Part shown: positions 1 to 64,000 of the stretch, piece after piece
Layout: every line of letters starts with the position of its first letter
Numbering within the stretch: position 1 is the first letter of the stretch
Source of the DNA: Acidobacteriota bacterium
GTDB taxonomy: Bacteria; Acidobacteriota; JAQAZP01
Direction: 5' to 3'
Assembly: GCA_032127265.1 (NCBI GenBank)
Contig: JAQAZP010000279.1
Coordinates: 1,272 to 65,271 of the forward strand
DNA length: 64,000 nucleotides
Program-made: the position numbers and the translations under genes
Notes under the pieces: model-generated
Databases searched by the model: none
What the model was told of the DNA's origin: nothing
What the model saw: only the letters and a program-made list of their open reading frames with translations

Positions 1-1
1 T

Positions 2-1426
2 GTCATCGTCGGCTGGTATGGCGCCTGGGAAGGCGACGTGTTTCATGATCGCCGGCCCACCCGCTGGGTGAACGGCGGCGCCGAGGACGTGTTCATGGGT
101 CACATCCTCGGTGAAGCAACCAACACCAACGCCGACGGTACGGTGATTGTCGGCCACGCGATGTTTGACGGTGCGTGGAACCAGACTGCCTTCAAGTACA
201 CCGACGCGGACGGCGTCACCGACCTTGGTCTGCTGGTTCCCGACGAGTACGGCACGGCTTTGAGTGTTGCCAACGACGTCTCCGAGACCGGCATCGTTGT
301 CGGCTGGAGCGGCGACGACTGGGCCTGGGATCCCGCGGGGCTCCCCATGGGCGCCGTCTGGCTGCCCGACGGTACGGGGATGAGTGCCCAGGAATACCTA
401 GAGAGCAAGGGCGTGACCGTCGAGCTGCCCCCCGGCGGCCCGTTTGGTGACTGGTGGATCCGCAGCGTGATGTCGATCTCCGACGATGGACGGATTCTCA
501 CCGGCACGGCCACAAACCCGATGCGTCAATTCATCGGCTGGTATGCCGTGATCCCGCCCCAGACCGTGAACGTCACCGTGACCGGCGAAGTGGAGTGGAA
601 CCAGGTCAATTTCGGCATCTTTGCCGACGTCAATGCCGGTGACCCGGTGACCATGACCTTCGAGGTCAGTTCGGACAACTACTTCGACAGTCCCACCTAT
701 CCCACCCGCGGCTATGCTATCGACCAGGACTCGTACGTGCTGACCGTCGGTTCGGCAACTGTGAGTCTGGCGAATCCATATCCCGACGGCCAGGTCCCCT
801 ACTTCGTGCTCCGGAACAATGACCCGGCCGCCGACGGTTTCTTCATCGCCAGCAACAACGTGGACTATCCCTACCCCGGCCTGCCGCTGAACGAGCCCGG
901 CGTCATCGGCGAACCCTTTGAGAGCCACTACGATGTGGGCTACACGGAAGAGACCCTCTCCTCGCTCGACATCCTCGACGCGGTGGGGATCTATGACTAC
1001 ACCGGTCTGACCCGTTTCTATTTCAACATCGTCGACCTGGGGATGGAGCCGATCGGTCTGCTCTTCACCCAGATGGAGATCGGTGTGGTTGGTCCCTTCG
1101 ACGTGAGCATCGACTGTCTGACCCCGGTAATGACCCTTCCCGAAATTGGCAGCTTCTCTGTGGACGTGACCAATACTTCTGACAGCATGATCGAAGTGGT
1201 GGGACAGGTTGACGTGACCCTCTGCAACGGCGTCACTTACTCAAACGTCCGTGCCGGTGAGACCATGCTCAACTTTGGGGAGACTTACAACAATAGCTGG
1301 TCCCAGCCGATCCCGGCCTATCCGACCACCTGCGGTTGCGACTTGATCTGGACCGTGGTTGCCCATGAGACCGCCACCATGGTCGAGGCCACCGACAGCT
1401 GCACGGTGACCACAACCTGTCAATAG
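2..1426 (+). CDS. HAF-family extracellular repeat protein, 5' end cut by the window edge
   Basis: The reading frame is open back to base 2 (VIVGWYGAWEGDVFHD precedes the listed M). Repeated units of the type GxxxVVGxAxxDGxxxQTAFKYTDADGVTDLG recur (IVVGWSGDDWAWDPAG, AVWLPDGTGM), matching the HAF extracellular repeat pattern as I recall it. The C-terminus is Cys-rich (CGCD...CTVTTTCQ). Confidence 0.55.
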   Translation, partial: VIVGWYGAWEGDVFHDRRPTRWVNGGAEDVFMGHILGEATNTNADGTVIVGHAMFDGAWNQTAFKYTDADGVTDLGLLVPDEYGTALSVANDVSETGIVVGWSGDDWAWDPAGLPMGAVWLPDGTGMSAQEYLESKGVTVELPPGGPFGDWWIRSVMSISDDGRILTGTATNPMRQFIGWYAVIPPQTVNVTVTGEVEWNQVNFGIFADVNAGDPVTMTFEVSSDNYFDSPTYPTRGYAIDQDSYVLTVGSATVSLANPYPDGQVPYFVLRNNDPAADGFFIASNNVDYPYPGLPLNEPGVIGEPFESHYDVGYTEETLSSLDILDAVGIYDYTGLTRFYFNIVDLGMEPIGLLFTQMEIGVVGPFDVSIDCLTPVMTLPEIGSFSVDVTNTSDSMIEVVGQVDVTLCNGVTYSNVRAGETMLNFGETYNNSWSQPIPAYPTTCGCDLIWTVVAHETATMVEATDSCTVTTTCQ

Positions 1427-1520
1427 AGTGCGGGAAAGCGCTCCCAGCCCGGGCCTGGAGGAGGACGGGCCGGGGGCGCCGAAGCCGATAACGCGATAGA
1501 TACAGGAACCATGCAATTGC

Positions 1521-1551
1521 CCGGGGGCGGAGCTCCCGGGCTTTTTTTTGG
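1521..1551 (+). terminator. Rho-independent terminator downstream of the HAF-repeat gene
   Basis: A GC stem gcccggg...cccgggc (gcccgggggcggagctcccgggc) is followed directly by a run of eight T. It is oriented for plus-strand transcripts. Confidence 0.6.
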
Positions 1552-1558
1552 CCGGCAA

Positions 1559-2815
1559 TCAGTAGTCGATCTGGATGCGCAGGGTGGCGATCAGGGTGCG
1601 GCCCGTGTCGGCGAGGCAGGCCTGGATTCCATCCAGCATCACCCGGCAGTGCTGGTTGAGGTGCCAGTTCAGGCCCAGCGTAAAGTCGCTCAGCCGGCCG
1701 CCATGCACTTCAGCGTCGTCGAGGTCCAGGGCCGAGTATCGTGCAGCCACCTGCCAGGCGCCGGGGCCGTCATCCCTGAAGACGCTGCTCTTCAGCGATG
1801 TCTGAACGAATGTACCTGTTGCCGGGTCATAGGCCCGGTGCTCGCCGGTGATGAACCAGCTGACCTGGACATATCCGCCGGTAAACACCGGGTCGCCGGC
1901 CTCGTCGCTCCGCACCGCCGAGCGGACGAGTTCCCCCTGCAGCGACAGCGGTCCCAGCACCAGGGCTGATTCGAAATTGGTGATCAGCGTGCCGTCGGCT
2001 GCGAACTGCCCGGTGTCCACAAAACGCGGCGCCTGGAAGGACTCCGGCAGTGCTGCGATCCGGCAGTAGTCCAGGTCGCGGACGCTGCCGGCCAGGCCGA
2101 GGTGCAGCAGGCGGTCGTCGGCCGGCTGCCAGGGCAGGGCGGTGAGGCGGCCCGAAACGGTGATTCCCGACCCCTTGCCGAGGTTGTAGCCGTCCACGTC
2201 GCGGTAGAGACCGGCGGACCAGGTCATCCGCTGGTTCAGCAAATCGGCCTGGTTGACGATCCCCCGGTTGCGCAGCGGCAGCAGGAAGAAGGCCAGCGAG
2301 CGCTCGGTGAACACCACGTGGTTGGTGCTGGCCTGCTGCTCGAGGCCCATGGGCTCCTTGACGCTGCCGAACCGGAGGGTCCCGGCCACCGGCAGGTCAC
2401 GGACACCGACGTAGAGGTCGCGGAAATTGCGGAAGTTTTCAGTGACCTTGACGAAGTCGTAGTCGGCCTTGAAGATCAGGCGATCGGCACAGGAGCCGGA
2501 GATGCAGAGACGGGCGCGGCGGAAATCGATGCTGTCCTCCAGCGCCAGGCCGTTGTTCACGGTGTCGCTGACCGCCTGGTCCTCATCGAACCAGCCGGCG
2601 TCTGTCAGCAGCCGGCCGCCGAAGCGCAGTTTCAGGCGGCCGCCGTCCGATTTCCAGGTGATTCCATGGTCCCAACCGGCCTTCAGGCCGCCGGCTGAAG
2701 ATGGGTCATCATCCGCTGCTCGCAGAATGGGGCTGGAGAAAAGGGGGACCGCCAGAAAAAGGGCTGCCGTCAGGATGGCCGCTGGTGTTGAGAACAGGGA
2801 ATGACGGATGATCAC
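1559..2815 (-). CDS. Outer-membrane phosphate-selective porin O/P family beta-barrel protein
   Basis: N-terminal signal peptide (MIIRHSLFSTPAAILTAALFLAVPLFSSPILRA). Alternating amphipathic beta-strand pattern and a C-terminal aromatic residue (IQIDY). The overall sequence resembles the OprO/OprP family from memory. Confidence 0.6.
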   Translation of the reverse strand: MIIRHSLFSTPAAILTAALFLAVPLFSSPILRAADDDPSSAGGLKAGWDHGITWKSDGGRLKLRFGGRLLTDAGWFDEDQAVSDTVNNGLALEDSIDFRRARLCISGSCADRLIFKADYDFVKVTENFRNFRDLYVGVRDLPVAGTLRFGSVKEPMGLEQQASTNHVVFTERSLAFFLLPLRNRGIVNQADLLNQRMTWSAGLYRDVDGYNLGKGSGITVSGRLTALPWQPADDRLLHLGLAGSVRDLDYCRIAALPESFQAPRFVDTGQFAADGTLITNFESALVLGPLSLQGELVRSAVRSDEAGDPVFTGGYVQVSWFITGEHRAYDPATGTFVQTSLKSSVFRDDGPGAWQVAARYSALDLDDAEVHGGRLSDFTLGLNWHLNQHCRVMLDGIQACLADTGRTLIATLRIQIDY

Positions 2816-2967
2816 AGTGGTGTGCCTCCACCTCGATTCACGATATGAGCCGCGACTATATCACCACTTCCCTTCCGGTTAAATAGTCAATATATCTATT
2901 AGTTATATAGCCAATATACTTCCGGAAGGGAGGGATGCGGCAGCGACGGTCATCTTCCGTACAAAAA

Positions 2968-2997
2968 AATCGGGAGCGTTTGCTCCCGGGGCAGATT
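2968..2997 (-). terminator. Rho-independent terminator for the downstream porin gene (minus strand)
   Basis: On the minus strand the sequence reads cccgggagcaaacgctcccg followed by TTTTTTT. It lies about 120 nt past the stop of the 3117-4211 gene. Confidence 0.55.
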
Positions 2998-3116
2998 CAC
3001 TGAACGTGAATCCTGTCCGCGCCAGCCACCGGCGCCTCGAATGGGGACCGGTGCGTTTCACGAACTGTGAGAAAACCGCCGGCGCCTCAATGGGCGCCGA
3101 CGGTTTTGCTATTATC

Positions 3117-4211
3117 TCAGAATTTGATCTGGAGGGTCAACTGCAGCCGGTCGTCGGCATCGCGGTCGTCCTCGAAATCCACGTGGTCCCAGTCGGCGAC
3201 CAGCGTGTTGTGGCTCCCCATGTCATAGGCCATGCCCGCGATATAGCGGGTCTGCCCATCGTTGTCGACATCTGTGTCGAAGTCGAACTCGTCGTAGCGG
3301 CCGAAGAGGCTGAACGCCTTCGATTCGAGCAGTTTGACCTCGCCGAATAACGAGTAGCCGTCCCGGGCCAGGGCGTCGCCGTTCTCGTCCACCGCCGAAC
3401 CCGTCTGGTTGCCGTCACCGGCATAGTAGGTGGCGGTGACCGCGCCGCGGCTGAACTCGTAGCTGACCATGCCGGCGTTGACCGTCCAATTCGGCTCCTC
3501 AGCGTTATTGCCGTCGCCGGTGAGGCCGAAGTAGGAGAACTGCAGCCCCTTGACCGAGTCGGGGAGGGGGCGGACAGTGAGCCGGCCCTCGATCACTTTG
3601 CCGGTGTTCTCTTCCTTGGCGTGGTAGCCGCCGCCGTTGTAGACACCGACGGCGAAGCTGCCATAGCGGCCCGGATAGTATTTCACTCCGTCGAGCTTTG
3701 AGCCGAAGAAGCCGCCGAAAGTAAAACCGAAGTCGGCGGAGTTGAAGGTCCCATTGCGCTCCACGAACATCGTGTCCTGCATCCGGTAGTGGTTGATGTG
3801 CTCCTCGAAGTCGAGCCAGGGCATGTGCACCACACCGAACTCGAGCCAGGGCTGCCATGACATGCCCTGCCACTTGAACTTGCCGTAGGCATATTTCAGA
3901 CGAACCTTGAGATCGCCTTCGCCGTCCTGGTGCACGTCGGGGGTGATCCGCCCCTGGAGGACCGTTCCGCCTTCCCAGCGGAGAACGTCCTTTTCAATGT
4001 TGATGTAGCCCCGCTTGACGGTGAACTTGCTGTAGCTCTCGCCCCCGGTATCACCATCCTGGTACGAGAGATACCACAGCCCGCCGATCTTCAGACCGTC
4101 CAGGCCCTTGACGACTTCGACCCCCTGCCCCTCGTCGGCACTTGCCGCGGCCGGCAGCCACATCGCGAGAATCATCAGGGCCATGACGGAAACAAGCATC
4201 TTCTTCAACAT
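3117..4211 (-). CDS. Outer-membrane beta-barrel porin, family uncertain
   Basis: Signal peptide MLKKMLVSVMALMILAMWLPAAASA. Rich in G/Y/D and terminates with a C-terminal F (LQIKF), typical of outer-membrane barrels. It sits in tandem with the porin O/P gene. Confidence 0.55.
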   Translation of the reverse strand: MLKKMLVSVMALMILAMWLPAAASADEGQGVEVVKGLDGLKIGGLWYLSYQDGDTGGESYSKFTVKRGYINIEKDVLRWEGGTVLQGRITPDVHQDGEGDLKVRLKYAYGKFKWQGMSWQPWLEFGVVHMPWLDFEEHINHYRMQDTMFVERNGTFNSADFGFTFGGFFGSKLDGVKYYPGRYGSFAVGVYNGGGYHAKEENTGKVIEGRLTVRPLPDSVKGLQFSYFGLTGDGNNAEEPNWTVNAGMVSYEFSRGAVTATYYAGDGNQTGSAVDENGDALARDGYSLFGEVKLLESKAFSLFGRYDEFDFDTDVDNDGQTRYIAGMAYDMGSHNTLVADWDHVDFEDDRDADDRLQLTLQIKF

Positions 4212-4394
4212 CTAACCGTTCTCCTTTTCTTTCGTGCGGGGCGCCACTGATGCCCCAGTGCCGACAATGATCAGACCGGTTCTCATGCGAGGCCGGAGGC
4301 GTCCATGCCTCAATCAATGCAGGCGGATTATGCGTTTGAAGTGTTAAGGTTTGATGAGTGAAAAGTATATGTTCAATAAACCGGATCCGCCGGA

Positions 4395-5321
4395 TCACCG
4401 TCGTTCGGGGAAGCCGATGAACAACACCTCGGTGTCCAGCCGGACGCCGAACTGTTCGAAGACCCGCCCGCGGACACGCTCCATCAGTATGTGGATGTCG
4501 GCGGCCGTGGCCGAGCCGCGGTTGAGGATGAAGTTGGCGTGCTTCACCGAAACCTCGGCGCCCCCTTCGCGCATCCCCTTGCAGCCGGCGGCCTCCACCA
4601 GCCGCCCGGCGTAGTCCCCCGGCGGTCTTTTAAAGATACTGCCCGCCGAGGGGTAGTCCAGCGGTTGGCGGGATTCGCGGCGGGCGATGATCTCCTCGCG
4701 GGTCTCCTTCAGCTTGACTGCGTCCCCCGTTTCCAGCTGCAGGTCGCAGCCGAGGAGTATCAGTTCTGCAAGGCCCGCGGCCGTGCGGTAGTCGAACCCG
4801 GCGTTGTCCCGAGGCACTTCCACCGCTTGGCCCTCCCGGGTCAGGCCGCGCACTGTCACCACCCGGTCGCCGATCTCGGTGCCGAAGGCGCCGGCGTTCA
4901 TTATCAGCGCCCCGCCCACCGTGCCGGGGATCCCGGAAAGCTGCTCCAGGCCGCCCAGGGATCTCTCCTCGCAAAAGAGCACCAGCCGTTCCAGGCTGCG
5001 GCCGGCGCCGACCCGCACCCGGTCGCCGTCGGCCTCCAGCCGGCGACAACCGGCCTCGAGGTTGATCACCAGGCCGCGAAACCCCTCGTCGGCCACCACC
5101 ACATTGGTCCCTCGGCCGAGGATCAGCGCCGGCACGCCGTGGTCGGCGGCACGCCGCAACAGCAGCTGAACAGCCCCGCTATCCGGAGGGACGCAAAACG
5201 CGTCGGCTGGTCCGCCCACCCCGAATGAGGTGTGACGGGACAGCGGCTCGTCCGCCCGTAGCAGCTCCTCACAGCCGCGAAAAATCTGTCGGATCACCGC
5301 CGGTGGCACGGATCCGGTCAT
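4395..5321 (-). CDS. murB: UDP-N-acetylenolpyruvoylglucosamine reductase
   Basis: FAD-binding PCMH-type motifs are present (SFGVGGPADAFC, GRGTNVVV, SGIPGTVGGALIMNAGAFG) together with the MurB C-terminal region (SAGSIFKRP). The length of 308 aa is typical. Confidence 0.85.
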   Translation of the reverse strand: MTGSVPPAVIRQIFRGCEELLRADEPLSRHTSFGVGGPADAFCVPPDSGAVQLLLRRAADHGVPALILGRGTNVVVADEGFRGLVINLEAGCRRLEADGDRVRVGAGRSLERLVLFCEERSLGGLEQLSGIPGTVGGALIMNAGAFGTEIGDRVVTVRGLTREGQAVEVPRDNAGFDYRTAAGLAELILLGCDLQLETGDAVKLKETREEIIARRESRQPLDYPSAGSIFKRPPGDYAGRLVEAAGCKGMREGGAEVSVKHANFILNRGSATAADIHILMERVRGRVFEQFGVRLDTEVLFIGFPERR

Positions 5322-7543
5322 TCGGCATCCTCCTCCAGCACGGGCGGCGTCCGGTGCGGTTCCAGGGTTTCCTCGAAGAAACGGGTCAGGCGCTGGAAGA
5401 TGTGCAGGTGGGCGTGCTCTTCCCGCATGGAGTGATCCTTGTCGGGGCAGATGATCAGGTCATACCGCTTCCCTGCTTTATTGAACGCCTCCACCATCTT
5501 CGCCGTGTTGCGGAAATGGACGTTGTCGTCGGCGGTGCCGTGGGCCAGCAGGAGCCGTCCCTCGAGGTTCTTCGCGTGGTTCACCGGTGCCGTGACCTTG
5601 TACCCCCGCTCGTTTTCCACGGGCAGACCCATGTATCGTTCGGTGTAAATCGTATCGTATTCCCGCCAGTCGGTAACCGGCGCCACCGCCGCCCCGGCGG
5701 CAAAGACCCCGGGGGAGCGAAGCATGGCATTGAGGGCCATGGTGCCGCCGTAGCTCCAACCGTAGATCCCGATGCGCTGCGGGTCGACGTAGGGCAGCGA
5801 TTTCAGGTAGCGCACCCCGCAGAGCTGGTCCTCCAGCTCCTGTTCACCGAGGTGGCGATCCACTGCCCGTTCCCAGGCGGCGCCGCGCCGTGCCGATCCG
5901 CGGTTGTCCAGCCAGAAGACCACGAACCCCCGCTGGGCCAGCAGCTGCAGCCAGAGGCTGGTGGTGGACCGCCAGCCGTCCCTTACCACCTGGGCGTGGG
6001 GGCCGCCGTAGGTGTAGACCACTACCGGGTATTTACGTGAGCGTGTCATCCCCGGGGGGAGGAGCAGCGCCGCGGGCAGCCGGGTCCCGTCGCCGGCAAT
6101 GACCTCGACGAAATTCGGCTGGCGCAGGCGGTAGCGCCGCAGGTCCGCTCCCGCCCCCTCGTGGATGATCCCCAGCAGGGTGCCGTCGGAGCGGTGGAGG
6201 GTGAACCGCGGCGGGCGGTGAAAGGCCGAGTGCTCGTCCACGAAGGAGCGGCCGTGTGGGCTCATGGTGATGGTGTGCCACCCCGGGGCTCGAGTGATGC
6301 GGGTCAGGCCGCTGCCGTCCAGGCCTACCCGGTAGAGATGGCGTTCCAGAGGGGTCTCTTTGCTGGCGGTGAAGTAGATCTGCCCGGTGTCTTCGTCCAG
6401 TCCGGCGATCTCGTCCACCTGCCAGGCCCCGCTGGTCAGTTGCACCGGTTGTCCGCCTCTGCCGGGGTAGCGGTACAGGTGGCGCCAGCCGTCACGCTCC
6501 GAGCTCCAGATGAATCCGCCGCCCCGGAGAAAGCGGAGATCGTCGGCCAGGTTGACCCAGCTGGGGTTTGTTTCTTCCAGCAGCGCTTCCGTCTCCCCCT
6601 CGCCAATCGCCGCCACGGTCAGCAGCTCCAGCCGGCGCTGGTCACGGCTCAGCCGCTGGAGCACCAGGCGGCTGCCATCGGGCAGCCAGCCCAGGCGGGC
6701 CAGGTAGGATTCACCGTCAGCGCCGCGGCCCGGATCGATCCACCGGGTATCGCCATCAGACACATCCACCACCCCCACCTTCACCCGGGCATTGGGCTCC
6801 CCCGGCCGCGGGTAATACTGCATGGTGACCGAGGGGTCTGCCCCGGAATAGTTCATCAGCGGCCACTGCCGGACTCCGGCCTGGTCGAAGCGGTAGAAGA
6901 CGATTCGCCGGCTGTCCGGGGACCAGGAGAAACCGGAATCGAGATCAAGCTCCTCGACATGGACCCAGTCGGCGGCACCATTGATCACCGGCCCGCCGCC
7001 GTCACTGGTCAGTTGCCGCTCCTCACCGCCGGCGAGTTCCACCACGTGCAGGTTCTGACCGCGGACAAAACCCACCCGGGACGAATCCGGCGAGAACTGC
7101 GGGTCGCTTTCCTCACCGCCGCTGGTCAAACGCTGCCATCGATCCGACCCGGAGTCGAGGAGAAACAGTCCGCTGCCGGTCTCCACCAGCAGACGCTTGC
7201 TGTCGGGGGACCAGTGGTGGGCCGTGATCCCGGTCAGCAGATCCTGGTCAGTACCGCTGATCCCGGTGGGGGGGATGGTGGCGGCCAGTTTGTCCGGCTT
7301 GCCTGAGCCGAGGTTCATGGCCAGCAGACTGGTTTCCCCCCCCGCGTCAAGGAGGAAACTGACCGTTGTGCCGTCAGGTGACCACTGGAAATCAGAGGGA
7401 TCCGTGCCGCTCACCGGTTCCCCGCCAAAGATCGCCTCCACGGTGAGCCGTTCCCAGACCTGGGCCTGTCCGTCGGCCGTCAGGCCGGCGGGCAGCAGCA
7501 GGGCGATGATCAGGGGGAGCAGACTGGTCCAGCGGGTTCTCAT
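5318..7543 (-). CDS. S9 family serine peptidase (dipeptidyl-peptidase IV-like beta-propeller plus alpha/beta hydrolase domain), secreted
   Basis: Signal peptide MRTRWTSLLPLIIALLLPAGLTA, preceded on the minus strand by a strong RBS (GGAAGGAG). The catalytic GWSYGG nucleophile motif and C-terminal D...H residues are present (LAHGTADDNVHF). The N-terminal repeats resemble the DPP-IV propeller. The stop codon overlaps the murB start by 4 bp. Confidence 0.8.
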   Translation of the reverse strand: MRTRWTSLLPLIIALLLPAGLTADGQAQVWERLTVEAIFGGEPVSGTDPSDFQWSPDGTTVSFLLDAGGETSLLAMNLGSGKPDKLAATIPPTGISGTDQDLLTGITAHHWSPDSKRLLVETGSGLFLLDSGSDRWQRLTSGGEESDPQFSPDSSRVGFVRGQNLHVVELAGGEERQLTSDGGGPVINGAADWVHVEELDLDSGFSWSPDSRRIVFYRFDQAGVRQWPLMNYSGADPSVTMQYYPRPGEPNARVKVGVVDVSDGDTRWIDPGRGADGESYLARLGWLPDGSRLVLQRLSRDQRRLELLTVAAIGEGETEALLEETNPSWVNLADDLRFLRGGGFIWSSERDGWRHLYRYPGRGGQPVQLTSGAWQVDEIAGLDEDTGQIYFTASKETPLERHLYRVGLDGSGLTRITRAPGWHTITMSPHGRSFVDEHSAFHRPPRFTLHRSDGTLLGIIHEGAGADLRRYRLRQPNFVEVIAGDGTRLPAALLLPPGMTRSRKYPVVVYTYGGPHAQVVRDGWRSTTSLWLQLLAQRGFVVFWLDNRGSARRGAAWERAVDRHLGEQELEDQLCGVRYLKSLPYVDPQRIGIYGWSYGGTMALNAMLRSPGVFAAGAAVAPVTDWREYDTIYTERYMGLPVENERGYKVTAPVNHAKNLEGRLLLAHGTADDNVHFRNTAKMVEAFNKAGKRYDLIICPDKDHSMREEHAHLHIFQRLTRFFEETLEPHRTPPVLEEDAE

Positions 7544-7748
7544 GGGGCAAGGCTCCTTCCAAAGACCGTGGGGACGGCCACTGACAGTGGCAATCAAAGG
7601 CTACGATACTTTTTCGACTTCCCCTGGTCAACGAGCGCCGGCCGGCGGAGACCCGGTTGACAGTCCGCGGCGGCGGCGAATACCCTTTACTTTCGCCGAA
7701 CGGCGGTTCGGAAACACCTGTGCTCACGAAAATACCGGAGTTACTGAC

Positions 7749-10199
7749 ATGCGGAGAAGCATCGTATTTCGTTCATCGACTGGCCTGGCCATCCTGCTCA
7801 CTCTCCTCCTGCTGCCCGCCTGCGGCGCGCCGGAGGGCGATGAGCAGAAGCCCACCCCGGAAAGCATCGCCGCCGAAACCGCCCTGACGGTGACCGGCGG
7901 CCCTTCGGTGCTGCTGGTCACTGTGGATACCCTGCGTGCCGACCGGCTTTCCTGCTACGGTTTCACCGGTGGCTCCACCCGCTACATCGACGAGCTGGCA
8001 GCAGGGGGAGCGCTTTTCGAGGACGTTGTCACCCCGGTCCCGATCACCCTCCCCTCCCATGCCGCGATTCTCACCGGTCTCTACCCCGCCACACTGGGGG
8101 TGCACAACAACGGCACGTACCGCCTCGGCCAGCAGGCGGTGACCCTGGCCGAGCTGTTCGGGGAGGCCGGCTACCGGACGGGTGCTTTCGTCAGCGCCTA
8201 TGTCCTCGACTCGGTCTTTGGCCTGGACCAGGGGTTTGACGTATACAACGACAAGATGCCCGAGCGGCGCGGCACGGTGCTCACCGAGCGCCGGGCGGAC
8301 CTGGTGGTCAGCGCCGCGGTGAAATGGCTGGCCCAGAAGAGCCCCCAGCCCTTTTTCGCCTGGGTCCACATCTGGGATCCCCACTTTCCATATACGCCGC
8401 CGGAACCGATGAAGAGCAACTATCCCGACGATCCCTATTTCGGTGAAGTGGCCTTTGTGGACTCCCAGTTGGGCCTGCTGTTCAAGTCGCTGGAGGCGCT
8501 GGGGTTCAAAGGGGAAAACCTGTTGGTGGCGGTCACTGCCGATCATGGCGAAGGCCTGGGCGAGCACGACGAGACGAGCCACGGGGTCTTCATTTACGAC
8601 AGCACCGTGCAGGTGCCGCTGCTGATGCGGATGGGCGGGAGGATCGATGCCGGCCAGCGGATCCCCCACATGGTGCGGACCCTCGACATCGCCCCCACTC
8701 TGCTCGACCTGGTGGGGCTCAATGTGCCCGATGGTATGGAAGGCATGTCGCTGGCCCCGCTGATGACTGCTCCGGGCGCTGCGGAAGAACCGGCAGAGGA
8801 CCCCGGCCTCAGTTGTTACCTCGAGTCGGTGTACGGCCAGGAAAACTACGGCTGGAGCCCGCTTTACGGCATTCGTACCGGGCAGGCGAAGTATATCCGT
8901 GCCCCGGAGCCGGAGTTCTACCGTCTCGATCAGGACCGGGACGAGTTGGACAACCGCTGTACCGCCGAACCGGACGCTGCCGCCGGACTGGCGGCTTCCT
9001 TCGAGGCGCTCGCCGGACAGCTGGCGGGCGGGGAGTCCCTGGCTGACCAGGACTGGTCGCCTGCCGAGGGAGTGAAAGCGAGACTGGAGCTGCTCGGCTA
9101 CCTCTGGGCGCAGCCGCCGAGCAGAGAAGGATCTGCTGAAGACGGTGCGGGTGTCGATCCCAAGACCATGGTCAAGTGGGACGCCCGGCGTGAGGAAGGT
9201 CTGAAACTGGTGCGGCAGGGCAGTTGGGACGAGGGTTTGAAGATCCTGCGGGAGGTGGCCGCGGGAGACCCGGCCAACCCCATGGTCTGGGAGAACATCA
9301 CCGAGGGTGAGATGGCCCGCCGCAACCAGGCCGCGGCGCTGGCCGCGGCCGAACGCGGTTTGGCCCTTCGTCCCCGCAACCCCAACCTCAACATCTTCAA
9401 GGCAACCCTGTTGATCCAGCTGGGCCGGACGGAGGAGGCAGTGCGCCATCTCCAGGGACAGCTGGAAAGCCACCCGGACACGGCCGCGATCCACTACCAT
9501 CTCGGCGGCGCGCTCTCCGCTGCCGGCCGGCGGGAGGAGGCACTGGCCCACTACACCGAGGCGGAGAAGCTGGGCATGCGCAACCCCATGGTGCCGTTCC
9601 AGAGGGGGATGGCCCTGTTCCAGAGCGGGCGTTACGGGGAGGCGGTGGAGGCGTTTCGCGAGGTGGTGCAGTTCAAACCCGACTTTGCCGAAGCCTGGCT
9701 CAACATCGGTGTGAACAGTTTTCGCCTGAATCGTTACGAGGAGGCCAACGAGGCCTATGCCCGGGCCATTGAGCTGGACCCGGACAACGCCTTGTTCCGG
9801 TCCACCTACGGCTACTTCCTCACCCAGACCGGCCAGACCGCCGAGGCGCTGCGGCAGCTGGAGCGGTCCCTGGAAATCGACCCTGAGTTCGTCTGGGCGC
9901 ACACCAACCTGGCCTGGTACTACTGCATGGGCGGCTCGCAGGCCCTCAACCCGGACAAAGCCCTTCACCACTCGAAGAAGGCGTTGGCGCTCTCCGGCCC
10001 CAACCCGCCGGAAAATATTCTCAACACCCGTGCCGAGGCGCTCAGCGCCGCCGGCAAGTATGAAGAGGCGATGGCGCTCAATGCACGGTTGAAGGCCGCC
10101 TATCCGGATAATCCCTACTACGACATGCAGGCCAAGAGGTTCGAGAGCAGCTGGTTCCTCGATGAGAACCGCCGGAGGGCGGAGGAGAAGAAGCCCTAG
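7749..10199 (+). CDS. Lipoprotein with N-terminal sulfatase / alkaline-phosphatase-superfamily domain fused to C-terminal TPR repeats
   Basis: Lipobox at LLLLPACG. Sulfatase N-terminal signature LLVTVDTLRADRLSCYG, later DHGEGLGEH. The C-terminal ~350 aa carry repeated TPR-like A/L/Y/E-rich helices (AWLNIGV..YEEANEAYARAIELDP etc.). The ORF-track start at 7197 is an in-frame upstream extension with no signal peptide; the ATG at 7749 gives a clean lipoprotein N-terminus. Confidence 0.75.
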   Translation: MRRSIVFRSSTGLAILLTLLLLPACGAPEGDEQKPTPESIAAETALTVTGGPSVLLVTVDTLRADRLSCYGFTGGSTRYIDELAAGGALFEDVVTPVPITLPSHAAILTGLYPATLGVHNNGTYRLGQQAVTLAELFGEAGYRTGAFVSAYVLDSVFGLDQGFDVYNDKMPERRGTVLTERRADLVVSAAVKWLAQKSPQPFFAWVHIWDPHFPYTPPEPMKSNYPDDPYFGEVAFVDSQLGLLFKSLEALGFKGENLLVAVTADHGEGLGEHDETSHGVFIYDSTVQVPLLMRMGGRIDAGQRIPHMVRTLDIAPTLLDLVGLNVPDGMEGMSLAPLMTAPGAAEEPAEDPGLSCYLESVYGQENYGWSPLYGIRTGQAKYIRAPEPEFYRLDQDRDELDNRCTAEPDAAAGLAASFEALAGQLAGGESLADQDWSPAEGVKARLELLGYLWAQPPSREGSAEDGAGVDPKTMVKWDARREEGLKLVRQGSWDEGLKILREVAAGDPANPMVWENITEGEMARRNQAAALAAAERGLALRPRNPNLNIFKATLLIQLGRTEEAVRHLQGQLESHPDTAAIHYHLGGALSAAGRREEALAHYTEAEKLGMRNPMVPFQRGMALFQSGRYGEAVEAFREVVQFKPDFAEAWLNIGVNSFRLNRYEEANEAYARAIELDPDNALFRSTYGYFLTQTGQTAEALRQLERSLEIDPEFVWAHTNLAWYYCMGGSQALNPDKALHHSKKALALSGPNPPENILNTRAEALSAAGKYEEAMALNARLKAAYPDNPYYDMQAKRFESSWFLDENRRRAEEKKP

Positions 10200-10208
10200 C
10201 CAGGAATC

Positions 10209-13200
10209 TCACTTCTCTCTTTCCAGCAGGGCGGAGAAGAGGTCGGTGACCGGTACTCCGGGGAGTTGTCCTCGCTCCCTCCCGCCGGCCGTCTCGATCA
10301 GCCGCTGGATTTCCGTGCCGTCACGGCAGGAGGGGCAGCCGCTGACCAGTCGGTCCACCGGGCTCCGTTTCACGGCCCGCAGCAGTTCGGCCGCCACCTC
10401 GGTGCCGATGCGGGGGCGAAAGAGCCGAGCCGAACCGGAGAGCCCGCAGCAGTCGGTGAAACTGGCCATCGCGCCGTAGGCCGAGTTGAGCAGCGCTTCC
10501 TGGGCCGCGGTGGCCGCGGCCGTGTTGTGGCAGGGGACCTTGAGCCCGGGCCGGCCCTGGCTTCTCAGGTCGGGCAGCCGTGCGGAGCCGCCGATCAGCG
10601 CTTCGGCGGCCGGTTCGGCCGCGTCCCGCACCCGGATCACCCCCACGGCGCCTCCCGCCTCCTCCAGCAGGCCGGCCACCGGCTCCCACTGCTGCTTCTC
10701 CTGGACATAGCCTTCCACCAGCTCCCGGTAGCCGTGGTCCTGGTCGTAGCGGCGGGCAATCTCGCGAATCTCCTCCTGACAGGTGGGGCAATTGGAGAAG
10801 ACGGTCAGCGGCAGGGCCGCACCGCGCCGGCGCAGCCGGGCCGCGGCGATCAGCAGTTCGGCCAGGGTGCGGCCGCTGACCCGGGCTTCGGACTCCAGGT
10901 CCATGTTGGCCCGCCAGGGGAAGCCGCAGCAGAGATCGGCCTCCAGGTCGGCGAAGGAGATGCCGGCCATCCCGCACAGCACCCGGTCGGCGGCGAGACT
11001 GGCTCCGCCCCGGGCCAGAGAGTCCATGCAGCCGCGGAAGCGGATCAGGGCCGGGGCGCCATCAACCGCACCCTCGGGGCCCAGCACCAGGAAGTTGTCC
11101 CCCTCGTGGATCCTCGTTCCACTGACTGCGGGGGAATACCGGCGGATGCGGAACGGCGGCAGCGAGATGTAGGTCTTGAACCAGGCGGGCAGCGGCATTG
11201 AACGGAGCAGTGCGTTCAGCGGTTGGCCCAACCGCTGCAGCAGCGCCGCCGCGGTGTAGAGCGAGCCGCGCAGGGGGTGCTCGTCGAGCATCAGGTCATA
11301 GAGCAGGCCGGCGGCCGGATTTTTGCGCGGCCGCTCGCCGGCCCCGGCCAGACCGCGCCAGGCGGCCACCAGGGGATGGAGGTCGATCTCCGCCGGACAG
11401 ACCTGGTCACAGCGCCGGCAATAGAAGCACTTGGCCAGCCGCGGGTCGGTTTCCAGCAGCGGGGCGGCCAGTTCGTGGGGCAGTCCGTCCGGTGAGGAGA
11501 AGTCCGCGCCGCCGCTGACACCGAGGAAGCAAAGCTTCTCCAGGATCAGCAGCAGGTCGCGCTTGGCCGGCAGCAGGCCCCGGTGAAAGAGAACAGGGGT
11601 GAGGCCCCGTCTTCCCCTTTCCGCCGCCCGGCGGCGGATCCGGGCCTCGGCATCGATCACCGGGCAGACCTTGCAGGCATTGCAGCGGGTGCAGTTTTTG
11701 GCCTCGTTCAGGGCATGGGCCGCTGGTGATCCTGCGGGCACTGCGCCGGCCACCAACTCGTGAGAGTGGGCCAGCAGGCGCGCGTGCACCTGGCGGGAGA
11801 TTCTCGAGCGGAGAAAGATGGTCATCGGGTTGAACATCCCCGACGGGTCGATGGCGTCTTTCACGGCGGCGATGCGCTGGAACTCGTTCTCCGAGATGTG
11901 GCCGAGAAAGAGCAGTGGCGCCTTGCCGGCCAGGCCGTGCTCGCCGGTGAACGCGGCCCGGGGATTCCCCTGCTCATCGGGTGAGCAGAGTTCGATCATT
12001 TTTTCGGTGAGCAGGCTCCAGGCGGCAGCGGCTTCGGCCTCGTCGTAGATGTCGAACCCGCCAATGTTCCAGTGCAGGATCGCCGATTCGGGCGGGTCGA
12101 GGTGCGCGAAGAGGATCGAGGAGAGTTGCGGAATCGTGCGGTCCAGACCGGTGAGCAAGGCCGCCGCCGCTTCGAGCTGGTCCAGGCGGATTTCCGGGTC
12201 GGTTTTGCACTTGGTGCGCAGCAGGGTAGGCAGTTTCTCCCGGGGGGCCTTGAGCGCTTCGGCCTCGGGGCAGCGCTCCCCGGCCCGCCGGAGGGGCGAG
12301 ATGGAGACGCGGGCCGCACCATCTCTAGCCAGGGCGGCCAGCCGGTCTGCCTGCCGGTCCACCTCCTGCTCCGTTTCCCCCTCCAGGTCGAGAAGCACAT
12401 ACGCTTCGTCGCCGGGTCGGAGCTGGTCCGGGAAGCGGTCCAGCAGGAGGTCCTTGATGGCCCGGCTGGTGACGATTTCGAAGAAGGGCGGCTGTTCTTG
12501 GGCGGGCCGCGACTTCACCGCACGGACAAAGGTCATGGCCTCTCCGGCCGTGGTGAAGTTGAAGGCGGCCGTGCACGCCCGGGCCGGCTGCCGGTCGAGG
12601 AGCAGGGTCAGTTCGCTGATCAAGCCCGTGCACCCCTCGGCGCCCACGAAGAGGCTCATCGGCAGGAACGGCATGCCCACGCCTGACCCGCCTCCGGCGG
12701 CCCGCCTCAATGCGTCCAGATCATCGGGCCCCACTCCCCAGAATTTGGTGGTGGCCATGAACGGGGTGCGGGGCAGAAGAAGAAGCTCCCGGTCGGAGGG
12801 AGCGAAGCGCATGCTGGCCCCGCCGTGGATCACGGCCCGCCCCTCCAGCACTACCTCCTGGATCCGCTTCCCGGCGTGGGATCCGGTGCCGGCGATGCCG
12901 CCCACCGAAGCGCGAGGGGTGTTGGGGCGGCAACGGAGCACCAGACCCGCCTGCTCGGCGGTATCGATCACATCGAGCCAGGCGGCGCCGGCGCCGGCGG
13001 TGAGCTTCATCCGCCCCGGGCCGAAACGCCGCTCTTCATCTGCTTGCAGCGGCCGCGGCTCACCGATGAGGTTCATCCCCTTCAACGAAACGGTGAGCGC
13101 TCCGGCCATGGGCACCACACCCATGTTGTACCCGCCGCCATCGCCGTAGGGGATCAGCGGGACGGCCAGGCCGGTGGCCAGACGGACCAGTTCGACCAGC

Positions 13201-13682
13201 TGGCGTTCGTCGTGGACCACGGCCAGCCCTTCACTGGTCAGGCAGCGGTACTCCATGGAGTCGCTGGAGTGGGCTTCCCGGTCCGCCCAGTTGAGCGAGA
13301 AGGCGGCCCGTCCGAGGATCTTTTCGAAATCATGGCAGTGAAGGCGGAGGGTCCGGCGGACCGTGAGCAACTGGTCCACCCGCTGAATGGTGAAGCGAAG
13401 CTGCTCCGGGGGGAGCGATTTCTTCAATTGGGGAAGCAGATGCCGTTCCCACTCCTCACTGTCCACCAGGGCGGGGAGCAGGGTGAAGGCGCCGCTGTAA
13501 TCCCCGCAACCTGCATCCACCGGGGGGGCGGCGGCCAGGGGATCGAAGAGCGCCTCCATTTTGCGGAGCCGCTGATCAGAATAATCAGACACGATTGGGG
13601 CCCTTTCTGGAGCGAGTCGCGGCCCAAGCGGGCCGCAAACACCCCTGGCGGGCACTATATCGGGCGCTGAAAAGAGGGTCAA
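10209..13682 (-). CDS. Fusion oxidoreductase: FAD-linked oxidase (GlcD / D-lactate dehydrogenase-like) plus Fe-S / cysteine-rich (GlcF/CCG-like) domains, YdiJ-like
   Basis: FAD PCMH region (LAVPLIPYGDGGGY...) is followed by a berberine/FAD-oxidase C-terminal-like region. Ferredoxin-like cluster CTRCNACKVCPV and second cluster CFYCRRCDQVCPAEID are followed by Cys-rich CCG-type repeats (CCGFPW, FTDCCGLSG). The start is uncertain: the TTG at 13682 has no RBS, and Met at 13559 is an alternative. Confidence 0.7.
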   Translation of the reverse strand: MTLFSAPDIVPARGVCGPLGPRLAPERAPIVSDYSDQRLRKMEALFDPLAAAPPVDAGCGDYSGAFTLLPALVDSEEWERHLLPQLKKSLPPEQLRFTIQRVDQLLTVRRTLRLHCHDFEKILGRAAFSLNWADREAHSSDSMEYRCLTSEGLAVVHDERQLVELVRLATGLAVPLIPYGDGGGYNMGVVPMAGALTVSLKGMNLIGEPRPLQADEERRFGPGRMKLTAGAGAAWLDVIDTAEQAGLVLRCRPNTPRASVGGIAGTGSHAGKRIQEVVLEGRAVIHGGASMRFAPSDRELLLLPRTPFMATTKFWGVGPDDLDALRRAAGGGSGVGMPFLPMSLFVGAEGCTGLISELTLLLDRQPARACTAAFNFTTAGEAMTFVRAVKSRPAQEQPPFFEIVTSRAIKDLLLDRFPDQLRPGDEAYVLLDLEGETEQEVDRQADRLAALARDGAARVSISPLRRAGERCPEAEALKAPREKLPTLLRTKCKTDPEIRLDQLEAAAALLTGLDRTIPQLSSILFAHLDPPESAILHWNIGGFDIYDEAEAAAAWSLLTEKMIELCSPDEQGNPRAAFTGEHGLAGKAPLLFLGHISENEFQRIAAVKDAIDPSGMFNPMTIFLRSRISRQVHARLLAHSHELVAGAVPAGSPAAHALNEAKNCTRCNACKVCPVIDAEARIRRRAAERGRRGLTPVLFHRGLLPAKRDLLLILEKLCFLGVSGGADFSSPDGLPHELAAPLLETDPRLAKCFYCRRCDQVCPAEIDLHPLVAAWRGLAGAGERPRKNPAAGLLYDLMLDEHPLRGSLYTAAALLQRLGQPLNALLRSMPLPAWFKTYISLPPFRIRRYSPAVSGTRIHEGDNFLVLGPEGAVDGAPALIRFRGCMDSLARGGASLAADRVLCGMAGISFADLEADLCCGFPWRANMDLESEARVSGRTLAELLIAAARLRRRGAALPLTVFSNCPTCQEEIREIARRYDQDHGYRELVEGYVQEKQQWEPVAGLLEEAGGAVGVIRVRDAAEPAAEALIGGSARLPDLRSQGRPGLKVPCHNTAAATAAQEALLNSAYGAMASFTDCCGLSGSARLFRPRIGTEVAAELLRAVKRSPVDRLVSGCPSCRDGTEIQRLIETAGGRERGQLPGVPVTDLFSALLEREK

Positions 13683-13707
13683 GAAAAGGCGCGCCGCCTG
13701 CGGAGGG

Positions 13708-14028
13708 CTATTCGTCCTCGAGCACCACCGCGGTACCGTAGACCAGAATCTCGGCGGCGCTGGTCATCATCATTGATGTGGAGAAGTTTATTTCGATCAC
13801 CGCGTTGGCCCCCAGCGACTTGGCCTCGGCCACCATGCGGTCGATGGACTGCTCGCGGCTCTCGGCCATCATCTTGGTGTATTCGGGGACCTCGCCGCCG
13901 ACGATGTTGCGAAACCCGGCCAAAATGTCCTTGCCCATGTGGCGGCAACGGATGCTGTTGCCCCGCACCAGACCGAGCATCTTGACGATCTTCTTCCCGG
14001 TAACGAAATCGGTGGTGACCACGATCAT
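13708..14028 (-). CDS. YbjQ/UPF0145 family small protein
   Basis: A 106 aa protein, MIVVTTDFVTGKKI...SAAEILVYGTAVVLEDE. Its size and sequence pattern match the YbjQ family as I recall it. It overlaps the upstream anti-sigma stop by 4 bp. Confidence 0.55.
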   Translation of the reverse strand: MIVVTTDFVTGKKIVKMLGLVRGNSIRCRHMGKDILAGFRNIVGGEVPEYTKMMAESREQSIDRMVAEAKSLGANAVIEINFSTSMMMTSAAEILVYGTAVVLEDE

Positions 14029-14498
14029 CGAATGACCCTCCTGTACTTGTCCTTGCCGTAAGCCTTGAAGCGGTCCACAAGCACCGAGACAAAAAGAAGG
14101 CCCAGACCGGAACTGAGGCCGAAGACCATCAGTTTCACCAGCAGGTCTTCTCCCGAGGAGAGGAACTGCCAGGCGCCGTAAATCAGCAGACAGGCGGTCC
14201 AGATGACCACCAGCACCCAGCCCAGGCCGCGGGCGCCGCTGCTGAAAATGCCCCGCGCGTGTTCGTCCCACTGCTCTTCAGTCGGTTCCGCGAATTTCAT
14301 ATCCATGGTCGCCTCCCTCAGACTCTTCAGTTCGGCCAGCTCCCGGCGCAGTTCCTCGCTGGCTTCGAGGCGGACCTCCACGAACTGTGCTTCGGCCTGG
14401 GTCAGTTCGCCGTCCAGATACCCGGAGAGCAGCCCTTCGTCGTGCATCCGGCGACGGTCTTCCTGTTCCATTCCGTCGGTCTTGTCCCTGGGGGTCAT
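14025..14498 (-). CDS. Membrane-anchored anti-sigma factor (putative cognate of the upstream ECF sigma)
   Basis: Lies immediately downstream of and co-directional with an ECF sigma gene (7 nt gap). Acidic N-terminal region with GYLDGEL motif typical of anti-sigma N-domains. Two hydrophobic TM segments (GWVLVVIWTACLLIYGAW, LMVFGLSSGLGLLFVSVLV). Confidence 0.5.
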   Translation of the reverse strand: MTPRDKTDGMEQEDRRRMHDEGLLSGYLDGELTQAEAQFVEVRLEASEELRRELAELKSLREATMDMKFAEPTEEQWDEHARGIFSSGARGLGWVLVVIWTACLLIYGAWQFLSSGEDLLVKLMVFGLSSGLGLLFVSVLVDRFKAYGKDKYRRVIR

Positions 14499-14504
14499 GA
14501 GTTA

Positions 14505-15137
14505 CTACTCCTCGTCATCCCTGGTCAGCTCCTCGCGGAGCCGGCGCCGGGCCTGGTGCAGCCGGGACATCACTGTCCCCTTGGGAATTCCCAGCACTTC
14601 GGCCATCTCCAGATAGGAGAGGTCCTGGAAATCCCGCAGCACCAGAATGGTCCGGTGCTTCTCGTCCAGCCGGCCCATGGCACTCCAGATTTGTATCTTC
14701 AGCTCATTCCGCTCCAGCAGCACGTCAGCTGAAGGTGTGCGCTCGTCGCCCACGGTTTCGTGCAGCGGCCGTCCTGCTTCGCCGTCCTGGCCCCGGCCCG
14801 GATCGTCCAGCGAAACAGCCCGCCGTACGCGCCGGCGCCGCAGAAGATCGATGCACAAGTTGCGCACGATCCGCAGCAGCCAGGCCCCGAAGGGGCGGGT
14901 GGTGTCGAACTGGCCGAGGTTGCTGTAGGCCCTGATGAACGATTCCTGGAAGATATCCAGTGCGTCCTCCCGGTTGCCCACGATCTGCAGGGCGAGGAAG
15001 AATGTCTGCTGCCGGTATTTTTCCACCAGCGGTCTGAACATTTCCTTGTTTCCTTCCCGGCAGGATTCGATGGCCCTTTGCTCGTCGAAATCGCCGGAGA
15101 TGGCAACCGTTCCGTTCATCGTTACCCCGATCATCAC
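14505..15137 (-). CDS. ECF-type RNA polymerase sigma-70 family factor
   Basis: Region 2 (LVEKYRQQTFFLALQIVGNREDALDIFQESFIRAY) and region 4 helix-turn-helix (LSYLEMAEVLGIPKGTVMSRLHQARRRLRE) are present. The start is ambiguous between GTG 15137, ATG 15134 and ATG 15119. Confidence 0.8.
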   Translation of the reverse strand: MMIGVTMNGTVAISGDFDEQRAIESCREGNKEMFRPLVEKYRQQTFFLALQIVGNREDALDIFQESFIRAYSNLGQFDTTRPFGAWLLRIVRNLCIDLLRRRRVRRAVSLDDPGRGQDGEAGRPLHETVGDERTPSADVLLERNELKIQIWSAMGRLDEKHRTILVLRDFQDLSYLEMAEVLGIPKGTVMSRLHQARRRLREELTRDDEE

Positions 15138-15283
15138 CCCGTTTACGGGTTGAAGGCAGATTTATTCATAAATTTCGGGAGGCAAACCGAAATAATTTCC
15201 AGTTGTAGCAGAAAGCCCTGCGGGGGCGCAATCGGGAGTGGCGACTTGCATCGAAACACGGCTCTTTGTTACCGTCCTCAACC

Positions 15284-16078
15284 ATGAAACAGACTATCGA
15301 ATCGGGGATGTTCGTCAGGGAACTGGGGCCGGCCAGGGCCAACCTGACTCTGCTCTGGGTGCACGGTCTGGGGGAATCGGGGCTCTGCTTCGAGCGGATC
15401 GCCGCACACCCCGGGCTACGCGCCTGCCGCCAGCTGATCCCCGACCTCCCGGGATATGGCCGCAGCGCCTGGCCCGCTGAGCCCCTGCCGCTGGCCGGCC
15501 AGGCTGATCTGCTGGCCGGCTGGCTGACATCCCGTGGCGAGGGCCCGGTGGTGCTGGTGGGCCACTCCATGGGTGGAGTGATGGGCACTCTGTTCTGCGA
15601 GCGGCGCCCCGGGGCGGTGCGGGCTTTCGTCAACGTGGAAGGAAATCTCAGCCCCGGGGACTGCGTGTTCAGCGGCCAGGCGGTGCGAATGGATCGGGAT
15701 CGCTTCGTTGACGGCGGATTTTCGAAGATGTGCGAACTGATCTGCGCCCAGGGGGCCGGGCTACCGGCCCACCGCGGCTACTATGCCAGCCTGCGGCTCT
15801 GCGACCCGCGGCTCTTTCACCTGAACAGCCGCGAACTGGTGGAGATTTCGGCCACGGAAGGCATGGCCCGGCGGCTGGCCGACCTGTCCCTCCCGGCGTG
15901 GTACGTGGCCGGCGCACCAGACGGGGTCTGCCCCCGTTCGCACCAGCTGCTGGAGCAGGCCGGGATCAGCCCGGTCATCCTTGAACTTTCCGGCCACTGG
16001 CCCTTCATCGACCAGCGCGACGGTTTTGCCGCCGAGCTGGCCGGTGTTCTCAACCAGCTCGCGGATACAGATCACTGA
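15284..16078 (+). CDS. Alpha/beta-fold hydrolase
   Basis: Nucleophile elbow GHSMGG and upstream HG motif (LLWVHGLGESG). Length ~265 aa. The ATG at 15284 is chosen over the upstream TTG at 15266. Confidence 0.7.
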   Translation: MKQTIESGMFVRELGPARANLTLLWVHGLGESGLCFERIAAHPGLRACRQLIPDLPGYGRSAWPAEPLPLAGQADLLAGWLTSRGEGPVVLVGHSMGGVMGTLFCERRPGAVRAFVNVEGNLSPGDCVFSGQAVRMDRDRFVDGGFSKMCELICAQGAGLPAHRGYYASLRLCDPRLFHLNSRELVEISATEGMARRLADLSLPAWYVAGAPDGVCPRSHQLLEQAGISPVILELSGHWPFIDQRDGFAAELAGVLNQLADTDH

Positions 16079-16197
16079 TGCAATCCATCCCGCGTTCCCG
16101 AGTCCCCATGTGCTACTATGAAGGCGTGTTCCGCGCCCTTCAGGGCGGTGTGGTTTCTCCGTCCGGGCCGGGACCTCTTTCTCGTGCGGGTGCAGAT

Positions 16198-17832
16198 ATG
16201 AACCGTTTTCTTTGCCCGGTTGTTGTGCTGTTGGTCTTTGGCTTTCTTATGTTCACACCATTCGATAGCGCCTCGGCCAGCAACTGGCCATATCCGCGCC
16301 ATGACGCCACCAACCAGGCGGCGGCCACGATCCCCGCCAACTTCGGCAGTGCCCCGTCGCTCAGCTGGTCCTTCGAACTCCAGAACCCCGACGGCGGGGC
16401 CTACCCGGTGGCCGCCGACGTGGAACGTGACGGCCGGATGGAGCTGATCGTCGGCGATGCCACCGGCATCATTTACTGTCTGGACGCGGCGCTGGGCACC
16501 CTCCGCTGGAGCCGGCAGCTGCCGGCCTTTTTCAAGTGGGGCTCCCCGGTTCTGGTGGACCTGGACGGTGACGGCGACCGGGATATCGTGGTGGGCGCCC
16601 GGGACCTCATCGCCCTTGACGGCCCCACCGGCAACACGTTGTGGACGGCGCTTTCCGGGGTGGACATCCTCGGTATGTCGGCCGCCGACCTCACTGGCGA
16701 CGGCACCATTGAAATCTTCTGCACCGATTACCTCAACCCGCGCAACGGCTACCTGGTGCGCGGCGAGGACGGTGCGGTCCTCTGGAGCGTGGTGACCAGC
16801 GGTTCGAACTACAACATTCCCGCCTTCGCCGATCTCGACGGGGACGGAAAGCAGGAGATCCTGTTTACCCGGCACGACAGCGGAGCCACCGAGCGGGTGG
16901 TCTGTCTGCAGGCTTCGGACGGCCGGGAGTTGTGGAGCTATCAGTGCGGGCCTTCGGCCACCCAACAAACGTCGGCCCCGCCCCAGCTGGGCTACATCGC
17001 CGATTTCGGGTACCAGTCGGTGGTGGTGGCTGACTTCGACGGGGATGGACAACTGGAAGTTTCGGCCGGTACCGACCTCAACCACTACCTTTTCGAGGCC
17101 GACGGCACCCTGGTCACCAAGGTGCCCCAGGGTATCCTGGGCACCGGTTTCACCCGGCGGCGCGAATCAAACGGCGAATACACCTTCCGTGACCACCACT
17201 ACCAGATCTACGATCAGGCGGCAGGTGACCTGGACGGCAACGGCACCGTGGACATGGCCTACGGCCTGGTCTCCGACTACATTACCGACTACGACGTGGC
17301 CACCGGTAGCATCGAGGTGGAGTTCCTGGCCTACCGCAATGACGCCCGGGCCATTCGCGCCGACGGGTCCCTCCTCTGGAACTACCACTCCTCGGCCGAC
17401 GGGGCCGGGGTCGGGCGCTGTCGTGACCCGATCATTGCCGATCTCGACAGTTCGGGTGTCCTTGACGTGATTTACGGGTCAGAGGATGGCCACCTCTATG
17501 CCGTGGACGGGAAGTCCGGGCAGCTGCTCTGGCGCCTCCACATCGGCGATTTCGGGTTGAGCCGGGGCAAGATCCTGGTGGACACCGACGGCGACGGATT
17601 CGGCGAGCTGATCGTGGTGGCCGGCCGCCGGGTGATCAAATATGGCGGTCCGCTGGTGGGGGACGTGGACGACTCCGGCCGGGTGGACGGCGTGGACCTG
17701 CAGAGGCTCTCTTGGAGTTTTGGCAGCCAGTCGGACGAAGTGCGCTACCTGGAGAACGCCGACCTGGACCGCAACGGCACGGTTGACGGAGGGGATCTGG
17801 TTATCCTGGCCGGAAACTTCGGCAACCCTTGA
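16198..17832 (+). CDS. Secreted beta-propeller (FG-GAP/PQQ-like repeats) protein with C-terminal dockerin-like module
   Basis: Signal peptide MNRFLCPVVVLLVFGFLMF. Repeated DxDGDGxxE/D calcium-loop motifs (DLDGDGDRDIVVG, DLDGDGKQEILF, DFDGDGQLEV, DTDGDGFGELIVV). The C-terminal tandem segments DVDDSGRVDGVDLQRL and ADLDRNGTVDGGDLVILAGNFG resemble the duplicated dockerin calcium-binding repeats. Confidence 0.65.
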   Translation: MNRFLCPVVVLLVFGFLMFTPFDSASASNWPYPRHDATNQAAATIPANFGSAPSLSWSFELQNPDGGAYPVAADVERDGRMELIVGDATGIIYCLDAALGTLRWSRQLPAFFKWGSPVLVDLDGDGDRDIVVGARDLIALDGPTGNTLWTALSGVDILGMSAADLTGDGTIEIFCTDYLNPRNGYLVRGEDGAVLWSVVTSGSNYNIPAFADLDGDGKQEILFTRHDSGATERVVCLQASDGRELWSYQCGPSATQQTSAPPQLGYIADFGYQSVVVADFDGDGQLEVSAGTDLNHYLFEADGTLVTKVPQGILGTGFTRRRESNGEYTFRDHHYQIYDQAAGDLDGNGTVDMAYGLVSDYITDYDVATGSIEVEFLAYRNDARAIRADGSLLWNYHSSADGAGVGRCRDPIIADLDSSGVLDVIYGSEDGHLYAVDGKSGQLLWRLHIGDFGLSRGKILVDTDGDGFGELIVVAGRRVIKYGGPLVGDVDDSGRVDGVDLQRLSWSFGSQSDEVRYLENADLDRNGTVDGGDLVILAGNFGNP

Positions 17833-18034
17833 GACCTTGTCTTCACGCCGATGGCGGTTTTCCGAACCGCTTCAAAACGCTCACACAGCAGAAGAACCAG
17901 GCTCCGCTTCATCAACAGTATAAACCGTGCCGCGCAGTGCAAAAGAGGTTTCACTGCAGTTTCAGACAAGAGTGATCATGAGATTCAACGCTAAATCGTT
18001 GATTTCAAATACGATAAAATTTTCAGAGTAATGG

Positions 18035-18063
18035 TTGACAAATTTCATAGACTGTATTACATT
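18035..18063 (+). promoter_or_regulatory. Candidate sigma-70 promoter TTGACA-N17-TACATT
   Basis: Found in an AT-rich ~370 bp intergenic island about 140 nt upstream of the 18204 gene, which itself has a GGAGG RBS 8 nt before the ATG. Confidence 0.4.
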
Positions 18064-18203
18064 TGTACCATTCCCGCTGAATTCTCAGGGGGGCAGTTTT
18101 TCCAGACTGTTGGATACCATAGCCAAGGGTTGGCTGAAGAGATCCGCAACCCAGTCTTCCGGCCGGATGCAGGTGGCGGTTTTGCGGAGTTGGAGGAAAA
18201 GAG

Positions 18204-18605
18204 ATGAAAATGAACAAGTTGAAGATTGTGTTTATGATGTGCGTGGTGGCGGTTCTCGCCGTGTCATTTGCCTCGGCGGGCGCCCGGAACCAGATTATCG
18301 CTGAAGTACCGCACGATTTTGTGATCGGTGACACACCGATGCCGGCGGGCAAATACACCTTCGAACGGGGGGGTTCCTATCCGCCGATGATCACCTGCCG
18401 CAATGCCAAGGGCGAAGGCTCCTCGATCATGCACGTGATCACCACCCTGGCCCGGGACGGGATGGGGGAATCGGATGCCAAACTGGTCTTTGACAAGTCC
18501 GAAGGCAAGGTAGAGCTGTCGGAAGTCTGGTTTGCCGGCCAGGACGGATACCTGGTCTGCGGCACCGTGGCGGCGCACACCCATGACGTGTTGAGCGCCA
18601 AGTAA
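18204..18605 (+). CDS. Small secreted protein of unknown function
   Basis: Signal peptide MKMNKLKIVFMMCVVAVLAVSFASA with a strong RBS. A promoter candidate lies upstream and a terminator downstream. No recognisable domain. Confidence 0.55.
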   Translation: MKMNKLKIVFMMCVVAVLAVSFASAGARNQIIAEVPHDFVIGDTPMPAGKYTFERGGSYPPMITCRNAKGEGSSIMHVITTLARDGMGESDAKLVFDKSEGKVELSEVWFAGQDGYLVCGTVAAHTHDVLSAK

Positions 18606-18630
18606 ACGGCTCGAAGTAAGATTACACTGA

Positions 18631-18671
18631 CCGGGCGGAGGCCTCTGGGTGAGGTCCGCCCGGTTTTTTTT
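18631..18671. terminator. Bidirectional Rho-independent terminator between convergent genes
   Basis: Stem ccgggcgga...tccgcccgg is flanked by T8 on the plus strand; A/T flanks permit use on both strands. It sits between the 18204-18605 (+) and 18680-19168 (-) genes. Confidence 0.65.
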
Positions 18672-18679
18672 GGCCGCTA

Positions 18680-19168
18680 CTACTTTTCTTTCCCTGCCGG
18701 ATCTTTTTTCTTTGCCGGGGGGGCAGCTGGAGCCGCCGGCTCAGCCGGTGCTGCCGGTGCCTTTTCCTTGCCGCTCTTCAGCTTCTTCTTATCCGAAGCG
18801 GGAGCCGGGGCCGCCTTGGCGTCATCCGCCGCCTTTTTCGCTGCCCCGCCGGCCGCCATCTTCGCACCCTTCGGCTTCACCGCAGCTGTCCCGGCGGGAT
18901 TCACTTTCTTCTTGTTTCCGCCGGCAGCGTTTAACTTGGCCGGTGCCGCTTTGACCGGAACAGCAGTGGCCGGTGCGGCGCCCTTCAGTGCTTTTTTCTC
19001 ATCGGTTTTCTGTGCCGCTGCCGCTTTCTCCTTGATGGCGTCATCAGCCTTTTTACCCGCCGTCTCCTCTGCTTTCTTCTTTTCCGCCGGGTCGTCAGCC
19101 GACTGGGCCATGGCCAGCCCGCCGGCCAGCATCAGCACGATAAACAGCATCATCATTTTTTTCATCAT
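18680..19168 (-). CDS. Secreted low-complexity Lys/Ala/Pro-rich protein (histone H1-like composition)
   Basis: Signal peptide MMKKMMMLFIVLMLAGGLAMA is followed by ~140 aa of KKAxxAA / PAAPA repeats. The opposite-strand ORF 18768-19202 is a shadow frame. Confidence 0.5.
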   Translation of the reverse strand: MMKKMMMLFIVLMLAGGLAMAQSADDPAEKKKAEETAGKKADDAIKEKAAAAQKTDEKKALKGAAPATAVPVKAAPAKLNAAGGNKKKVNPAGTAAVKPKGAKMAAGGAAKKAADDAKAAPAPASDKKKLKSGKEKAPAAPAEPAAPAAPPAKKKDPAGKEK

Positions 19169-19282
19169 CGTCGTTCCCTTTCCATGGTTCATCCCTGGGT
19201 GATTCGATAAGGATGGCACGAATGCCCTACCAACGAATGATAGCGCGATCGGACCATCGACAGCGGATAATTGATCAGTGGA

Positions 19283-20866
19283 TCACCTCCGAGCAAAAAA
19301 AGCGGCATGGTTCGATGTGAATGTGGGCGGATCATGGTGGAGGATCCGCCGGATTTCATGGTGCTTGCGAAAAGTGCCGTCAAGAAAGCGCCGGACGTCC
19401 GGACGATTCCAGCCCCCGGGGTGGGTGAAATCGCGGTAGAGCGCCAGGTCGCCCGGGTAGAATTCTCCCACGGCAAGCCCTTCCGCCTCCGGACTGCCCA
19501 GCGGCAGGTTGAAGATGGCCAGGTTGAGAAAGGAGATGGCCTTCCGGTTCTGCAGGACGAAGCGCCAGGTTTCCTCCGCTTCGGCCCGGCTCTCGGCCGG
19601 CGTGCCGAAGAGCAGATAGAGGTAGACGGAGATGCCCGCTTGACGGAGGTTTTCCATTACCCTCGATACCTTGTGGAGAACAATCCCCTTGCCCAGGGCA
19701 TCCAGTACCTGCTGCGATCCCGACTCGAGCCCCAGCTTGAGCATCAGACAACCGGATTCCGCCAGCCGGGAGCAGAATTCGGGATCGTCCAGCGGATCGC
19801 CGATCCTGGCAAAGCCGTACCACGGGGCGCCCGGAGGGTGGTCGGCCAGCTGCCGGAGAATGACCGGCGGCACGGCGTTGTCCAGCAAGTGGATCAGCGA
19901 GGGATCGGTCTCTTTAACCAGGGTGCGCAGCTGCTCCCTCACCGTGCGGCGGGGCAGCGGCTCGTACCGCCGCTCTTCGGACCGTTCGGGGCAGAATGTG
20001 CAGCGGTTCCACCAGCAGCCGTCGGACGTGCTGAAGGGGAGGATGAAACCCGGGCTCAGGTATTCCTTGTCTTTGAACCCGAGGTAGTCGGGAGGCGTGT
20101 GCCCGTCTCTCACGTCGAGACCGGCCGCAGCCAGAACAGCCGCTTCGCCCTGCCCGTCCACCAGCTGATCAACCAGCCCCTCGAAGCGGTCGGTCCATCC
20201 GGGACGCCTCAGCCAGGAGGTGACCAGTCCTCCGCCGAGAATGATTCTCAGCCCGGAAACCTCCCGCTTCAGCAGGCCGATCATGGCAAAAGCGGAGAGG
20301 GCCTGGGATAGGTAGTTTATTGAAATTCCCACCACCGGCGGCTGATATTCATTCACCTGCGGCAGAAGCTGTTCGATGAAGTAGCCGTGGAAGGGATTGC
20401 GCTCCGGTTCCCTGGCCGCGGTAAGGAGATCGGCGGAGCGCACGGGTGAGAGCCTCGTATCCGAGTAATTGGCCAGCCCGGCACGGATCCCATCACTTTT
20501 GCCGGCCAGGGACAGCAGCCGTTCGAGATCGGACACGGCCCGGCCGTAGCGATCGTGGTTTTCGTATGTGCCGGGGGTTCTCAGGGCCGTGAGGTGCCGG
20601 TCGCGGTGTCCCAGGGCGCGACGGGACCAGGTGTCGTCCGCGGGTGCCGCTTTCTCCAGTAACCAGAGCAGTCCCTCCAGGTTGGCGTCGATCACCCGGC
20701 AGGGGGCGCCGTGGGCCCGCAGTGCTCCGGCCAGCCGGGCGATGCCGGCCGGCGGTTCGGAGGGTTTGGCCACTGGTGGATGAACCAGCAGGATCAGATG
20801 GTCAGTGGATGCGGAAATCTGTAAACTCCTTGTCCTGCGGCAGGTCCTCCAGTTCCACACTGTCAA
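19283..20866 (-). CDS. B12-binding-domain radical SAM protein
   Basis: N-terminal HLILLVHPP Rossmann-like start and YENHDRY-containing region typical of the cobalamin-binding domain. Radical SAM cluster motif CWWNRCTFC (CxxxCxxC). The start is uncertain: the TTG at 20866 lies inside the upstream acyP coding region. Confidence 0.75.
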   Translation of the reverse strand: MTVWNWRTCRRTRSLQISASTDHLILLVHPPVAKPSEPPAGIARLAGALRAHGAPCRVIDANLEGLLWLLEKAAPADDTWSRRALGHRDRHLTALRTPGTYENHDRYGRAVSDLERLLSLAGKSDGIRAGLANYSDTRLSPVRSADLLTAAREPERNPFHGYFIEQLLPQVNEYQPPVVGISINYLSQALSAFAMIGLLKREVSGLRIILGGGLVTSWLRRPGWTDRFEGLVDQLVDGQGEAAVLAAAGLDVRDGHTPPDYLGFKDKEYLSPGFILPFSTSDGCWWNRCTFCPERSEERRYEPLPRRTVREQLRTLVKETDPSLIHLLDNAVPPVILRQLADHPPGAPWYGFARIGDPLDDPEFCSRLAESGCLMLKLGLESGSQQVLDALGKGIVLHKVSRVMENLRQAGISVYLYLLFGTPAESRAEAEETWRFVLQNRKAISFLNLAIFNLPLGSPEAEGLAVGEFYPGDLALYRDFTHPGGWNRPDVRRFLDGTFRKHHEIRRILHHDPPTFTSNHAAFFARR

Positions 20867-21071
20867 CCGCGGCCATTGGCGGCCCGTTCCTGGCCCAGCG
20901 GAGGAGTTGGTTCACGCCCGCGTCTTCCCCTTCGGCCACCAGCTCCACCCGGCCGTCCACCAGGTTGCGCACCGTTCCGCGAACCCCGTATTCCAGGGCT
21001 TTCTCCAGTGTGGAGGCCCGGAACCAGACACCCTGTACCCTTCCCGAGATGATCGCCCTGACTCTTTTCAT
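20802..21071 (-). CDS. acyP: Acylphosphatase
   Basis: ~89 aa with the acylphosphatase signatures VRAIISGRVQGVWFR and GxVxNxxDGRVE (GVRGTVRNLVDGRVELVAEGE). Confidence 0.75.
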   Translation of the reverse strand: MKRVRAIISGRVQGVWFRASTLEKALEYGVRGTVRNLVDGRVELVAEGEDAGVNQLLRWARNGPPMAAVDSVELEDLPQDKEFTDFRIH

Positions 21072-21103
21072 CGCTTCAATCCGGTGACGGTGTTCGAAAT
21101 GCC

Positions 21104-21745
21104 CTATTTCTCCGGTAACAGGGTCAGCAGCAGATGCCACGGCCCCTCGCTGCCCATGGCCCCCTGGTCGATACCCAGACTTTCGGCCAGCACCCGCCCT
21201 TCTTCGGGGCGAAAGAAATCCGCCACCACCACCTGCGTGCCGGCTTTCAAGCCCTTGATCTTCTCCATCTCGTGGCTCAGGATCAGCGGCGGATCCCCTT
21301 CATTGTGCTTCCCCGTCAGCGGGTCAATAAAACTCAGGTTGTACTCCAACCCGACGAAAACCAGGTCGTCGACCTCCTGCAGCACCCGCAGTTCAATCTG
21401 CAGACCGAGGTTCTGGTAGCTGTAGCTGATCCGCGGGATTGCCTGGCCCGTGGCATCCATCGCCTCGGCGGGGTTGAAGGTGGTGGTGGGGATCGGTGCC
21501 TTGGAGCCGCAGTGGAAGTGGATCTTCTCCCGCTCGATGCAGCTGAGCTCGATGGTGCGCACTGTGCGGCCAGGCCCTGCCCCACCTGGGGCGGCCACCG
21601 CCAGTTGAAAAGCGTATTCCTTGATCGTGCGTCCGCGGGGGGACGGGTTCCGTCCTTCCTGGGCCGCCGACGGCAAAACCACTGCCGCGGCCAGCAGCAG
21701 GGCCAGTCCCATGACGGCAATACAGTTGATCCACCTGATGCGCAT
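21104..21745 (-). CDS. Secreted protein of unknown function
   Basis: Signal peptide MRIRWINCIAVMGLALLLAAAVVLPSAAQ. The upstream portion of the listed ORF (Cys/Trp/Arg-rich) looks non-coding, so the start is taken at Met 21745. Confidence 0.45.
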   Translation of the reverse strand: MRIRWINCIAVMGLALLLAAAVVLPSAAQEGRNPSPRGRTIKEYAFQLAVAAPGGAGPGRTVRTIELSCIEREKIHFHCGSKAPIPTTTFNPAEAMDATGQAIPRISYSYQNLGLQIELRVLQEVDDLVFVGLEYNLSFIDPLTGKHNEGDPPLILSHEMEKIKGLKAGTQVVVADFFRPEEGRVLAESLGIDQGAMGSEGPWHLLLTLLPEK

Positions 21746-21812
21746 TGATTCCTCCATTGTGAACGCGGGTCGTCTTGCTGAATACCGCTTACGGAACGAG
21801 GGCCCGTGGCGT

Positions 21813-22613
21813 CTACGGCCGCCGGCAGCGGAAATACCAGCCACAGGCGGCGAAGCGGGGCAGTTTGTCGGCCAGGGCCATGTCCAGTGATTCCAGCGGC
21901 CAGAGCAGCCCGGACCAGCGGCGGCAGAGCGAGAAGGGGAAGACCGGTGCGAGAACGCATGAACGTCCTTCCGGGGGCAGCACTTCCAGCCCGTTCTCTT
22001 CCAGCAGCCGCACGATGGAGCGAAAGGTGAACTGCTGAATGTGCCGCTCCCCTTTGGGATACGGCGCCGGTACGGGAAGCCGGTGGCGCAGCACCGGTAA
22101 GCGGCCCACGGCCAATCGCAGGCGACGCAGCAGCGCCGGCGCCAGCCGCAGCGGATTCCAACGGTAGGCCAGCAGTTCCCAGGGACCGTAGCCGTTGGGA
22201 ACCGTGATAACCGCAAGGCCTCCCGGTTCGGTGAGGGCGACGATCCTTTGCACCATTTCCGCCGGCTGCTCCAGGTGCTCCAGCACCTCGGAGCAGATCA
22301 CCACCGGAAAACGCACTTCCGGCTTCCAGCCCTCCATATCCCGGTTGACGAATTCAGCGTGCTCATAGGGGTTTCGTTCCCGGGCCGCCTCGGCCTTGGC
22401 CCGGTCGATCTCCACCCCGAGCACCGGGAACCCGGCCTCGGCCAGGGAGAGCGAGACATTGCCTGTGTTGCAGCCGATTTCCAGCACCCTCACCGTTTCG
22501 GGAGATCGTCTGTGCCGTCCTGCTTCAAGCAGGGCCGCCCCGACGATGAAATCCATCTTCTTCAGGTAGGTCAGGTTGCGGATCGTGCTGTGAGGGTAGC
22601 GGCGGCGGTCCAT
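21813..22613 (-). CDS. Class I SAM-dependent methyltransferase
   Basis: Motif I VLEIGCNTG and motif post-I/II (VVICSEVLEHL) are present. Length is 266 aa. Confidence 0.65.
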   Translation of the reverse strand: MDRRRYPHSTIRNLTYLKKMDFIVGAALLEAGRHRRSPETVRVLEIGCNTGNVSLSLAEAGFPVLGVEIDRAKAEAARERNPYEHAEFVNRDMEGWKPEVRFPVVICSEVLEHLEQPAEMVQRIVALTEPGGLAVITVPNGYGPWELLAYRWNPLRLAPALLRRLRLAVGRLPVLRHRLPVPAPYPKGERHIQQFTFRSIVRLLEENGLEVLPPEGRSCVLAPVFPFSLCRRWSGLLWPLESLDMALADKLPRFAACGWYFRCRRP

Positions 22614-22781
22614 GGTTCTCCATCCCGGGTACCCCGTTTCGGGGCTCTTACCGCGGGAACCCTTCCCGCGGGAGGATCAATGGTAACCGGGCGGAGGAGC
22701 ACGGTATCCACCCTTCATACCAGGCATCGACGGGTAAATAGCCCTGGTCCTGAGGCGAAAAAGCCGCGGCCCGGCCAGGGG

Positions 22782-23162
22782 TCAGACCCCGTGACAGAAA
22801 AGATAGACCCAGTTTATCAGAAAGACCGCGGGCAGGCCCAGCCGCAGGGTCCAGCGGGCTGCGTGGTTCTCCAGGCGGACCCGGGGCCGCGGCAGCCGGA
22901 ACACCACCAGTGCCAAGGCATAGAGCAGGTAGGCCACGGTGAGGATGCAGAGCACCGCCCCCAGGGGGTTGAGGCTGAAGGCCTCGGCGAACTCCAGGCG
23001 CACCACGTGGCGGAAGCTGCGGGTCATCCCGCAGGTCAGGCAGGGGATGCCGGTGAGGGAGTGGAAGGGGCACTTGTACCAGTCGGTGAGCCCCGGCGGC
23101 ACCAGCCGGGCCACCGCGAGGACGAACAGCCCCACGCCGCCCCAGATCAGTTCGTGGTCCAT
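22782..23162 (-). CDS. DUF2752-like small membrane protein
   Basis: CPFHSLTGIPCLTCGMTR motif plus three hydrophobic helices. The start is taken at MDHELIW; the upstream part of the listed ORF lacks coding character. Confidence 0.5.
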   Translation of the reverse strand: MDHELIWGGVGLFVLAVARLVPPGLTDWYKCPFHSLTGIPCLTCGMTRSFRHVVRLEFAEAFSLNPLGAVLCILTVAYLLYALALVVFRLPRPRVRLENHAARWTLRLGLPAVFLINWVYLFCHGV

Positions 23163-23235
23163 GCCCGGCTCATCCGAGCCGGGCCGCCAGTAATAAAGTC
23201 GCACGTGAGCCTCAGAAAAGGTTGCGGGGCCGATT

Positions 23236-23994
23236 TTACCTCTCGGCCAGGCCGGCCAGCACGCCCGCGCCAATACCGAAGAACATGAGAACGGCGATAC
23301 AGCCGCAGCAGAGCAGCAGCGGCAGCAGCACCGCGGCCAGCGCCCGGCCGGTGGTGGTTTCGTGCATCTCCCTCGAGCCGATCACCTCGGCCACGATGGC
23401 CCAGATGCCGCCGATCAGACCGCCGCAGAAAGGCAGCAGCTGGAAGAACGCGGTGGCGCCGGCGGCGTAGCAGACCACCCGCAAGGTGGCCTCGAAGCCG
23501 TTTCGCGCCCCGCCGGTGAGCAGCAGGCAAACGTGGAGGATTGCCGAGGAGATGAATGTGCCGATGAGCACGAAAACCGGCGAAAGAACGGCAATAAAGA
23601 GGATCAGGCCGGAGGAAAAGAGCAGTTCGTGCACGGCTTCGTTCTGGGACAGGATCCCCAGGCTCTGCAGCATGAAGTTCCAGAACAGGCCGCCGAGGAC
23701 ACCGACGGTGCCCAGCAGTACGGCAAAGAGGAGCGGCGATCCCAGATCGCCCGAGGTCTTCATCCGCCGGAAGGTGGCGGAGGGCTCGAAGAGCACACCG
23801 CGGATCATCTCGAACATCGCCGGAAAATCGAGGAAGGAGGAACGGCGTTCCCAGGCGCAATCCCCCCGGGGGGTTTCCATCTGCCGGGCCGGGCCGTGAC
23901 CGCTCCCGCCAAACCCGGGGACTTTTCCGCAGAAGGGGCACTGGCCCTGCCCGTCCATGGCATTGAATTCGTTTCCGCACTGATCACAAGTCAC
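23236..23994 (-). CDS. Membrane protein with N-terminal zinc-ribbon and Yip1-like multi-TM domain
   Basis: N-terminal CDQCGNEF...CPFCG zinc ribbon, followed by five hydrophobic helices. Confidence 0.5.
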   Translation of the reverse strand: MTCDQCGNEFNAMDGQGQCPFCGKVPGFGGSGHGPARQMETPRGDCAWERRSSFLDFPAMFEMIRGVLFEPSATFRRMKTSGDLGSPLLFAVLLGTVGVLGGLFWNFMLQSLGILSQNEAVHELLFSSGLILFIAVLSPVFVLIGTFISSAILHVCLLLTGGARNGFEATLRVVCYAAGATAFFQLLPFCGGLIGGIWAIVAEVIGSREMHETTTGRALAAVLLPLLLCCGCIAVLMFFGIGAGVLAGLAER

Positions 23995-24182
23995 TGTTCA
24001 GCCCTCCTGAGTCCCGATTCACCCGTGCCGCCCTATTTTACATAATTATGCTGCCGGGGGTAGATAGCGCGTATTCATGCTGGAATGTCCTCTGTTGATG
24101 AAACCCAAACCTGCACCTTAGCGTAAAATAAAGGACTTCCCCGCCGCTTGCAGGGGAAAATCCAGGGAGAGGACTCAATAAA

Positions 24183-25070
24183 ATGACTATCACCATCCGG
24201 GACCTGACCAAAACCTACAAGGGCGGCGTGACGGCCCTCGAGGGGGTCAACGTGGAGATCCCCGCCGGCATGTTCGGCCTGCTGGGCCCCAACGGGGCCG
24301 GCAAGAGCACGATGATAAAGATTCTGGCCACCCTGCTCGAGCCCACCTCGGGCGAAGTGAGTATCGACGGCCTCGACGTCTCGAAGGACCGGCGGAAGAT
24401 CCGTTCGCGGCTGGGCTACCTGCCCCAGGAATTCGGGGTCTACCCCAAGATGAAGGCCCGGGAGTTCCTCGACTTCGTAGCCCGCCTCAACGGCATGCCG
24501 AAGAACGGGCGGGACAAGCGGGTGGACGAGATGCTGGAGAAGGTGGGGCTGGCCGATGCCGCCCGGCGCAAGGTCAAGGCCCTCTCCGGCGGCATGCTGC
24601 GGCGGCTGGGCATCGCCCAGGCGCTGATCAGCGACCCGAAGCTGCTCATCGTCGACGAGCCAACCGTGGGCCTCGACCCTGAAGAGCGGATCCGCTTCCG
24701 CGGCCTGCTCCAGGACATCGGCAAGGAGATCGTGATCATCCTCTCCACCCACATCGTGGGCGACATCTCCAGCACCTGCGAAAACCTGGTGATCCTGGAC
24801 AAGGGCAAGGTACTCTACCGCGGCTCGCCGCCGGAACTCGCCGCCAAGGCCGAGGGAAAAACCTGGGAGACGGTGGCCGAGGAGAAGGACCTGCCGGAAA
24901 TCAAGCGGCACTTCAGCGTGATCAGCACCGCCCCGCGGGGCGACCGGCTGCACCTTCGTCTGGTGGGCGAGGGGTCGGCCAACGGCCTGGAGCTGAAACC
25001 GGTGAACCCGAACCTGGAAGACGCCTATATCAACTTCATGGGCGGGCTGGAGGAGGAGAAAAATGATTGA
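24183..25070 (+). CDS. ABC transporter ATP-binding protein (ABC-2 subfamily type)
   Basis: Walker A GPNGAGKST, ABC signature LSGGMLRRLG, Walker B LLIVDEP and H-loop STHIV are all present. An RBS precedes the ATG. Confidence 0.85.
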   Translation: MTITIRDLTKTYKGGVTALEGVNVEIPAGMFGLLGPNGAGKSTMIKILATLLEPTSGEVSIDGLDVSKDRRKIRSRLGYLPQEFGVYPKMKAREFLDFVARLNGMPKNGRDKRVDEMLEKVGLADAARRKVKALSGGMLRRLGIAQALISDPKLLIVDEPTVGLDPEERIRFRGLLQDIGKEIVIILSTHIVGDISSTCENLVILDKGKVLYRGSPPELAAKAEGKTWETVAEEKDLPEIKRHFSVISTAPRGDRLHLRLVGEGSANGLELKPVNPNLEDAYINFMGGLEEEKND

Positions 25071-28000
25071 CCTCACCGGAATCATGGGTCTGGCCAAATA
25101 CGAGAGCCGGCTCCTCCGCCGCACCTGGAAGTTCTGGATCCTGGCCGTCCTCGGCCTGCTCTTCCTGGTGATTATCAACCTCTATTACGCCTTCCTGCAC
25201 AATTTCTTCTCCGGCTACTCGGGCACCATCGGGCTGCTCTCCGCCGGGCTGGTGCTGCAGATCGTCTACTCCCAGTTCATCACCCTTTTCGCCGTGCTGC
25301 TGATCTGGTTCTGTTACGACTTCCTGAGCAAGGACAGCAAGTGCCGGGTGGACGGCGTGGTCCACTCGCGCCCGCTGAGCACCTTCGGCCTGGTCTGGGG
25401 CAAATTCCTCGGGGCGCTGATCCCCACCTTTGCCACGGCCCTGATCCTCACCCTGGTCTCGGTCTGTCTGCGGTTCATCCCGATCTTCCATCTCCCCTTC
25501 CGCCTCGGCCCCTACCTGATGCACCTCTTCGTCACCATCCTCCCCGGGCTGGCCTTCATCATCGCCCTGGTCTTTTTCCTCACCCTGGTGACCAGAAGCC
25601 GGGTGGCGGCGATCATCATCGCCCACGCCTACGTGATCATCGACCTGGTGGTCTTCATCAGCTTCGGCCGCTGGATCAAGGTCCAGTTCGTGCCGCTGGT
25701 GGACTTCAGCGGCTACTCCCTGACCACCTTCCACTCCGACCTGATCGGTTTCACCGGTTTCGACCTGCTGCTGCTCCAGCGGGGATATATCATCGCGCTC
25801 ACCCTGCTGCTGCTGGCCCTCACCGCCATGTTCTACCCGCGGCTCAAGCAGGCCGACCGGAACTCGCGGCCGGTGCTGGGCACCGCCGCCGCCGCGGCCA
25901 TACTGGCCCTCTGCTACATCGGCTGGGGCCTCTGGTCGGGGCACAACGACTACACCATGCGTGAAGCGGCCCGCGCCGAGCAGCAGGCGCTGCTGGACAA
26001 CCCGCTGACCCGGGTGACCCACTACGATATCGACCTCGACCTGACCAGCGGCAGCCGGCTCACCGCCACCGCCCGGATGACGGTGCGCAACGACGGCGCC
26101 GAGACCCAGGACCGGCTGGTCTTCGTGCTGAACAGCGGTCTCGACGTGGAATCGGTCACCGGCGCCGGCGGCGGCGCGCTGGACTTCGAACGGGGGGACA
26201 CCACCCTGGTGGCGAACATCCCGGCCCTCATGCCGGGCAACGAAACCGAGGTGGCCGTGGCCTACAACGGCGGCCTGGTGTTGAACACGATCTTCCTCAA
26301 CAGCAAGGCCGAAATCAACGAACTGAAGGGCCAGGCGCGCAACAACGTGGCCATTCTCGGCTACTTGCCGTCGTATGTCGGTTCGCGCTACTCGGTGCTG
26401 CTGCCCCAGGCGCGGTGGTATCCCTCACCCAACGTTGATACCGGCTACACCTACCCGGACAAGCGCCCGGACAACTTCGCCACCGCCGACCTGCGGATCA
26501 CCGTTCCCGGCGGACAGCAGGCAGTGACCCAGGGCGCCATGGTGAACCGGGATGATTCGGGCGGAAAAGCGATCTTCACCTACCGTTCCGACGTGCCGGT
26601 TCCCGGCCTTTCGGTGAACAGCGGCGAGTACCAGGTGATCAAGGGCGAAGTGGGGCCGATGCAGCTGGCCTTCTATTTCAGCGAAAATCACGCGGCCAAC
26701 ATCGAGTTCTTCAACGACGCGCGGGACAAGATCCACGAGGAGCTGGAGACCAAGCTCTCCGACATCCAGGAGCGCACCGGCCTTGAATACCCCTACCAGG
26801 CGCTGAGCCTGGTGGAGGTCCCCGGCGCCATGCGGGCCTACTCCGAGGGCTGGAACAGCCCCAACCCGCTGATCCAGCCCGGAGTGGTGATGCTCAAGGA
26901 GGCGGGCTTCTTCTCGGCCAACTTCGAGCGGGCCTTCAAAAAGCGCACCGAGCAGGCGGAGGAGGCCGAGGAGGAAGTGAACGCCGCGCAGATCAAGGTC
27001 GATATGCTCAAGCTCTTCTTCGACCTCGACGTGGTCAGCGGCAGCCTGCTGCAGAACGCCATGCCCAACTTCTGGGGCTTCCGCCTCGACCCCAGCGGCC
27101 CGCTCTACCCGGTGGCCGGCTACTGTCTCGACAACTACCTCAAGGAAACGGTCACCGGGACCCGGCCCTTTGCCTCGGTCTACATGATGACCAACTTCCA
27201 GCAGGTTCTGGGCCAGGGGATCCAGGCCCACTTCTCCCGGAATTCCAGCTGGCAGGAAGCGTTCTACGACGCCACGGTGAACATCGACAAGGTCTACAAG
27301 GCGATCAAGGCCACGACACTGGCCGAGATGAAGCCGGAGGACGACCCCGAACTGTTCTACAACGTGATGGGGCACAAGGGCCGCGGCTTCGTGGTCACCC
27401 TGCGCGAGTATCTCGGCGAGGAGGCCTTCCGCGCGCTGGTCAACGGCCTGGTGCAGCGCCACCAGTACGGCCAGTACACCATGGAGGACCTGCGCCTGCT
27501 GGCCGCCGAGGTCTCCGACCAGGACGTGGACTGGCTCTTCGAACAGTGGACCCACAGCACCGACCTGCCGGGCTACCGGATCAAGGAGAGCGAAGCCTAC
27601 CGCATCGCCACCGACGGCGAAGCGCCGCTCTACCAGGTGCGGGTAGTGCTGGCCAACGAGGAGAACGCGTCCGGTTTCGCCATCCTGACCTTCGAAACCC
27701 GCGGCGACAAGGTGGAGCGACGGGTGCGCCTCGATGGTTTGCAGACCGTGGAAGTGGCCCTGGTGGTCCCCGACGAGCCCGAACGGCTGGTGGTGGACCC
27801 CATCCTGGCCCGGAACAAGGAACCGCTGACCAAGGATTTCAAGCTGCCCGAAGAGCCGGTGGAAGCCGAACCCTTCGAGCGGGTGGCGGTGCTGGAGACC
27901 GGTGAAGCGGAGAACGAGCTCACGGTGATCGTCGATGATCTCGACCCGGGCTTCAGCCTGGCCGGCGAAACCGGCGGCTCACTGCTGCGCTGGCGGCCCT

Positions 28001-28464
28001 CAAAGGGCGACGACGAAGAGGACGAAGAGCCCCCGCTGGAGGAATATGTCAGGGGGATACCGGACCAGTGGGTCAACTGGACCCGCGACGAGGCCTACGG
28101 CCTGTACAACCACACGATGAAACTGAAAGGCGGCGGCGAGGGCGAATACTCGGCTCGCTGGGCCGCCAAGCTGCCCCGCCGGGGCCGCTACGAGGTCTTC
28201 ACCTACATCGGGGTAGTGGGCAAGGATCTCCGCGCCCGCGACGATGACGAGAAGCTGGGCAGCAACTACAGCTACACCATCGAGCACGAGGACGGCCCGG
28301 AAACGGCGACCCTCGACGCCACCGGCGCGGAGATCGGCTGGAACAGCCTCGGCACGTTCTATTTTTCGCCGGACAACGAGGCGGTGGTCACGCTCAGCGA
28401 CCAGGCCGACGGGGCCGTGATCGCCGACGCGGTGAAATTCACTTTTGCGGACGAGGTCGAATAA
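25063..28464 (+). CDS. ABC-2 type permease (N-terminal ~300 aa, six TM helices) fused to a ~830 aa extracytoplasmic domain
   Basis: The start overlaps the ATPase stop (ATGATTGA) with a GGAGGAGGAG RBS. Hydrophobic helices run to about residue 300, followed by a long hydrophilic region with a GAMRA segment but no HEXXH. The region is consistently coding. Resemblance to M1-peptidase-like folds is only a recollection. Confidence 0.7.
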   Translation: MIDLTGIMGLAKYESRLLRRTWKFWILAVLGLLFLVIINLYYAFLHNFFSGYSGTIGLLSAGLVLQIVYSQFITLFAVLLIWFCYDFLSKDSKCRVDGVVHSRPLSTFGLVWGKFLGALIPTFATALILTLVSVCLRFIPIFHLPFRLGPYLMHLFVTILPGLAFIIALVFFLTLVTRSRVAAIIIAHAYVIIDLVVFISFGRWIKVQFVPLVDFSGYSLTTFHSDLIGFTGFDLLLLQRGYIIALTLLLLALTAMFYPRLKQADRNSRPVLGTAAAAAILALCYIGWGLWSGHNDYTMREAARAEQQALLDNPLTRVTHYDIDLDLTSGSRLTATARMTVRNDGAETQDRLVFVLNSGLDVESVTGAGGGALDFERGDTTLVANIPALMPGNETEVAVAYNGGLVLNTIFLNSKAEINELKGQARNNVAILGYLPSYVGSRYSVLLPQARWYPSPNVDTGYTYPDKRPDNFATADLRITVPGGQQAVTQGAMVNRDDSGGKAIFTYRSDVPVPGLSVNSGEYQVIKGEVGPMQLAFYFSENHAANIEFFNDARDKIHEELETKLSDIQERTGLEYPYQALSLVEVPGAMRAYSEGWNSPNPLIQPGVVMLKEAGFFSANFERAFKKRTEQAEEAEEEVNAAQIKVDMLKLFFDLDVVSGSLLQNAMPNFWGFRLDPSGPLYPVAGYCLDNYLKETVTGTRPFASVYMMTNFQQVLGQGIQAHFSRNSSWQEAFYDATVNIDKVYKAIKATTLAEMKPEDDPELFYNVMGHKGRGFVVTLREYLGEEAFRALVNGLVQRHQYGQYTMEDLRLLAAEVSDQDVDWLFEQWTHSTDLPGYRIKESEAYRIATDGEAPLYQVRVVLANEENASGFAILTFETRGDKVERRVRLDGLQTVEVALVVPDEPERLVVDPILARNKEPLTKDFKLPEEPVEAEPFERVAVLETGEAENELTVIVDDLDPGFSLAGETGGSLLRWRPSKGDDEEDEEPPLEEYVRGIPDQWVNWTRDEAYGLYNHTMKLKGGGEGEYSARWAAKLPRRGRYEVFTYIGVVGKDLRARDDDEKLGSNYSYTIEHEDGPETATLDATGAEIGWNSLGTFYFSPDNEAVVTLSDQADGAVIADAVKFTFADEVE

Positions 28465-28617
28465 ACGTGGATTCAAAACCTCGGCCGTGATTCGAGAGCA
28501 AGACGGCGGCTGAGGAGAAAGCGCAGCATACTCTTCGGTATGTGAGCATTTCGACGAGGCCGGCAACGCAGTTATCGGGCCTCGGATGAGGTTTTGCATG
28601 GAAGGAGCAACCGACCA

Positions 28618-29703
28618 ATGATCACCAGACGTCCAGGCGTCGCCGCCTGCGCGGCGCTCTGTCTCGCCGCGCTCATCCTCCTCTCAGCCGCCGGCTGCAG
28701 CGAACCGGAATCGCAGGCCGGCCTGGAGGTGAAAATCCCGGTGCGGGTGGAGGAAGCCGGCCGGGCCGGCATCGAGGAACACCTCTCAACCACCGGCACG
28801 GTGCGGGCGATCCAGGAGGTCAAGCTCGACGCCCCGATGACCGGCTACCTGAACCTCGGCCGGCTGGGCGGCGACGGCCGGCGGCTGATCGAGGGCGACC
28901 AGGTGAAACAGGGACAGGTGATCGCCCTCTTGGACAATGAAGAGACACGGGTGAACAAGAAGAGCGGCATCGATGCCCGCCGTGCCGAACTGCAGAAGGC
29001 GGAGAGCGACTACCAGCGCTACCAGCGGCTCTACGACGAGGGGTTCGTCTCCGAACAGGAGATGAGGAACTACGAGAGCGCGCTGGCCACCTCGCGTTAC
29101 AACTACGAGAACAGCCTGATCGTCGAGGAGCAGACCCGGATCACCGCCCCGATCAGCGGCCGGCTGACCTGGCTGACCCGCGAGGTGGACGGGGCCAAGC
29201 TGACCGCCGGGACCGAGCTGGCCGAGGTGATGGATTTCTCCCGCGTGCTGGCCGACCTCGAACTGCCCGGCGGCGACATTGCCCGGGTGACGGAAGGGAT
29301 GAAGGTCAAGGTCAGCAATTACGCCTACCCCGACCAGGTCTTCGAGGGCACGGTGCGCTACATCAGCCCCACGATCCAGGCCCAGTCACGCACCTTCCGT
29401 GTGGAAGTGCTGCTGGAAAACCGCGAGGGGCTGGTGCGGCCGGGCATGTTCGTCAAGGCCGACATCGTCACCCGCGCCCGGGAGGACGCCCTGGTCGTCC
29501 CGCGGCACGCGGTGGTGGTGCGCAACAACCGGCCGTCGGTCTTCGTCGTCTCGCGGCAGAAGGCCGAGATGCGCGCGGTGGTCACCGGTCTCGAGGATGA
29601 AGAGCGGGTGGAGATCCTCTCCGGCATCGAGGCCGGAGAACGCGTGGTGGTCCAGGGCTACGAGACCCTGAAAGACAAGACGCCGGTGAAGGTCAACTCC
29701 TGA
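28618..29703 (+). CDS. Efflux RND transporter periplasmic adaptor subunit (membrane fusion protein), lipoprotein
   Basis: Lipobox LSAAGCS, GGAAGGAG RBS 9 nt upstream of the ATG at 28618. Membrane-fusion-protein coiled-coil and beta-barrel regions are present (QYQRLYDEGFVSEQE; RITAPISGRL). Confidence 0.8.
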   Translation: MITRRPGVAACAALCLAALILLSAAGCSEPESQAGLEVKIPVRVEEAGRAGIEEHLSTTGTVRAIQEVKLDAPMTGYLNLGRLGGDGRRLIEGDQVKQGQVIALLDNEETRVNKKSGIDARRAELQKAESDYQRYQRLYDEGFVSEQEMRNYESALATSRYNYENSLIVEEQTRITAPISGRLTWLTREVDGAKLTAGTELAEVMDFSRVLADLELPGGDIARVTEGMKVKVSNYAYPDQVFEGTVRYISPTIQAQSRTFRVEVLLENREGLVRPGMFVKADIVTRAREDALVVPRHAVVVRNNRPSVFVVSRQKAEMRAVVTGLEDEERVEILSGIEAGERVVVQGYETLKDKTPVKVNS

Positions 29704-32700
29704 TGAAAGCCATAGCCAGCCTCGCGGTCCGTTTTCCGGTCACCGTGGTGATGATCTTCACCGGGGTGCTGCTCCTCGGCTACATTTCACTGGACAAACT
29801 GGGCATCGACCTGCTGCCCGACATCTCCAGCCCCAAGGTGGTGGTGGTGCTCGAGTCGGGAAACCGCCCGCCTCGGGAAATGGAAGACGTTTTCGGCGAG
29901 CAGCTGGAGTCCCAGTTGAGCACGATCAGCGGCGTCTCCCGCGTCTCCTCGGTCTCCCGGGTGGGCAGCATCATGGTCACCGTTGAGTTCTACTGGGACA
30001 GCGACATGGACTTCGCCCTGCTCGAGGTGCAGAAGAACATCGGCTACCTCCAGGCGGACCGCGAAGTGGACAATCTGAGTATCCGCCGTTTCGACCCCCA
30101 GGCCGCGCCGGTGCTGCGCGTGGGGATGTTCCCCGCCGCCGGGGATGACAGCGGCGCCGACCTCGACGAAATGCGGCGGCTGGCCGAGGACTATGTCCGG
30201 CCGGCCCTGGAACGGCTGCGCGGCGTGGCCGCGGTGCGCATCTCCGGCGGCCGCGAGCGGGAAGTGATCGTCGAGACCGACGAGTTCCTGCTGGACGCCT
30301 TCGGCATCACCGTGGACGACGTGGCCTCCCGGGTCAGGGAGGCCAATATCGACACCTCCGGCGGCACGCTGGAGGAAGAGGGCAAGATCTATGTCATCAA
30401 GGGGGTGGGCCGGTTCACCGACCTGGACCAGCTCCGGGCCCTCACCGTGGCCTACCTCGACCGCAGCAAGGCCCCCTCGGACCTCGCCTCCCAGGACACG
30501 GCCTTCGACCCGCTGAAGGTGCCGGTGCCGCTCTCCCGGGTGGCCCGGGTCTATTACGGGGACAAGGAGGTGCGCAACCTGGTGCGGATCAACGGCACCG
30601 AGGGTGTGGGCCTCTCGGTGCACAAGGAGGGCGGCAGCAACACGGTGACGGTGAGTGACGACGTGCGCCGCACCCTGGACCAGCTGTCCCGCTCGCTTCC
30701 CGGTGTGCGCTTCGAGGTGGTCCGGGACCAGGCCCGCTTCATCAGCGGTTCGATCCGCGAGGTGGAGGAGCAGGCACTGATCGGCGCGCTGCTGGCCGTC
30801 GTGATCCTCTTCCTCTTCCTGCGCAGTTTCGGCGCCACCCTGGTCATCGCGCTGGCCATCCCCCTCTCCATCGTCGCCACCTTCGTGCTGATGTACTTCG
30901 CCGGGTTGAGCCTCAACATCATGACCCTCGGCGGGCTGGCCCTGGGTGTGGGCCTCTTGGTGGACAACGCCATCGTGGTGATCGAGAACATCTACCGCCA
31001 CCTTCAGGCGGGCAAAGGAAAAATAGAGGCTGCCATCGACGGCGCCTCGGAAGTGGGCGGCGCGATCTTCGCCTCCACCCTGACCACCTGCGTGGTCTTC
31101 CTGCCCGTGGTCTTCATCGGCGACATCACCGGCGAGCTGCTCAAGGAACAGGCCTTCACCGTGAGCATCTCGCTGCTCTGTTCGCTGGTGGTAGCCATGG
31201 TGCTGATCCCGATGCTCGCCTCGCGGATGCTGAAAGGCAAGCGGGCCGAGGCGGCCGGCGCCGCTTCCGAGCACCTGGTGCGCAGCAGGGTGTATAACGG
31301 CCTGCTGGACTGGGCGCTGAACCACAAACTGATCGTGGTGGTCATCACCCTGATCCTCGGCCTCTTTTCAGCCGAGGCGTTCCGGCGCTGCGGCACCGAA
31401 TTCCTGCCCCGGGCCGACCAGGGCGAGTTCGGTATCCGGCTGGCGCTCCCCGAAGGGACACCGGTGCAGCGGACCGCCGCGGTCACCGGCTTTGTCGAGG
31501 ACCTGCTGCTGGAAAATTTCGCCGCGGAGATCACCGCGGTCTACAGCGACATCGGCAAGCGGCGGCTGGAGGACGAGCTGCTCACCGAGGAAGTCTGGGA
31601 CGAGAACACGGCGCTGGTCCTGGTCTCGCTCAAGCCGTTTTCCGAGCGCCGGCTGCACACCTCGGCGATCATCGGCGCCATCGACCCGGTGCTGCGCAAC
31701 GTCCCGGGCCTGGAGGCGACCTACAACCTCGGCGAGACCGCCCTGCAGCAGACCATCGGTTCCGGCGACGCGCAGGTGAGCATCGAGGTGCGGGGCCCGG
31801 ACGTGGACCGGCTGCGGGAGATCAGCGACGAGGTGGCGGCCCAGCTGGAGGAGATGAACGCCGGGGGCAAGGGGATCTACAACGTGCGCACCAGCTTCCA
31901 GGGCGGGCGCGAGGAACTGGCGATCCACATCGACCGCATGACCGCGGCCAGCCTGGGCCTCGACGTGACCACCATCACCCGGCTGGTCCGGCGCAAGCTC
32001 TACGGCGAGGAGATCTCCATCTTCCGCGCCGAAGACGAGGACCGCGACATCTCCATCCGCCACCCGATGATGAATCTCGAACAGCTGCTGGGCCTGGAGA
32101 TCGAGAACCCCACCGGCACCCGGATCCTGCTCAAGGACATCGCCGACGTGCGCACCGAATCGGGCCCGCGGGAAATCCTGCGCCGCGGCCAGTCGCGGGT
32201 GGCCCTGGTCCAGGCCGACCTGGCCGAAGGCGTGCCGCTGAGCGAGGTCAGCGGCGAGATCGGCTCGCGGCTCGACGGGGTGAATATACCGCAGGGGTAC
32301 CGCTTTTTGGTGGGCGGCGAAGAGCTGCGGCGCCAGGAGTCGTTCGAGAAGCTGCGCTTCGCCATGCTGCTGGCCCTGCTGCTGGTCTACATGGTGATGG
32401 CCTCGCAGTTCGAATCGCTGCTCCATCCCTTCACCATCATGCTCACCATCCCCATGGCCGGAGTGGGGGTGGCGGCGCTCTTCTTCATCACCGGCCTGCC
32501 GCTGTCGGTGATGGCCTTTATCGGCATCATCATTCTCGCCGGCATCGCGGTCAATGACGGGATCATCCTCATCGATTTCGTGGGCCTCCTCCGCCGCCGG
32601 GGGATGAAGCGCAAGGAGGCGCTGCTCGCCGCCGGCCAGGCCCGGCTGCGGCCGATCCTGATGACCAGCTCCACCACCATCCTCGCCCTGCTGCCGCTGT

Positions 32701-32858
32701 CCCTGGGCTTCGGCGAGGGGGCCGAGCTGCGGGCGCCACTGGCCTACGCCATCATCGGCGGGCTGTTCAGCTCCACCATCCTCACCCTGGTGGTGCTGCC
32801 GGTGGCCTATGACCTGATCGACCGCCTGCGGCCCGCCGGCAGGGGGAAGGACGCGTGA
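29703..32858 (+). CDS. Efflux RND transporter permease subunit (AcrB/HAE family)
   Basis: 1051 aa with the 12-TM RND pattern. N-terminus MKAIASLAVRFPVTVVMIFTGVLLLG, and conserved TM4/TM10 regions (ALGVGLLVDNAIVVIENI; IAGIAVNDGIILIDF). The start overlaps the adaptor-protein stop (ATGA). Confidence 0.85.
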   Translation: MKAIASLAVRFPVTVVMIFTGVLLLGYISLDKLGIDLLPDISSPKVVVVLESGNRPPREMEDVFGEQLESQLSTISGVSRVSSVSRVGSIMVTVEFYWDSDMDFALLEVQKNIGYLQADREVDNLSIRRFDPQAAPVLRVGMFPAAGDDSGADLDEMRRLAEDYVRPALERLRGVAAVRISGGREREVIVETDEFLLDAFGITVDDVASRVREANIDTSGGTLEEEGKIYVIKGVGRFTDLDQLRALTVAYLDRSKAPSDLASQDTAFDPLKVPVPLSRVARVYYGDKEVRNLVRINGTEGVGLSVHKEGGSNTVTVSDDVRRTLDQLSRSLPGVRFEVVRDQARFISGSIREVEEQALIGALLAVVILFLFLRSFGATLVIALAIPLSIVATFVLMYFAGLSLNIMTLGGLALGVGLLVDNAIVVIENIYRHLQAGKGKIEAAIDGASEVGGAIFASTLTTCVVFLPVVFIGDITGELLKEQAFTVSISLLCSLVVAMVLIPMLASRMLKGKRAEAAGAASEHLVRSRVYNGLLDWALNHKLIVVVITLILGLFSAEAFRRCGTEFLPRADQGEFGIRLALPEGTPVQRTAAVTGFVEDLLLENFAAEITAVYSDIGKRRLEDELLTEEVWDENTALVLVSLKPFSERRLHTSAIIGAIDPVLRNVPGLEATYNLGETALQQTIGSGDAQVSIEVRGPDVDRLREISDEVAAQLEEMNAGGKGIYNVRTSFQGGREELAIHIDRMTAASLGLDVTTITRLVRRKLYGEEISIFRAEDEDRDISIRHPMMNLEQLLGLEIENPTGTRILLKDIADVRTESGPREILRRGQSRVALVQADLAEGVPLSEVSGEIGSRLDGVNIPQGYRFLVGGEELRRQESFEKLRFAMLLALLLVYMVMASQFESLLHPFTIMLTIPMAGVGVAALFFITGLPLSVMAFIGIIILAGIAVNDGIILIDFVGLLRRRGMKRKEALLAAGQARLRPILMTSSTTILALLPLSLGFGEGAELRAPLAYAIIGGLFSSTILTLVVLPVAYDLIDRLRPAGRGKDA

Positions 32859-35800
32859 ACCTCCCGACCCTCGCCATCAAGCGCCCGGTGACCACGGTGA
32901 TGTTCTTCATCGCCCTGGGGGTGCTGGGCGTGATCAGCTACACCACCCTGCCGGTGCAACTGATGCCCAACTACATCTACCCCAAGATGTTCGTCTTCGC
33001 CGGCTACCCCGGCGCTTCGCCGGAGAAGGTCGAGGAGGACCTGATCGAACGGCTGGAGGCCGAGATCTCGACCCTCGAGGACATCGAGGAGATCGAGTCC
33101 CAGTCAAACCAGGACTACGGAGTGATCACCGTCTCCTACAAGCTGGGCACCGACCTCAACTACGCCTACCTCAAACTGGAACAGAAGGCCAACGGCCTGA
33201 TCGGCCTGTTGCCCGAAACGGCGACGCTGCGTGTCCAGCGCTTCGACACCTCGGCCTTCGCCAACTTCGTCATGCAGCTTGACGTGGCCGGGCCGGGGGG
33301 ACTGTCCTACATTCGCCGGCTGGCCGAGGAGAAGATCCAGCCCAAACTGGAGTCGGTGAACGGCGTGGTCAGCGTTCAGGTCTTCGGCGGGCAACAGCAG
33401 GCGGTGCAGGTAACCCTGGACGAAGACCGCCTGCGCTCCTACGGCATCATGCCCACCCAGGTACTGGCGACACTCAACGGCTTTCACCAGCGGCGGGAGT
33501 TCGTCGGCGAGGTTATGGTTGCCGGCCGCCGCCAGTTCGCCATGGTTGAAGGCCGCTTCACCTCACTGCAGGAGATCCGCGACCTGCCGCTGAAGACGGG
33601 TGACGGCGTGATCTTCCTCCGCGACGTGGCCCGGGTGGAAGAGGCCCCGAACCGCCAGACCCAGGTCTCGCGGGTGGACGGACACCCCACGGTGAGCATC
33701 CAGATCCAGAAGGACGAGCAGTCGAACCTGATCAAGGTGGCCCAGAGGCTGCGTCGGGAGATCGCGGCGATCAACAAGGAGAATGCCGCCACCGGGGTCC
33801 GCATCACCACCGCTTTCGACAGCGCGGAGTATATCGAGGAGGACATCAACCGGGTAAAGATGCTGGCACTGAGCGGCGGCCTGCTGGCCCTCTTGGTACT
33901 GCTGATCTTCCTCAAGCGGCCCGGCCCGGTGGTCGTGGTTTCCCTGGCCATACCGGTGTCGTTGCTGCTGACCTTCAATCTGATGGCCGCCGCCGGCCTG
34001 GCCATCGACGTGCTGACCCTCATCGGGCTGACCCTCTCCATTGGCCTCCTGGTGGATAACGCCATCGTGGTGCTGGAGAGCATCACCCGGCAGCGCGAAC
34101 GGGGGTTGCCGCGGATGGAGGCGGCGGTCACCGGCAGCTCCGAGGTGTTCAAGGCGATCCTCGTCGGCACGGCCACCACGGTGGTGGTATTCGCTCCGCT
34201 GATCTGGGTCAAAACCGAGTTCACCGAGCTGTACAACGATTTCGCCCTGGCGATCATCTTTCCCCTGCTCATCTCGCTGCTGGTGGCGGTGACCCTGATC
34301 CCCATGCTGGCCAGCCGGCTGGGACGGCGGAAGGACGATGACCCCGGGAAGAGGGGCTTCCGGCCCGCCGAGGACCGCAAGCGGCCTCAGCGCATCCTCC
34401 AGCTCTACACCCTGCTGCTCAAACAGTGCTCCAGACACCAGATCCTGACCACAGTTCTGTTCTTCGCCGTGCTGATGCTCACCGTGCTGATCACCACGCC
34501 ACTCATCCTCAACCTCTTTGGTACCGGACAGCCGCCGGACAGCCGGATCGAGATGAAGCTGGAAATGCCCGAGGGGGCCGACCTGGAGTCCACCGAAGCG
34601 GTCACCGCCCAGGTGGAGGCGATGACCCTCGACCTGCCCGACCGCAAGGTGACCCGTTCCACCATCCGCGAGGGTGAGGCCTTCATCACCGTGGAACTGC
34701 TGCCAAAAGACGAGCGGATGTCCGACGACTCGCTCGGCGCGATCCGCAACAAGCTCAAGGACCGTACCGAGGAGATCAGCGGGGCAACAGTACTTTTCGA
34801 CCGTTCGCAGTTCCAGAGCGCCCGCGGCAGCGACGACGAAGGGGGCGCGGCAGCGCTGGGCCTCGCCAGCGCCGTGGAGACGGTGGTGCTCACCGGCGAG
34901 GAGATGCCCCGGTTGGTGGACCTGGCCAACGAAGTAAAATACCGGCTGGAGCAGATCGAAGGCGTGGATGACCGCACCATCCGCATGGACGTGGACGATG
35001 TCACCCCCGAGGTGCGGTTGGAGGCCCGCTACCAGGATCTGGCCAGTTGGGGTCTCTCGATGCAGCAGGTAATGGGCCTGCTCTGGATGGCCCGCCGGGA
35101 GGGGGACCAGCTGACCTACCCCTACCGCGACAGGCAGGACAACGAAATGAAAATCCAGGTCCGCCTGGGCGAGGAAGGTGATTGGAGCTTCCGCGACCTG
35201 CGGGACCTCTCGATCCCCACGCCCAACGGCGAGTTCGTCCGGGTCACCGAGCTGATGGATTTCAAGCAGGAAGCCGGGCTGCCCAGCCTGTTGCGGCACC
35301 AGGGCACCCACCGCATCCGTGTCTACTACGGCTACGAGCTCGCGGTGCTCACCACCCAGACACGACTGGACGAACTGCGGGAATCAGTGGACGAGCTGCT
35401 GCTCTCCATCCCCCTGCCCCGAGGCTACACCCTCACCGCCGAACGGGAGGACGAGGAGCAGAACGTCTGGAAGTTCATGCTCTACGTGGCACTGATCCTG
35501 GTCTACATGATCCTCGCCGCCTCCTTCGAGTCGTTCACCCACCCGCTGCTGATCCTCTTCACCATCCCCATGGCGATGATCGGGGTGCTGATCCTGCTGG
35601 CACTCACCGGTGTTGGACTGCCCCCCTTGGTCTACCTCGCCATGCTGGTGCTGCTGGGTATCGTTGTAAACAACGGTATCCTGCTCATCGACTACGCCAG
35701 ACACCTGGTGCGCAACCGGGGCTTCCGCCCCGAACGGGCGATCATCGCTTCGGGCCGGGCCCGCTTCCGCCCGGTGATCATGACCGCCGCCACCACCATC

Positions 35801-43263: not shown

Positions 43264-46200
43264 ATGAACGCTTCGGACAGTACGCTCAGCGACCTGGTTA
43301 CCCGGGCAAAAGAAGACCACATCATCCCCAGGGGTGAACTGCGGCAGATGATGGACAACCTGCCGGTGGGTCTCTACTGGAACCTGCCCGGAGGCAAGGG
43401 CACCTTCCTCTACGTCAACCAGACCCTGGTGGACATGTTCGGCTATGCCTCCCGCGAAGAGTTCATGAACATCGCCGCCGTGGACCTCTACCACGACCCG
43501 GGCGACCGGGAGGAGTTCTCGCGGCGTTTGATGGATGACCGCAAGCTGCAGGGCATCGAACTGAAGCTGAAGAAAAAGGACGGGACGCTGATCTGGTGCC
43601 GGGAGAGTTGCCACGCCGTCCATGACGCCGAAGGAAACGTGTTCTGCTTCCACGGCGTAATCGAGGATATCAGCGACTACAAGCGTCGTGAGGACCAGCT
43701 CCGGGGGGTTAACCGGCTGGCCACCCAGATTTCGGGGACCATGGGCATCGACAACCTGCTGCGCACCCTGGTCGGCCAGGCCCGCCGGCTGGTGGACGCC
43801 GACCTGGGCATGGTGGCCCGGGTGGACGAGGAGGGACGGCGGATCAGCGCCATCTACACCTCCAACTTCCCCGCGGAGAATCTTCCCCTTGAGACCGAGG
43901 TTCCCCGTTCCGGCGCCATCCACCAGCTGGCCAGAGGAAACGAGCTGTTCACCGACAACCTGCAGCACAAATTCAAGGACGGGATCCTCGCCTCCTGGTG
44001 CCCGGCCCTGCGCGCCTGTATCGGCGTTCCGGTGAGCTTCCAGGGCCGGCTGCTGGCCCTGATCCTTGTGGGACGCACCAGCGCGGGGCACACCTTCACC
44101 GCCGAAGACCTGGAAATCATCCGCACCATGGCCAGCCTGGCCGCCATCTCCATCCACTCCGCCGACCAGTTCGCCAGCCTGGTGAGGGCCGACGCCTTCA
44201 ACCGCAAGATCCTCGAGACGGCCACCACCGCCGTATTCACCGTGGATACGGAGCGGCAGATCACCAGCGTCAACGATGCGTTCTGTCAGATCACCGGCCT
44301 GCGCTCCGAAGAGGCTATCGGCAAGCATTGTTCAGTGCTGGCCACCAGCACCTGTGAATCCGGCTGCACCCTCTTTGACCGCGGGGGCGGAGCACCTCAA
44401 CTGCACCTGGAATGCCAGATCTCCGGACGTGACGGCGGGCGGCTGAGCATCATCAGGAATGCCGCCCTGCTCAAGGACGAGAAGGGGAAACCCATGGGCG
44501 GCGTGGAGTCGTTCATCGACATCAGCGAACTGATTGCACAGCGCCGGTCGGCCGAAGCGGCCAGCACGGCCAAGAGCAGCTTCCTGGCCAACATGTCCCA
44601 CGAGATCCGCACCCCGTTAAACGGCATCATGGGCATGATCGAACTGGCCCTGACCACCGAAATGACCGGCGAGCAGCAGGACTACCTGACCACGGTCAAG
44701 ACCTGTGCCGATTCGCTGCTCTCCCTGATCAACGACGTGCTCGACCTGTCGAAGATCGAGGCCGGCAAACTGGATCTGGAACAGATCAACTTCGGGCTGC
44801 GCGAACTGGTGGACGGGGTTCTCGATGTGATGACCCACCCGGCGGCAAGCAAGTCGCTGGAACTGATCGGCCATGTGGACAGTTCGGTACCCCACCAGGT
44901 GGAAGGCGATCCCACGAGGCTGCGCCAGATCCTGATCAACCTGGTGGGCAACGCGATCAAGTTCACCGAAACGGGTGAAGTGCTGTTGAAGATCGACACC
45001 GAGTCCTCAGGGGATGGCGAAGCGGAGAAAATCCGGTTCCTCGTCTCGGACACCGGCATGGGGATCCCGGAAGATAAAGTGGCCGCCATCTTCGACTCTT
45101 TCACCCAGGCCGACGACTCCACCACCCGAAACTTCGGCGGCACAGGACTGGGGCTCACCATTTCGCGGGAGCTGGTGGAGGCGATGGACGGCACCCTGGG
45201 CCTGGAGACCGCTTCGGGCAAGGGGAGCTCCTTCTTCTTCACCCTGCCGATGAAGACGGTGCAGATGGCCCAGCCCGAGGCCGGCGCCCCGGTCATTTTG
45301 AACCTCGAGGGGACCAGGGTGCTGGTAGTGGACGACAACAGCAACAACCGCCTGATCCTGCGCCAGGAACTGGGGCAACTGGGCTGTATCGTGTCGGAGA
45401 GCGACAGCGGCCCGCAGGCCATCGAGATGATCGCACGGTCGGAGGGCGCCACACCCTACGACCTGGTGATCCTCGACCTCAAACTTCCCGGCCTGGACGG
45501 CTTTGCCACCGCTGAACAGATCAGGACCTCCAACCTGCATCAGCAGCCGCGGCTGCTGTTGATGACCGCTCTGGGCGTACGGGGCGACGCCACCCGCTGC
45601 CGGGATATCGGCATCGACGGCTACTTCGTAAAACCGATCAAGCGGTCTCTGCTGCTGGGAGCGATCAACCGCGTGATGGCCCCGCTGTCCGAGGACAGCA
45701 AGGCCGCTGGCCAGAGTCCACAGTTGGTGACCCGTTACAGCCTGAATGAAGCTGATGCTTCCTCCTCGAACACCATCCTCCTGGCCGAGGATCATCCGGT
45801 GAACACCATGCTGGCGGTGAAACTGCTCCAGGACGCCGGATTCGCGGTGCTGACCGCGGGCAACGGTCTGGAGGCGCTGCAGCATCTGGAGACCGAGCAG
45901 GTGGACCTGGTGCTGATGGACATTCAGATGCCGGAGATGGACGGGTTGGAAGCAACAAGAAGAATCCGGGAGCAGAAAAAGTTCACCGATCTGCCGATCA
46001 TCGCCATGACCGCCCACGCCATGGCCGGCGACCGCTCGAGGTGCCTCGAGGCAGGGATGAACGACTACATCAGCAAACCGGTCCGCCAGGACCTGCTGAT
46101 CAGTCTGATATCCCGCTGGCTGGGGCACGGCAGCGGCAGAAAGAACGACTATCACGCTGCCACAACCTCGGGATCCCACGACCGGAAGAACCAGCCCACC

Positions 46201-46572
46201 ATACCGCCGGGCAGCGCCAGGGAGGTTCCCATCGACCTGAAAAAAGCCCTGGCCCTGGTTTCCGGCGATCGGGGGTTCCTGGTGGAACTGCTGCGCGAGT
46301 ATCTTGACGACATCCCCAAGCGTCTGGAGAAGATGGGACAGGCCATCGAGACGTCCGACAGCGACACGGTCCAGCGCACGGCACACAGCATCAAGGGCGC
46401 CTCGACCAGCCTGGGCACGGAACAGATCGGCTCACTGGCCCTGCACCTCGAGGCCCGGGCCGCCTCCGGAAACCTGGACGAGGCGCCGGACCTGCACCGG
46501 CAGATCATGGACCGCTTCATCGGCCTGGAGGTTTTTCTCAAGGTCGAATTCCCCGAGCTGGCGGAGGCCTGA
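43264..46572 (+). CDS. Hybrid sensor histidine kinase / response regulator (PAS-GAF-PAS-HisKA-HATPase-REC-REC-HPt)
   Basis: HisKA H-box [11 protein letters not shown]. HATPase N/G boxes (LVGNAIKFT; DTGMGI; GGTGLGL). Two receiver domains with phospho-acceptor Asp ([12 protein letters not shown]; [12 protein letters not shown]). C-terminal HPt with HSIKGAS. Confidence 0.85.
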
Positions 46573-46723
46573 CCGCCGCTTCCCGGCCCTTCCCGGCCCC
46601 CCCCCTTTCCCCGGTTGCCCTTTCGTTGACAACTTTCGACCCCTCACCCTATAGTGAGTGCTCCGTTTTCCCGCCCCGCGGGAGTGTTCGAATCGCCGCC
46701 GATGCAGTGGAAGGGGGCCGGTA

Positions 46724-47992
46724 ATGAGCTCAAATCAAGACACAAACGACACCCCGGGGACGATCAGCCCTGACCAGGCCAACAGCCTCTGGCAGCGCCT
46801 GCTCGGCGGCCACCGCGAGGAGATAAAACCGGAGCACAACATCTGGGCGCACTTTCTGCCCGAAGGGTGCCGGCGCTGCCTGCTGGGTGGCCGGCTTTGC
46901 CTCACCATCGGCGAAAAGTGCCACAAGGACTGTTTCTACTGTTCGAACCCCATGGGTACCGACCTGACCCGGGCCGACGAGTTCACCATCAACAGCGACG
47001 AGGACCTGTTCCGGCTGATCCGCTTCAGTGATCCGGACGCGGTTTGCCTCACCGGCGGTGAGCCGACGCTGTACATGGACCGGGCCGAGCACTACGCCCG
47101 GCTGCTCCGCGAGGAATGCGGCCCGGATTTCCACATCCAGTTCTTCACCGCCAACGCCGACATGACCGAGGACCAGATGACCCGGATGCACGGGGCCGGG
47201 GTGGACGAGATCCGCTGCCACCTCGCCTCGTACAAGGAAGCTCGCCTGGTGGAGCGGGCCAGGGGGTATGACTGGACGGTGGCGGTGGAGATCCCCAGCC
47301 TGCCCATCGCCGACATCACCGACCGGATCGTGGACAAGGCCATCGAGCTGGGCGCCGAATTCGTCAATCTGCACGAGCTGCTCTATTTCGACCACGAGGA
47401 TTTCCAGCGGGTGGCCAAACGGACCGACCTCCAGCCTGGGGAGCCGCTGAGCCGCAAGATCCCCTACCCGACGGCACCGGAAAAGGTGTTCGGGACCGAC
47501 ATCCCGGCCCGCTTCGGCACCACTCTGCGCCCCACCCTGGGCAGCAAGGAAAAAGCCCAGGCCATGATGCGCAAGACCCTGGAGACCCCGGGGAGTAAAA
47601 CCGCGGTTCACTTCTGCAGCATGGCCAGCAAGTATCTGACCCAGATCCCCAACCGGCTGGCCCGCAAGGCGCGCCGCCTCAGGCGCCCTTACGAGGACGT
47701 CTCCCCTGACGGCACCCTGGTCTCGGCCATCATCCGCACCCCGGACGAGCAGACACTGGCCCTGGTCAAGGAACGACTGGCCACCCTGTTCCAGGTGGAG
47801 GGCGACAAGGTGCAGCAGGGGGACAACCTGCTGATGGTCCCTTGGACGGTGGCGCTGAAAAAAAGGCGCCTCGGCGATCTGGCCCAGCGGATGGAAATCA
47901 GCCTCTACGAACGATACCCGGTTCCCGGTGACGCGAAGATGAGTGACGACGGGATGTATATCATCTTCGCCCCCGGCCCCAACGCGGAGTGA
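46724..47992 (+). CDS. Radical SAM domain protein with additional N-terminal Cys cluster, function unknown
   Basis: CxxxCxxC in CHKDCFYCSNP, preceded by CRRCLLGGRLC. A glycine-rich LTGGEPTLY SAM-binding motif is present. Confidence 0.6.
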   Translation: MSSNQDTNDTPGTISPDQANSLWQRLLGGHREEIKPEHNIWAHFLPEGCRRCLLGGRLCLTIGEKCHKDCFYCSNPMGTDLTRADEFTINSDEDLFRLIRFSDPDAVCLTGGEPTLYMDRAEHYARLLREECGPDFHIQFFTANADMTEDQMTRMHGAGVDEIRCHLASYKEARLVERARGYDWTVAVEIPSLPIADITDRIVDKAIELGAEFVNLHELLYFDHEDFQRVAKRTDLQPGEPLSRKIPYPTAPEKVFGTDIPARFGTTLRPTLGSKEKAQAMMRKTLETPGSKTAVHFCSMASKYLTQIPNRLARKARRLRRPYEDVSPDGTLVSAIIRTPDEQTLALVKERLATLFQVEGDKVQQGDNLLMVPWTVALKKRRLGDLAQRMEISLYERYPVPGDAKMSDDGMYIIFAPGPNAE

Positions 47993-47995
47993 TCA

Positions 47996-50095
47996 ATGAA
48001 GAGTGAGACGATTTCCCTGGCCGGCACTGAAATTACCGTGGAAACTGGCGCCATCGCCCGGCAGGCCGACGCCGCGGTGATCGTGCGCCAGGGGGAAACC
48101 ATGATCCTGGCCACGGTGGTGGGGGCCCGCACCGCCCGCGAGGGGATCGATTTCTTCCCCCTCACCGTGGACTACCGCGAAGGCAAGTGGGCCGCGGGCA
48201 GGTTCCCCGGTGGTTTCCTCAAGCGGGAAGCCCGGTCCACCGACCACGAGGTCCTGACCTGCCGGCTGGCCGACCGCTCGATCCGCCCCCTCTTCCCCGA
48301 CGGCTACCGCAATGAAACCCAGGTCATCGTCACCACCCTGAGCTGCGCCCCGGACATCGATCCCTCGGTGCTGACCCTGATCGGAGTGCCCCTGGCCCTG
48401 CACATCTCGGACATCCCCTGGAACGGCCCGGCCGCCGGAATCCGGGTGGCCCGGGTGGACGGCAACCTGGTGGTCAACCCGCTGCAGAGCCAGCGGGCGC
48501 GGGCCGACCTGGAACTGGTGGTCACTTCCGGACCCGAAGGGCTCTCCATGGTGGAAGGTGAGGCCCGTGAGGTCCCCGAGGCGGAAGTGGCCCAGGCGCT
48601 CTTCTTCGCCCAGGACGCGGTGGCCCCGGCCCTGGAGCTGATGAACCGCTGGCGCGAGGAGTTGGGGCGGGAGAAGCGGGTCTTTGAGCGGCCGGCCGTG
48701 AACCAGGAACTGGCCGACGAACTGGAGAAGCTGGCCGCGGCCCGGCTCAGGGAAGCGGTCTGCACACCGGTGAAGCAGGAGCGGGGTCGGGCCGTGGAGC
48801 AGGTGCGCGAGGAGACGCTGGCCGCCCTCTGCCCCGACAACGACCCGCAACGCACCGCCGAGGCGGCCTCACTGTTCAGCGAGTTGCACCACCGGGTGGT
48901 GCGCCGGATGATCGCCCGGGAGGGCGTGCGGATCGACGGCAGACAGCTGGACCAGGTGCGGCCGATCAGCTGCCGGGTGGGCTGGCTGCCGCGGACCCAC
49001 GGCTCGGCCGTCTTCACCCGCGGCGAGACCCAGGCCCTGGTCATCGCCACCCTGGGCACCACCAGGGACCGGCAAGTGGTTGAGACGCTGTTCGGCGAGG
49101 AGCACCACAGTTTTCTGCTGCACTACAATTTTCCGCCGTACAGCGTGGGCGAGACCCGTCCGATCCGCGGGCCGGGACGGCGGGAGATCGGCCACGGCAA
49201 CCTGGCCCGCCGGGCGCTCCAACCGGTGTTGCCCGACGAAGACAGCTTCCCCTATGCCATCCGCGTGGTCTCCGAGATCAGCGAATCCAACGGCTCATCC
49301 TCCATGGCCTCGGTCTGCGGCGGCTGCCTGGCCCTGATGGACGCCGGAGTGCCGATCTCCAGTCCGGTGGCCGGCATCGCTATGGGACTGATCCAGGAGG
49401 ATGGCGAAATCCACGTGCTCACCGACATCCTCGGTGACGAGGACCACCTGGGCGACATGGACTTCAAGGTCACCGGCACCGAGGCCGGGGTCACCGCCCT
49501 GCAGATGGACAACAAGGTGGGCGGTCTGGACCGGACGATTCTGGACAAGGCGCTGACCCAGGCCCGCACCGCCCGGCTGCACATCCTGGCCGAGATGGCC
49601 AAGGCGCTGGCCGGCCCGCGGGAGCAGCTCTCGGACAACGCCCCGCGGGTGATGTCCCACCGGATCAACCCCGCGCGGATCAGGGACCTGATCGGCAAGG
49701 GGGGCAAGACGATTCAGGAGATCCAGGAGACCTACAAGGCCAAGATCGACATCTCCGACGACGGCCTGGTCCGGCTCTACGCCGCGGACGGCGTCCTGGG
49801 CAGCCAGGCCATGGCCAAGATCCGCCGGATCACCAACGACCCGGAGGTGGGCAAGGTCTACCGCGGCGAGGTGGTCTCGGTGAAGGATTTCGGCGCCTTT
49901 GTCAAAATCATGGACGGCACCGAGGGGCTGGTCCACATCTCCGAGCTGGACAAAGACCGGGTGGACCGTGCTTCCGATGTGGTTCACGAGGGGGAGAAAA
50001 TCCTGGTGCGGGTGCTGGGCGTGGACGACCGGGGCAAGCTGAAGCTCTCCCGCCGCGATGCCCTGGGGGTCAGCGAGGCCGAGGTAGAGGATTAG
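47996..50095 (+). CDS. pnp: Polyribonucleotide nucleotidyltransferase (PNPase)
   Basis: 699 aa. Two RNase PH-like domains (FFPLTVDYREGKWAAGRFPGGF; second core with GSSSMASVCGG). KH domain (GKGGKTIQEI) and C-terminal S1 domain (VYRGEVVSVKDFGAFV). Confidence 0.9.
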   Translation: MKSETISLAGTEITVETGAIARQADAAVIVRQGETMILATVVGARTAREGIDFFPLTVDYREGKWAAGRFPGGFLKREARSTDHEVLTCRLADRSIRPLFPDGYRNETQVIVTTLSCAPDIDPSVLTLIGVPLALHISDIPWNGPAAGIRVARVDGNLVVNPLQSQRARADLELVVTSGPEGLSMVEGEAREVPEAEVAQALFFAQDAVAPALELMNRWREELGREKRVFERPAVNQELADELEKLAAARLREAVCTPVKQERGRAVEQVREETLAALCPDNDPQRTAEAASLFSELHHRVVRRMIAREGVRIDGRQLDQVRPISCRVGWLPRTHGSAVFTRGETQALVIATLGTTRDRQVVETLFGEEHHSFLLHYNFPPYSVGETRPIRGPGRREIGHGNLARRALQPVLPDEDSFPYAIRVVSEISESNGSSSMASVCGGCLALMDAGVPISSPVAGIAMGLIQEDGEIHVLTDILGDEDHLGDMDFKVTGTEAGVTALQMDNKVGGLDRTILDKALTQARTARLHILAEMAKALAGPREQLSDNAPRVMSHRINPARIRDLIGKGGKTIQEIQETYKAKIDISDDGLVRLYAADGVLGSQAMAKIRRITNDPEVGKVYRGEVVSVKDFGAFVKIMDGTEGLVHISELDKDRVDRASDVVHEGEKILVRVLGVDDRGKLKLSRRDALGVSEAEVED

Positions 50096-50117
50096 CCATT
50101 GGACCTCAGACGGGGTT

Positions 50118-50600
50118 TTATCGGTTCCAGAATCGGACGATTTCGTTGTCCAGTTCCGCGATCTCCCTGGCCGCCGTGCCAGGCACCAGCCCCACCCTGC
50201 CGTCTTCCGTCTCGATGATCGCCAGTTCTCCGCGGGTGAGACGGCGGGCGACATCGTCATTGACCTCGAGAAAGGGTACCCGGTTGTTGCGGTTGACGTA
50301 ACAGAAACGCCGCGGGCCGCCGGTTCCGCCCTGGAGCAGGGTTCCGGAGATCAGGGCCGGCAGCCGGTTTTCATTGTTCGCCGCCTCCCGGGCCTTTTGC
50401 CGCTCGGCATCAAGCTCCCGATCTTTCAAGCGTTTCGCCTCGGCCTGGGCCTGGAGCCGTCGCTCTTTCTCCAGCTTCTCTTTTTCCAGCCCTTCCTTGC
50501 CGACTTTGCTCTGGTGCAGACGCTGGTCGTGGGCAGCCTTCTTGCGCTGCTTCTTGTCCACCAGCCTGGCTTTCATCAGTTCTTCCTGCAGCGAGCCCAT
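50118..50600 (-). CDS. Basic coiled-coil protein, possibly DUF2058 family
   Basis: Lys/Arg/Glu-rich N-terminal half, with a C-terminal GLVPGTAAREIAELDNEIVRFW. The family assignment is from memory only. Confidence 0.45.
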   Translation of the reverse strand: MGSLQEELMKARLVDKKQRKKAAHDQRLHQSKVGKEGLEKEKLEKERRLQAQAEAKRLKDRELDAERQKAREAANNENRLPALISGTLLQGGTGGPRRFCYVNRNNRVPFLEVNDDVARRLTRGELAIIETEDGRVGLVPGTAAREIAELDNEIVRFWNR

Positions 50601-50681
50601 GGCCCCCGGTCCTCCTCGAGAAATCGTTATTGCTCCACCACGACAATATAACGCAGCCCGGTGTCGCGGACAATGGCAGGG

Positions 50682-50770
50682 ACGGCGGGGACGTACATGA
50701 ATTTATGACTTTTTCGCATTGAGTTCCAACCACCCGCAGCCGGGCCGAAAAAGTCATACATTCATGTACG
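50682..50770. repeat. 30-bp imperfect inverted repeats (1 mismatch) flanking a 29-bp spacer; MITE- or REP-like intergenic element
   Basis: Left arm ggggacgtacatgaatttatgactttttcg (50682-50711). Right arm cgaaaaagtcatacattcatgtacgtcccc (50741-50770). Confidence 0.75.
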
Positions 50771-50938
50771 TCCCCAAAACACTTCCCCCCGTTAGCGGGC
50801 AGGCATCAAGTATCTGTTGATCCCATACTGGGCCAGAAAATGATGCTAACGAAGTGGCTATCATCAGTTAACGTATTTTTTATCAGGCCATTAGAATCAT
50901 TCACATGAAGCCGAATAAACTAGCTGTTGATTTTTCCC

Positions 50939-50967
50939 TTGACACGGACGTCCCGAAAACATATAGT
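50939..50967 (+). promoter_or_regulatory. Consensus-like sigma-70 promoter TTGACA-N17-TATAGT
   Basis: Exact TTGACA, a 17-nt spacer (cggacgtcccgaaaaca), then TATAGT. It lies in an AT-rich island ~65 nt upstream of the 51034 gene, which has a GAAAGAG RBS. Confidence 0.5.
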
Positions 50968-51033
50968 AAATTCAGACCGAATGCTCGACCATGGTCCTCG
51001 TGTATCGAATACACACCAATTGCGAAAGAGTAC

Positions 51034-51714
51034 ATGAAACCAACCAGGCTCAATTTGATTTTATTGATCGTCGTCTGCACTGCGGCTGTTTTCGTCACCG
51101 CACCGTCCGTGGCCGACTCCATTGTCGATGATTCCGGGACGACCTGGACGGTGGTGCGGGACTTCAACAAGACCTCCGGCGGCTGGGATCTGCGACTGAT
51201 CGTCAATGGCGACGACGAGCGCTCCCTCTGGGTCACCGAGGACACCATCCTCGATCAGGACCCGGTGGTCGGTCTCGACCCCCTCTCCGGTAAGCCGGTG
51301 GTCTACTGGTCACGACAGGTGGGAACCGAATTCCGGATCTTCCGCTCGGCATTGGAGCGGGGAGTGTTCAGTGAACCGGCGGCCGTCACTGCCGGAGGAC
51401 TTGGCTTTTCCGACCGGCAGCCGTATGTGCAGTATGACCTTTTCGGTCAATGCCACCTGGTCTGGTACCGCCAGTGGACCGACGGCAGCGGGTTTGCGTT
51501 CTACGCCCGCTGCACCGGGGTTTCCTGGACCAGCGCGGAGCAGATCAGCATTTCTCTCGACAACGTGATCGGCACGGTGACCATCAGCGTCCCTGCGCAT
51601 GAGCACGATTTTCTCAGTGCCACGTACCAGTATTTCAGGTCGTCCACCGGTTCCACGGAAACTCGAGAAGTCTGCCGGGGCGGAGATACCAGTCCCTGGA
51701 GTGTCTGTCACTGA
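51034..51714 (+). CDS. Secreted protein of unknown function
   Basis: Signal peptide MKPTRLNLILLIVVCTAAVFVTAPSVA. The ORF-track upstream extension contains the promoter itself and so cannot be coding. Confidence 0.45.
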   Translation: MKPTRLNLILLIVVCTAAVFVTAPSVADSIVDDSGTTWTVVRDFNKTSGGWDLRLIVNGDDERSLWVTEDTILDQDPVVGLDPLSGKPVVYWSRQVGTEFRIFRSALERGVFSEPAAVTAGGLGFSDRQPYVQYDLFGQCHLVWYRQWTDGSGFAFYARCTGVSWTSAEQISISLDNVIGTVTISVPAHEHDFLSATYQYFRSSTGSTETREVCRGGDTSPWSVCH

Positions 51715-52128
51715 TCGTGGGAGCGAATCGAGGTTCGGAGAGTTACGACTAAAGTTGCATGGGACCCAGGGAACTACGGGGGATTATCCAAGGCAAGGCA
51801 ACCCGGCAATTCCCCTCTGGAATGGCTATCCGGGGTCCTGGGTCCCATACTTTTTGAAATACACTGCTTCAGGTGCGGCGAAGCTGCTGCAACCCGGCTT
51901 CGCCGCACCCCATTCCCCTTGACGTCCAAGTCAAGTGATGGTTCTCTACCAATATAGTCCCTGATCAACTCGCCGTAAAGTATCCGGAGCGCATTCAGCG
52001 CGTTTTTTTGTACCAGTCCAGGTTTCGGGACGCCGGCATCCCCTTGACTCCACGCCGAACCGGCCCGTAAGATGGCCGCCTGTCACGGCCCGGGATCGAG
52101 GTCCCGAAGCCCCAATGGACGGTCAGTT

Positions 52129-52815
52129 ATGGCGCATCCCGAACCATACATCACCCCGCAGACCCTGGAGGCCCGCGCCGATGCCTGGCACACCGAGCTG
52201 GCCCGGGAGGGGATCGGCCGGGACCCTGATGCGGCCCGGCCCGGCAAGAGCGCCCTGCTGGTGATCGACATGCAGCGGTTCTTCCTGCGGGAGGACTCCC
52301 ACGCCTTCCTCCCGGCCGGCCGCTGCATACTGCCCAATGTGCTGCGGCTGATCAGTGCCTGGCGGAGTGCCGGAGCGCCGGTGATCCTCACCCGCCACGC
52401 CGTGGCCGAGGGCGAGGACCCGGGGGCCATGGCCCGCTGGTGGCACGACTCAGTGCGCGAGGGCACGGAGGACGCACTGCTGGACCCCGAAATAGCCAAC
52501 GCCGCCGCCGGCGCCCCGGTGCTGCGCAAGACACGATACAGCGCTTTTCACGGCACCGGGCTGGAGGAGAGCCTCCGCGAACTGGGCGTGGAGCGGGTGG
52601 TGATCGCCGGGGTGATGACCCACCTCTGCGTGGAGAGTACGGCCCGCGAGGCCTTTATCCGCGATTTCGAGGTGCTGCTGGCCACCGACGCCAGCGCCTC
52701 GGCCAGCGAGGAGCTGCACCTGGGGTCTTTGCGGTCGCTGGGCCATGGCTTCGCCTTTCTTGCCCGGACCGACCAGTTGCTCGATCAACTGAACAGTGGG
52801 GGGCCCAATGATTGA
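52129..52815 (+). CDS. Isochorismatase-family cysteine hydrolase
   Basis: ALLVIDMQ (catalytic Asp), K...R, and VIAGVMTHLCVESTAR (catalytic Cys) motifs. The ATG at 52129 is chosen over the upstream ATG at 52072. Confidence 0.7.
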   Translation: MAHPEPYITPQTLEARADAWHTELAREGIGRDPDAARPGKSALLVIDMQRFFLREDSHAFLPAGRCILPNVLRLISAWRSAGAPVILTRHAVAEGEDPGAMARWWHDSVREGTEDALLDPEIANAAAGAPVLRKTRYSAFHGTGLEESLRELGVERVVIAGVMTHLCVESTAREAFIRDFEVLLATDASASASEELHLGSLRSLGHGFAFLARTDQLLDQLNSGGPND

Positions 52816-53719
52816 CCTGCTGGTGATCGGCGGAGGTCCGGCCGGGGTGGCCGGCGCGGTACATGCCCACCGTGCAGGACTGGAAACACTGCTGGTGGAT
52901 CGTGAACGGGTCGGCGGGCTGATCTGGAACGCCAACCTGGTGGAGAACCACCCCGGGCTGCCGCGGCCCATGGACGGGCCGGCGGTGGCCGCGCTGCTCC
53001 AGGGGCACCTGGATCGCAATGAGGTGCCGCGGTGGTATACGGAGATAACGACGCTGCGCCGCGAGGGCGGCCTCTTTCATGCCCAAGCCGGTTCGGACTG
53101 CATTGCGGCGCGGGCCGTGCTGTTGGCCACCGGGTCACGGCCGAAGCCCCTGATGCTGGAGGGTGCCGATGAGGTTCAGCGGTCGGGGCTGCTGCACTAC
53201 GAGGTGAGCCGCCTGCCGCGGCTCAGCGGATCGAGCACGGTTTTGATCGTGGGCGGCGGTGATGCCGCATTCGACTACGCGCTCAACTGTGCCCGGCAGG
53301 GGGCGCGGGCCACCATCCTGGTCCGGGGGGCGGCCCCGCGGAGTCTGCCGCTGCTCATCGAGCGCGCCGCGGCCATGCCATCCATCGAACTGCTCACCGG
53401 TGTCCAGCCGCTGCGCGTGTTCCAGGACCGCAGCGGCCGTGTCGGCCTGGACTGTCGGCAGGAGGGGGAGGCGGATGAGCGCCGGTTCACTGCCGACCTC
53501 CTGCTCGCCGCGGTGGGCCGCGACCCGGACGCTTCGCTGGCCGAAGGACTCGATCCGCTGTGCCCGGGTTGTTATGATGATGCCCCCGGCGGCAGCCCGG
53601 TGCTCTACCTGGCTGGTGACGCGGCCCACGGGCGTTTCAGGCAGATGTCCATCGCCGCCGGCGAGGGGGTGCTGGCCGTGATGCACGCGGCGGCCAGGTT
53701 GTGCGGCGACAGAGGTTGA
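52808..53719 (+). CDS. FAD/NAD(P)-binding pyridine-nucleotide-disulfide-type oxidoreductase (thioredoxin-reductase-like fold)
   Basis: Dinucleotide motif DLLVIGGGPAG and second motif VLIVGGGDAAFDYA. The start overlaps the upstream stop by 8 bp. Confidence 0.7.
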   Translation: MIDLLVIGGGPAGVAGAVHAHRAGLETLLVDRERVGGLIWNANLVENHPGLPRPMDGPAVAALLQGHLDRNEVPRWYTEITTLRREGGLFHAQAGSDCIAARAVLLATGSRPKPLMLEGADEVQRSGLLHYEVSRLPRLSGSSTVLIVGGGDAAFDYALNCARQGARATILVRGAAPRSLPLLIERAAAMPSIELLTGVQPLRVFQDRSGRVGLDCRQEGEADERRFTADLLLAAVGRDPDASLAEGLDPLCPGCYDDAPGGSPVLYLAGDAAHGRFRQMSIAAGEGVLAVMHAAARLCGDRG

Positions 53720-53721
53720 CC

Positions 53722-54708
53722 ATGATCGTGGAGAGAGAATTCGGCGATGACTCCCTGGCCCGGGTCTACGTGGCCCGGATGCGGGAGGATGATCCGTCCT
53801 CGCTGGTGGAGTTCGTCGAGTCACTCCAGCCGCCGCTGCCCCGGGAGCATAAGTGGGTGCTCATCGTCTCCTCGCTCTTCGGCTGTCCGGCGGGCTGCGG
53901 GATGTGCGATGCCGGCGGCGGATATCGCGGCCGGCTCACCGCCGACGAGATCCTGGAGCAGATCACGTTCATGGTCCGCCGCCGCTACCCCAGCTTGCGG
54001 GTGCCGGTGCCGCGGTTCAAGATCCAGTTCGCCCGTATGGGCGAACCGCTCTACAACCCGGCACTGCCCGAGGTGCTGGAGCGGCTGCCCGGCATCCTCG
54101 ACGCCCCGGGGCTTGAACCCTGCCTCTCCACCATCGCCCCCCGCAGCTGTGAACCGATGCTGGAGACCATCCGCGAAATCAAGGACCGGCTCTACCCCCG
54201 CGGGCGGTTCCAGATGCAGTTCTCGATCCACTCCACCGACGAAGCGGCCCGGGAGCGCCTGCTGCCGGTGCCCCGCTGGGACCTGGCCCGGATCGCTGAA
54301 TACGGGCGCCGTTTCCACCAGCCAGGAGACAAGAAGATCACCCTCAACTTCACCGTGATCGAGGGGATGCCCATCGATGCCGCGGTTCTCCGCCGACACT
54401 TCGACCCCCGGCGCTTCCTGGTCAAGCTGACCCCGCTCAACCCCACCGAGCGGGCGCTGACCAACGGCCTTCGCTCCGGCTTCGACCCCCGGGACCCGGA
54501 TGCCGCCGGACCGCTGGTCCGGACGCTGGGCCAGGAAGGGTTCAGGGTGATCCTCAGCATCGGCGAGTTGCGTGAAAACGCCATCGGCAGCAACTGCGGG
54601 CAGTTCGTCACCCGGCTGACCGCGGGCCGGGATCTGGTCAGCCGTCCGGCACTGTCCGGGGAAGCCTACACCGTACCGGCCGGGACCATGGGAGGGGGCG
54701 GGCAATGA
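53722..54708 (+). CDS. Radical SAM domain protein
   Basis: CxxxCxxC at SSLFGCPAGCGMCDAGG, plus an MGEPLYNP glycine-rich SAM motif. A GAGG RBS precedes the ATG, which overlaps the upstream stop. Confidence 0.6.
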   Translation: MIVEREFGDDSLARVYVARMREDDPSSLVEFVESLQPPLPREHKWVLIVSSLFGCPAGCGMCDAGGGYRGRLTADEILEQITFMVRRRYPSLRVPVPRFKIQFARMGEPLYNPALPEVLERLPGILDAPGLEPCLSTIAPRSCEPMLETIREIKDRLYPRGRFQMQFSIHSTDEAARERLLPVPRWDLARIAEYGRRFHQPGDKKITLNFTVIEGMPIDAAVLRRHFDPRRFLVKLTPLNPTERALTNGLRSGFDPRDPDAAGPLVRTLGQEGFRVILSIGELRENAIGSNCGQFVTRLTAGRDLVSRPALSGEAYTVPAGTMGGGGQ

Positions 54709-55715
54709 CCGACAAGGAGCGCACCCGCTGGCTGGAGTTTCTCGGTACCCTCAGCCTGGCCGACCTGCACCGACACATGGACGGCTCGATCCGTCCCTCC
54801 ACCCTCTGGGACCTCTCCGAACGCTACTACGAAGCCATCCCGGGCATGGACTTCCACGGCTTCCAGCGAATGCTGCACTACGATCCGAAGAAGGACAGCA
54901 CGCTGCTCGACTACCTGGACAAGTTCCACGTGCCGCTGCAGTACACCCAGTTCTACGGCAATATCCGCACCATCGCCTACGAGATCGCCGAGGACGCCTG
55001 GCACGAAGGGGTCCGGTTGCTGGAGTTGCGGGTCAACCCGCTGATCCACCGCCGGGCCGGCCTGACCACCCGCCAGATGATCAACGCCACTCTCGCCGGC
55101 CTGAAGGAGTTTGGCGAGCAGCAGCCGGAGATGAAACTGGGGCTGGTGATCATTGCCATGCGCAACCACGGCGGCAACATGGCCAAGATCCTGCTGCGGG
55201 AGATCGCCGGCGAGATGGAGCAGTATCACAGCGGCCCCGGAGTGGTGGGTTTCGACATCGCCGGGCCCGAGCGGCCCTTCCCGCCGATCCTCTTCACCGA
55301 CGCCTACGCTCTGGCAAAAAAAATGGGCCTCCGGCGCACGGTGCACGTGGGGGAGGCCGACGGGCCGGACAAGATCTGGCAGGCGGTGGAGCTGCTGGCG
55401 CCGGACCGCATCGGCCACGGGACCAGCGCCGGCAGGGACGAGGCCCTGCTCCGCCGGCTGGCCGAGGACGGGACCGTGGTGGAGTGCTGCCTCACTTCGA
55501 ACCTGCAGACCGGGGCGGTCTCCAGCCTCGACCAGCACCCTTTGCCGCTGTTCCTCGAATACGGCGTCCCCTGCACCCTCTGCACCGACAACACCACCGT
55601 GTCGGGCACCAGCATCACCAACGAGTACCTGCTGGCCATCGAGACCTTCAGCCTGGGTGAGGATGAAGTGCGGCATCTCGCCGCCACCGGCCTCTCCGGG
55701 ACATTCTGTGGATAA
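54705..55715 (+). CDS. Adenosine/adenine deaminase family amidohydrolase
   Basis: Metal-binding motifs LHRHMDGS, TVHVGE, RIGHG, CLTSN and C-terminal TLCTDNT. The last is a variant of the canonical SxNTDDP. The start overlaps the upstream stop (ATGA). Confidence 0.75.
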   Translation: MTDKERTRWLEFLGTLSLADLHRHMDGSIRPSTLWDLSERYYEAIPGMDFHGFQRMLHYDPKKDSTLLDYLDKFHVPLQYTQFYGNIRTIAYEIAEDAWHEGVRLLELRVNPLIHRRAGLTTRQMINATLAGLKEFGEQQPEMKLGLVIIAMRNHGGNMAKILLREIAGEMEQYHSGPGVVGFDIAGPERPFPPILFTDAYALAKKMGLRRTVHVGEADGPDKIWQAVELLAPDRIGHGTSAGRDEALLRRLAEDGTVVECCLTSNLQTGAVSSLDQHPLPLFLEYGVPCTLCTDNTTVSGTSITNEYLLAIETFSLGEDEVRHLAATGLSGTFCG

Positions 55716-55723
55716 TCTGGCGT

Positions 55724-56281
55724 CTACTTCCAGTGGCCCACCGTGCGGAACGGCTCGTAGCTCATGAAGTCGGCGTGGTGGACGATGCAGGCCTCGGTGG
55801 TGCGCACCACCTTGTCGCCTTCGCCGGCGTGAGCGGCGATGATGTGGCAGACCGCCTCGGGAACCCCGCACTCCATGGCCAGGGCCACGCCGGTGAAGGG
55901 GTGGCGCAGATACTTGCCGGTCATGCCCACCACCGACTTGCCGTCCTTCAGCTCGTACTCCAGCAGTTTGCCCACGTCGGCCAGGATCGCGCCGGCGATC
56001 ACGGTATCCATGTGGATCGGCAGGCTGTCGCCGAAGAAGGCGATCATCGCCTTTGCCGAGTCGCGGGAAATATGGACCACGCAGCGCTTGTGATCCATGA
56101 AGGAGGCCGGGCAGTCCTTGACCAGCAGAGTGAAGGGGATCTCTTTCAGGTCCTCGCCGGTGAGCGCGCTGCGCTCCAGGGCCAACTCCCAGGTGCGGGC
56201 GGTTTTCTCCCGCAGGTCTTCGTCCTCGATCCACTCAATCTCGGGCCACAGCTCCAGGAGTTCCTTGTTCATGGTGCTCAT
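55724..56281 (-). CDS. HD-domain protein (metal-dependent phosphohydrolase family)
   Basis: H...HD signature region (CVVHISRDSAKA...; AAHAGEGD...VHHADFMS). Convergent with the deaminase operon. Confidence 0.55.
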   Translation of the reverse strand: MSTMNKELLELWPEIEWIEDEDLREKTARTWELALERSALTGEDLKEIPFTLLVKDCPASFMDHKRCVVHISRDSAKAMIAFFGDSLPIHMDTVIAGAILADVGKLLEYELKDGKSVVGMTGKYLRHPFTGVALAMECGVPEAVCHIIAAHAGEGDKVVRTTEACIVHHADFMSYEPFRTVGHWK

Positions 56282-56444
56282 CCTTTGAATTCCTATTTCA
56301 GTCCATCCGAACAGCGAGCCGGCATTGTAATAAACCCGCTTCCGGGCCGCAATGCCAATTCGCTTGAATCCGGGCCCATTGACCAGTACAATTTTTCTTT
56401 CACCGCTCCACCGTCTTCAACGGATTCCGCCGCACGAGGTTACC

Positions 56445-57866
56445 ATGGGTCTCGAACAGGTCCAGCCGGATTCGAACGGGGGCCGGCGCCTGGGCTTGTT
56501 GATCCTGGCGGCCTGGCTCGCCCCGGCCCTCTTTCCGGTGATTTCGGCCGCCGCGGAGCTGGCAACCACCAGCCGCCTGGGGCCCCAGCGGCTTCTCGCC
56601 CTGGCCGCCGGGCTGGTCTGGATCGGTCTCTTCATGCGGGCTTCCTGGCGCGCCCTGCTGCTGGAGCTGACCGGCCTGGTCCTGCGCCACACCGGATTCG
56701 TCCCTCCGGCCCTGGCCGCGCTGGCGGCGGCGGCCGTAGGATTCGGCGGGGGGAGAGGCCCCTTTGCCGCCGGTCTGGCCGTGGGGCTGATCCTGCTGGC
56801 CAGCGCTGCCGGGATATGGTCCCGCAACGTTGACCGTCGGCGCTTCCGGGGCCAGTCCGCGCTCATCGTCCTCTACCTGGTCCTCTTCCTGCTCCTCGAC
56901 CTGTTCATCGGCGTCTTTGTCCTCCCCGGCCGCTCGCACAACAACCTCTTTGCGGTGCACGATCCGCAGCTGGGCTGGAAACTGCGGCCCGGCCTGGTGG
57001 TGCAGCGGGACAACCGGCTCTTCACCTCCCTCGAGGAAATCAACGGCGAGGGCTTCCGCGGCCCATGGCTGCCGGAAGCAAAGCCGGCGGGGACGAGGAG
57101 GATTGTCTGCCTCGGCGACTCGCACTCCGAGGCCTACACGGTGAACGACGACGAGACCTGGTCATCGCTGCTGGCCGGATTGCTCTCCCCCGGCGGGCCG
57201 GTGGAGATACTCAATCTTGGCGTGGGGGGATACTCCACCGACCAGGAACTGCTGGCCTACGTGCACCACGGCCGCCGTCGCAAACCCGACCTGGTGCTGC
57301 TGCAGTTCTGCAGCAACGACATCCCCTTCAACGTGCTTCACCGCTACTGGCGGGGGCACAAACCCTGTTTTACACGTCACGGGTCGACACTGCTGCTGAC
57401 CAATGTGCCGGTGCCCGATCTCAGCGACGCGGGTCTGGCCACCGGACCGCTGCTCCGCCACTCCTCCACCCTGCTCTTCGTCGAGTCGCTGCTGCGCCAG
57501 GTGGCACTGGGCCACGCGGTGCAGCGGGAGGTGGACATGGAGGAGGCGTGGGAGGTGACCCGCCTTTTGATCCGTGACCTAAACGCCATGGTGCGGGAGG
57601 ACGGGGCACTGTTTGCCGTGTTCAACGCCGACCAGGAAAACCGGGAGACCGATCTCCGCCTGCGCCGTGTGCTGGCCGAACTGGACATCCCCTACCTCGA
57701 GACGTCCACGGCGTATGCCGGCGACTTCGACGGCTACTGGGTGGCGGATCACTGGAACCGGGAGGGGCACCGGGCCATCGCCCGGACCCTGGCTCCGGAA
57801 GTGGCTCGGCTGCTCCCCGCCATCACCACCACCGCTCAGGTTCGATCCGGGGAGCACGGACCATGA
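56445..57866 (+). CDS. Membrane protein with C-terminal SGNH/GDSL hydrolase domain
   Basis: Five or more N-terminal hydrophobic helices. Block I IVCLGDSHSEAY, and block V DHWNREGH near the C-terminus. Confidence 0.6.
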   Translation: MGLEQVQPDSNGGRRLGLLILAAWLAPALFPVISAAAELATTSRLGPQRLLALAAGLVWIGLFMRASWRALLLELTGLVLRHTGFVPPALAALAAAAVGFGGGRGPFAAGLAVGLILLASAAGIWSRNVDRRRFRGQSALIVLYLVLFLLLDLFIGVFVLPGRSHNNLFAVHDPQLGWKLRPGLVVQRDNRLFTSLEEINGEGFRGPWLPEAKPAGTRRIVCLGDSHSEAYTVNDDETWSSLLAGLLSPGGPVEILNLGVGGYSTDQELLAYVHHGRRRKPDLVLLQFCSNDIPFNVLHRYWRGHKPCFTRHGSTLLLTNVPVPDLSDAGLATGPLLRHSSTLLFVESLLRQVALGHAVQREVDMEEAWEVTRLLIRDLNAMVREDGALFAVFNADQENRETDLRLRRVLAELDIPYLETSTAYAGDFDGYWVADHWNREGHRAIARTLAPEVARLLPAITTTAQVRSGEHGP

Positions 57867-58879
57867 CCCGCCCGAAGACAGAGCGCGGACTGCTCCTGCG
57901 GAAAGCCGTAAAAATCATGGCCGCCACCTTCCTCGCCGGGTTCGTGGCTGCGGTGGCCTTCTGGATCATCTGGGAACCGCGCCCCGAGACCGAAACACGG
58001 TTCGACCGGGGGCTCAACGGCCTCTGGGCCGGCCACAAGTGGTTCACCGGGGTCTCGGTCCGCGGGGACGAGCCGGTAACCGAGGCCGACATGGACGCGT
58101 TCGCCGAAACCGTGGCCCGCCACGGCATCCGCTATGTCTACATCCATGTGGGTCCGGTGCAGCCGGACGGCACCATCGAGGACTCCCCCTCGCCCCTACT
58201 GGGCCGACTGATGGCGCGAAGCCCGGAAGTGATCCACCTGGCCTGGCTGGGCGCCCTCACCGGCAAACTGAACCTCGAGGACCCCCAGTGGCTGGAGCAT
58301 TTCCTCGAGACGGCGGAGCGGATGATGGCCGCCGGCTTTGACGGCATCCACCTCGATTTCGAGCCGCTGCTGGACCACCACCCGGGTTACCTGGACCTGT
58401 TATCCGCCTTGAAAAAGCGCCTCGGCCCGGATGCGATCCTCAGCCACGCCACCCGGCGCAGCGGCCCCTTCGGCATTTCCCTCGGTTACATGGACCGCTA
58501 CTTCTGGTCCGGCGATTTCTACCGCAAAACCATGGCCCGCACCGATCAGACGGTGCTGATGGGCTATGACACCAGCCTCGGCACCACCGAGCACTACCTG
58601 GCCTTTATCGGCCACCAGACCCGTTTGCTGACCCGCTGGGGCTCGGCCTTCCCCGGCCACCAGGTGCTGATCGGCATCCCCTCCTACGAGGAGGGGAGCA
58701 CAGCCTCGGACCCCCTGGTGGAAAACCTGGCCCACGGAGCGCTGGGTGTGCGCCGGGGACTGGAAAAGGAAGGCACCGATGGCGGCGCCTTCACCGGTGT
58801 GGCGGTCTACGCCAACTGGGTCACCGACCAGCGGGAGTGGGAGGATTTCCGTCACTTCTGGATGGAGGGTGCTGAATGA
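57863..58879 (+). CDS. Membrane-anchored protein with GH18-like TIM-barrel motif (FDGIHLDFE)
   Basis: N-terminal TM helix. A DxxDxDxE-like motif with the middle Asp replaced by His. The start overlaps the upstream stop (ATGA). Confidence 0.4.
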   Translation: MTRPKTERGLLLRKAVKIMAATFLAGFVAAVAFWIIWEPRPETETRFDRGLNGLWAGHKWFTGVSVRGDEPVTEADMDAFAETVARHGIRYVYIHVGPVQPDGTIEDSPSPLLGRLMARSPEVIHLAWLGALTGKLNLEDPQWLEHFLETAERMMAAGFDGIHLDFEPLLDHHPGYLDLLSALKKRLGPDAILSHATRRSGPFGISLGYMDRYFWSGDFYRKTMARTDQTVLMGYDTSLGTTEHYLAFIGHQTRLLTRWGSAFPGHQVLIGIPSYEEGSTASDPLVENLAHGALGVRRGLEKEGTDGGAFTGVAVYANWVTDQREWEDFRHFWMEGAE

Positions 58880-59451
58880 CGGCGAAGAACACCATCAGGC
58901 GGTGCAGCTGGGCGGCCAACGAACGGACGATCACCTACCATGACGAGGAGTGGGGCCTGCCGAATCACGACGACCGGCACCTCTTCGAGATGCTGATCCT
59001 CGAGGGGGCCCAGGCTGGCCTCAGCTGGGACACGATCCTCAAAAAGCGTGCCGAGTATCGCAAGGTCTATCACAACTTCGATCCGCAGAAGGTGGCCCGC
59101 TTCAGCGAAAAGAAGATTGCCGCCCTGCTGGCCAACCCCGGCATCATCCGCAACCGGCTGAAGGTGCGGGCCTCGGTGGCCAACGCCAAAGCCTATCTCA
59201 AAGTGCAAAAGGAGTTCGGCTCCTTCGACGCCTACCTCTGGGCCTTTGTGGGCGGCAAGCCGGTCCGCAATCGCTGGAAGACCCTGGCGGAAATCCCCGT
59301 AATAACCCCGGAAGCCGAAGCCCTGAGCAAGGACCTCGAGAAGCGGGGCTTCACCTTCGTGGGCCCCACCATCATCTATGCCTTGATGCAGGCCGTGGGG
59401 ATGGTCAACGACCACACGGTGGACTGTTTTCGCCACCGCCAGGTGGGGTGA
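58876..59451 (+). CDS. tag: DNA-3-methyladenine glycosylase I
   Basis: RCSWA...YHDEEWG...LFEMLILEGAQAGLSW...ILKKR signature of Tag. Zinc-binding Cys/His are present. The start overlaps the upstream stop (ATGA). Confidence 0.8.
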   Translation: MTAKNTIRRCSWAANERTITYHDEEWGLPNHDDRHLFEMLILEGAQAGLSWDTILKKRAEYRKVYHNFDPQKVARFSEKKIAALLANPGIIRNRLKVRASVANAKAYLKVQKEFGSFDAYLWAFVGGKPVRNRWKTLAEIPVITPEAEALSKDLEKRGFTFVGPTIIYALMQAVGMVNDHTVDCFRHRQVG

Positions 59452-59573
59452 ACGCGACAGCTGTGCGATAATGACGCCGGCCGCCCGGTCCGACCGGCGG
59501 CCGGACCAAGGTAAACCGCCCCCCAGGGCACGTGAACAACCCATATATTCCTTCATCTCGACAGGTCACAATC

Positions 59574-60899
59574 ATGAGCACCAACCATCCACTGCTGAAC
59601 ATGCACCCCCAGGAATTCGTCCACTTCCTGCGCCGGGAGTTCATCCGCCGTTTCCACTTCGTCTATGACGCGGCCGCGAAGAAGATGACGGCCTCGCACC
59701 CGCATCTGCAGCCCATCGCCGACTTCATCCTCGCCGATCAAAGGGATTTCATGGGGCACGAGGGCGCGTTTTTCCAGGTCAGCCGCGATCACGACACCCT
59801 ACAGGGAGCCTTTGTCCACCGCACCCGGCGCGGCCAGGCCGCCGGCGGTGTCCGCTACTGGCAATACGAGACCATGGAGGACTACCTGCGGGACGGCCTG
59901 CGGCTGGCCAAAGGCATGACCCGCAAGAACGCTTTGGCCGGTCTCTGGTGGGGCGGCGGCAAGGGGGTGATGGCCCACAATCCCGGGGTGGACAAATACG
60001 ACCCGGAGATCCGCGAGGTGATCTACCGTGAGTTCGGCGAGCTGATGACCGCCATCCGCGGCTGCTACGTCACCGCCGAGGACGTGGGGACCCACGTGGT
60101 GGACATGGCCAATGTCTTTGCCACCACCCGCTTCACTACCTGCATTCCCCAGGGACTGGGCGGCAGCGGCAATCCCTCGGTGCCCACGGCCCGCGGGGTT
60201 GTGGCCGGCATGGAAGCGGCCCTGGAGTATCACGGCGAGGGAACCCTGGAGGGGAAGAAGGTGGCGGTGCAGGGGATGGGCAACGTGGCCGCCCCGCTGA
60301 TCCGCTTTCTGCTGGAGAAGAAAGTGGCGCAGGTGGCGGCCTGCGACATCAACCCCGCCCTGACCGATGCCATCCGCCAGTCGTTCCCCGACGAGCTTGT
60401 GGAACCGCGGATCGTGGAACCGGGCGACATTTCGATCTTCGGCGAGGAGTGCGACATCCTCTCCCCCTGCGCCTGCGGAGCGGTGCTCAACCCGGAGACC
60501 ATCCCGATGATCCGGGCGAAAATCGTCTGCGGCGCGGCCAACAACCAGCTGGAAGACGCGGCCCGGGACGACCGGCTGCTCCACGACCGGGGCATCCTCT
60601 ATGTCCCCGACTTCCTGACCAACCGCATGGGCATCGTCAACTGCGCCAACGAGCAGGACGGTGAGGTGACCCACGACCCGATGATCGAACGCCACCTGGA
60701 GCGGGAGTGGGAGCACTCGATCCACCAGGCCGCCACCCGGGTGTTCCGGCGCTCGAAAGAGAGCGGTGAGCCGCCGGCCCTGGTGGCCATGGCCCTGGCC
60801 GATGAGCTCTCCATGGAGGAGCACCCGATCACCGGGCACCGCGGCCGGCAGATCATCGACTCGCTGGCCGCCAACAGCTGGTTCGAGGAGGACAACTGA
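59574..60899 (+). CDS. Glu/Leu/Phe/Val dehydrogenase family NAD(P)-dependent amino-acid dehydrogenase
   Basis: Catalytic glycine-rich motif LWWGGGKGV with the active-site Lys. NAD-binding GMGNVA. Confidence 0.75.
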   Translation: MSTNHPLLNMHPQEFVHFLRREFIRRFHFVYDAAAKKMTASHPHLQPIADFILADQRDFMGHEGAFFQVSRDHDTLQGAFVHRTRRGQAAGGVRYWQYETMEDYLRDGLRLAKGMTRKNALAGLWWGGGKGVMAHNPGVDKYDPEIREVIYREFGELMTAIRGCYVTAEDVGTHVVDMANVFATTRFTTCIPQGLGGSGNPSVPTARGVVAGMEAALEYHGEGTLEGKKVAVQGMGNVAAPLIRFLLEKKVAQVAACDINPALTDAIRQSFPDELVEPRIVEPGDISIFGEECDILSPCACGAVLNPETIPMIRAKIVCGAANNQLEDAARDDRLLHDRGILYVPDFLTNRMGIVNCANEQDGEVTHDPMIERHLEREWEHSIHQAATRVFRRSKESGEPPALVAMALADELSMEEHPITGHRGRQIIDSLAANSWFEEDN

Positions 60900-60903
60900 A
60901 GCT

Positions 60904-63099
60904 TTGACCCCCGACGCACCAGCCGCACCAACCAAACCTGCCGAGCAACTGGAAGCCGTGCTGGACCACTTCGTTTACCGCAACGAGGACGACGGCTGGA
61001 GTGTGGTGCGGCTCTCGGTCCCCGGCCGGAAGGACACGGTGACCGCGGTGGGAAACTTCCTCGGCGTCCAGCCCGGAGAGAGCCTCAAGCTCACCGGCAC
61101 CTGGGTCCGCGACCCCAAGTACGGCCGGCAGTTCAAGGCCGCGTCGTTCCAGTCGGTGCTCCCCGGCACCCTGGAAGGGATAGAGAAGTATCTCGGCTCG
61201 GGGCTGATCAAGGGCATCGGCAAGGTGATGGCCGAACGGCTGGTCAAGGCCTTTGGCCAGCGGACCCTGGAGGTGATCGAGCGCAAGAGCAAGCGGCTCA
61301 CCGAAGTGGAGGGCATCGGCAAGGTGCGGGCCCGGCTGATCCGCGAGTCATGGGCCGAGCAGCGGGAGATCAAGGACGTGATGATCTTCCTGCAGTCCTA
61401 CTCCGTCTCCACCGCCTTCGCCATCCGGATCTACAAGAAATACGGCAATGACGCGGTGCGCCTGGTGCGCGACAATCCCTACCGGCTGGCCACCGACTTC
61501 CACGGCATCGGTTTCAAGACCGCCGACCGGATTGCCACCAGCCTCGGGGTGGAGCCGGCGTCACCCCAGCGGGCCGAAGCCGGAACCCTGTTCACCCTGG
61601 GCCAGGCGTCGGAGGAAGGGCACGTCTTCGTGCCGGTGAAAGAGCTGGTCTCGCGCACGGCGGAGATGCTCGGCGTCCCGGAAGAGGTGGCGGCCGGCGC
61701 CGTGGAGGCCGCAGCCTGCGGGCGGGACTCGCGGCTGGTGGTGGAGAAAGGCGTGCTGCCCGACGACGACGCGGTCTTCCTCCGCCCGCTCCACGCCCGG
61801 GAGGACGGGGCGGCGAAACTGCTGCGCAACCTGCTGGAAACACCGGTAACCCCGGTGGCCATCGACGTGCCGAAAGCGCTGGCCTGGTTCGAGGAGCGGC
61901 AGAAGATCGAGCTGGCCCAAAAACAGCGGGAGGCGATCAGCCGTGCCCTCACCGGCAAGGTGCTGGTGATCACCGGCGGCCCGGGCACCGGCAAGACCAC
62001 CCTGGTCAAGGCGGTGATCAGCATCCTGGAAAAGAAGGGGCGGCGGATCCTGCTCTGCGCCCCTACCGGCAGGGCGGCCCAGCGGATGCAGGAGGCCACC
62101 GGCCGCGAAGCCAGGACCGTCCACCGCATGCTGAAGTTCAACCCGCGGAACTTCGGCTTTGACCACAACAAGGACAACCCTTTGTCCGTCGACGTGCTGA
62201 TCGTGGACGAGGTGTCGATGGTGGACATCTCGCTCTTCCACTCGATCCTCGCCGCCCTGCCCCCCTGGTGCCAGCTGATCCTGGTGGGCGACATGGACCA
62301 GCTGCCCTCGGTGGGTCCGGGCAGTGTGCTGCGCGACCTGATCCACTGCGGCGTCGTGGAGGTGGCCCGTTTGACGGAGATTTTCCGCCAAGCCCGGGAG
62401 AGTTCCATCGTGGTCAACGCTCACCTGATCAACAAGGGCCAGGTGCCGAACCTCGAACTGGCCGGTGAAGACCTCGACTTCTTCTTCATCGAGCGCGACG
62501 AACCGGAAGAAGCCCTGGCCACCATCCTCGAGCTGGTGGGCCGCCGCATCCCTCAGCGCTTCCAATTCGACCCGGTGGACGACATCCAGGTCCTCTCACC
62601 GATGCACCGCGGCACCATCGGCACGGCGAACCTCAACGTCGAGCTGCAGCAGCTGCTCAACCCCGAAGGGGCGGTGGTGGGCCCCGGGGCCAAAGGCTTC
62701 CGCATCGGTGACAAGGTGATGCAGGTACGCAACAACTACGACCTGAACGTCTACAACGGGGACATCGGCCGGATCGTGATGGTGGACGAAAAGGCCCGGG
62801 AGGTCACCGTGCGCTTCGACAGCCGGCTGGTGCGCTACGACGCCCTCGACCTGGACGAACTGGTGCTGGCCTACGCCTGCTCGGTGCACAAGTCCCAGGG
62901 CAGCGAATACCCGGCGGTGGTGATCCCGATCCACACCCAGCACTACCTGATGCTGCAGCGCAACCTGCTCTACACCGGGATCACCAGGGGCAAGAAGCTG
63001 GTGGTGCTGGTGGGCAGCCGCCGGGCGGTGAACATCGCCGTGAAAAACGACAAGATCCGCCAGCGCTACACCCGCCTCGCCGAACGGCTGCGGGGGTAA
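60904..63099 (+). CDS. RecD2-like SF1B ATP-dependent DNA helicase
   Basis: N-terminal OB-like region, HhH (LIKGIGKVMAERLV), Walker A GGPGTGKTT and CAPTGRAAQRM, DEVSMVD, and C-terminal CSVHKSQGSEYPAVVI...TGITRGKKLVVLVG. The start is ambiguous between TTG 60904 and GTG 60958. Confidence 0.8.
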   Translation: MTPDAPAAPTKPAEQLEAVLDHFVYRNEDDGWSVVRLSVPGRKDTVTAVGNFLGVQPGESLKLTGTWVRDPKYGRQFKAASFQSVLPGTLEGIEKYLGSGLIKGIGKVMAERLVKAFGQRTLEVIERKSKRLTEVEGIGKVRARLIRESWAEQREIKDVMIFLQSYSVSTAFAIRIYKKYGNDAVRLVRDNPYRLATDFHGIGFKTADRIATSLGVEPASPQRAEAGTLFTLGQASEEGHVFVPVKELVSRTAEMLGVPEEVAAGAVEAAACGRDSRLVVEKGVLPDDDAVFLRPLHAREDGAAKLLRNLLETPVTPVAIDVPKALAWFEERQKIELAQKQREAISRALTGKVLVITGGPGTGKTTLVKAVISILEKKGRRILLCAPTGRAAQRMQEATGREARTVHRMLKFNPRNFGFDHNKDNPLSVDVLIVDEVSMVDISLFHSILAALPPWCQLILVGDMDQLPSVGPGSVLRDLIHCGVVEVARLTEIFRQARESSIVVNAHLINKGQVPNLELAGEDLDFFFIERDEPEEALATILELVGRRIPQRFQFDPVDDIQVLSPMHRGTIGTANLNVELQQLLNPEGAVVGPGAKGFRIGDKVMQVRNNYDLNVYNGDIGRIVMVDEKAREVTVRFDSRLVRYDALDLDELVLAYACSVHKSQGSEYPAVVIPIHTQHYLMLQRNLLYTGITRGKKLVVLVGSRRAVNIAVKNDKIRQRYTRLAERLRG

Positions 63100-63152
63100 G
63101 AAACCCAACTATCCGGATTTGCCGGCGCCAGCGAACCGGATGGTTCTCGATA

Positions 63153-64000
63153 TCAGTGAGCCTGCGTTTCCGGCGGCGTAAGGAAAAATTCCTGGTTCTC
63201 CAGGGTCAGGCCATCGATGGGCACCAGGGGATAACCAGAATCGTCTTCGATGACAGTGTCCGGCCAATCGAAATCCGGATCGATGGTGCGGAAATGCTCT
63301 AAGGGCTGTTCCAGCAGCCGGACCCGGATCTCGTTACCGGCACCCTCAAAAATCCGCGGGGTGATGGAAAAGTCAACTTCGCCCAAAGCAGTGCGCACCA
63401 CGTAGCGAGGAATCTCCCTGCCGCTGCCCTGCCGCCTGACCATGGTGGCGATGTCGATTACCGTATTCAGCTCGATGGGCCGCCGGCGGTTCCACTCCCG
63501 CTGGACCGGCAGACCGGCCACGTACACGCTGTTGAACTCGATGCCCATGTCCCGGCAACTGGAGGAAATGCGCATCATCTCCTCGCCGTTGTCGTTGATC
63601 TCACCCAGCAGCGGAGTGTTGTTGTAGACCGTGATGCCGTGCCGGCGAAGCTGGCCTACGATCTGCGCATGCTCGGGCCGGAACTCGCTGGAGTGAATGA
63701 ACTGCGTCTCCAGCTCCAGCCGCAGCGGACTCACCGGGTGCAGGCGGTTCAACGGAACCAGGCGGGACACCGCCGCCCTGGTGAGTGCCGAGGGGGTGTA
63801 GTTCAGCTTCAGCGTGCGCAGTCGGATCGAGTGCAGGTTGTGGTAGATACGCAGGCGAGAGACCAGGTCTACAATTCGGGAGAGCCCGCTGAGTACATCG
63901 TTGGCATGGGAGAGGACCAGGTCGGTGATTTGTGGCTGGTCTGCGAGGTAGGTCAGCGCTTCTGCCATTTCTTCATCCGGGGCGGCGCAGTCCAGTTCGG
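63153..64000 (-). CDS. KamA-family (lysine 2,3-aminomutase-like) radical SAM protein, N-terminus beyond the window edge
   Basis: The C-terminal region TVYNNTPLLGEINDNGEEMMRISSSCRDMGIEFNSVYVAG matches the KamA/EpmB pattern (LLKGVNDN...PYY). The CxxxCxxC core would lie upstream of position 64000, so the gene is truncated. Confidence 0.55.
   Translation of the reverse strand, partial: ELDCAAPDEEMAEALTYLADQPQITDLVLSHANDVLSGLSRIVDLVSRLRIYHNLHSIRLRTLKLNYTPSALTRAAVSRLVPLNRLHPVSPLRLELETQFIHSSEFRPEHAQIVGQLRRHGITVYNNTPLLGEINDNGEEMMRISSSCRDMGIEFNSVYVAGLPVQREWNRRRPIELNTVIDIATMVRRQGSGREIPRYVVRTALGEVDFSITPRIFEGAGNEIRVRLLEQPLEHFRTIDPDFDWPDTVIEDDSGYPLVPIDGLTLENQEFFLTPPETQAH

Follow-up and report, generated by a model that had tools for sequence, protein, structure and literature searches.

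An ABC-2-type permease with a non-catalytic M1 aminopeptidase fold and a Golvesin_C domain in an operon combining ABC and RND genes

Gene content and conservation of the operon

Analysis of the window, the whole 64,000-nucleotide stretch of Acidobacteriota contig JAQAZP010000279.1 that was analysed, placed the gene of interest in an operon on the forward strand. A weak promoter-like site (24018..24046; 9/12 matches in a consensus scan, a pattern only) lies upstream of an ABC ATPase gene (24183..25070) whose 295-aa DrrA/GldA-like product (PF00005, 118.7 bits) has canonical Walker A and B motifs, signature and H-loop. Its scores on the NCBIfam drrA and GldA models are below cut-off, and on GldA far below (212.8 bits against 402.6). 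The stop of this gene overlaps by 8 nt the start of a single ORF (25063..28464, 1133 aa) that encodes an ABC-2-type permease joined to a pseudo-M1 aminopeptidase and a Golvesin_C domain, as seen from the ORF, its translation, its relatives and an AlphaFold (AF2) model; it is referred to here as the pseudo-M1 permease.

Downstream lies the gene of an RND-type periplasmic adaptor (MFP; 28618..29703; TIGR01730, 217.6 bits, above cut-off), which starts with ATG behind a GGAAGGAG ribosome-binding site and encodes a probable lipoprotein with a lipobox-like SAAGC. It is followed by RND permease 1 (29703..32858, 1051 aa; PF00873, 772 bits, and operon conservation) and by RND permease 2 (32855..37618, 1587 aa), in which three TM hairpins link the RND part (PF00873, aa 5-1028) to a fused ABC ATPase domain (PF00005, aa 1314-1456). 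The same RND::ABC-ATPase fusion was found at locus L001 and about 50 other loci, and in 120/120 of the best database matches. A small ABC-2 permease of 243 aa with six TM helices by hydropathy (37629..38360; PF12679, 30.8 bits) is the conserved last gene, and a terminator-like hairpin with a 20-bp stem (38375..38421), a pattern match from the consensus scan, closes the operon.

Stop and start codons overlap along the operon, and the order ABC ATPase, pseudo-M1 permease, adaptor, RND, RND::ABC-ATPase and small ABC-2 permease is fixed. Of 73 loci, 63 had the ATPase gene directly upstream of the family gene, the adaptor gene followed the family gene directly in 63 of 74, and the adaptor, RND and RND::NBD set was present in 51 of the 64 loci with enough flank, among which three others carried frameshifted copies and one was cut by the locus end. 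Since RND genes were missing from about 9 of the 64 loci and an adjacent ATPase from 10 of the 73, the protein can also exist outside the operon.

Both RND proteins of the operon scored best on MdtB/MdtC-type models, and the TIGR01730 adaptor is a component shared with tripartite efflux systems that have two RND paralogues (MdtABC type) and with ABC-plus-adaptor systems (MacAB-TolC, YbhGFSR), as is the TolC-like outer-membrane protein (OEP) gene that lies within the operon in cultured Fulvivirga ligni. What sets the operon apart from MdtABC, MacAB-TolC and YbhGFSR is an ABC ATPase domain at the C-terminus of one RND paralogue, together with genes for two ABC-2 permeases and a stand-alone ATPase. 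No published description of this ABC and RND operon was found in a literature search; the pseudo-M1 permease marks a widely conserved, unstudied operon that mixes ATP-driven and proton-driven export pumps.

Architecture of the pseudo-M1 permease

The first ~300 aa encoded by the ORF are hydrophobic and the other ~830 hydrophilic and evidently coding, as first described, and this whole length is conserved in more than 150 full-length relatives. The AF2 model has a pLDDT of 86.6 and a pTM of 0.83. An N-terminal amphipathic helix and six TM helices form an ABC-2 (type V-like) membrane domain (aa 1-262; 25063..25848), followed by a charged cytoplasmic loop, TM helix 7 and a stalk helix (aa 263-312; 25849..25998). 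Hydropathy and AF2 placed the hydrophobic helices at 23-47, 57-86, 110-140, 150-176, 180-205, 235-258 and 270-292; the last is preceded by the positively charged YPRLKQADRNSRP loop and belongs to one continuous modelled helix (269-309). The initial annotation of a typical six-helix permease therefore describes the ABC-2 core but not the helix total, which is seven, and because the seventh helix crosses the membrane the large domain is placed outside the cell.

The membrane domain of this protein had no Pfam match, ABC2_membrane_2/3 (PF12679/PF12698) being matched by only 11-14 of 42 relatives, and a profile of the domain from 28 family sequences found no match among PDB sequences. It did align by hhalign with the second membrane domain of a sister family (probability 99.7-99.9).

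The outer module has the fold of M1 aminopeptidases and ends in Golvesin_C. An M1 domain-I-like domain (aa 313-540; 25999..26682), all-beta in the AF2 model, gave profile matches to the short M1 proteases 6a8z/6iff over aa 312-404 and 464-525. The next module (aa 541-835; 26683..27567) is domain-II-like (thermolysin-like), lacks catalytic residues and matched Pfam PF01433 (aa 720-829, 32 bits) and M1 structures in the PDB by sequence and profile search (aa 750-839), although the Pfam M1 model was reached by only 3 of 42 family members. A domain-III-like beta-sandwich (aa 836-928; 27568..27846) has seven modelled strands within 838-925. Foldseek aligned the AF2 model with IRAP, ERAP1/2, PSA and APN over about 640 columns (E 4e-20 to 1e-16), an extent that fits domains I-III, and the chain leaves no space for a helical domain IV. 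The suspected relationship to M1 peptidases was thereby upheld, and the structural comparison returned an M1 fold rather than the GldG-like one that had also been considered. Like the gliding-motility system GldAFG, this is an ABC-2 system whose accessory portion outside the cytoplasm is large, yet the GldF and GldG models gave no match with the protein, because a weak pepN match was its only one in NCBIfam.

The C-terminal domain is a Golvesin_C / CBM6-35-36-like beta-sandwich (aa 954-1128; 27922..28446; PF25275, 69.7 bits), detected in 39 of 42 relatives and matching by profile the C-terminal module of xanthan lyase 6f2p. It contains an invariant IVVDDLDxGF strand and invariant D958, D959, W1093 and D1122. 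As a family-level label (InterPro; PMC9166713), the sandwich is putatively glycan-binding. The beta-rich repeats proposed for the C-terminal ~250 aa were not found by BLASTP self-comparison, which returned the diagonal only. The acidic character ascribed to the same region resides in one loop, the rest being the domain-III-like sandwich (aa ~838-925) and Golvesin_C. This loop, DDEEDEEPPLEE (aa 968-1002; 27964..28068), is a disordered, lineage-specific insertion with pLDDT <50 at 970-995, gapped in 54% of relatives and the least conserved segment of the protein. Its DNA contains a 9-bp repeat in two copies.

In summary, the pseudo-M1 permease forms the membrane part of an ABC-2-type ATPase complex; its architecture is well supported, and its function we infer. 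Its family comprises 1046 representative clusters (50% identity; E<=1e-30) from at least five phyla, under database names such as 'hypothetical' or 'NosY-like permease'. Full-length conservation across these clusters and phyla indicates selection on a catalytically dead module.

Among catalogued proteins, the nearest relative is TCDB 3.A.1.145, functionally uncharacterised (PMC3924187), in which an ABC-2 permease is fused to an intact M1 peptidase; it is represented in TCDB by Myxococcus xanthus Q1D520 and here by P0010 and P0236. In both types an ABC-2 membrane domain is followed by an additional TM helix and then by M1 domains I-III, and an ABC ATPase gene lies immediately upstream; the two align by hhalign with a probability of 99.9 over about 800 columns. 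The 3.A.1.145 type differs in having two membrane domains per chain (13 TMS, ~1200 aa) where the pseudo-M1 permease has one (7 TM), and in lacking the Golvesin_C domain and RND neighbours that the latter possesses.

Catalytic residues of the M1-like module

The M1 module has lost every zinc ligand, the GAMEN motif and the catalytic Tyr, and this loss is family-wide. HEXXH, already noted as not visible, is absent from the protein and from all 158 family members, in comparison to an intact HE[AS]AHQWW in 119/119 members of the sister family. By hhalign to P0010 and the sister profile, its equivalent position is Q664-N665-A666-M667-P668 (27052..27066; family consensus x-G-A-A-R), an uncertain register with a posterior of only 0.2-0.3 on the sister-family profile that is supported by the helix-then-strand pattern of the AF2 model; in the alternative register V646-K650 the ligands are likewise missing. 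Profile-profile alignment placed the third zinc ligand Glu at Y687 (27121..27123; posterior 0.6-0.7; column I/L/T/V/A) and the catalytic Tyr at G770 (27370..27372; posterior 0.6-0.9; column A/T/S/L/G).

The 'GAMRA' segment (aa 588-592; 26824..26838), initially compared to GAMEN, was rejected as a remnant of that motif. Family columns and the sister-family alignment showed an unconserved near-miss (G 17/141, A 18/141, L 125/141, R 133/141; consensus x-x-L-R-x), and it is out of register, presumably about four residues upstream of the expected GAMEN as judged by spacing from the conserved YPY in human APN numbering.

In comparison to M1 aminopeptidases (APN/PepN, ERAP1/2, IRAP and the two-domain bacterial 6a8z/6iff), the protein has the same fold throughout domains I-III and resembles these enzymes at the sequence-profile level in domain I and towards the end of domain II. 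It lacks HEXXH-X18-E, GAMEN, the catalytic Tyr and helical domain IV, while some 50 additional residues flank what was the active site and an ABC permease anchors it in the membrane. The protein is not a plain aminopeptidase N whose active site had escaped notice. The idea of an inactive peptidase-like or substrate-binding scaffold was supported, unlike the GAMEN remnant and the repeats, as the M1 fold is present, its catalytic elements are gone throughout the family and the module is conserved across phyla.

It is highly improbable that the module is a cryptic hydrolase acting through a non-canonical site of other conserved residues. Near-invariant polar residues do persist in domain II (H543, Y576, E585, R591, E613 (141/141) and D656), but no His-Glu-His-Glu set occurs in any alignment register, and H543 is the only conserved His of the M1-like module. 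The helices that once formed the active site rank with the least conserved segments and carry insertions, and the scarcity of Pfam M1 matches likewise argues against catalysis. Conservation peaks in domain IIa and in the IVVDDLDxGF strand; the best-conserved parts are the domain II sheet, which bears the GAMEN strand in true M1 enzymes, and the putatively glycan-binding sandwich.

Proposed role in a composite exporter

Our best reading, to which we give a probability of roughly one half, is that the non-catalytic outer module serves in the periplasm for binding or as a scaffold within a composite ABC and RND exporter. The ATPase whose gene overlaps the start codon powers the permease, six TM helices form the ABC-2 core and the seventh carries the chain across the membrane. 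The outer module would bind rather than cleave, making the protein a candidate periplasmic receiver or scaffold of the export system encoded by the operon. ABC modules may move or present the substrate at the inner membrane, from where a conduit of adaptor, RND and outer-membrane components would expel it, the TolC-like channel being encoded within the operon in Cytophagales. The outer domain may also tether the ABC module physically to the RND/adaptor module, as first suggested; what the loci show is a close genomic association of its gene with the adaptor and RND genes. The only demonstrable physical connection between ABC and RND parts is a different one, RND permease 2 with its fused ABC ATPase domain.

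This arrangement can also be interpreted as two independent pumps on one transcript, in which the ATPase and pseudo-M1 permease form an ABC-2 exporter, the outer domain is its private cap or substrate filter, and the adaptor and RND genes are merely co-regulated. Solo or ATPase-plus-permease-only copies without RND genes (L002, L021, L027, L064, L067, L069, L071), the 3.A.1.145-type sister family with its ATPase and no RND neighbours, and the 150-nt gap before the adaptor gene in the window agree with such independence. We nevertheless consider it unlikely, as gene order is constant in Acidobacteriota, Gammaproteobacteria, Desulfobacterota, Bacteroidota and others, and the adaptor gene overlaps the stop of the permease gene in orthologous loci. 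The second ABC ATPase domain, covalently carried by an RND permease of the same operon, argues for joint working of the ABC and RND parts.

Alternatively, the protein may be a mechanotransducer through which nothing passes, ATP hydrolysis moving the periplasmic pseudo-peptidase/CBM module, for example to grip glycan or cell wall or to assemble or gate the RND-outer-membrane conduit. NosDFY and FtsEX are models for ATP-driven movement acting outside the membrane. By functional analogy, NosDFY would resemble the present system in pairing a PF12679/COG-type ABC-2 permease with a large module in the periplasm that has no transport role. In JGI annotation the family falls under the NosY-type COG ('multi-copper enzyme maturation'), some members match PF12679, the outer module is very large with a CBM-like domain at its end, and in the sister family a Beta_helix protein and an ATPase precede the permease in a NosD-NosF-NosY-like order. 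In NosDFY the periplasmic beta-helix protein is separate, whereas the module here is fused to its permease. The mechanotransducer is judged distinctly unlikely, and NosD, NosL and NosZ genes are absent near the pseudo-M1 permease.

Membrane domain and outer modules

The ORF at 25063-28464 (+) translated from the window as 1133 uninterrupted codons, and analysis of its product showed an outward-facing, conserved and catalytically empty M1 aminopeptidase fold with a CBM-like tip, carried on an ABC-2 membrane domain with a dedicated ATPase. That partner is the 295-aa ABC ATPase of the preceding gene (24183-25070, +), whose stop codon is overlapped by the ATG of the ORF by 8 nt. Hydropathy analysis of this pseudo-M1 permease identified seven hydrophobic segments (23-47, 57-86, 110-140, 150-176, 180-205, 235-258 and 270-292), one more than the six helices proposed in the initial annotation. 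Positive charge clusters at the N-terminus, in the loops 87-108 and 177-180 and in the loop YPRLKQADRNSRP ahead of the seventh segment, and the expected topology therefore has the N-terminus inside and the C-terminal ~830 aa outside.

An AlphaFold model built from 65 diverse relatives reached a pLDDT of 86.6 and a pTM of 0.83, with confidence dropping under 50 at aa 970-995 alone, and an earlier model from a 10-sequence alignment (pLDDT 56) was set aside. The model predicts helices at 4-20, 22-49, 61-84, 107-136, 148-177, 180-199 and 233-257, with a further helix (207-213) and a hairpin (224-229) between TM5 and TM6. This predicted arrangement, in which an amphipathic N-terminal helix precedes six TM helices and short external elements separate TM5 from TM6, is the ABC-2 layout, and the modelled TM helices agree with hydropathy. 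Pfam ABC-2 membrane-domain models did not match the protein's own sequence and a profile of the family's membrane domain found no match among PDB sequences. Among 42 diverse relatives, PF12698 (ABC2_membrane_3) matched 14 and PF12679 (ABC2_membrane_2) matched 11, and profile-profile alignment by hhalign paired the membrane domain with the ABC-2 domain of a sister family (P0010/P0236 type) at a probability of 99.7-99.9.

Beyond a seventh long helix (269-309), the modelled chain is all-beta at 317-540 and alpha/beta at 545-831, then forms a sandwich of seven strands (838-925) and ends in a beta domain (954-1128). A Foldseek search of the PDB returned M1 aminopeptidases alone at the top, led by IRAP (5mj6; probability 1.00, E 4e-20) and followed by ERAP1, ERAP2, puromycin-sensitive aminopeptidase and Neisseria APN, in agreement with the peptidase-like scaffold that had been suspected from the sequence. 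These alignments spanned ~640 columns at 12-14% identity, a length consistent with M1 domains I-III, which the outer part is thus predicted to adopt; the helical domain IV has no place in it. Among PDB sequences, the family profile also matched the alanine aminopeptidase 7v9n and, in domain I and at the end of domain II, the two-domain M1 proteases 6a8z/6iff.

Pfam itself found two pieces only in the pseudo-M1 permease, namely Golvesin_C and a partial M1 catalytic-domain model (PF01433, aa 720-829, 32.0 bits against a cut-off of 27.7, covering only the last half at model positions 116-218). As the Peptidase_M1 model matched just 3/42 diverse relatives, the M1 nature of these proteins is invisible to routine annotation; family members are named 'hypothetical protein' by NCBI. 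A relationship to GldG/GldF was rejected, as the fold is M1 and no GldF or GldG NCBIfam model matched; the sole NCBIfam match was a weak one to pepN, and the ATPase encoded upstream scored under the GldA cut-off.

The Golvesin_C domain (PF25275) occupies aa 1005-1127 with 69.7 bits, above the gathering score of 31.6, and was present in 39/42 diverse relatives. Over aa 1021-1122 the family profile matched the C-terminal module of a Paenibacillus xanthan lyase (6f2p). InterPro places the golvesin C-terminal domain with CBM6/35/36-like modules (PMC9166713), and on the strength of this label the domain is a putative carbohydrate binder. The C-terminal ~250 aa had been described as acidic with beta-rich repeats; an acidic stretch does exist, DDEEDEEPPLEE, as an insertion loop within the Golvesin_C-type domain, and no internal repeats were found. 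The loop is predicted by AlphaFold to be disordered, is missing from 54% of relatives and has the lowest conservation of all segments. It merits zero functional weight.

Relatives of the family and loss of the catalytic site

A word-index search yielded 10 relatives and gave the impression of a rare protein, which was overturned by an exhaustive profile search and a genome scan. The profile search of 1.84 billion representative proteins gave 1046 matches at E<=1e-30, of which >150 were full-length relatives (~1110-1190 aa, >625 bits), and the scan of species-representative genomes gave 381 encoding loci, bearing out the view that the long hydrophilic remainder is coding. The family comprises >1000 clusters at 50% identity in at least five phyla. 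Full-length relatives were found in Acidobacteriota (Thermoanaerobaculia, Vicinamibacterales, Holophagales), Gammaproteobacteria (Pseudomonadales, Ca. Azotimanducaceae, Ca. Multivorans), Desulfobacterota, KSB1, Hydrogenedentota and Bacteroidota. The window has 91% identity to the MAG MFD03804.bin.1.167, and full-length relatives of the protein have 21-37% identity to it.

The nearest catalogued family is the sister family, with members of ~1200 aa and an ATPase gene immediately upstream. It matches TCDB 3.A.1.145, whose Myxococcus representative (M. xanthus Q1D520) has a 13-TMS ABC-2 domain fused to a zinc aminopeptidase of unknown function (PMC3924187). In both, an ABC-2 membrane domain precedes an M1 domain in one chain, collinear over ~800 columns, and the pseudo-M1 and sister family profiles aligned at a probability of 99.9 over 799 columns. 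The sister proteins possess two ABC-2 membrane domains and an intact zinc motif, whereas the pseudo-M1 permease has 7 TM segments and no zinc site. By hhalign it is collinear with the sister's second membrane domain, extra TM helix and M1 part. In its simplest history, an active permease-tethered peptidase would have lost catalysis and gained a CBM-like domain. Fusions of this type are thus already catalogued, though unstudied; what is new here is the half-size membrane domain, the dead peptidase, the added CBM-like domain and the ABC+RND operon setting. Our literature searches on RND-ABC fusions, permease/M1 fusions and bacterial Golvesin_C function returned nothing beyond the TCDB listing, and no paper on this ABC+RND operon was found.

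The absence of an HEXXH zinc site had been remarked upon from the single sequence, and extending the check to homologues showed that the motif is absent anywhere in all 158 family members, in comparison to HE[ASTV]AHQWW in 119/119 sister sequences. The HEAAH equivalent falls at Q664-N665-A666-M667-P668 (posterior 0.2-0.3; family column x-G-A-A-R), the third ligand Glu at Y687 (posterior 0.6-0.7; I/L/T/V/A) and the catalytic Tyr of the Y-x-K-G segment at G770 (posterior 0.6-0.9; A/T/S/L/G). The HEXXH-X18-E motif and the catalytic Tyr of M1 are missing. A single-sequence Viterbi hhalign gave a competing HEXXH register at V646-K650, with which the realigned hhalign disagrees. We favour Q664-P668, with uncertainty, because the profile-profile alignment supports it, the FW/FF pair after it matches the WW of the sister family, Y687 lies at the canonical spacing of 18 residues, and the modelled helix gives way to a short strand five residues further on, as in M1 enzymes. 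Metal ligands were lacking at the HEXXH-equivalent site in every alignment register.

A GAMRA segment (588-592) had also been likened to the GAMEN motif, and this was rejected on column counts across 141 sequences (G 17/141, A 18/141, L 125, R 133), in which it is unconserved. Counting from the conserved YPY motif against human APN numbering would place it ~4 residues too far upstream to be GAMEN; the segment with the expected spacing (592-596) reads G/V-Y-G-G-G in the family consensus, and the GAMEN exopeptidase motif is missing. Two helices (621-654), ~50 extra residues, are inserted ahead of the one-time zinc helix, and region 621-700 is among the least conserved of the family. The most conserved segments are the strand IVVDDLDxGF (954-967) and 541-620, the counterpart of the sheet bearing the GAMEN strand in true M1 enzymes. 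Near-invariant polar residues persist in domain II (H543, Y576, E585, R591, W597, E613, D656) and beyond it (N865, N918, D958/D959/D961, W1003, Y1015, W1093, D1122), and argue for a binding function kept by the outer module. There is a small chance that these residues form a non-canonical catalytic site; a cryptic hydrolase with a catalytic M1-like module could draw on them, and set beside the missing metal ligands we regard it as very improbable. On this evidence, the M1 peptidase is dead throughout the family. It is a clear example from bacteria of a peptidase that became a pseudo-enzyme without leaving its transporter, and the intact active site of the sister family allows direct comparison.

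The ABC-RND operon and its possible function

In the window, the ATPase and pseudo-M1 permease genes are followed on the same strand by a lipoprotein-type RND adaptor (28618-29703), RND permease 1 (RND1, 29703-32858), RND permease 2 (RND2, 32855-37618, 1587 aa) and a second ABC-2 permease of 243 aa (37629-38360). A consensus scan placed a weak promoter-like site at 24018-24046 (+). When window proteins were compared by phmmer with all stop-to-stop ORFs of 81 related loci, the ATPase was directly upstream of the homologue at 63/73 loci with enough flank and the adaptor directly downstream at 63/74. Adaptor, RND1 and an RND::ATPase fusion occurred together at 51 of the 64 loci with >=9.8 kb downstream, 50 of which held the small permease too. 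Among the 13 loci without the full RND set, three are frameshifted assemblies in which the pieces survive and one is truncated by the end of the locus; the nine genuine exceptions are solo copies, or an ATPase with one or two copies of the gene, and some are second copies where the full operon is also present in the genome (L069 and L078 share one chromosome). In its genomic setting the gene has an obligatory-looking tie to an adaptor, a pair of RND paralogues, another ATPase domain and another ABC-2 permease. No extra gene at the operon ends was universal among loci. Homology of the small permease to the pseudo-M1 membrane domain was marginal (probability 11%), a value silent on hetero- versus homodimers.

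The complete genome of Fulvivirga ligni, a cultured Cytophagales, carries the operon (CP089979.1, around 3.85-3.87 Mb; locus L084, 6-15942), including a homologue aligned at hhalign probability 100 over 1061 columns and a TolC-like OEP gene (4249-5727) between it and the adaptor. An outer-membrane factor was otherwise found in only one KSB1 locus, and none lies within the 64-kb window.

RND2 comprises a full RND permease (aa 5-1028), three TM hairpins and a complete ABC ATPase domain (aa ~1300-1587), whose first beta-strand LDIAVRELKKVYG sits between hairpins 1 and 2. This fusion is the physical ABC-RND link actually visible in the sequence. A role of the outer M1-like domain as the tether to the RND/adaptor module, proposed in the initial annotation, would be a separate link, on which the evidence is neutral. 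The RND2 fusion recurs in a related locus (L001, 17687-22453) and in F. ligni (L084, 10001-14704), and all 120 best database matches shared the PF00873+PF00005 architecture at ~1550-1595 aa, named by NCBI merely 'efflux RND transporter permease subunit'. Cultured carriers include Fulvivirga, Marivirga, Xanthovirga and Chryseotalea. When 59 RND1 and 53 RND2 sequences were aligned, the TM10 Asp (VNDG; window RND1 aa 952, nt ~32556-32558) was present in 59/59 RND1 sequences, whereas the fused RND2 had Pro (49/53) or Asn (4/53) and never an acid (0/53); the window RND2 segment is GIVVNNGIL (aa ~940-948). Both paralogues share Asp-Asn in TM4, together with an Asn and an Arg that we take to be at the AcrB K940 and R971 positions. 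Part of the proton relay may thus be lost in the ATPase-fused subunit.

We interpret the pseudo-M1 permease and its operon as a composite exporter with a probability of about one half; this reading is near-certain in its architecture and weak in its function. The outer module would bind a ligand, possibly a peptide-like chain held by the conserved sheet region, a glycan held by the CBM-like domain, or the two together, and would act as receiver, hand-off platform or anchor. The ABC parts would work at the inner membrane, with export completed through the adaptor-RND-outer-membrane conduit. Alternatively, one transcript may encode two independent pumps, as the ABC and RND parts could each form a transporter; with the RND::ATPase fusion and the recurrent gene order in view, we consider this unlikely. 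An outward module on an ABC-2 domain with its own ATPase could also be a NosDFY/FtsEX-like mechanotransducer, in which the module would be moved and nothing transported. We consider this slightly less likely still.

A stronger version of the composite exporter is a single hard-wired ABC-RND supercomplex, both ATP- and proton-coupled, which we put forward as a tentative and rather doubtful possibility. The RND heterotrimer would be covalently tied to the ABC-2 membrane subunits via the ATPase domain of one paralogue, ATP hydrolysis and proton flow would be coupled within one machine, and the pseudo-aminopeptidase/CBM module would serve as periplasmic substrate receiver or anchor. Loss of the TM10 Asp in the fused paralogue would fit ATP replacing or gating the proton relay. 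The system flagged by the pseudo-M1 permease is of greater interest than the protein by itself, as the operon unites the two main energy classes of exporters in bacteria, ABC and RND, and even joins them covalently in the RND::ABC-ATPase fusion. If its parts do form one machine, this would show that ATP-driven and proton-driven transport are physically coupled, in an envelope exporter of a kind not described so far. A two-step efflux pathway, across the inner membrane and then from periplasm to outside, has long been under discussion and would become testable; genetics and biochemistry are feasible with Fulvivirga, Marivirga and Chryseotalea in culture.

Solo and tandem copies and neighbouring genes

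Two tandem copies of the pseudo-M1 permease gene behind a single ATPase gene were observed in some Gammaproteobacteria (loci L021, L061, L079). Four loci (L002, L064, L069, L071) have a solo gene with neither ATPase nor RND genes, and the copy at L002 adjoins a DUF4350/MoxR/DUF58/SpoIIM-like/RDD cluster. At two loci with sister-family genes (L082/L083, 5399-11642) RND genes are absent, and genes for a Beta_helix protein and an ABC ATPase come before the sister gene, an order that recalls NosD-NosF-NosY.

Directly after the last operon gene of the window, a consensus/pattern scan identified a hairpin at 38375-38421 (+) with a perfect 20-bp stem, AT-rich in a 65% GC genome, and a T-poor tail. 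Divergent from the operon is a Yip1-domain membrane protein (23236-23994, -), kept there only in the closest relatives (L001, L003 and L004). A SAM methyltransferase (21813-22613, -) and a B12-binding radical SAM enzyme (19283-20866, -) lie upstream and are not conserved beside the operon elsewhere. The window also encodes a 584-aa FG-GAP/beta-propeller protein (16078-17832, +) with a C-terminal dockerin type I domain, a domain unusual outside cellulosome-forming Firmicutes.

What the first reader, a model, noticed from the sequence alone, without database searches (positions are those of the whole stretch)
52129..56281. Translationally coupled operon: isochorismatase-like hydrolase, FAD oxidoreductase, radical SAM enzyme, adenosine-deaminase-family enzyme; convergent HD-domain protein
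Four genes in a row overlap stop and start (52808/52815, 53719/53722, 54705/54708). The deaminase carries a variant terminal motif (TLCTDNT instead of the SxNTDDP I recall for classical adenosine deaminase). The radical SAM enzyme is a small standalone CxxxCxxC protein. The combination of nucleobase/nucleoside deaminase, radical SAM, amidase-like hydrolase and flavin reductase suggests a small-molecule (nucleoside or cofactor-like) modification or salvage pathway, not a textbook operon. One alternative is disposal of 5'-deoxyadenosine, the radical-SAM by-product, by a dedicated deaminase.
Basis: inference. Interest (0 to 1): 0.6.

Follow-up and report, generated by a model that had tools for sequence, protein, structure and literature searches.

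The report
Conserved radical-SAM, flavoprotein and hydrolase trio
The operon is real, but its conserved core is three genes of unknown function (a cysteine hydrolase, an NAD(P)H flavoprotein and an RlmN-like radical SAM enzyme that lacks one of RlmN's two catalytic cysteines) found together in many uncultivated archaea and bacteria, whereas the deaminase is a recent add-on and the HD gene is only a neighbour.

Summary
The four tightly packed genes and the convergent HD gene are there as described. One correction: the second junction is a 2-nt gap, not an overlap.

Comparative data split the "operon" in two.
- **Conserved core.** In 80 species-level genomes the flavoprotein sits directly upstream of the radical SAM gene in 71 of 72 loci that could be assessed. 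The isochorismatase-family hydrolase sits upstream of that in 48 of 66. All three pairwise gene fusions exist.
- **Deaminase.** It is coupled only in the window's own narrow clade (1 of 80 genomes, plus close metagenomic relatives). Its TDN motif is a trait of a large, otherwise stand-alone Add subfamily.
- **HD gene.** It is not conserved with the module.

The radical SAM enzyme has the RlmN fold and keeps the equivalent of the methyl-carrying Cys355. It lacks the resolving Cys118 (0 of 199 members) and the N-terminal domain. The flavoprotein is TrxR-like without the CxxC disulfide. The hydrolase keeps an Asp-Lys-Cys triad.

No curated family or paper describes the trio. Best reading: a three-component radical SAM system acting on a nucleobase-like small molecule. 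The mechanism is inferred, and the substrate is unknown.

The parts
52044..52073 (+). Promoter-like site (TTGACT, 18 nt, TAAGAT) about 55 nt upstream of the first gene
   Evidence: 3 sites found against 0.4 expected in shuffles. This is a consensus match only. Its position favours ATG 52129 over ATG 52072 as the start.
52129..52815 (+). Isochorismatase-family cysteine hydrolase (228 aa) with the Asp47-Lys134-Cys167 triad; first gene of the conserved trio
   Evidence: PF00857 at 150 bits. No NCBIfam equivalog is reached (best 66 bits against a cut-off of 195). D47, K134 and C167 are invariant in 47 orthologues. It lies directly upstream of the flavoprotein in 48 of 66 loci. Fused forms exist with the flavoprotein (L060) and with the radical SAM enzyme (P0268, P0275, P0277, P0288, P0305).
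52808..53719 (+). Thioredoxin-reductase-fold FAD/NAD(P)H flavoprotein (303 aa) without the redox-active CxxC; obligate partner of the radical SAM enzyme
   Evidence: Pyr_redox_2 at 88 bits. TIGR01292 scores 123 bits against a cut-off of 343. No Cys pair is conserved in 74 orthologues. E. coli TrxB C136-A-T-C139 aligns to V/I-x-P/D-L/I in 40 of 40 sequences. It is adjacent to the radical SAM gene in 69 of 72 loci by strict criteria and 71 of 72 within 350 bp. Flavoprotein-radical SAM fusions: L021 and P0243, P0257, P0282.
53722..54708 (+). RlmN/Cfr-fold radical SAM enzyme (328 aa). It carries the cluster motif C55-x3-C59-x2-C62 and Cys292 in GSNCGQ (equivalent to RlmN Cys355). Ile48 replaces RlmN Cys118, and there is no N-terminal accessory domain.
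   Evidence: hhalign against E. coli RlmN gives probability 98%, aligning residues 39-302 to 108-364. The AF2 model has pLDDT 86. The best Foldseek PDB hits are RlmN 6fz6 and 3rfa, E 1e-16 to 1e-12, TM 0.66. 0 of 199 members have Cys at the C118 position and 195 of 199 have G[ST]NCG[QM]. There are more than 5000 homologues, at 55-60% identity between archaea and bacteria.
54705..55715 (+). Adenosine-deaminase-family enzyme (336 aa) of the 'CTDN' subfamily; a lineage-specific addition, coupled by an ATGA overlap
   Evidence: TIGR01430 scores 236.8 against a cut-off of 216.55. HxH, HxxE, GHG and TD align with Salmonella Add 6n9m; the second Asp is replaced by Asn. The motif is shared by 113 of 120 homologues. 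It is coupled to the trio only in L001, L002 and L009 and stands alone in L089 and L090.
55724..56281 (-). Convergent HD/HDIG-domain protein (185 aa); a neighbour, not part of the module
   Evidence: PF01966 at 25.3 bits and TIGR00277 at 29.9 bits. A homologue is present only in L001 and L009, about 3 kb away (behind an IS110 transposase gene in L001). It is absent from L002 and from all 79 other genomes.

Best explanation
The conserved unit is a three-component radical SAM system, with the genes in the order hydrolase, flavoprotein, radical SAM enzyme.

**What each part is (shown).**
- The radical SAM enzyme has the RlmN/Cfr fold. It binds SAM on a CxxxCxxC [4Fe-4S] cluster and keeps the active-site loop cysteine (Cys292, equivalent to RlmN Cys355). 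It lacks both the second catalytic cysteine (RlmN Cys118) and the RNA-binding N-terminal domain.
- The flavoprotein is a TrxR-fold FAD/NAD(P)H enzyme that has lost its own redox disulfide.
- The hydrolase has an Asp-Lys-Cys amidase triad.

**How it probably works (inferred).**
- The radical SAM enzyme is not an rRNA or tRNA m2A methyltransferase.
- The flavoprotein is its dedicated electron or hydride donor. It either reduces the cluster or supplies the two electrons that RlmN obtains from the Cys118-Cys355 pair to release product.
- The hydrolase removes an amide or carbamoyl group from the substrate or the product.
- The substrate is most likely a nucleobase-, nucleoside- or cofactor-like N-heterocycle.
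- The chemistry is either Cys-mediated C-methylation or a non-methylating radical cleavage that uses Cys292 as hydrogen donor.

**Deaminase and HD gene.** In the window's lineage alone, an ordinary-looking Add-family deaminase has been coupled downstream. Most likely it deaminates the adenosine-type by-products of SAM cleavage (5'-deoxyadenosine, SAH) or an adenine-bearing product. The HD gene is unrelated.
For: **Adjacency.** The flavoprotein is next to the radical SAM gene in 71 of 72 loci, and the hydrolase is next to the flavoprotein in 48 of 66. The hosts span Thermoplasmata, Heimdallarchaeota, Planctomycetota, Chloroflexota, Zixibacteria, Cloacimonadota and CPR bacteria.

**Fusions.** All three pairwise fusions occur.

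**RlmN relationship.** hhalign gives 98% probability. Ile sits at the C118 position and Cys at the C355 position, and about 69 N-terminal residues are missing. This pattern holds family-wide, and the fold search agrees.

**Partners.** The flavoprotein lacks CxxC. The hydrolase triad is invariant.

**Lack of annotation.** No curated NCBIfam or Pfam family, no PADLOC hit and no paper covers the trio.

**Hints towards a nucleobase substrate and by-product removal.** More distant members that also lack C118 are fused to the QueT queuosine-precursor transporter and to an MTA/SAH nucleosidase. Others sit in phage DNA- and nucleotide-metabolism modules.

**Deaminase.** It is lineage-specific and its catalytic residues are intact.
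Against: - Nothing here identifies the substrate or shows activity.
- No riboswitch, regulator or further conserved neighbour gives a clue.
- The hydrolase is missing near about a quarter of loci. In some of these a nitroreductase or an O-methyltransferase follows the radical SAM gene instead.
- The role proposed for the flavoprotein (replacing Cys118 or reducing the cluster) is pure inference.
- The family's median pI of 6.1 does not exclude a macromolecular substrate.
- The very high conservation of the radical SAM enzyme (67% mean column identity) could reflect a universal macromolecular target.
- The deaminase may be co-transcribed without any functional link.
Confidence: 0.5

Rival explanations
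1. One reading: all four genes form one nucleoside or cofactor modification or salvage pathway in which the variant deaminase is an integral, specialised step.
For: The ATGA overlap between the radical SAM gene and the deaminase is kept in the close relatives L001, L002 and L009. All four could act on adenine-type compounds.
Against: The deaminase is absent from 79 of 80 species-level loci. Relatives at 73% and 64% identity stand alone among unrelated genes. The TDN motif is a trait of the subfamily.
Confidence: 0.15
2. The radical SAM gene is simply a divergent RlmN/Cfr rRNA or tRNA adenine C-methyltransferase, as JGI annotation says, and the neighbouring genes are incidental.
For: JGI names many members '23S rRNA (adenine2503-C2)-methyltransferase'. 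RlmN is the best hit by sequence and by fold. The Cys355 equivalent is conserved.
Against: The score is 45 bits against a cut-off of 290. Cys118 is absent in 0 of 199 members. The N-terminal domain is missing. Obligate adjacency and fusions link it to a flavoprotein and a hydrolase. It is widespread in archaea, where Kaminska et al. found Cfr/RlmN proteins essentially absent (PMC2836569).
Confidence: 0.07
3. The enzyme is a QueL-like, non-methylating radical lyase. The trio salvages or degrades a 7-deazapurine or related modified nucleobase: the radical SAM enzyme cleaves a C-N or C-C bond, the hydrolase removes an amide, and the flavoprotein reduces an intermediate.
For: More distant members that also lack C118 are fused to the QueT transporter, alone or with an MTA/SAH nucleosidase, as a stand-alone chromosomal gene. 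A radical SAM queuine lyase, QueL, exists next to an ECF S-component gene in C. difficile (PMC11130926). A single active-site Cys suits a hydrogen-donor role, as in spore photoproduct lyase, which appears among the next-best folds.
Against: The QueL sequence (CD1684, Q186P0) could not be obtained, so homology is untested. Homologues of the QueT-fused protein sit in phage or mobile-element contexts, not beside queK or qrtT. No tgt or que genes lie near the trio. The trio clade shares only about 25-35% identity with that clade.
Confidence: 0.2
4. The hydrolase and flavoprotein have their own function (for example amide catabolism plus redox) and sit beside the radical SAM gene only through shared horizontal transfer.
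For: The hydrolase is missing from about a quarter of loci. The partners are much less conserved than the radical SAM enzyme (scores).
Against: Three kinds of covalent fusion occur in independent lineages. Adjacency persists across two domains of life with no other conserved neighbour.
Confidence: 0.05

Closest known systems
RlmN / Cfr (class A radical SAM methyltransferases; 23S rRNA A2503 and tRNA A37 C2/C8 methylation)
   Same: Same fold (Foldseek E 1e-16, TM 0.66). Same CxxxCxxC cluster site and GEP, SxH and NP motifs. The C-terminal loop 'CGQ' cysteine aligns with the methyl-carrying Cys355.
   Different: No Cys at the Cys118 position, which is Ile, Met, Leu or Val in 199 of 199 members. 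About 69 N-terminal residues, including the accessory domain, are missing. Identity is only 23%. It scores far below the family cut-offs. It always has a flavoprotein partner and usually a hydrolase partner. It is common in archaea.
Low-molecular-weight thioredoxin reductase (TrxB) and TrxR-type flavoproteins without disulfide (ferredoxin-NADP reductases, YpdA/Bdr)
   Same: Two-Rossmann FAD and NAD(P)H architecture. GxGxxG motifs and the VENxPGF motif are present. The best solved relatives are TrxRs, at E 6e-26.
   Different: The CATC redox centre is replaced by non-Cys residues in all members. It scores below the TIGR01292 cut-off. By sequence it is closer to TrxR than to TrxR-type FNRs (E 1e-10). 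It is genetically locked to a radical SAM enzyme.
Isochorismatase-like cysteine hydrolases (RutB, YecD, biuret hydrolase BiuH, N-carbamoylsarcosine amidase, PncA)
   Same: PF00857 domain. The Asp-Lys-Cys triad and the 'THLCxE[ST]TAR' motif are invariant. This resembles the amidase branch rather than the Cys-less EntB/PhzD vinyl-ether hydrolases.
   Different: It reaches no equivalog cut-off (66 against 195 for PRK11440, 55 against 378 for RutB). It has an N-terminal extension. Its substrate is unknown.
Bacterial adenosine deaminase Add (TIGR01430; Salmonella 6n9m)
   Same: Passes the curated cut-off. All zinc ligands and the catalytic Glu, His and Asp align.
   Different: The second Asp of the TDD motif is Asn (TDN), as in the whole subfamily. 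From prior knowledge, that Asp hydrogen-bonds purine N7 in mouse ADA, and Asn could do the same. Substrate preference is untested.
QueL queuine lyase (C. difficile CD1684), a radical SAM enzyme of queuosine salvage
   Same: Both are stand-alone small radical SAM enzymes acting (QueL) or possibly acting (this family) on a nucleobase. Distant relatives of the window protein are fused to QueT.
   Different: QueL works with QueK and an ECF transporter, not with a flavoprotein and a hydrolase (PMC11130926).

Membership tests
Class A radical SAM methyltransferase (RlmN/Cfr) | CxxxCxxC [4Fe-4S]/SAM motif and RlmN-type fold | tested here: met
   C55, C59 and C62 are invariant. hhalign probability 98%. 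Foldseek top hits are RlmN.
Class A radical SAM methyltransferase (RlmN/Cfr) | Methyl-carrying C-terminal loop cysteine (E. coli Cys355) | tested here: met
   Cys292 in IGSNCGQ aligns with IDAACGQ. Present in 195 of 199 members.
Class A radical SAM methyltransferase (RlmN/Cfr) | Resolving cysteine (E. coli Cys118), seven residues before the first cluster Cys | tested here: not met
   Ile48 aligns with Cys118. 0 of 199 members have Cys there. Only 3 have any Cys in the preceding 15 residues, at position -4.
Class A radical SAM methyltransferase (RlmN/Cfr) | N-terminal accessory (RNA-binding) domain, and family score cut-offs | tested here: not met
   The alignment starts at RlmN residue 108, equal to residue 39 here. 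TIGR00048 scores 45 bits against 290, and the Cfr models score 33-35 against 530-550.
Class A radical SAM methyltransferase (RlmN/Cfr) | C-methylation of adenine C2/C8 with SAH and 5'-dA as co-products | not testable with these tools
   Needs anaerobic reconstitution.
Thioredoxin reductase (TrxB) | FAD and NAD(P)H binding folds | tested here: met
   Pyr_redox_2, Pyr_redox_3 and Pyr_redox hits. GGGPAG and GGGDAAFDYA are conserved.
Thioredoxin reductase (TrxB) | Redox-active CxxC (C136-A-T-C139 in E. coli) | tested here: not met
   Aligned columns hold V/I, variable, P/D, L/I in 40 of 40 sequences. No Cys pair is conserved. TIGR01292 scores 123 against 343.
Isochorismatase-like cysteine hydrolase | PF00857 domain with the Asp-Lys-Cys catalytic triad | tested here: met
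   150 bits against a cut-off of 27. D47, K134 and C167 are invariant in 47 sequences.
Isochorismatase-like cysteine hydrolase | Assignment to a characterised member (RutB, BiuH, PncA, YcaC, YecD) | tested here: not met
   All are far below their equivalog cut-offs.
Adenosine deaminase (Add, TIGR01430) | Curated score cut-off, zinc ligands (HxH, H, D) and catalytic Glu/His | tested here: met
   236.8 against 216.55. HRHMDG, HVGE, GHG and TD align with 6n9m.
Adenosine deaminase (Add, TIGR01430) | Second Asp of the TDD(P) motif (purine N7 contact) | tested here: not met
   Asn in the window protein and in 113 of 120 closest homologues.
Adenosine deaminase (Add, TIGR01430) | Preference for adenosine over 5'-dA, MTA, SAH or aminofutalosine | not testable with these tools
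   Enzyme assay needed.
QueL queuine lyase | Sequence homology to CD1684 (Q186P0) and clustering with queK and qrtT | tested here: inconclusive
   The CD1684 sequence was not obtainable. QueT-fused distant relatives exist. No que, tgt or QueT genes lie near the trio.
   Three genes are co-conserved. The deaminase is present in 1 of 80 genomes.

The most novel reading that the evidence does not exclude
This is a previously unrecognised three-component radical SAM system, widespread in uncultivated anaerobic archaea and bacteria (including Asgard archaea and CPR bacteria). An RlmN-fold enzyme has given up its resolving cysteine and instead depends on a dedicated NAD(P)H flavoprotein to complete turnover, either by reductive release of a Cys-CH2-substrate adduct or by re-reduction after radical cleavage. 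A cysteine amidohydrolase then finishes the transformation of a nucleobase- or cofactor-like small molecule. That would extend class A radical SAM chemistry from RNA to metabolites and give it a new redox solution.
Probability: 0.3. Interest if true: 0.8.

Novelty: new variant of a known kind. Interest (0 to 1): 0.6.

Why it matters
RlmN and Cfr are the only characterised enzymes with this fold and mechanism, and both need two cysteines.

- **Scale.** This family has thousands of members: more than 5000 homologues, 567 confirmed matches (stretches) in the scan of one genome per species, and 55-60% identity between archaea and bacteria.
- **Mechanistic puzzle.** It keeps one of the two cysteines, has lost the other, and is genetically welded to a flavoprotein and a hydrolase. 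That implies either a new way of completing RlmN-type methyl transfer or a different radical reaction on the same scaffold.
- **Annotation.** Public pipelines currently label members as rRNA methyltransferase or merely 'radical SAM protein', so this is a systematic annotation error or gap.
- **Distribution.** Presence in reduced CPR genomes and in Asgard archaea suggests a basic salvage or repair function that is not yet on metabolic maps.
- **Local result.** For this window the outcome is more modest.

Tried and rejected
- **Defence system.** PADLOC gave no hit except a generic match of the deaminase to a CARF-ADA model.
- **Riboswitch or leader RNA as a ligand clue.** No Rfam family was found in the window, in its leader under permissive settings, or in 20 related loci.
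- **Further conserved neighbours.** Clustering all ORFs of 88 loci gave only lineage-restricted neighbours: a UbiE-type methyltransferase in 15 loci, Fe-ADH in 9 and a CooC/MinD-like ATPase in 9. The CPR and Heimdall contexts were uninformative.
- **Replacement for the hydrolase in loci lacking it.** Candidates found were a nitroreductase (L035) and O-methyltransferases (L051, L067), with nothing consistent across loci.
- **Literature.** Nine full-text searches found no paper on the trio.
- **Plasmids.** Only a 25% identical hit.
- **QueL link.** The PNAS 2019 paper and the CD1684 sequence are not held. Homologues of the QueT-fused protein lie in phage or mobile-element contexts, so the link stays a lead.
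- **AlphaFold DB fold search.** The library was unavailable.
- **Protein charge as a test for RNA binding.** Median pI 6.1, not decisive.
- **Aminofutalosine-deaminase idea for the Add protein.** It could not be tested because no reference sequences were available.


Full report

The junctions, read from the sequence, are as follows.
- The flavoprotein ATG (52808) lies 8 nt inside the hydrolase gene, whose stop is at 52813-52815.
- The flavoprotein stop (53717-53719) is followed by two bases and then the radical SAM ATG at 53722. This junction is a 2-nt gap, not an overlap.
- The radical SAM stop and the deaminase start share ATGA at 54705-54708.
- The deaminase stop (55715) and the HD stop (55724) are 8 bp apart.

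A sigma-70-like site at 52044-52073 fits the 52129 start. That start also matches the 228-aa orthologue called in L001.

Pfam and NCBIfam confirm the domain assignments. They also show that the radical SAM protein's only named relatives are RlmN and Cfr, far below their cut-offs (45 bits against 290). The surroundings are ordinary chromosomal genes: PNPase, DUF2058, a GDSL lipase, Tag glycosylase, a Glu/Leu dehydrogenase and RecD2.

**What is conserved.** The radical SAM protein belongs to a very large, tight family. It has more than 5000 homologues, and identity is still 55-60% against Thermoplasmata, Methanomassiliicoccales and Altiarchaeales proteins. Mean column identity is 67% in a 23-sequence alignment.

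A scan of one genome per species found 567 confirmed matches (stretches encoding a relative). The 80 best are all metagenome-assembled genomes. They come from Thermoplasmata, Heimdallarchaeota, Planctomycetota, Chloroflexota/Anaerolineae, Zixibacteria, Cloacimonadota, Acidobacteriota, Myxococcota and CPR bacteria, including a 962-kb Gracilibacteria chromosome.

I searched all six-frame ORFs of these loci with the five window proteins.

| Gene | Result |
|---|---|
| Flavoprotein | Directly upstream of the radical SAM gene in 69 of 72 assessable loci by strict criteria, and in 71 of 72 within 350 bp. The exception, L079, has it 2.9 kb away, next to the hydrolase. |
| Hydrolase | Directly upstream of the flavoprotein in 48 of 66 loci, and within a few kb in 3 more. 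|
| Deaminase | Present in 1 of 80 loci (L009, the 90%-identical relative). |
| HD protein | Present in 1 of 80 loci. |

Metagenomic contigs give the same picture. The close relatives L001 (88%) and L002 (77%) have hydrolase, flavoprotein, radical SAM and deaminase with the same ATGA coupling. Distant archaeal and bacterial contigs have only the trio. Clustering all neighbouring ORFs found no further widely conserved partner.

**Gene fusions.** All three pairwise fusions occur.
- Hydrolase-flavoprotein: L060, a single 558-aa ORF.
- Flavoprotein-radical SAM: L021 (631 aa) and P0243, P0257 and P0282.
- Radical SAM-hydrolase: P0268, P0275, P0277, P0288 and P0305.

This is strong evidence that the three proteins work together, probably as a complex.

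**Anatomy of the radical SAM enzyme.**
- A profile-profile comparison with E. coli RlmN gives 98% probability over residues 39-302 against 108-364.
- The AlphaFold model (pLDDT 86) finds RlmN structures as its best matches by a wide margin (E 1e-16 to 1e-12, TM 0.66). The next radical SAM folds score around E 1e-5.
- The cluster cysteines align.
- Cys292 in the invariant IGSNCGQ loop aligns with RlmN Cys355, the residue that carries the methyl group.
- RlmN Cys118, which resolves the covalent enzyme-RNA intermediate, aligns with Ile48.
- Across 199 family members none has Cys at that position, while 195 keep the G[ST]NCG[QM] loop.
- The first 69 or so residues of RlmN, including its accessory domain, have no counterpart.

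By RlmN's own definition, a defining catalytic feature is therefore missing. The JGI label '23S rRNA (adenine2503-C2)-methyltransferase' should not be accepted.

**The partners.**
- The flavoprotein is closest to genuine thioredoxin reductases (E 6e-26). In an alignment with E. coli TrxB, the C136-A-T-C139 disulfide is replaced by V/I-x-P/D-L/I in all 40 sequences examined. No other Cys pair is conserved. The FAD and NAD(P)H motifs are intact.
- The hydrolase keeps the Asp47-Lys134-Cys167 triad invariantly. That places it with the amidase-type members of the isochorismatase family, but it reaches no equivalog cut-off.

**The deaminase.**
- It passes NCBI's adenosine deaminase model (236.8 against 216.55).
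- It aligns with Salmonella Add through every zinc ligand and catalytic residue. The only notable change is Asn for the second Asp of TDD.
- That change is not special to this operon, because 113 of the 120 closest homologues have CTDN[PT].
- Homologues at 73% and 64% identity are stand-alone genes among unrelated neighbours.
- From prior knowledge of mouse ADA, the replaced Asp donates a hydrogen bond to purine N7, and an Asn amide can do the same. I therefore regard the change as conservative.

The deaminase was recruited to the operon in one narrow clade (radical SAM identity of 77% or more).

**The HD gene.** It is a syntenic neighbour only in L001 and L009, about 3 kb away and, in L001, behind an IS110 insertion. 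It is absent from L002.

**Wider relatives.** A profile search of 1.84 billion representatives and tblastn against phage genomes revealed a more distant clade at 25-35% identity. It also lacks Cys118 but keeps the loop cysteine.
- Members sit in phage replication and nucleotide-metabolism modules. Examples are Moorella phage MTATph1, next to thymidylate synthase and UvsX, and Bacteroides phage Versailles.
- Other members sit in mobile-element-like contexts in gut Firmicutes.
- Two architectures are telling. One is QueT transporter plus radical SAM (P0353). The other is QueT plus radical SAM plus MTA/SAH nucleosidase (P0371), a stand-alone chromosomal gene in a Bacilli MAG.

QueT imports queuosine precursors. 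A radical SAM queuine lyase, QueL (CD1684), is known from C. difficile (PMC11130926). I could not obtain its sequence, so the link remains untested.

These fusions suggest two things. Enzymes of this fold that lack C118 act on nucleobase-type small molecules. They also benefit from immediate removal of 5'-deoxyadenosine and SAH.

**Mechanism.**
*Shown:* the three-gene unit, the fusions, the fold, the cysteine pattern, the loss of CxxC, and the hydrolase triad.
*Inferred:*
- The flavoprotein delivers electrons from NAD(P)H to the radical SAM enzyme. It does so either to the cluster or as the two-electron donor that RlmN obtains from the Cys118-Cys355 pair.
- Cys292 either carries a methyl or methylene group, as in RlmN, or serves as hydrogen donor in a non-methylating cleavage.
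- The hydrolase removes an amide or carbamoyl group before or after the radical step.
- The substrate is probably a nucleobase-, nucleoside- or cofactor-like heterocycle.

| Claim | My estimate |
|---|---|
| The comparative and structural statements | About 0.9 |
| Methyl transfer | About 0.35 |
| Non-methylating radical chemistry | About 0.45 |
| The specific idea that the flavoprotein replaces Cys118 | About 0.3 |

**Known or new.** I found no model in Pfam (2025), NCBIfam (June 2026) or PADLOC that covers the trio, and no paper in the searchable library describes it (21, 22, 29, 30, 35, 36). The 2009 survey of the Cfr/RlmN family found the family essentially absent from archaea (PMC2836569), so this clade lay outside its scope. 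I class it as a new variant of a known kind. The fold and the individual domains are familiar. The cysteine pattern and the obligate three-component organisation are not.

**Verdict.** The interesting object is the trio, not the deaminase or the HD gene.

Noticed in passing
L092 3836-4798 (Moorella phage MTATph1, OR602862.1); L093 3833-4840 (Bacteroides phage Versailles, ON453897.1): Phages encode stand-alone RlmN-fold radical SAM proteins, 27-35% identical to the window protein. They have no Cys at the RlmN C118 position but keep the C-terminal CG[QN] cysteine. They lie among replication and nucleotide-metabolism genes (thymidylate synthase, UvsX, helicase, ParB-like, Holliday-junction resolvase). 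The Moorella copy is annotated as two ORFs, with the Cys loop in the second. The family is phrog_24834, function unknown.
   Followed up: partly
L098 6001-8445 (P0371, Bacilli MAG JAKSUV010000004.1): A single 814-aa protein fuses a QueT queuosine-precursor transporter domain, an RlmN-fold radical SAM domain and a full MTA/SAH nucleosidase (224 bits against a cut-off of 169). It may be a self-contained unit that imports a substrate, transforms it and clears the by-product, and it may be related to queuine lyase QueL.
   Followed up: partly
window 46724-47992 (+): A second, unrelated radical SAM gene (Radical_SAM plus Fer4_12, 422 aa) ends 4 nt before the PNPase gene (47996-50095). The pairing is kept in L001 but not in L002.
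   Followed up: no
L001 10092-11480: An IS110-family transposase gene lies between the deaminase and the HD gene in the 88%-identical relative. In the window these two genes are only 8 bp apart.
   Followed up: no
L079 2595-7870 (Peribacteria MAG): The trio is split here. Hydrolase and flavoprotein (2595-4073) are separated from the radical SAM gene (6980-7870) by two opposite-strand genes whose products start with a type IV prepilin-like motif (GFTLLEIILA and GFTLIELVLA).
   Followed up: no
L035 7943-8521; L051 7905-8594; L067 7991-8593: In loci without a nearby hydrolase, the gene directly after the radical SAM gene encodes a nitroreductase-family protein (L035) or a class 3 O-methyltransferase (L051, L067). 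These may be alternative partners.
   Followed up: partly
L073 6986-7891; L079 6980-7870: The two CPR members carry an extra Cys four residues before the first cluster cysteine (ISCLFGC and ISCLVGC). The count flags 3 of 80 loci with an upstream Cys; the third locus was not identified. This is not the RlmN C118 position.
   Followed up: no
window 50001-52000: GC content drops to 0.58 here, against about 0.65 elsewhere. The segment contains an ORF (50905-51714, 269 aa) with no Pfam match, just upstream of the operon. Counterparts without Pfam hits occupy the same position in L001 and L002.
   Followed up: no
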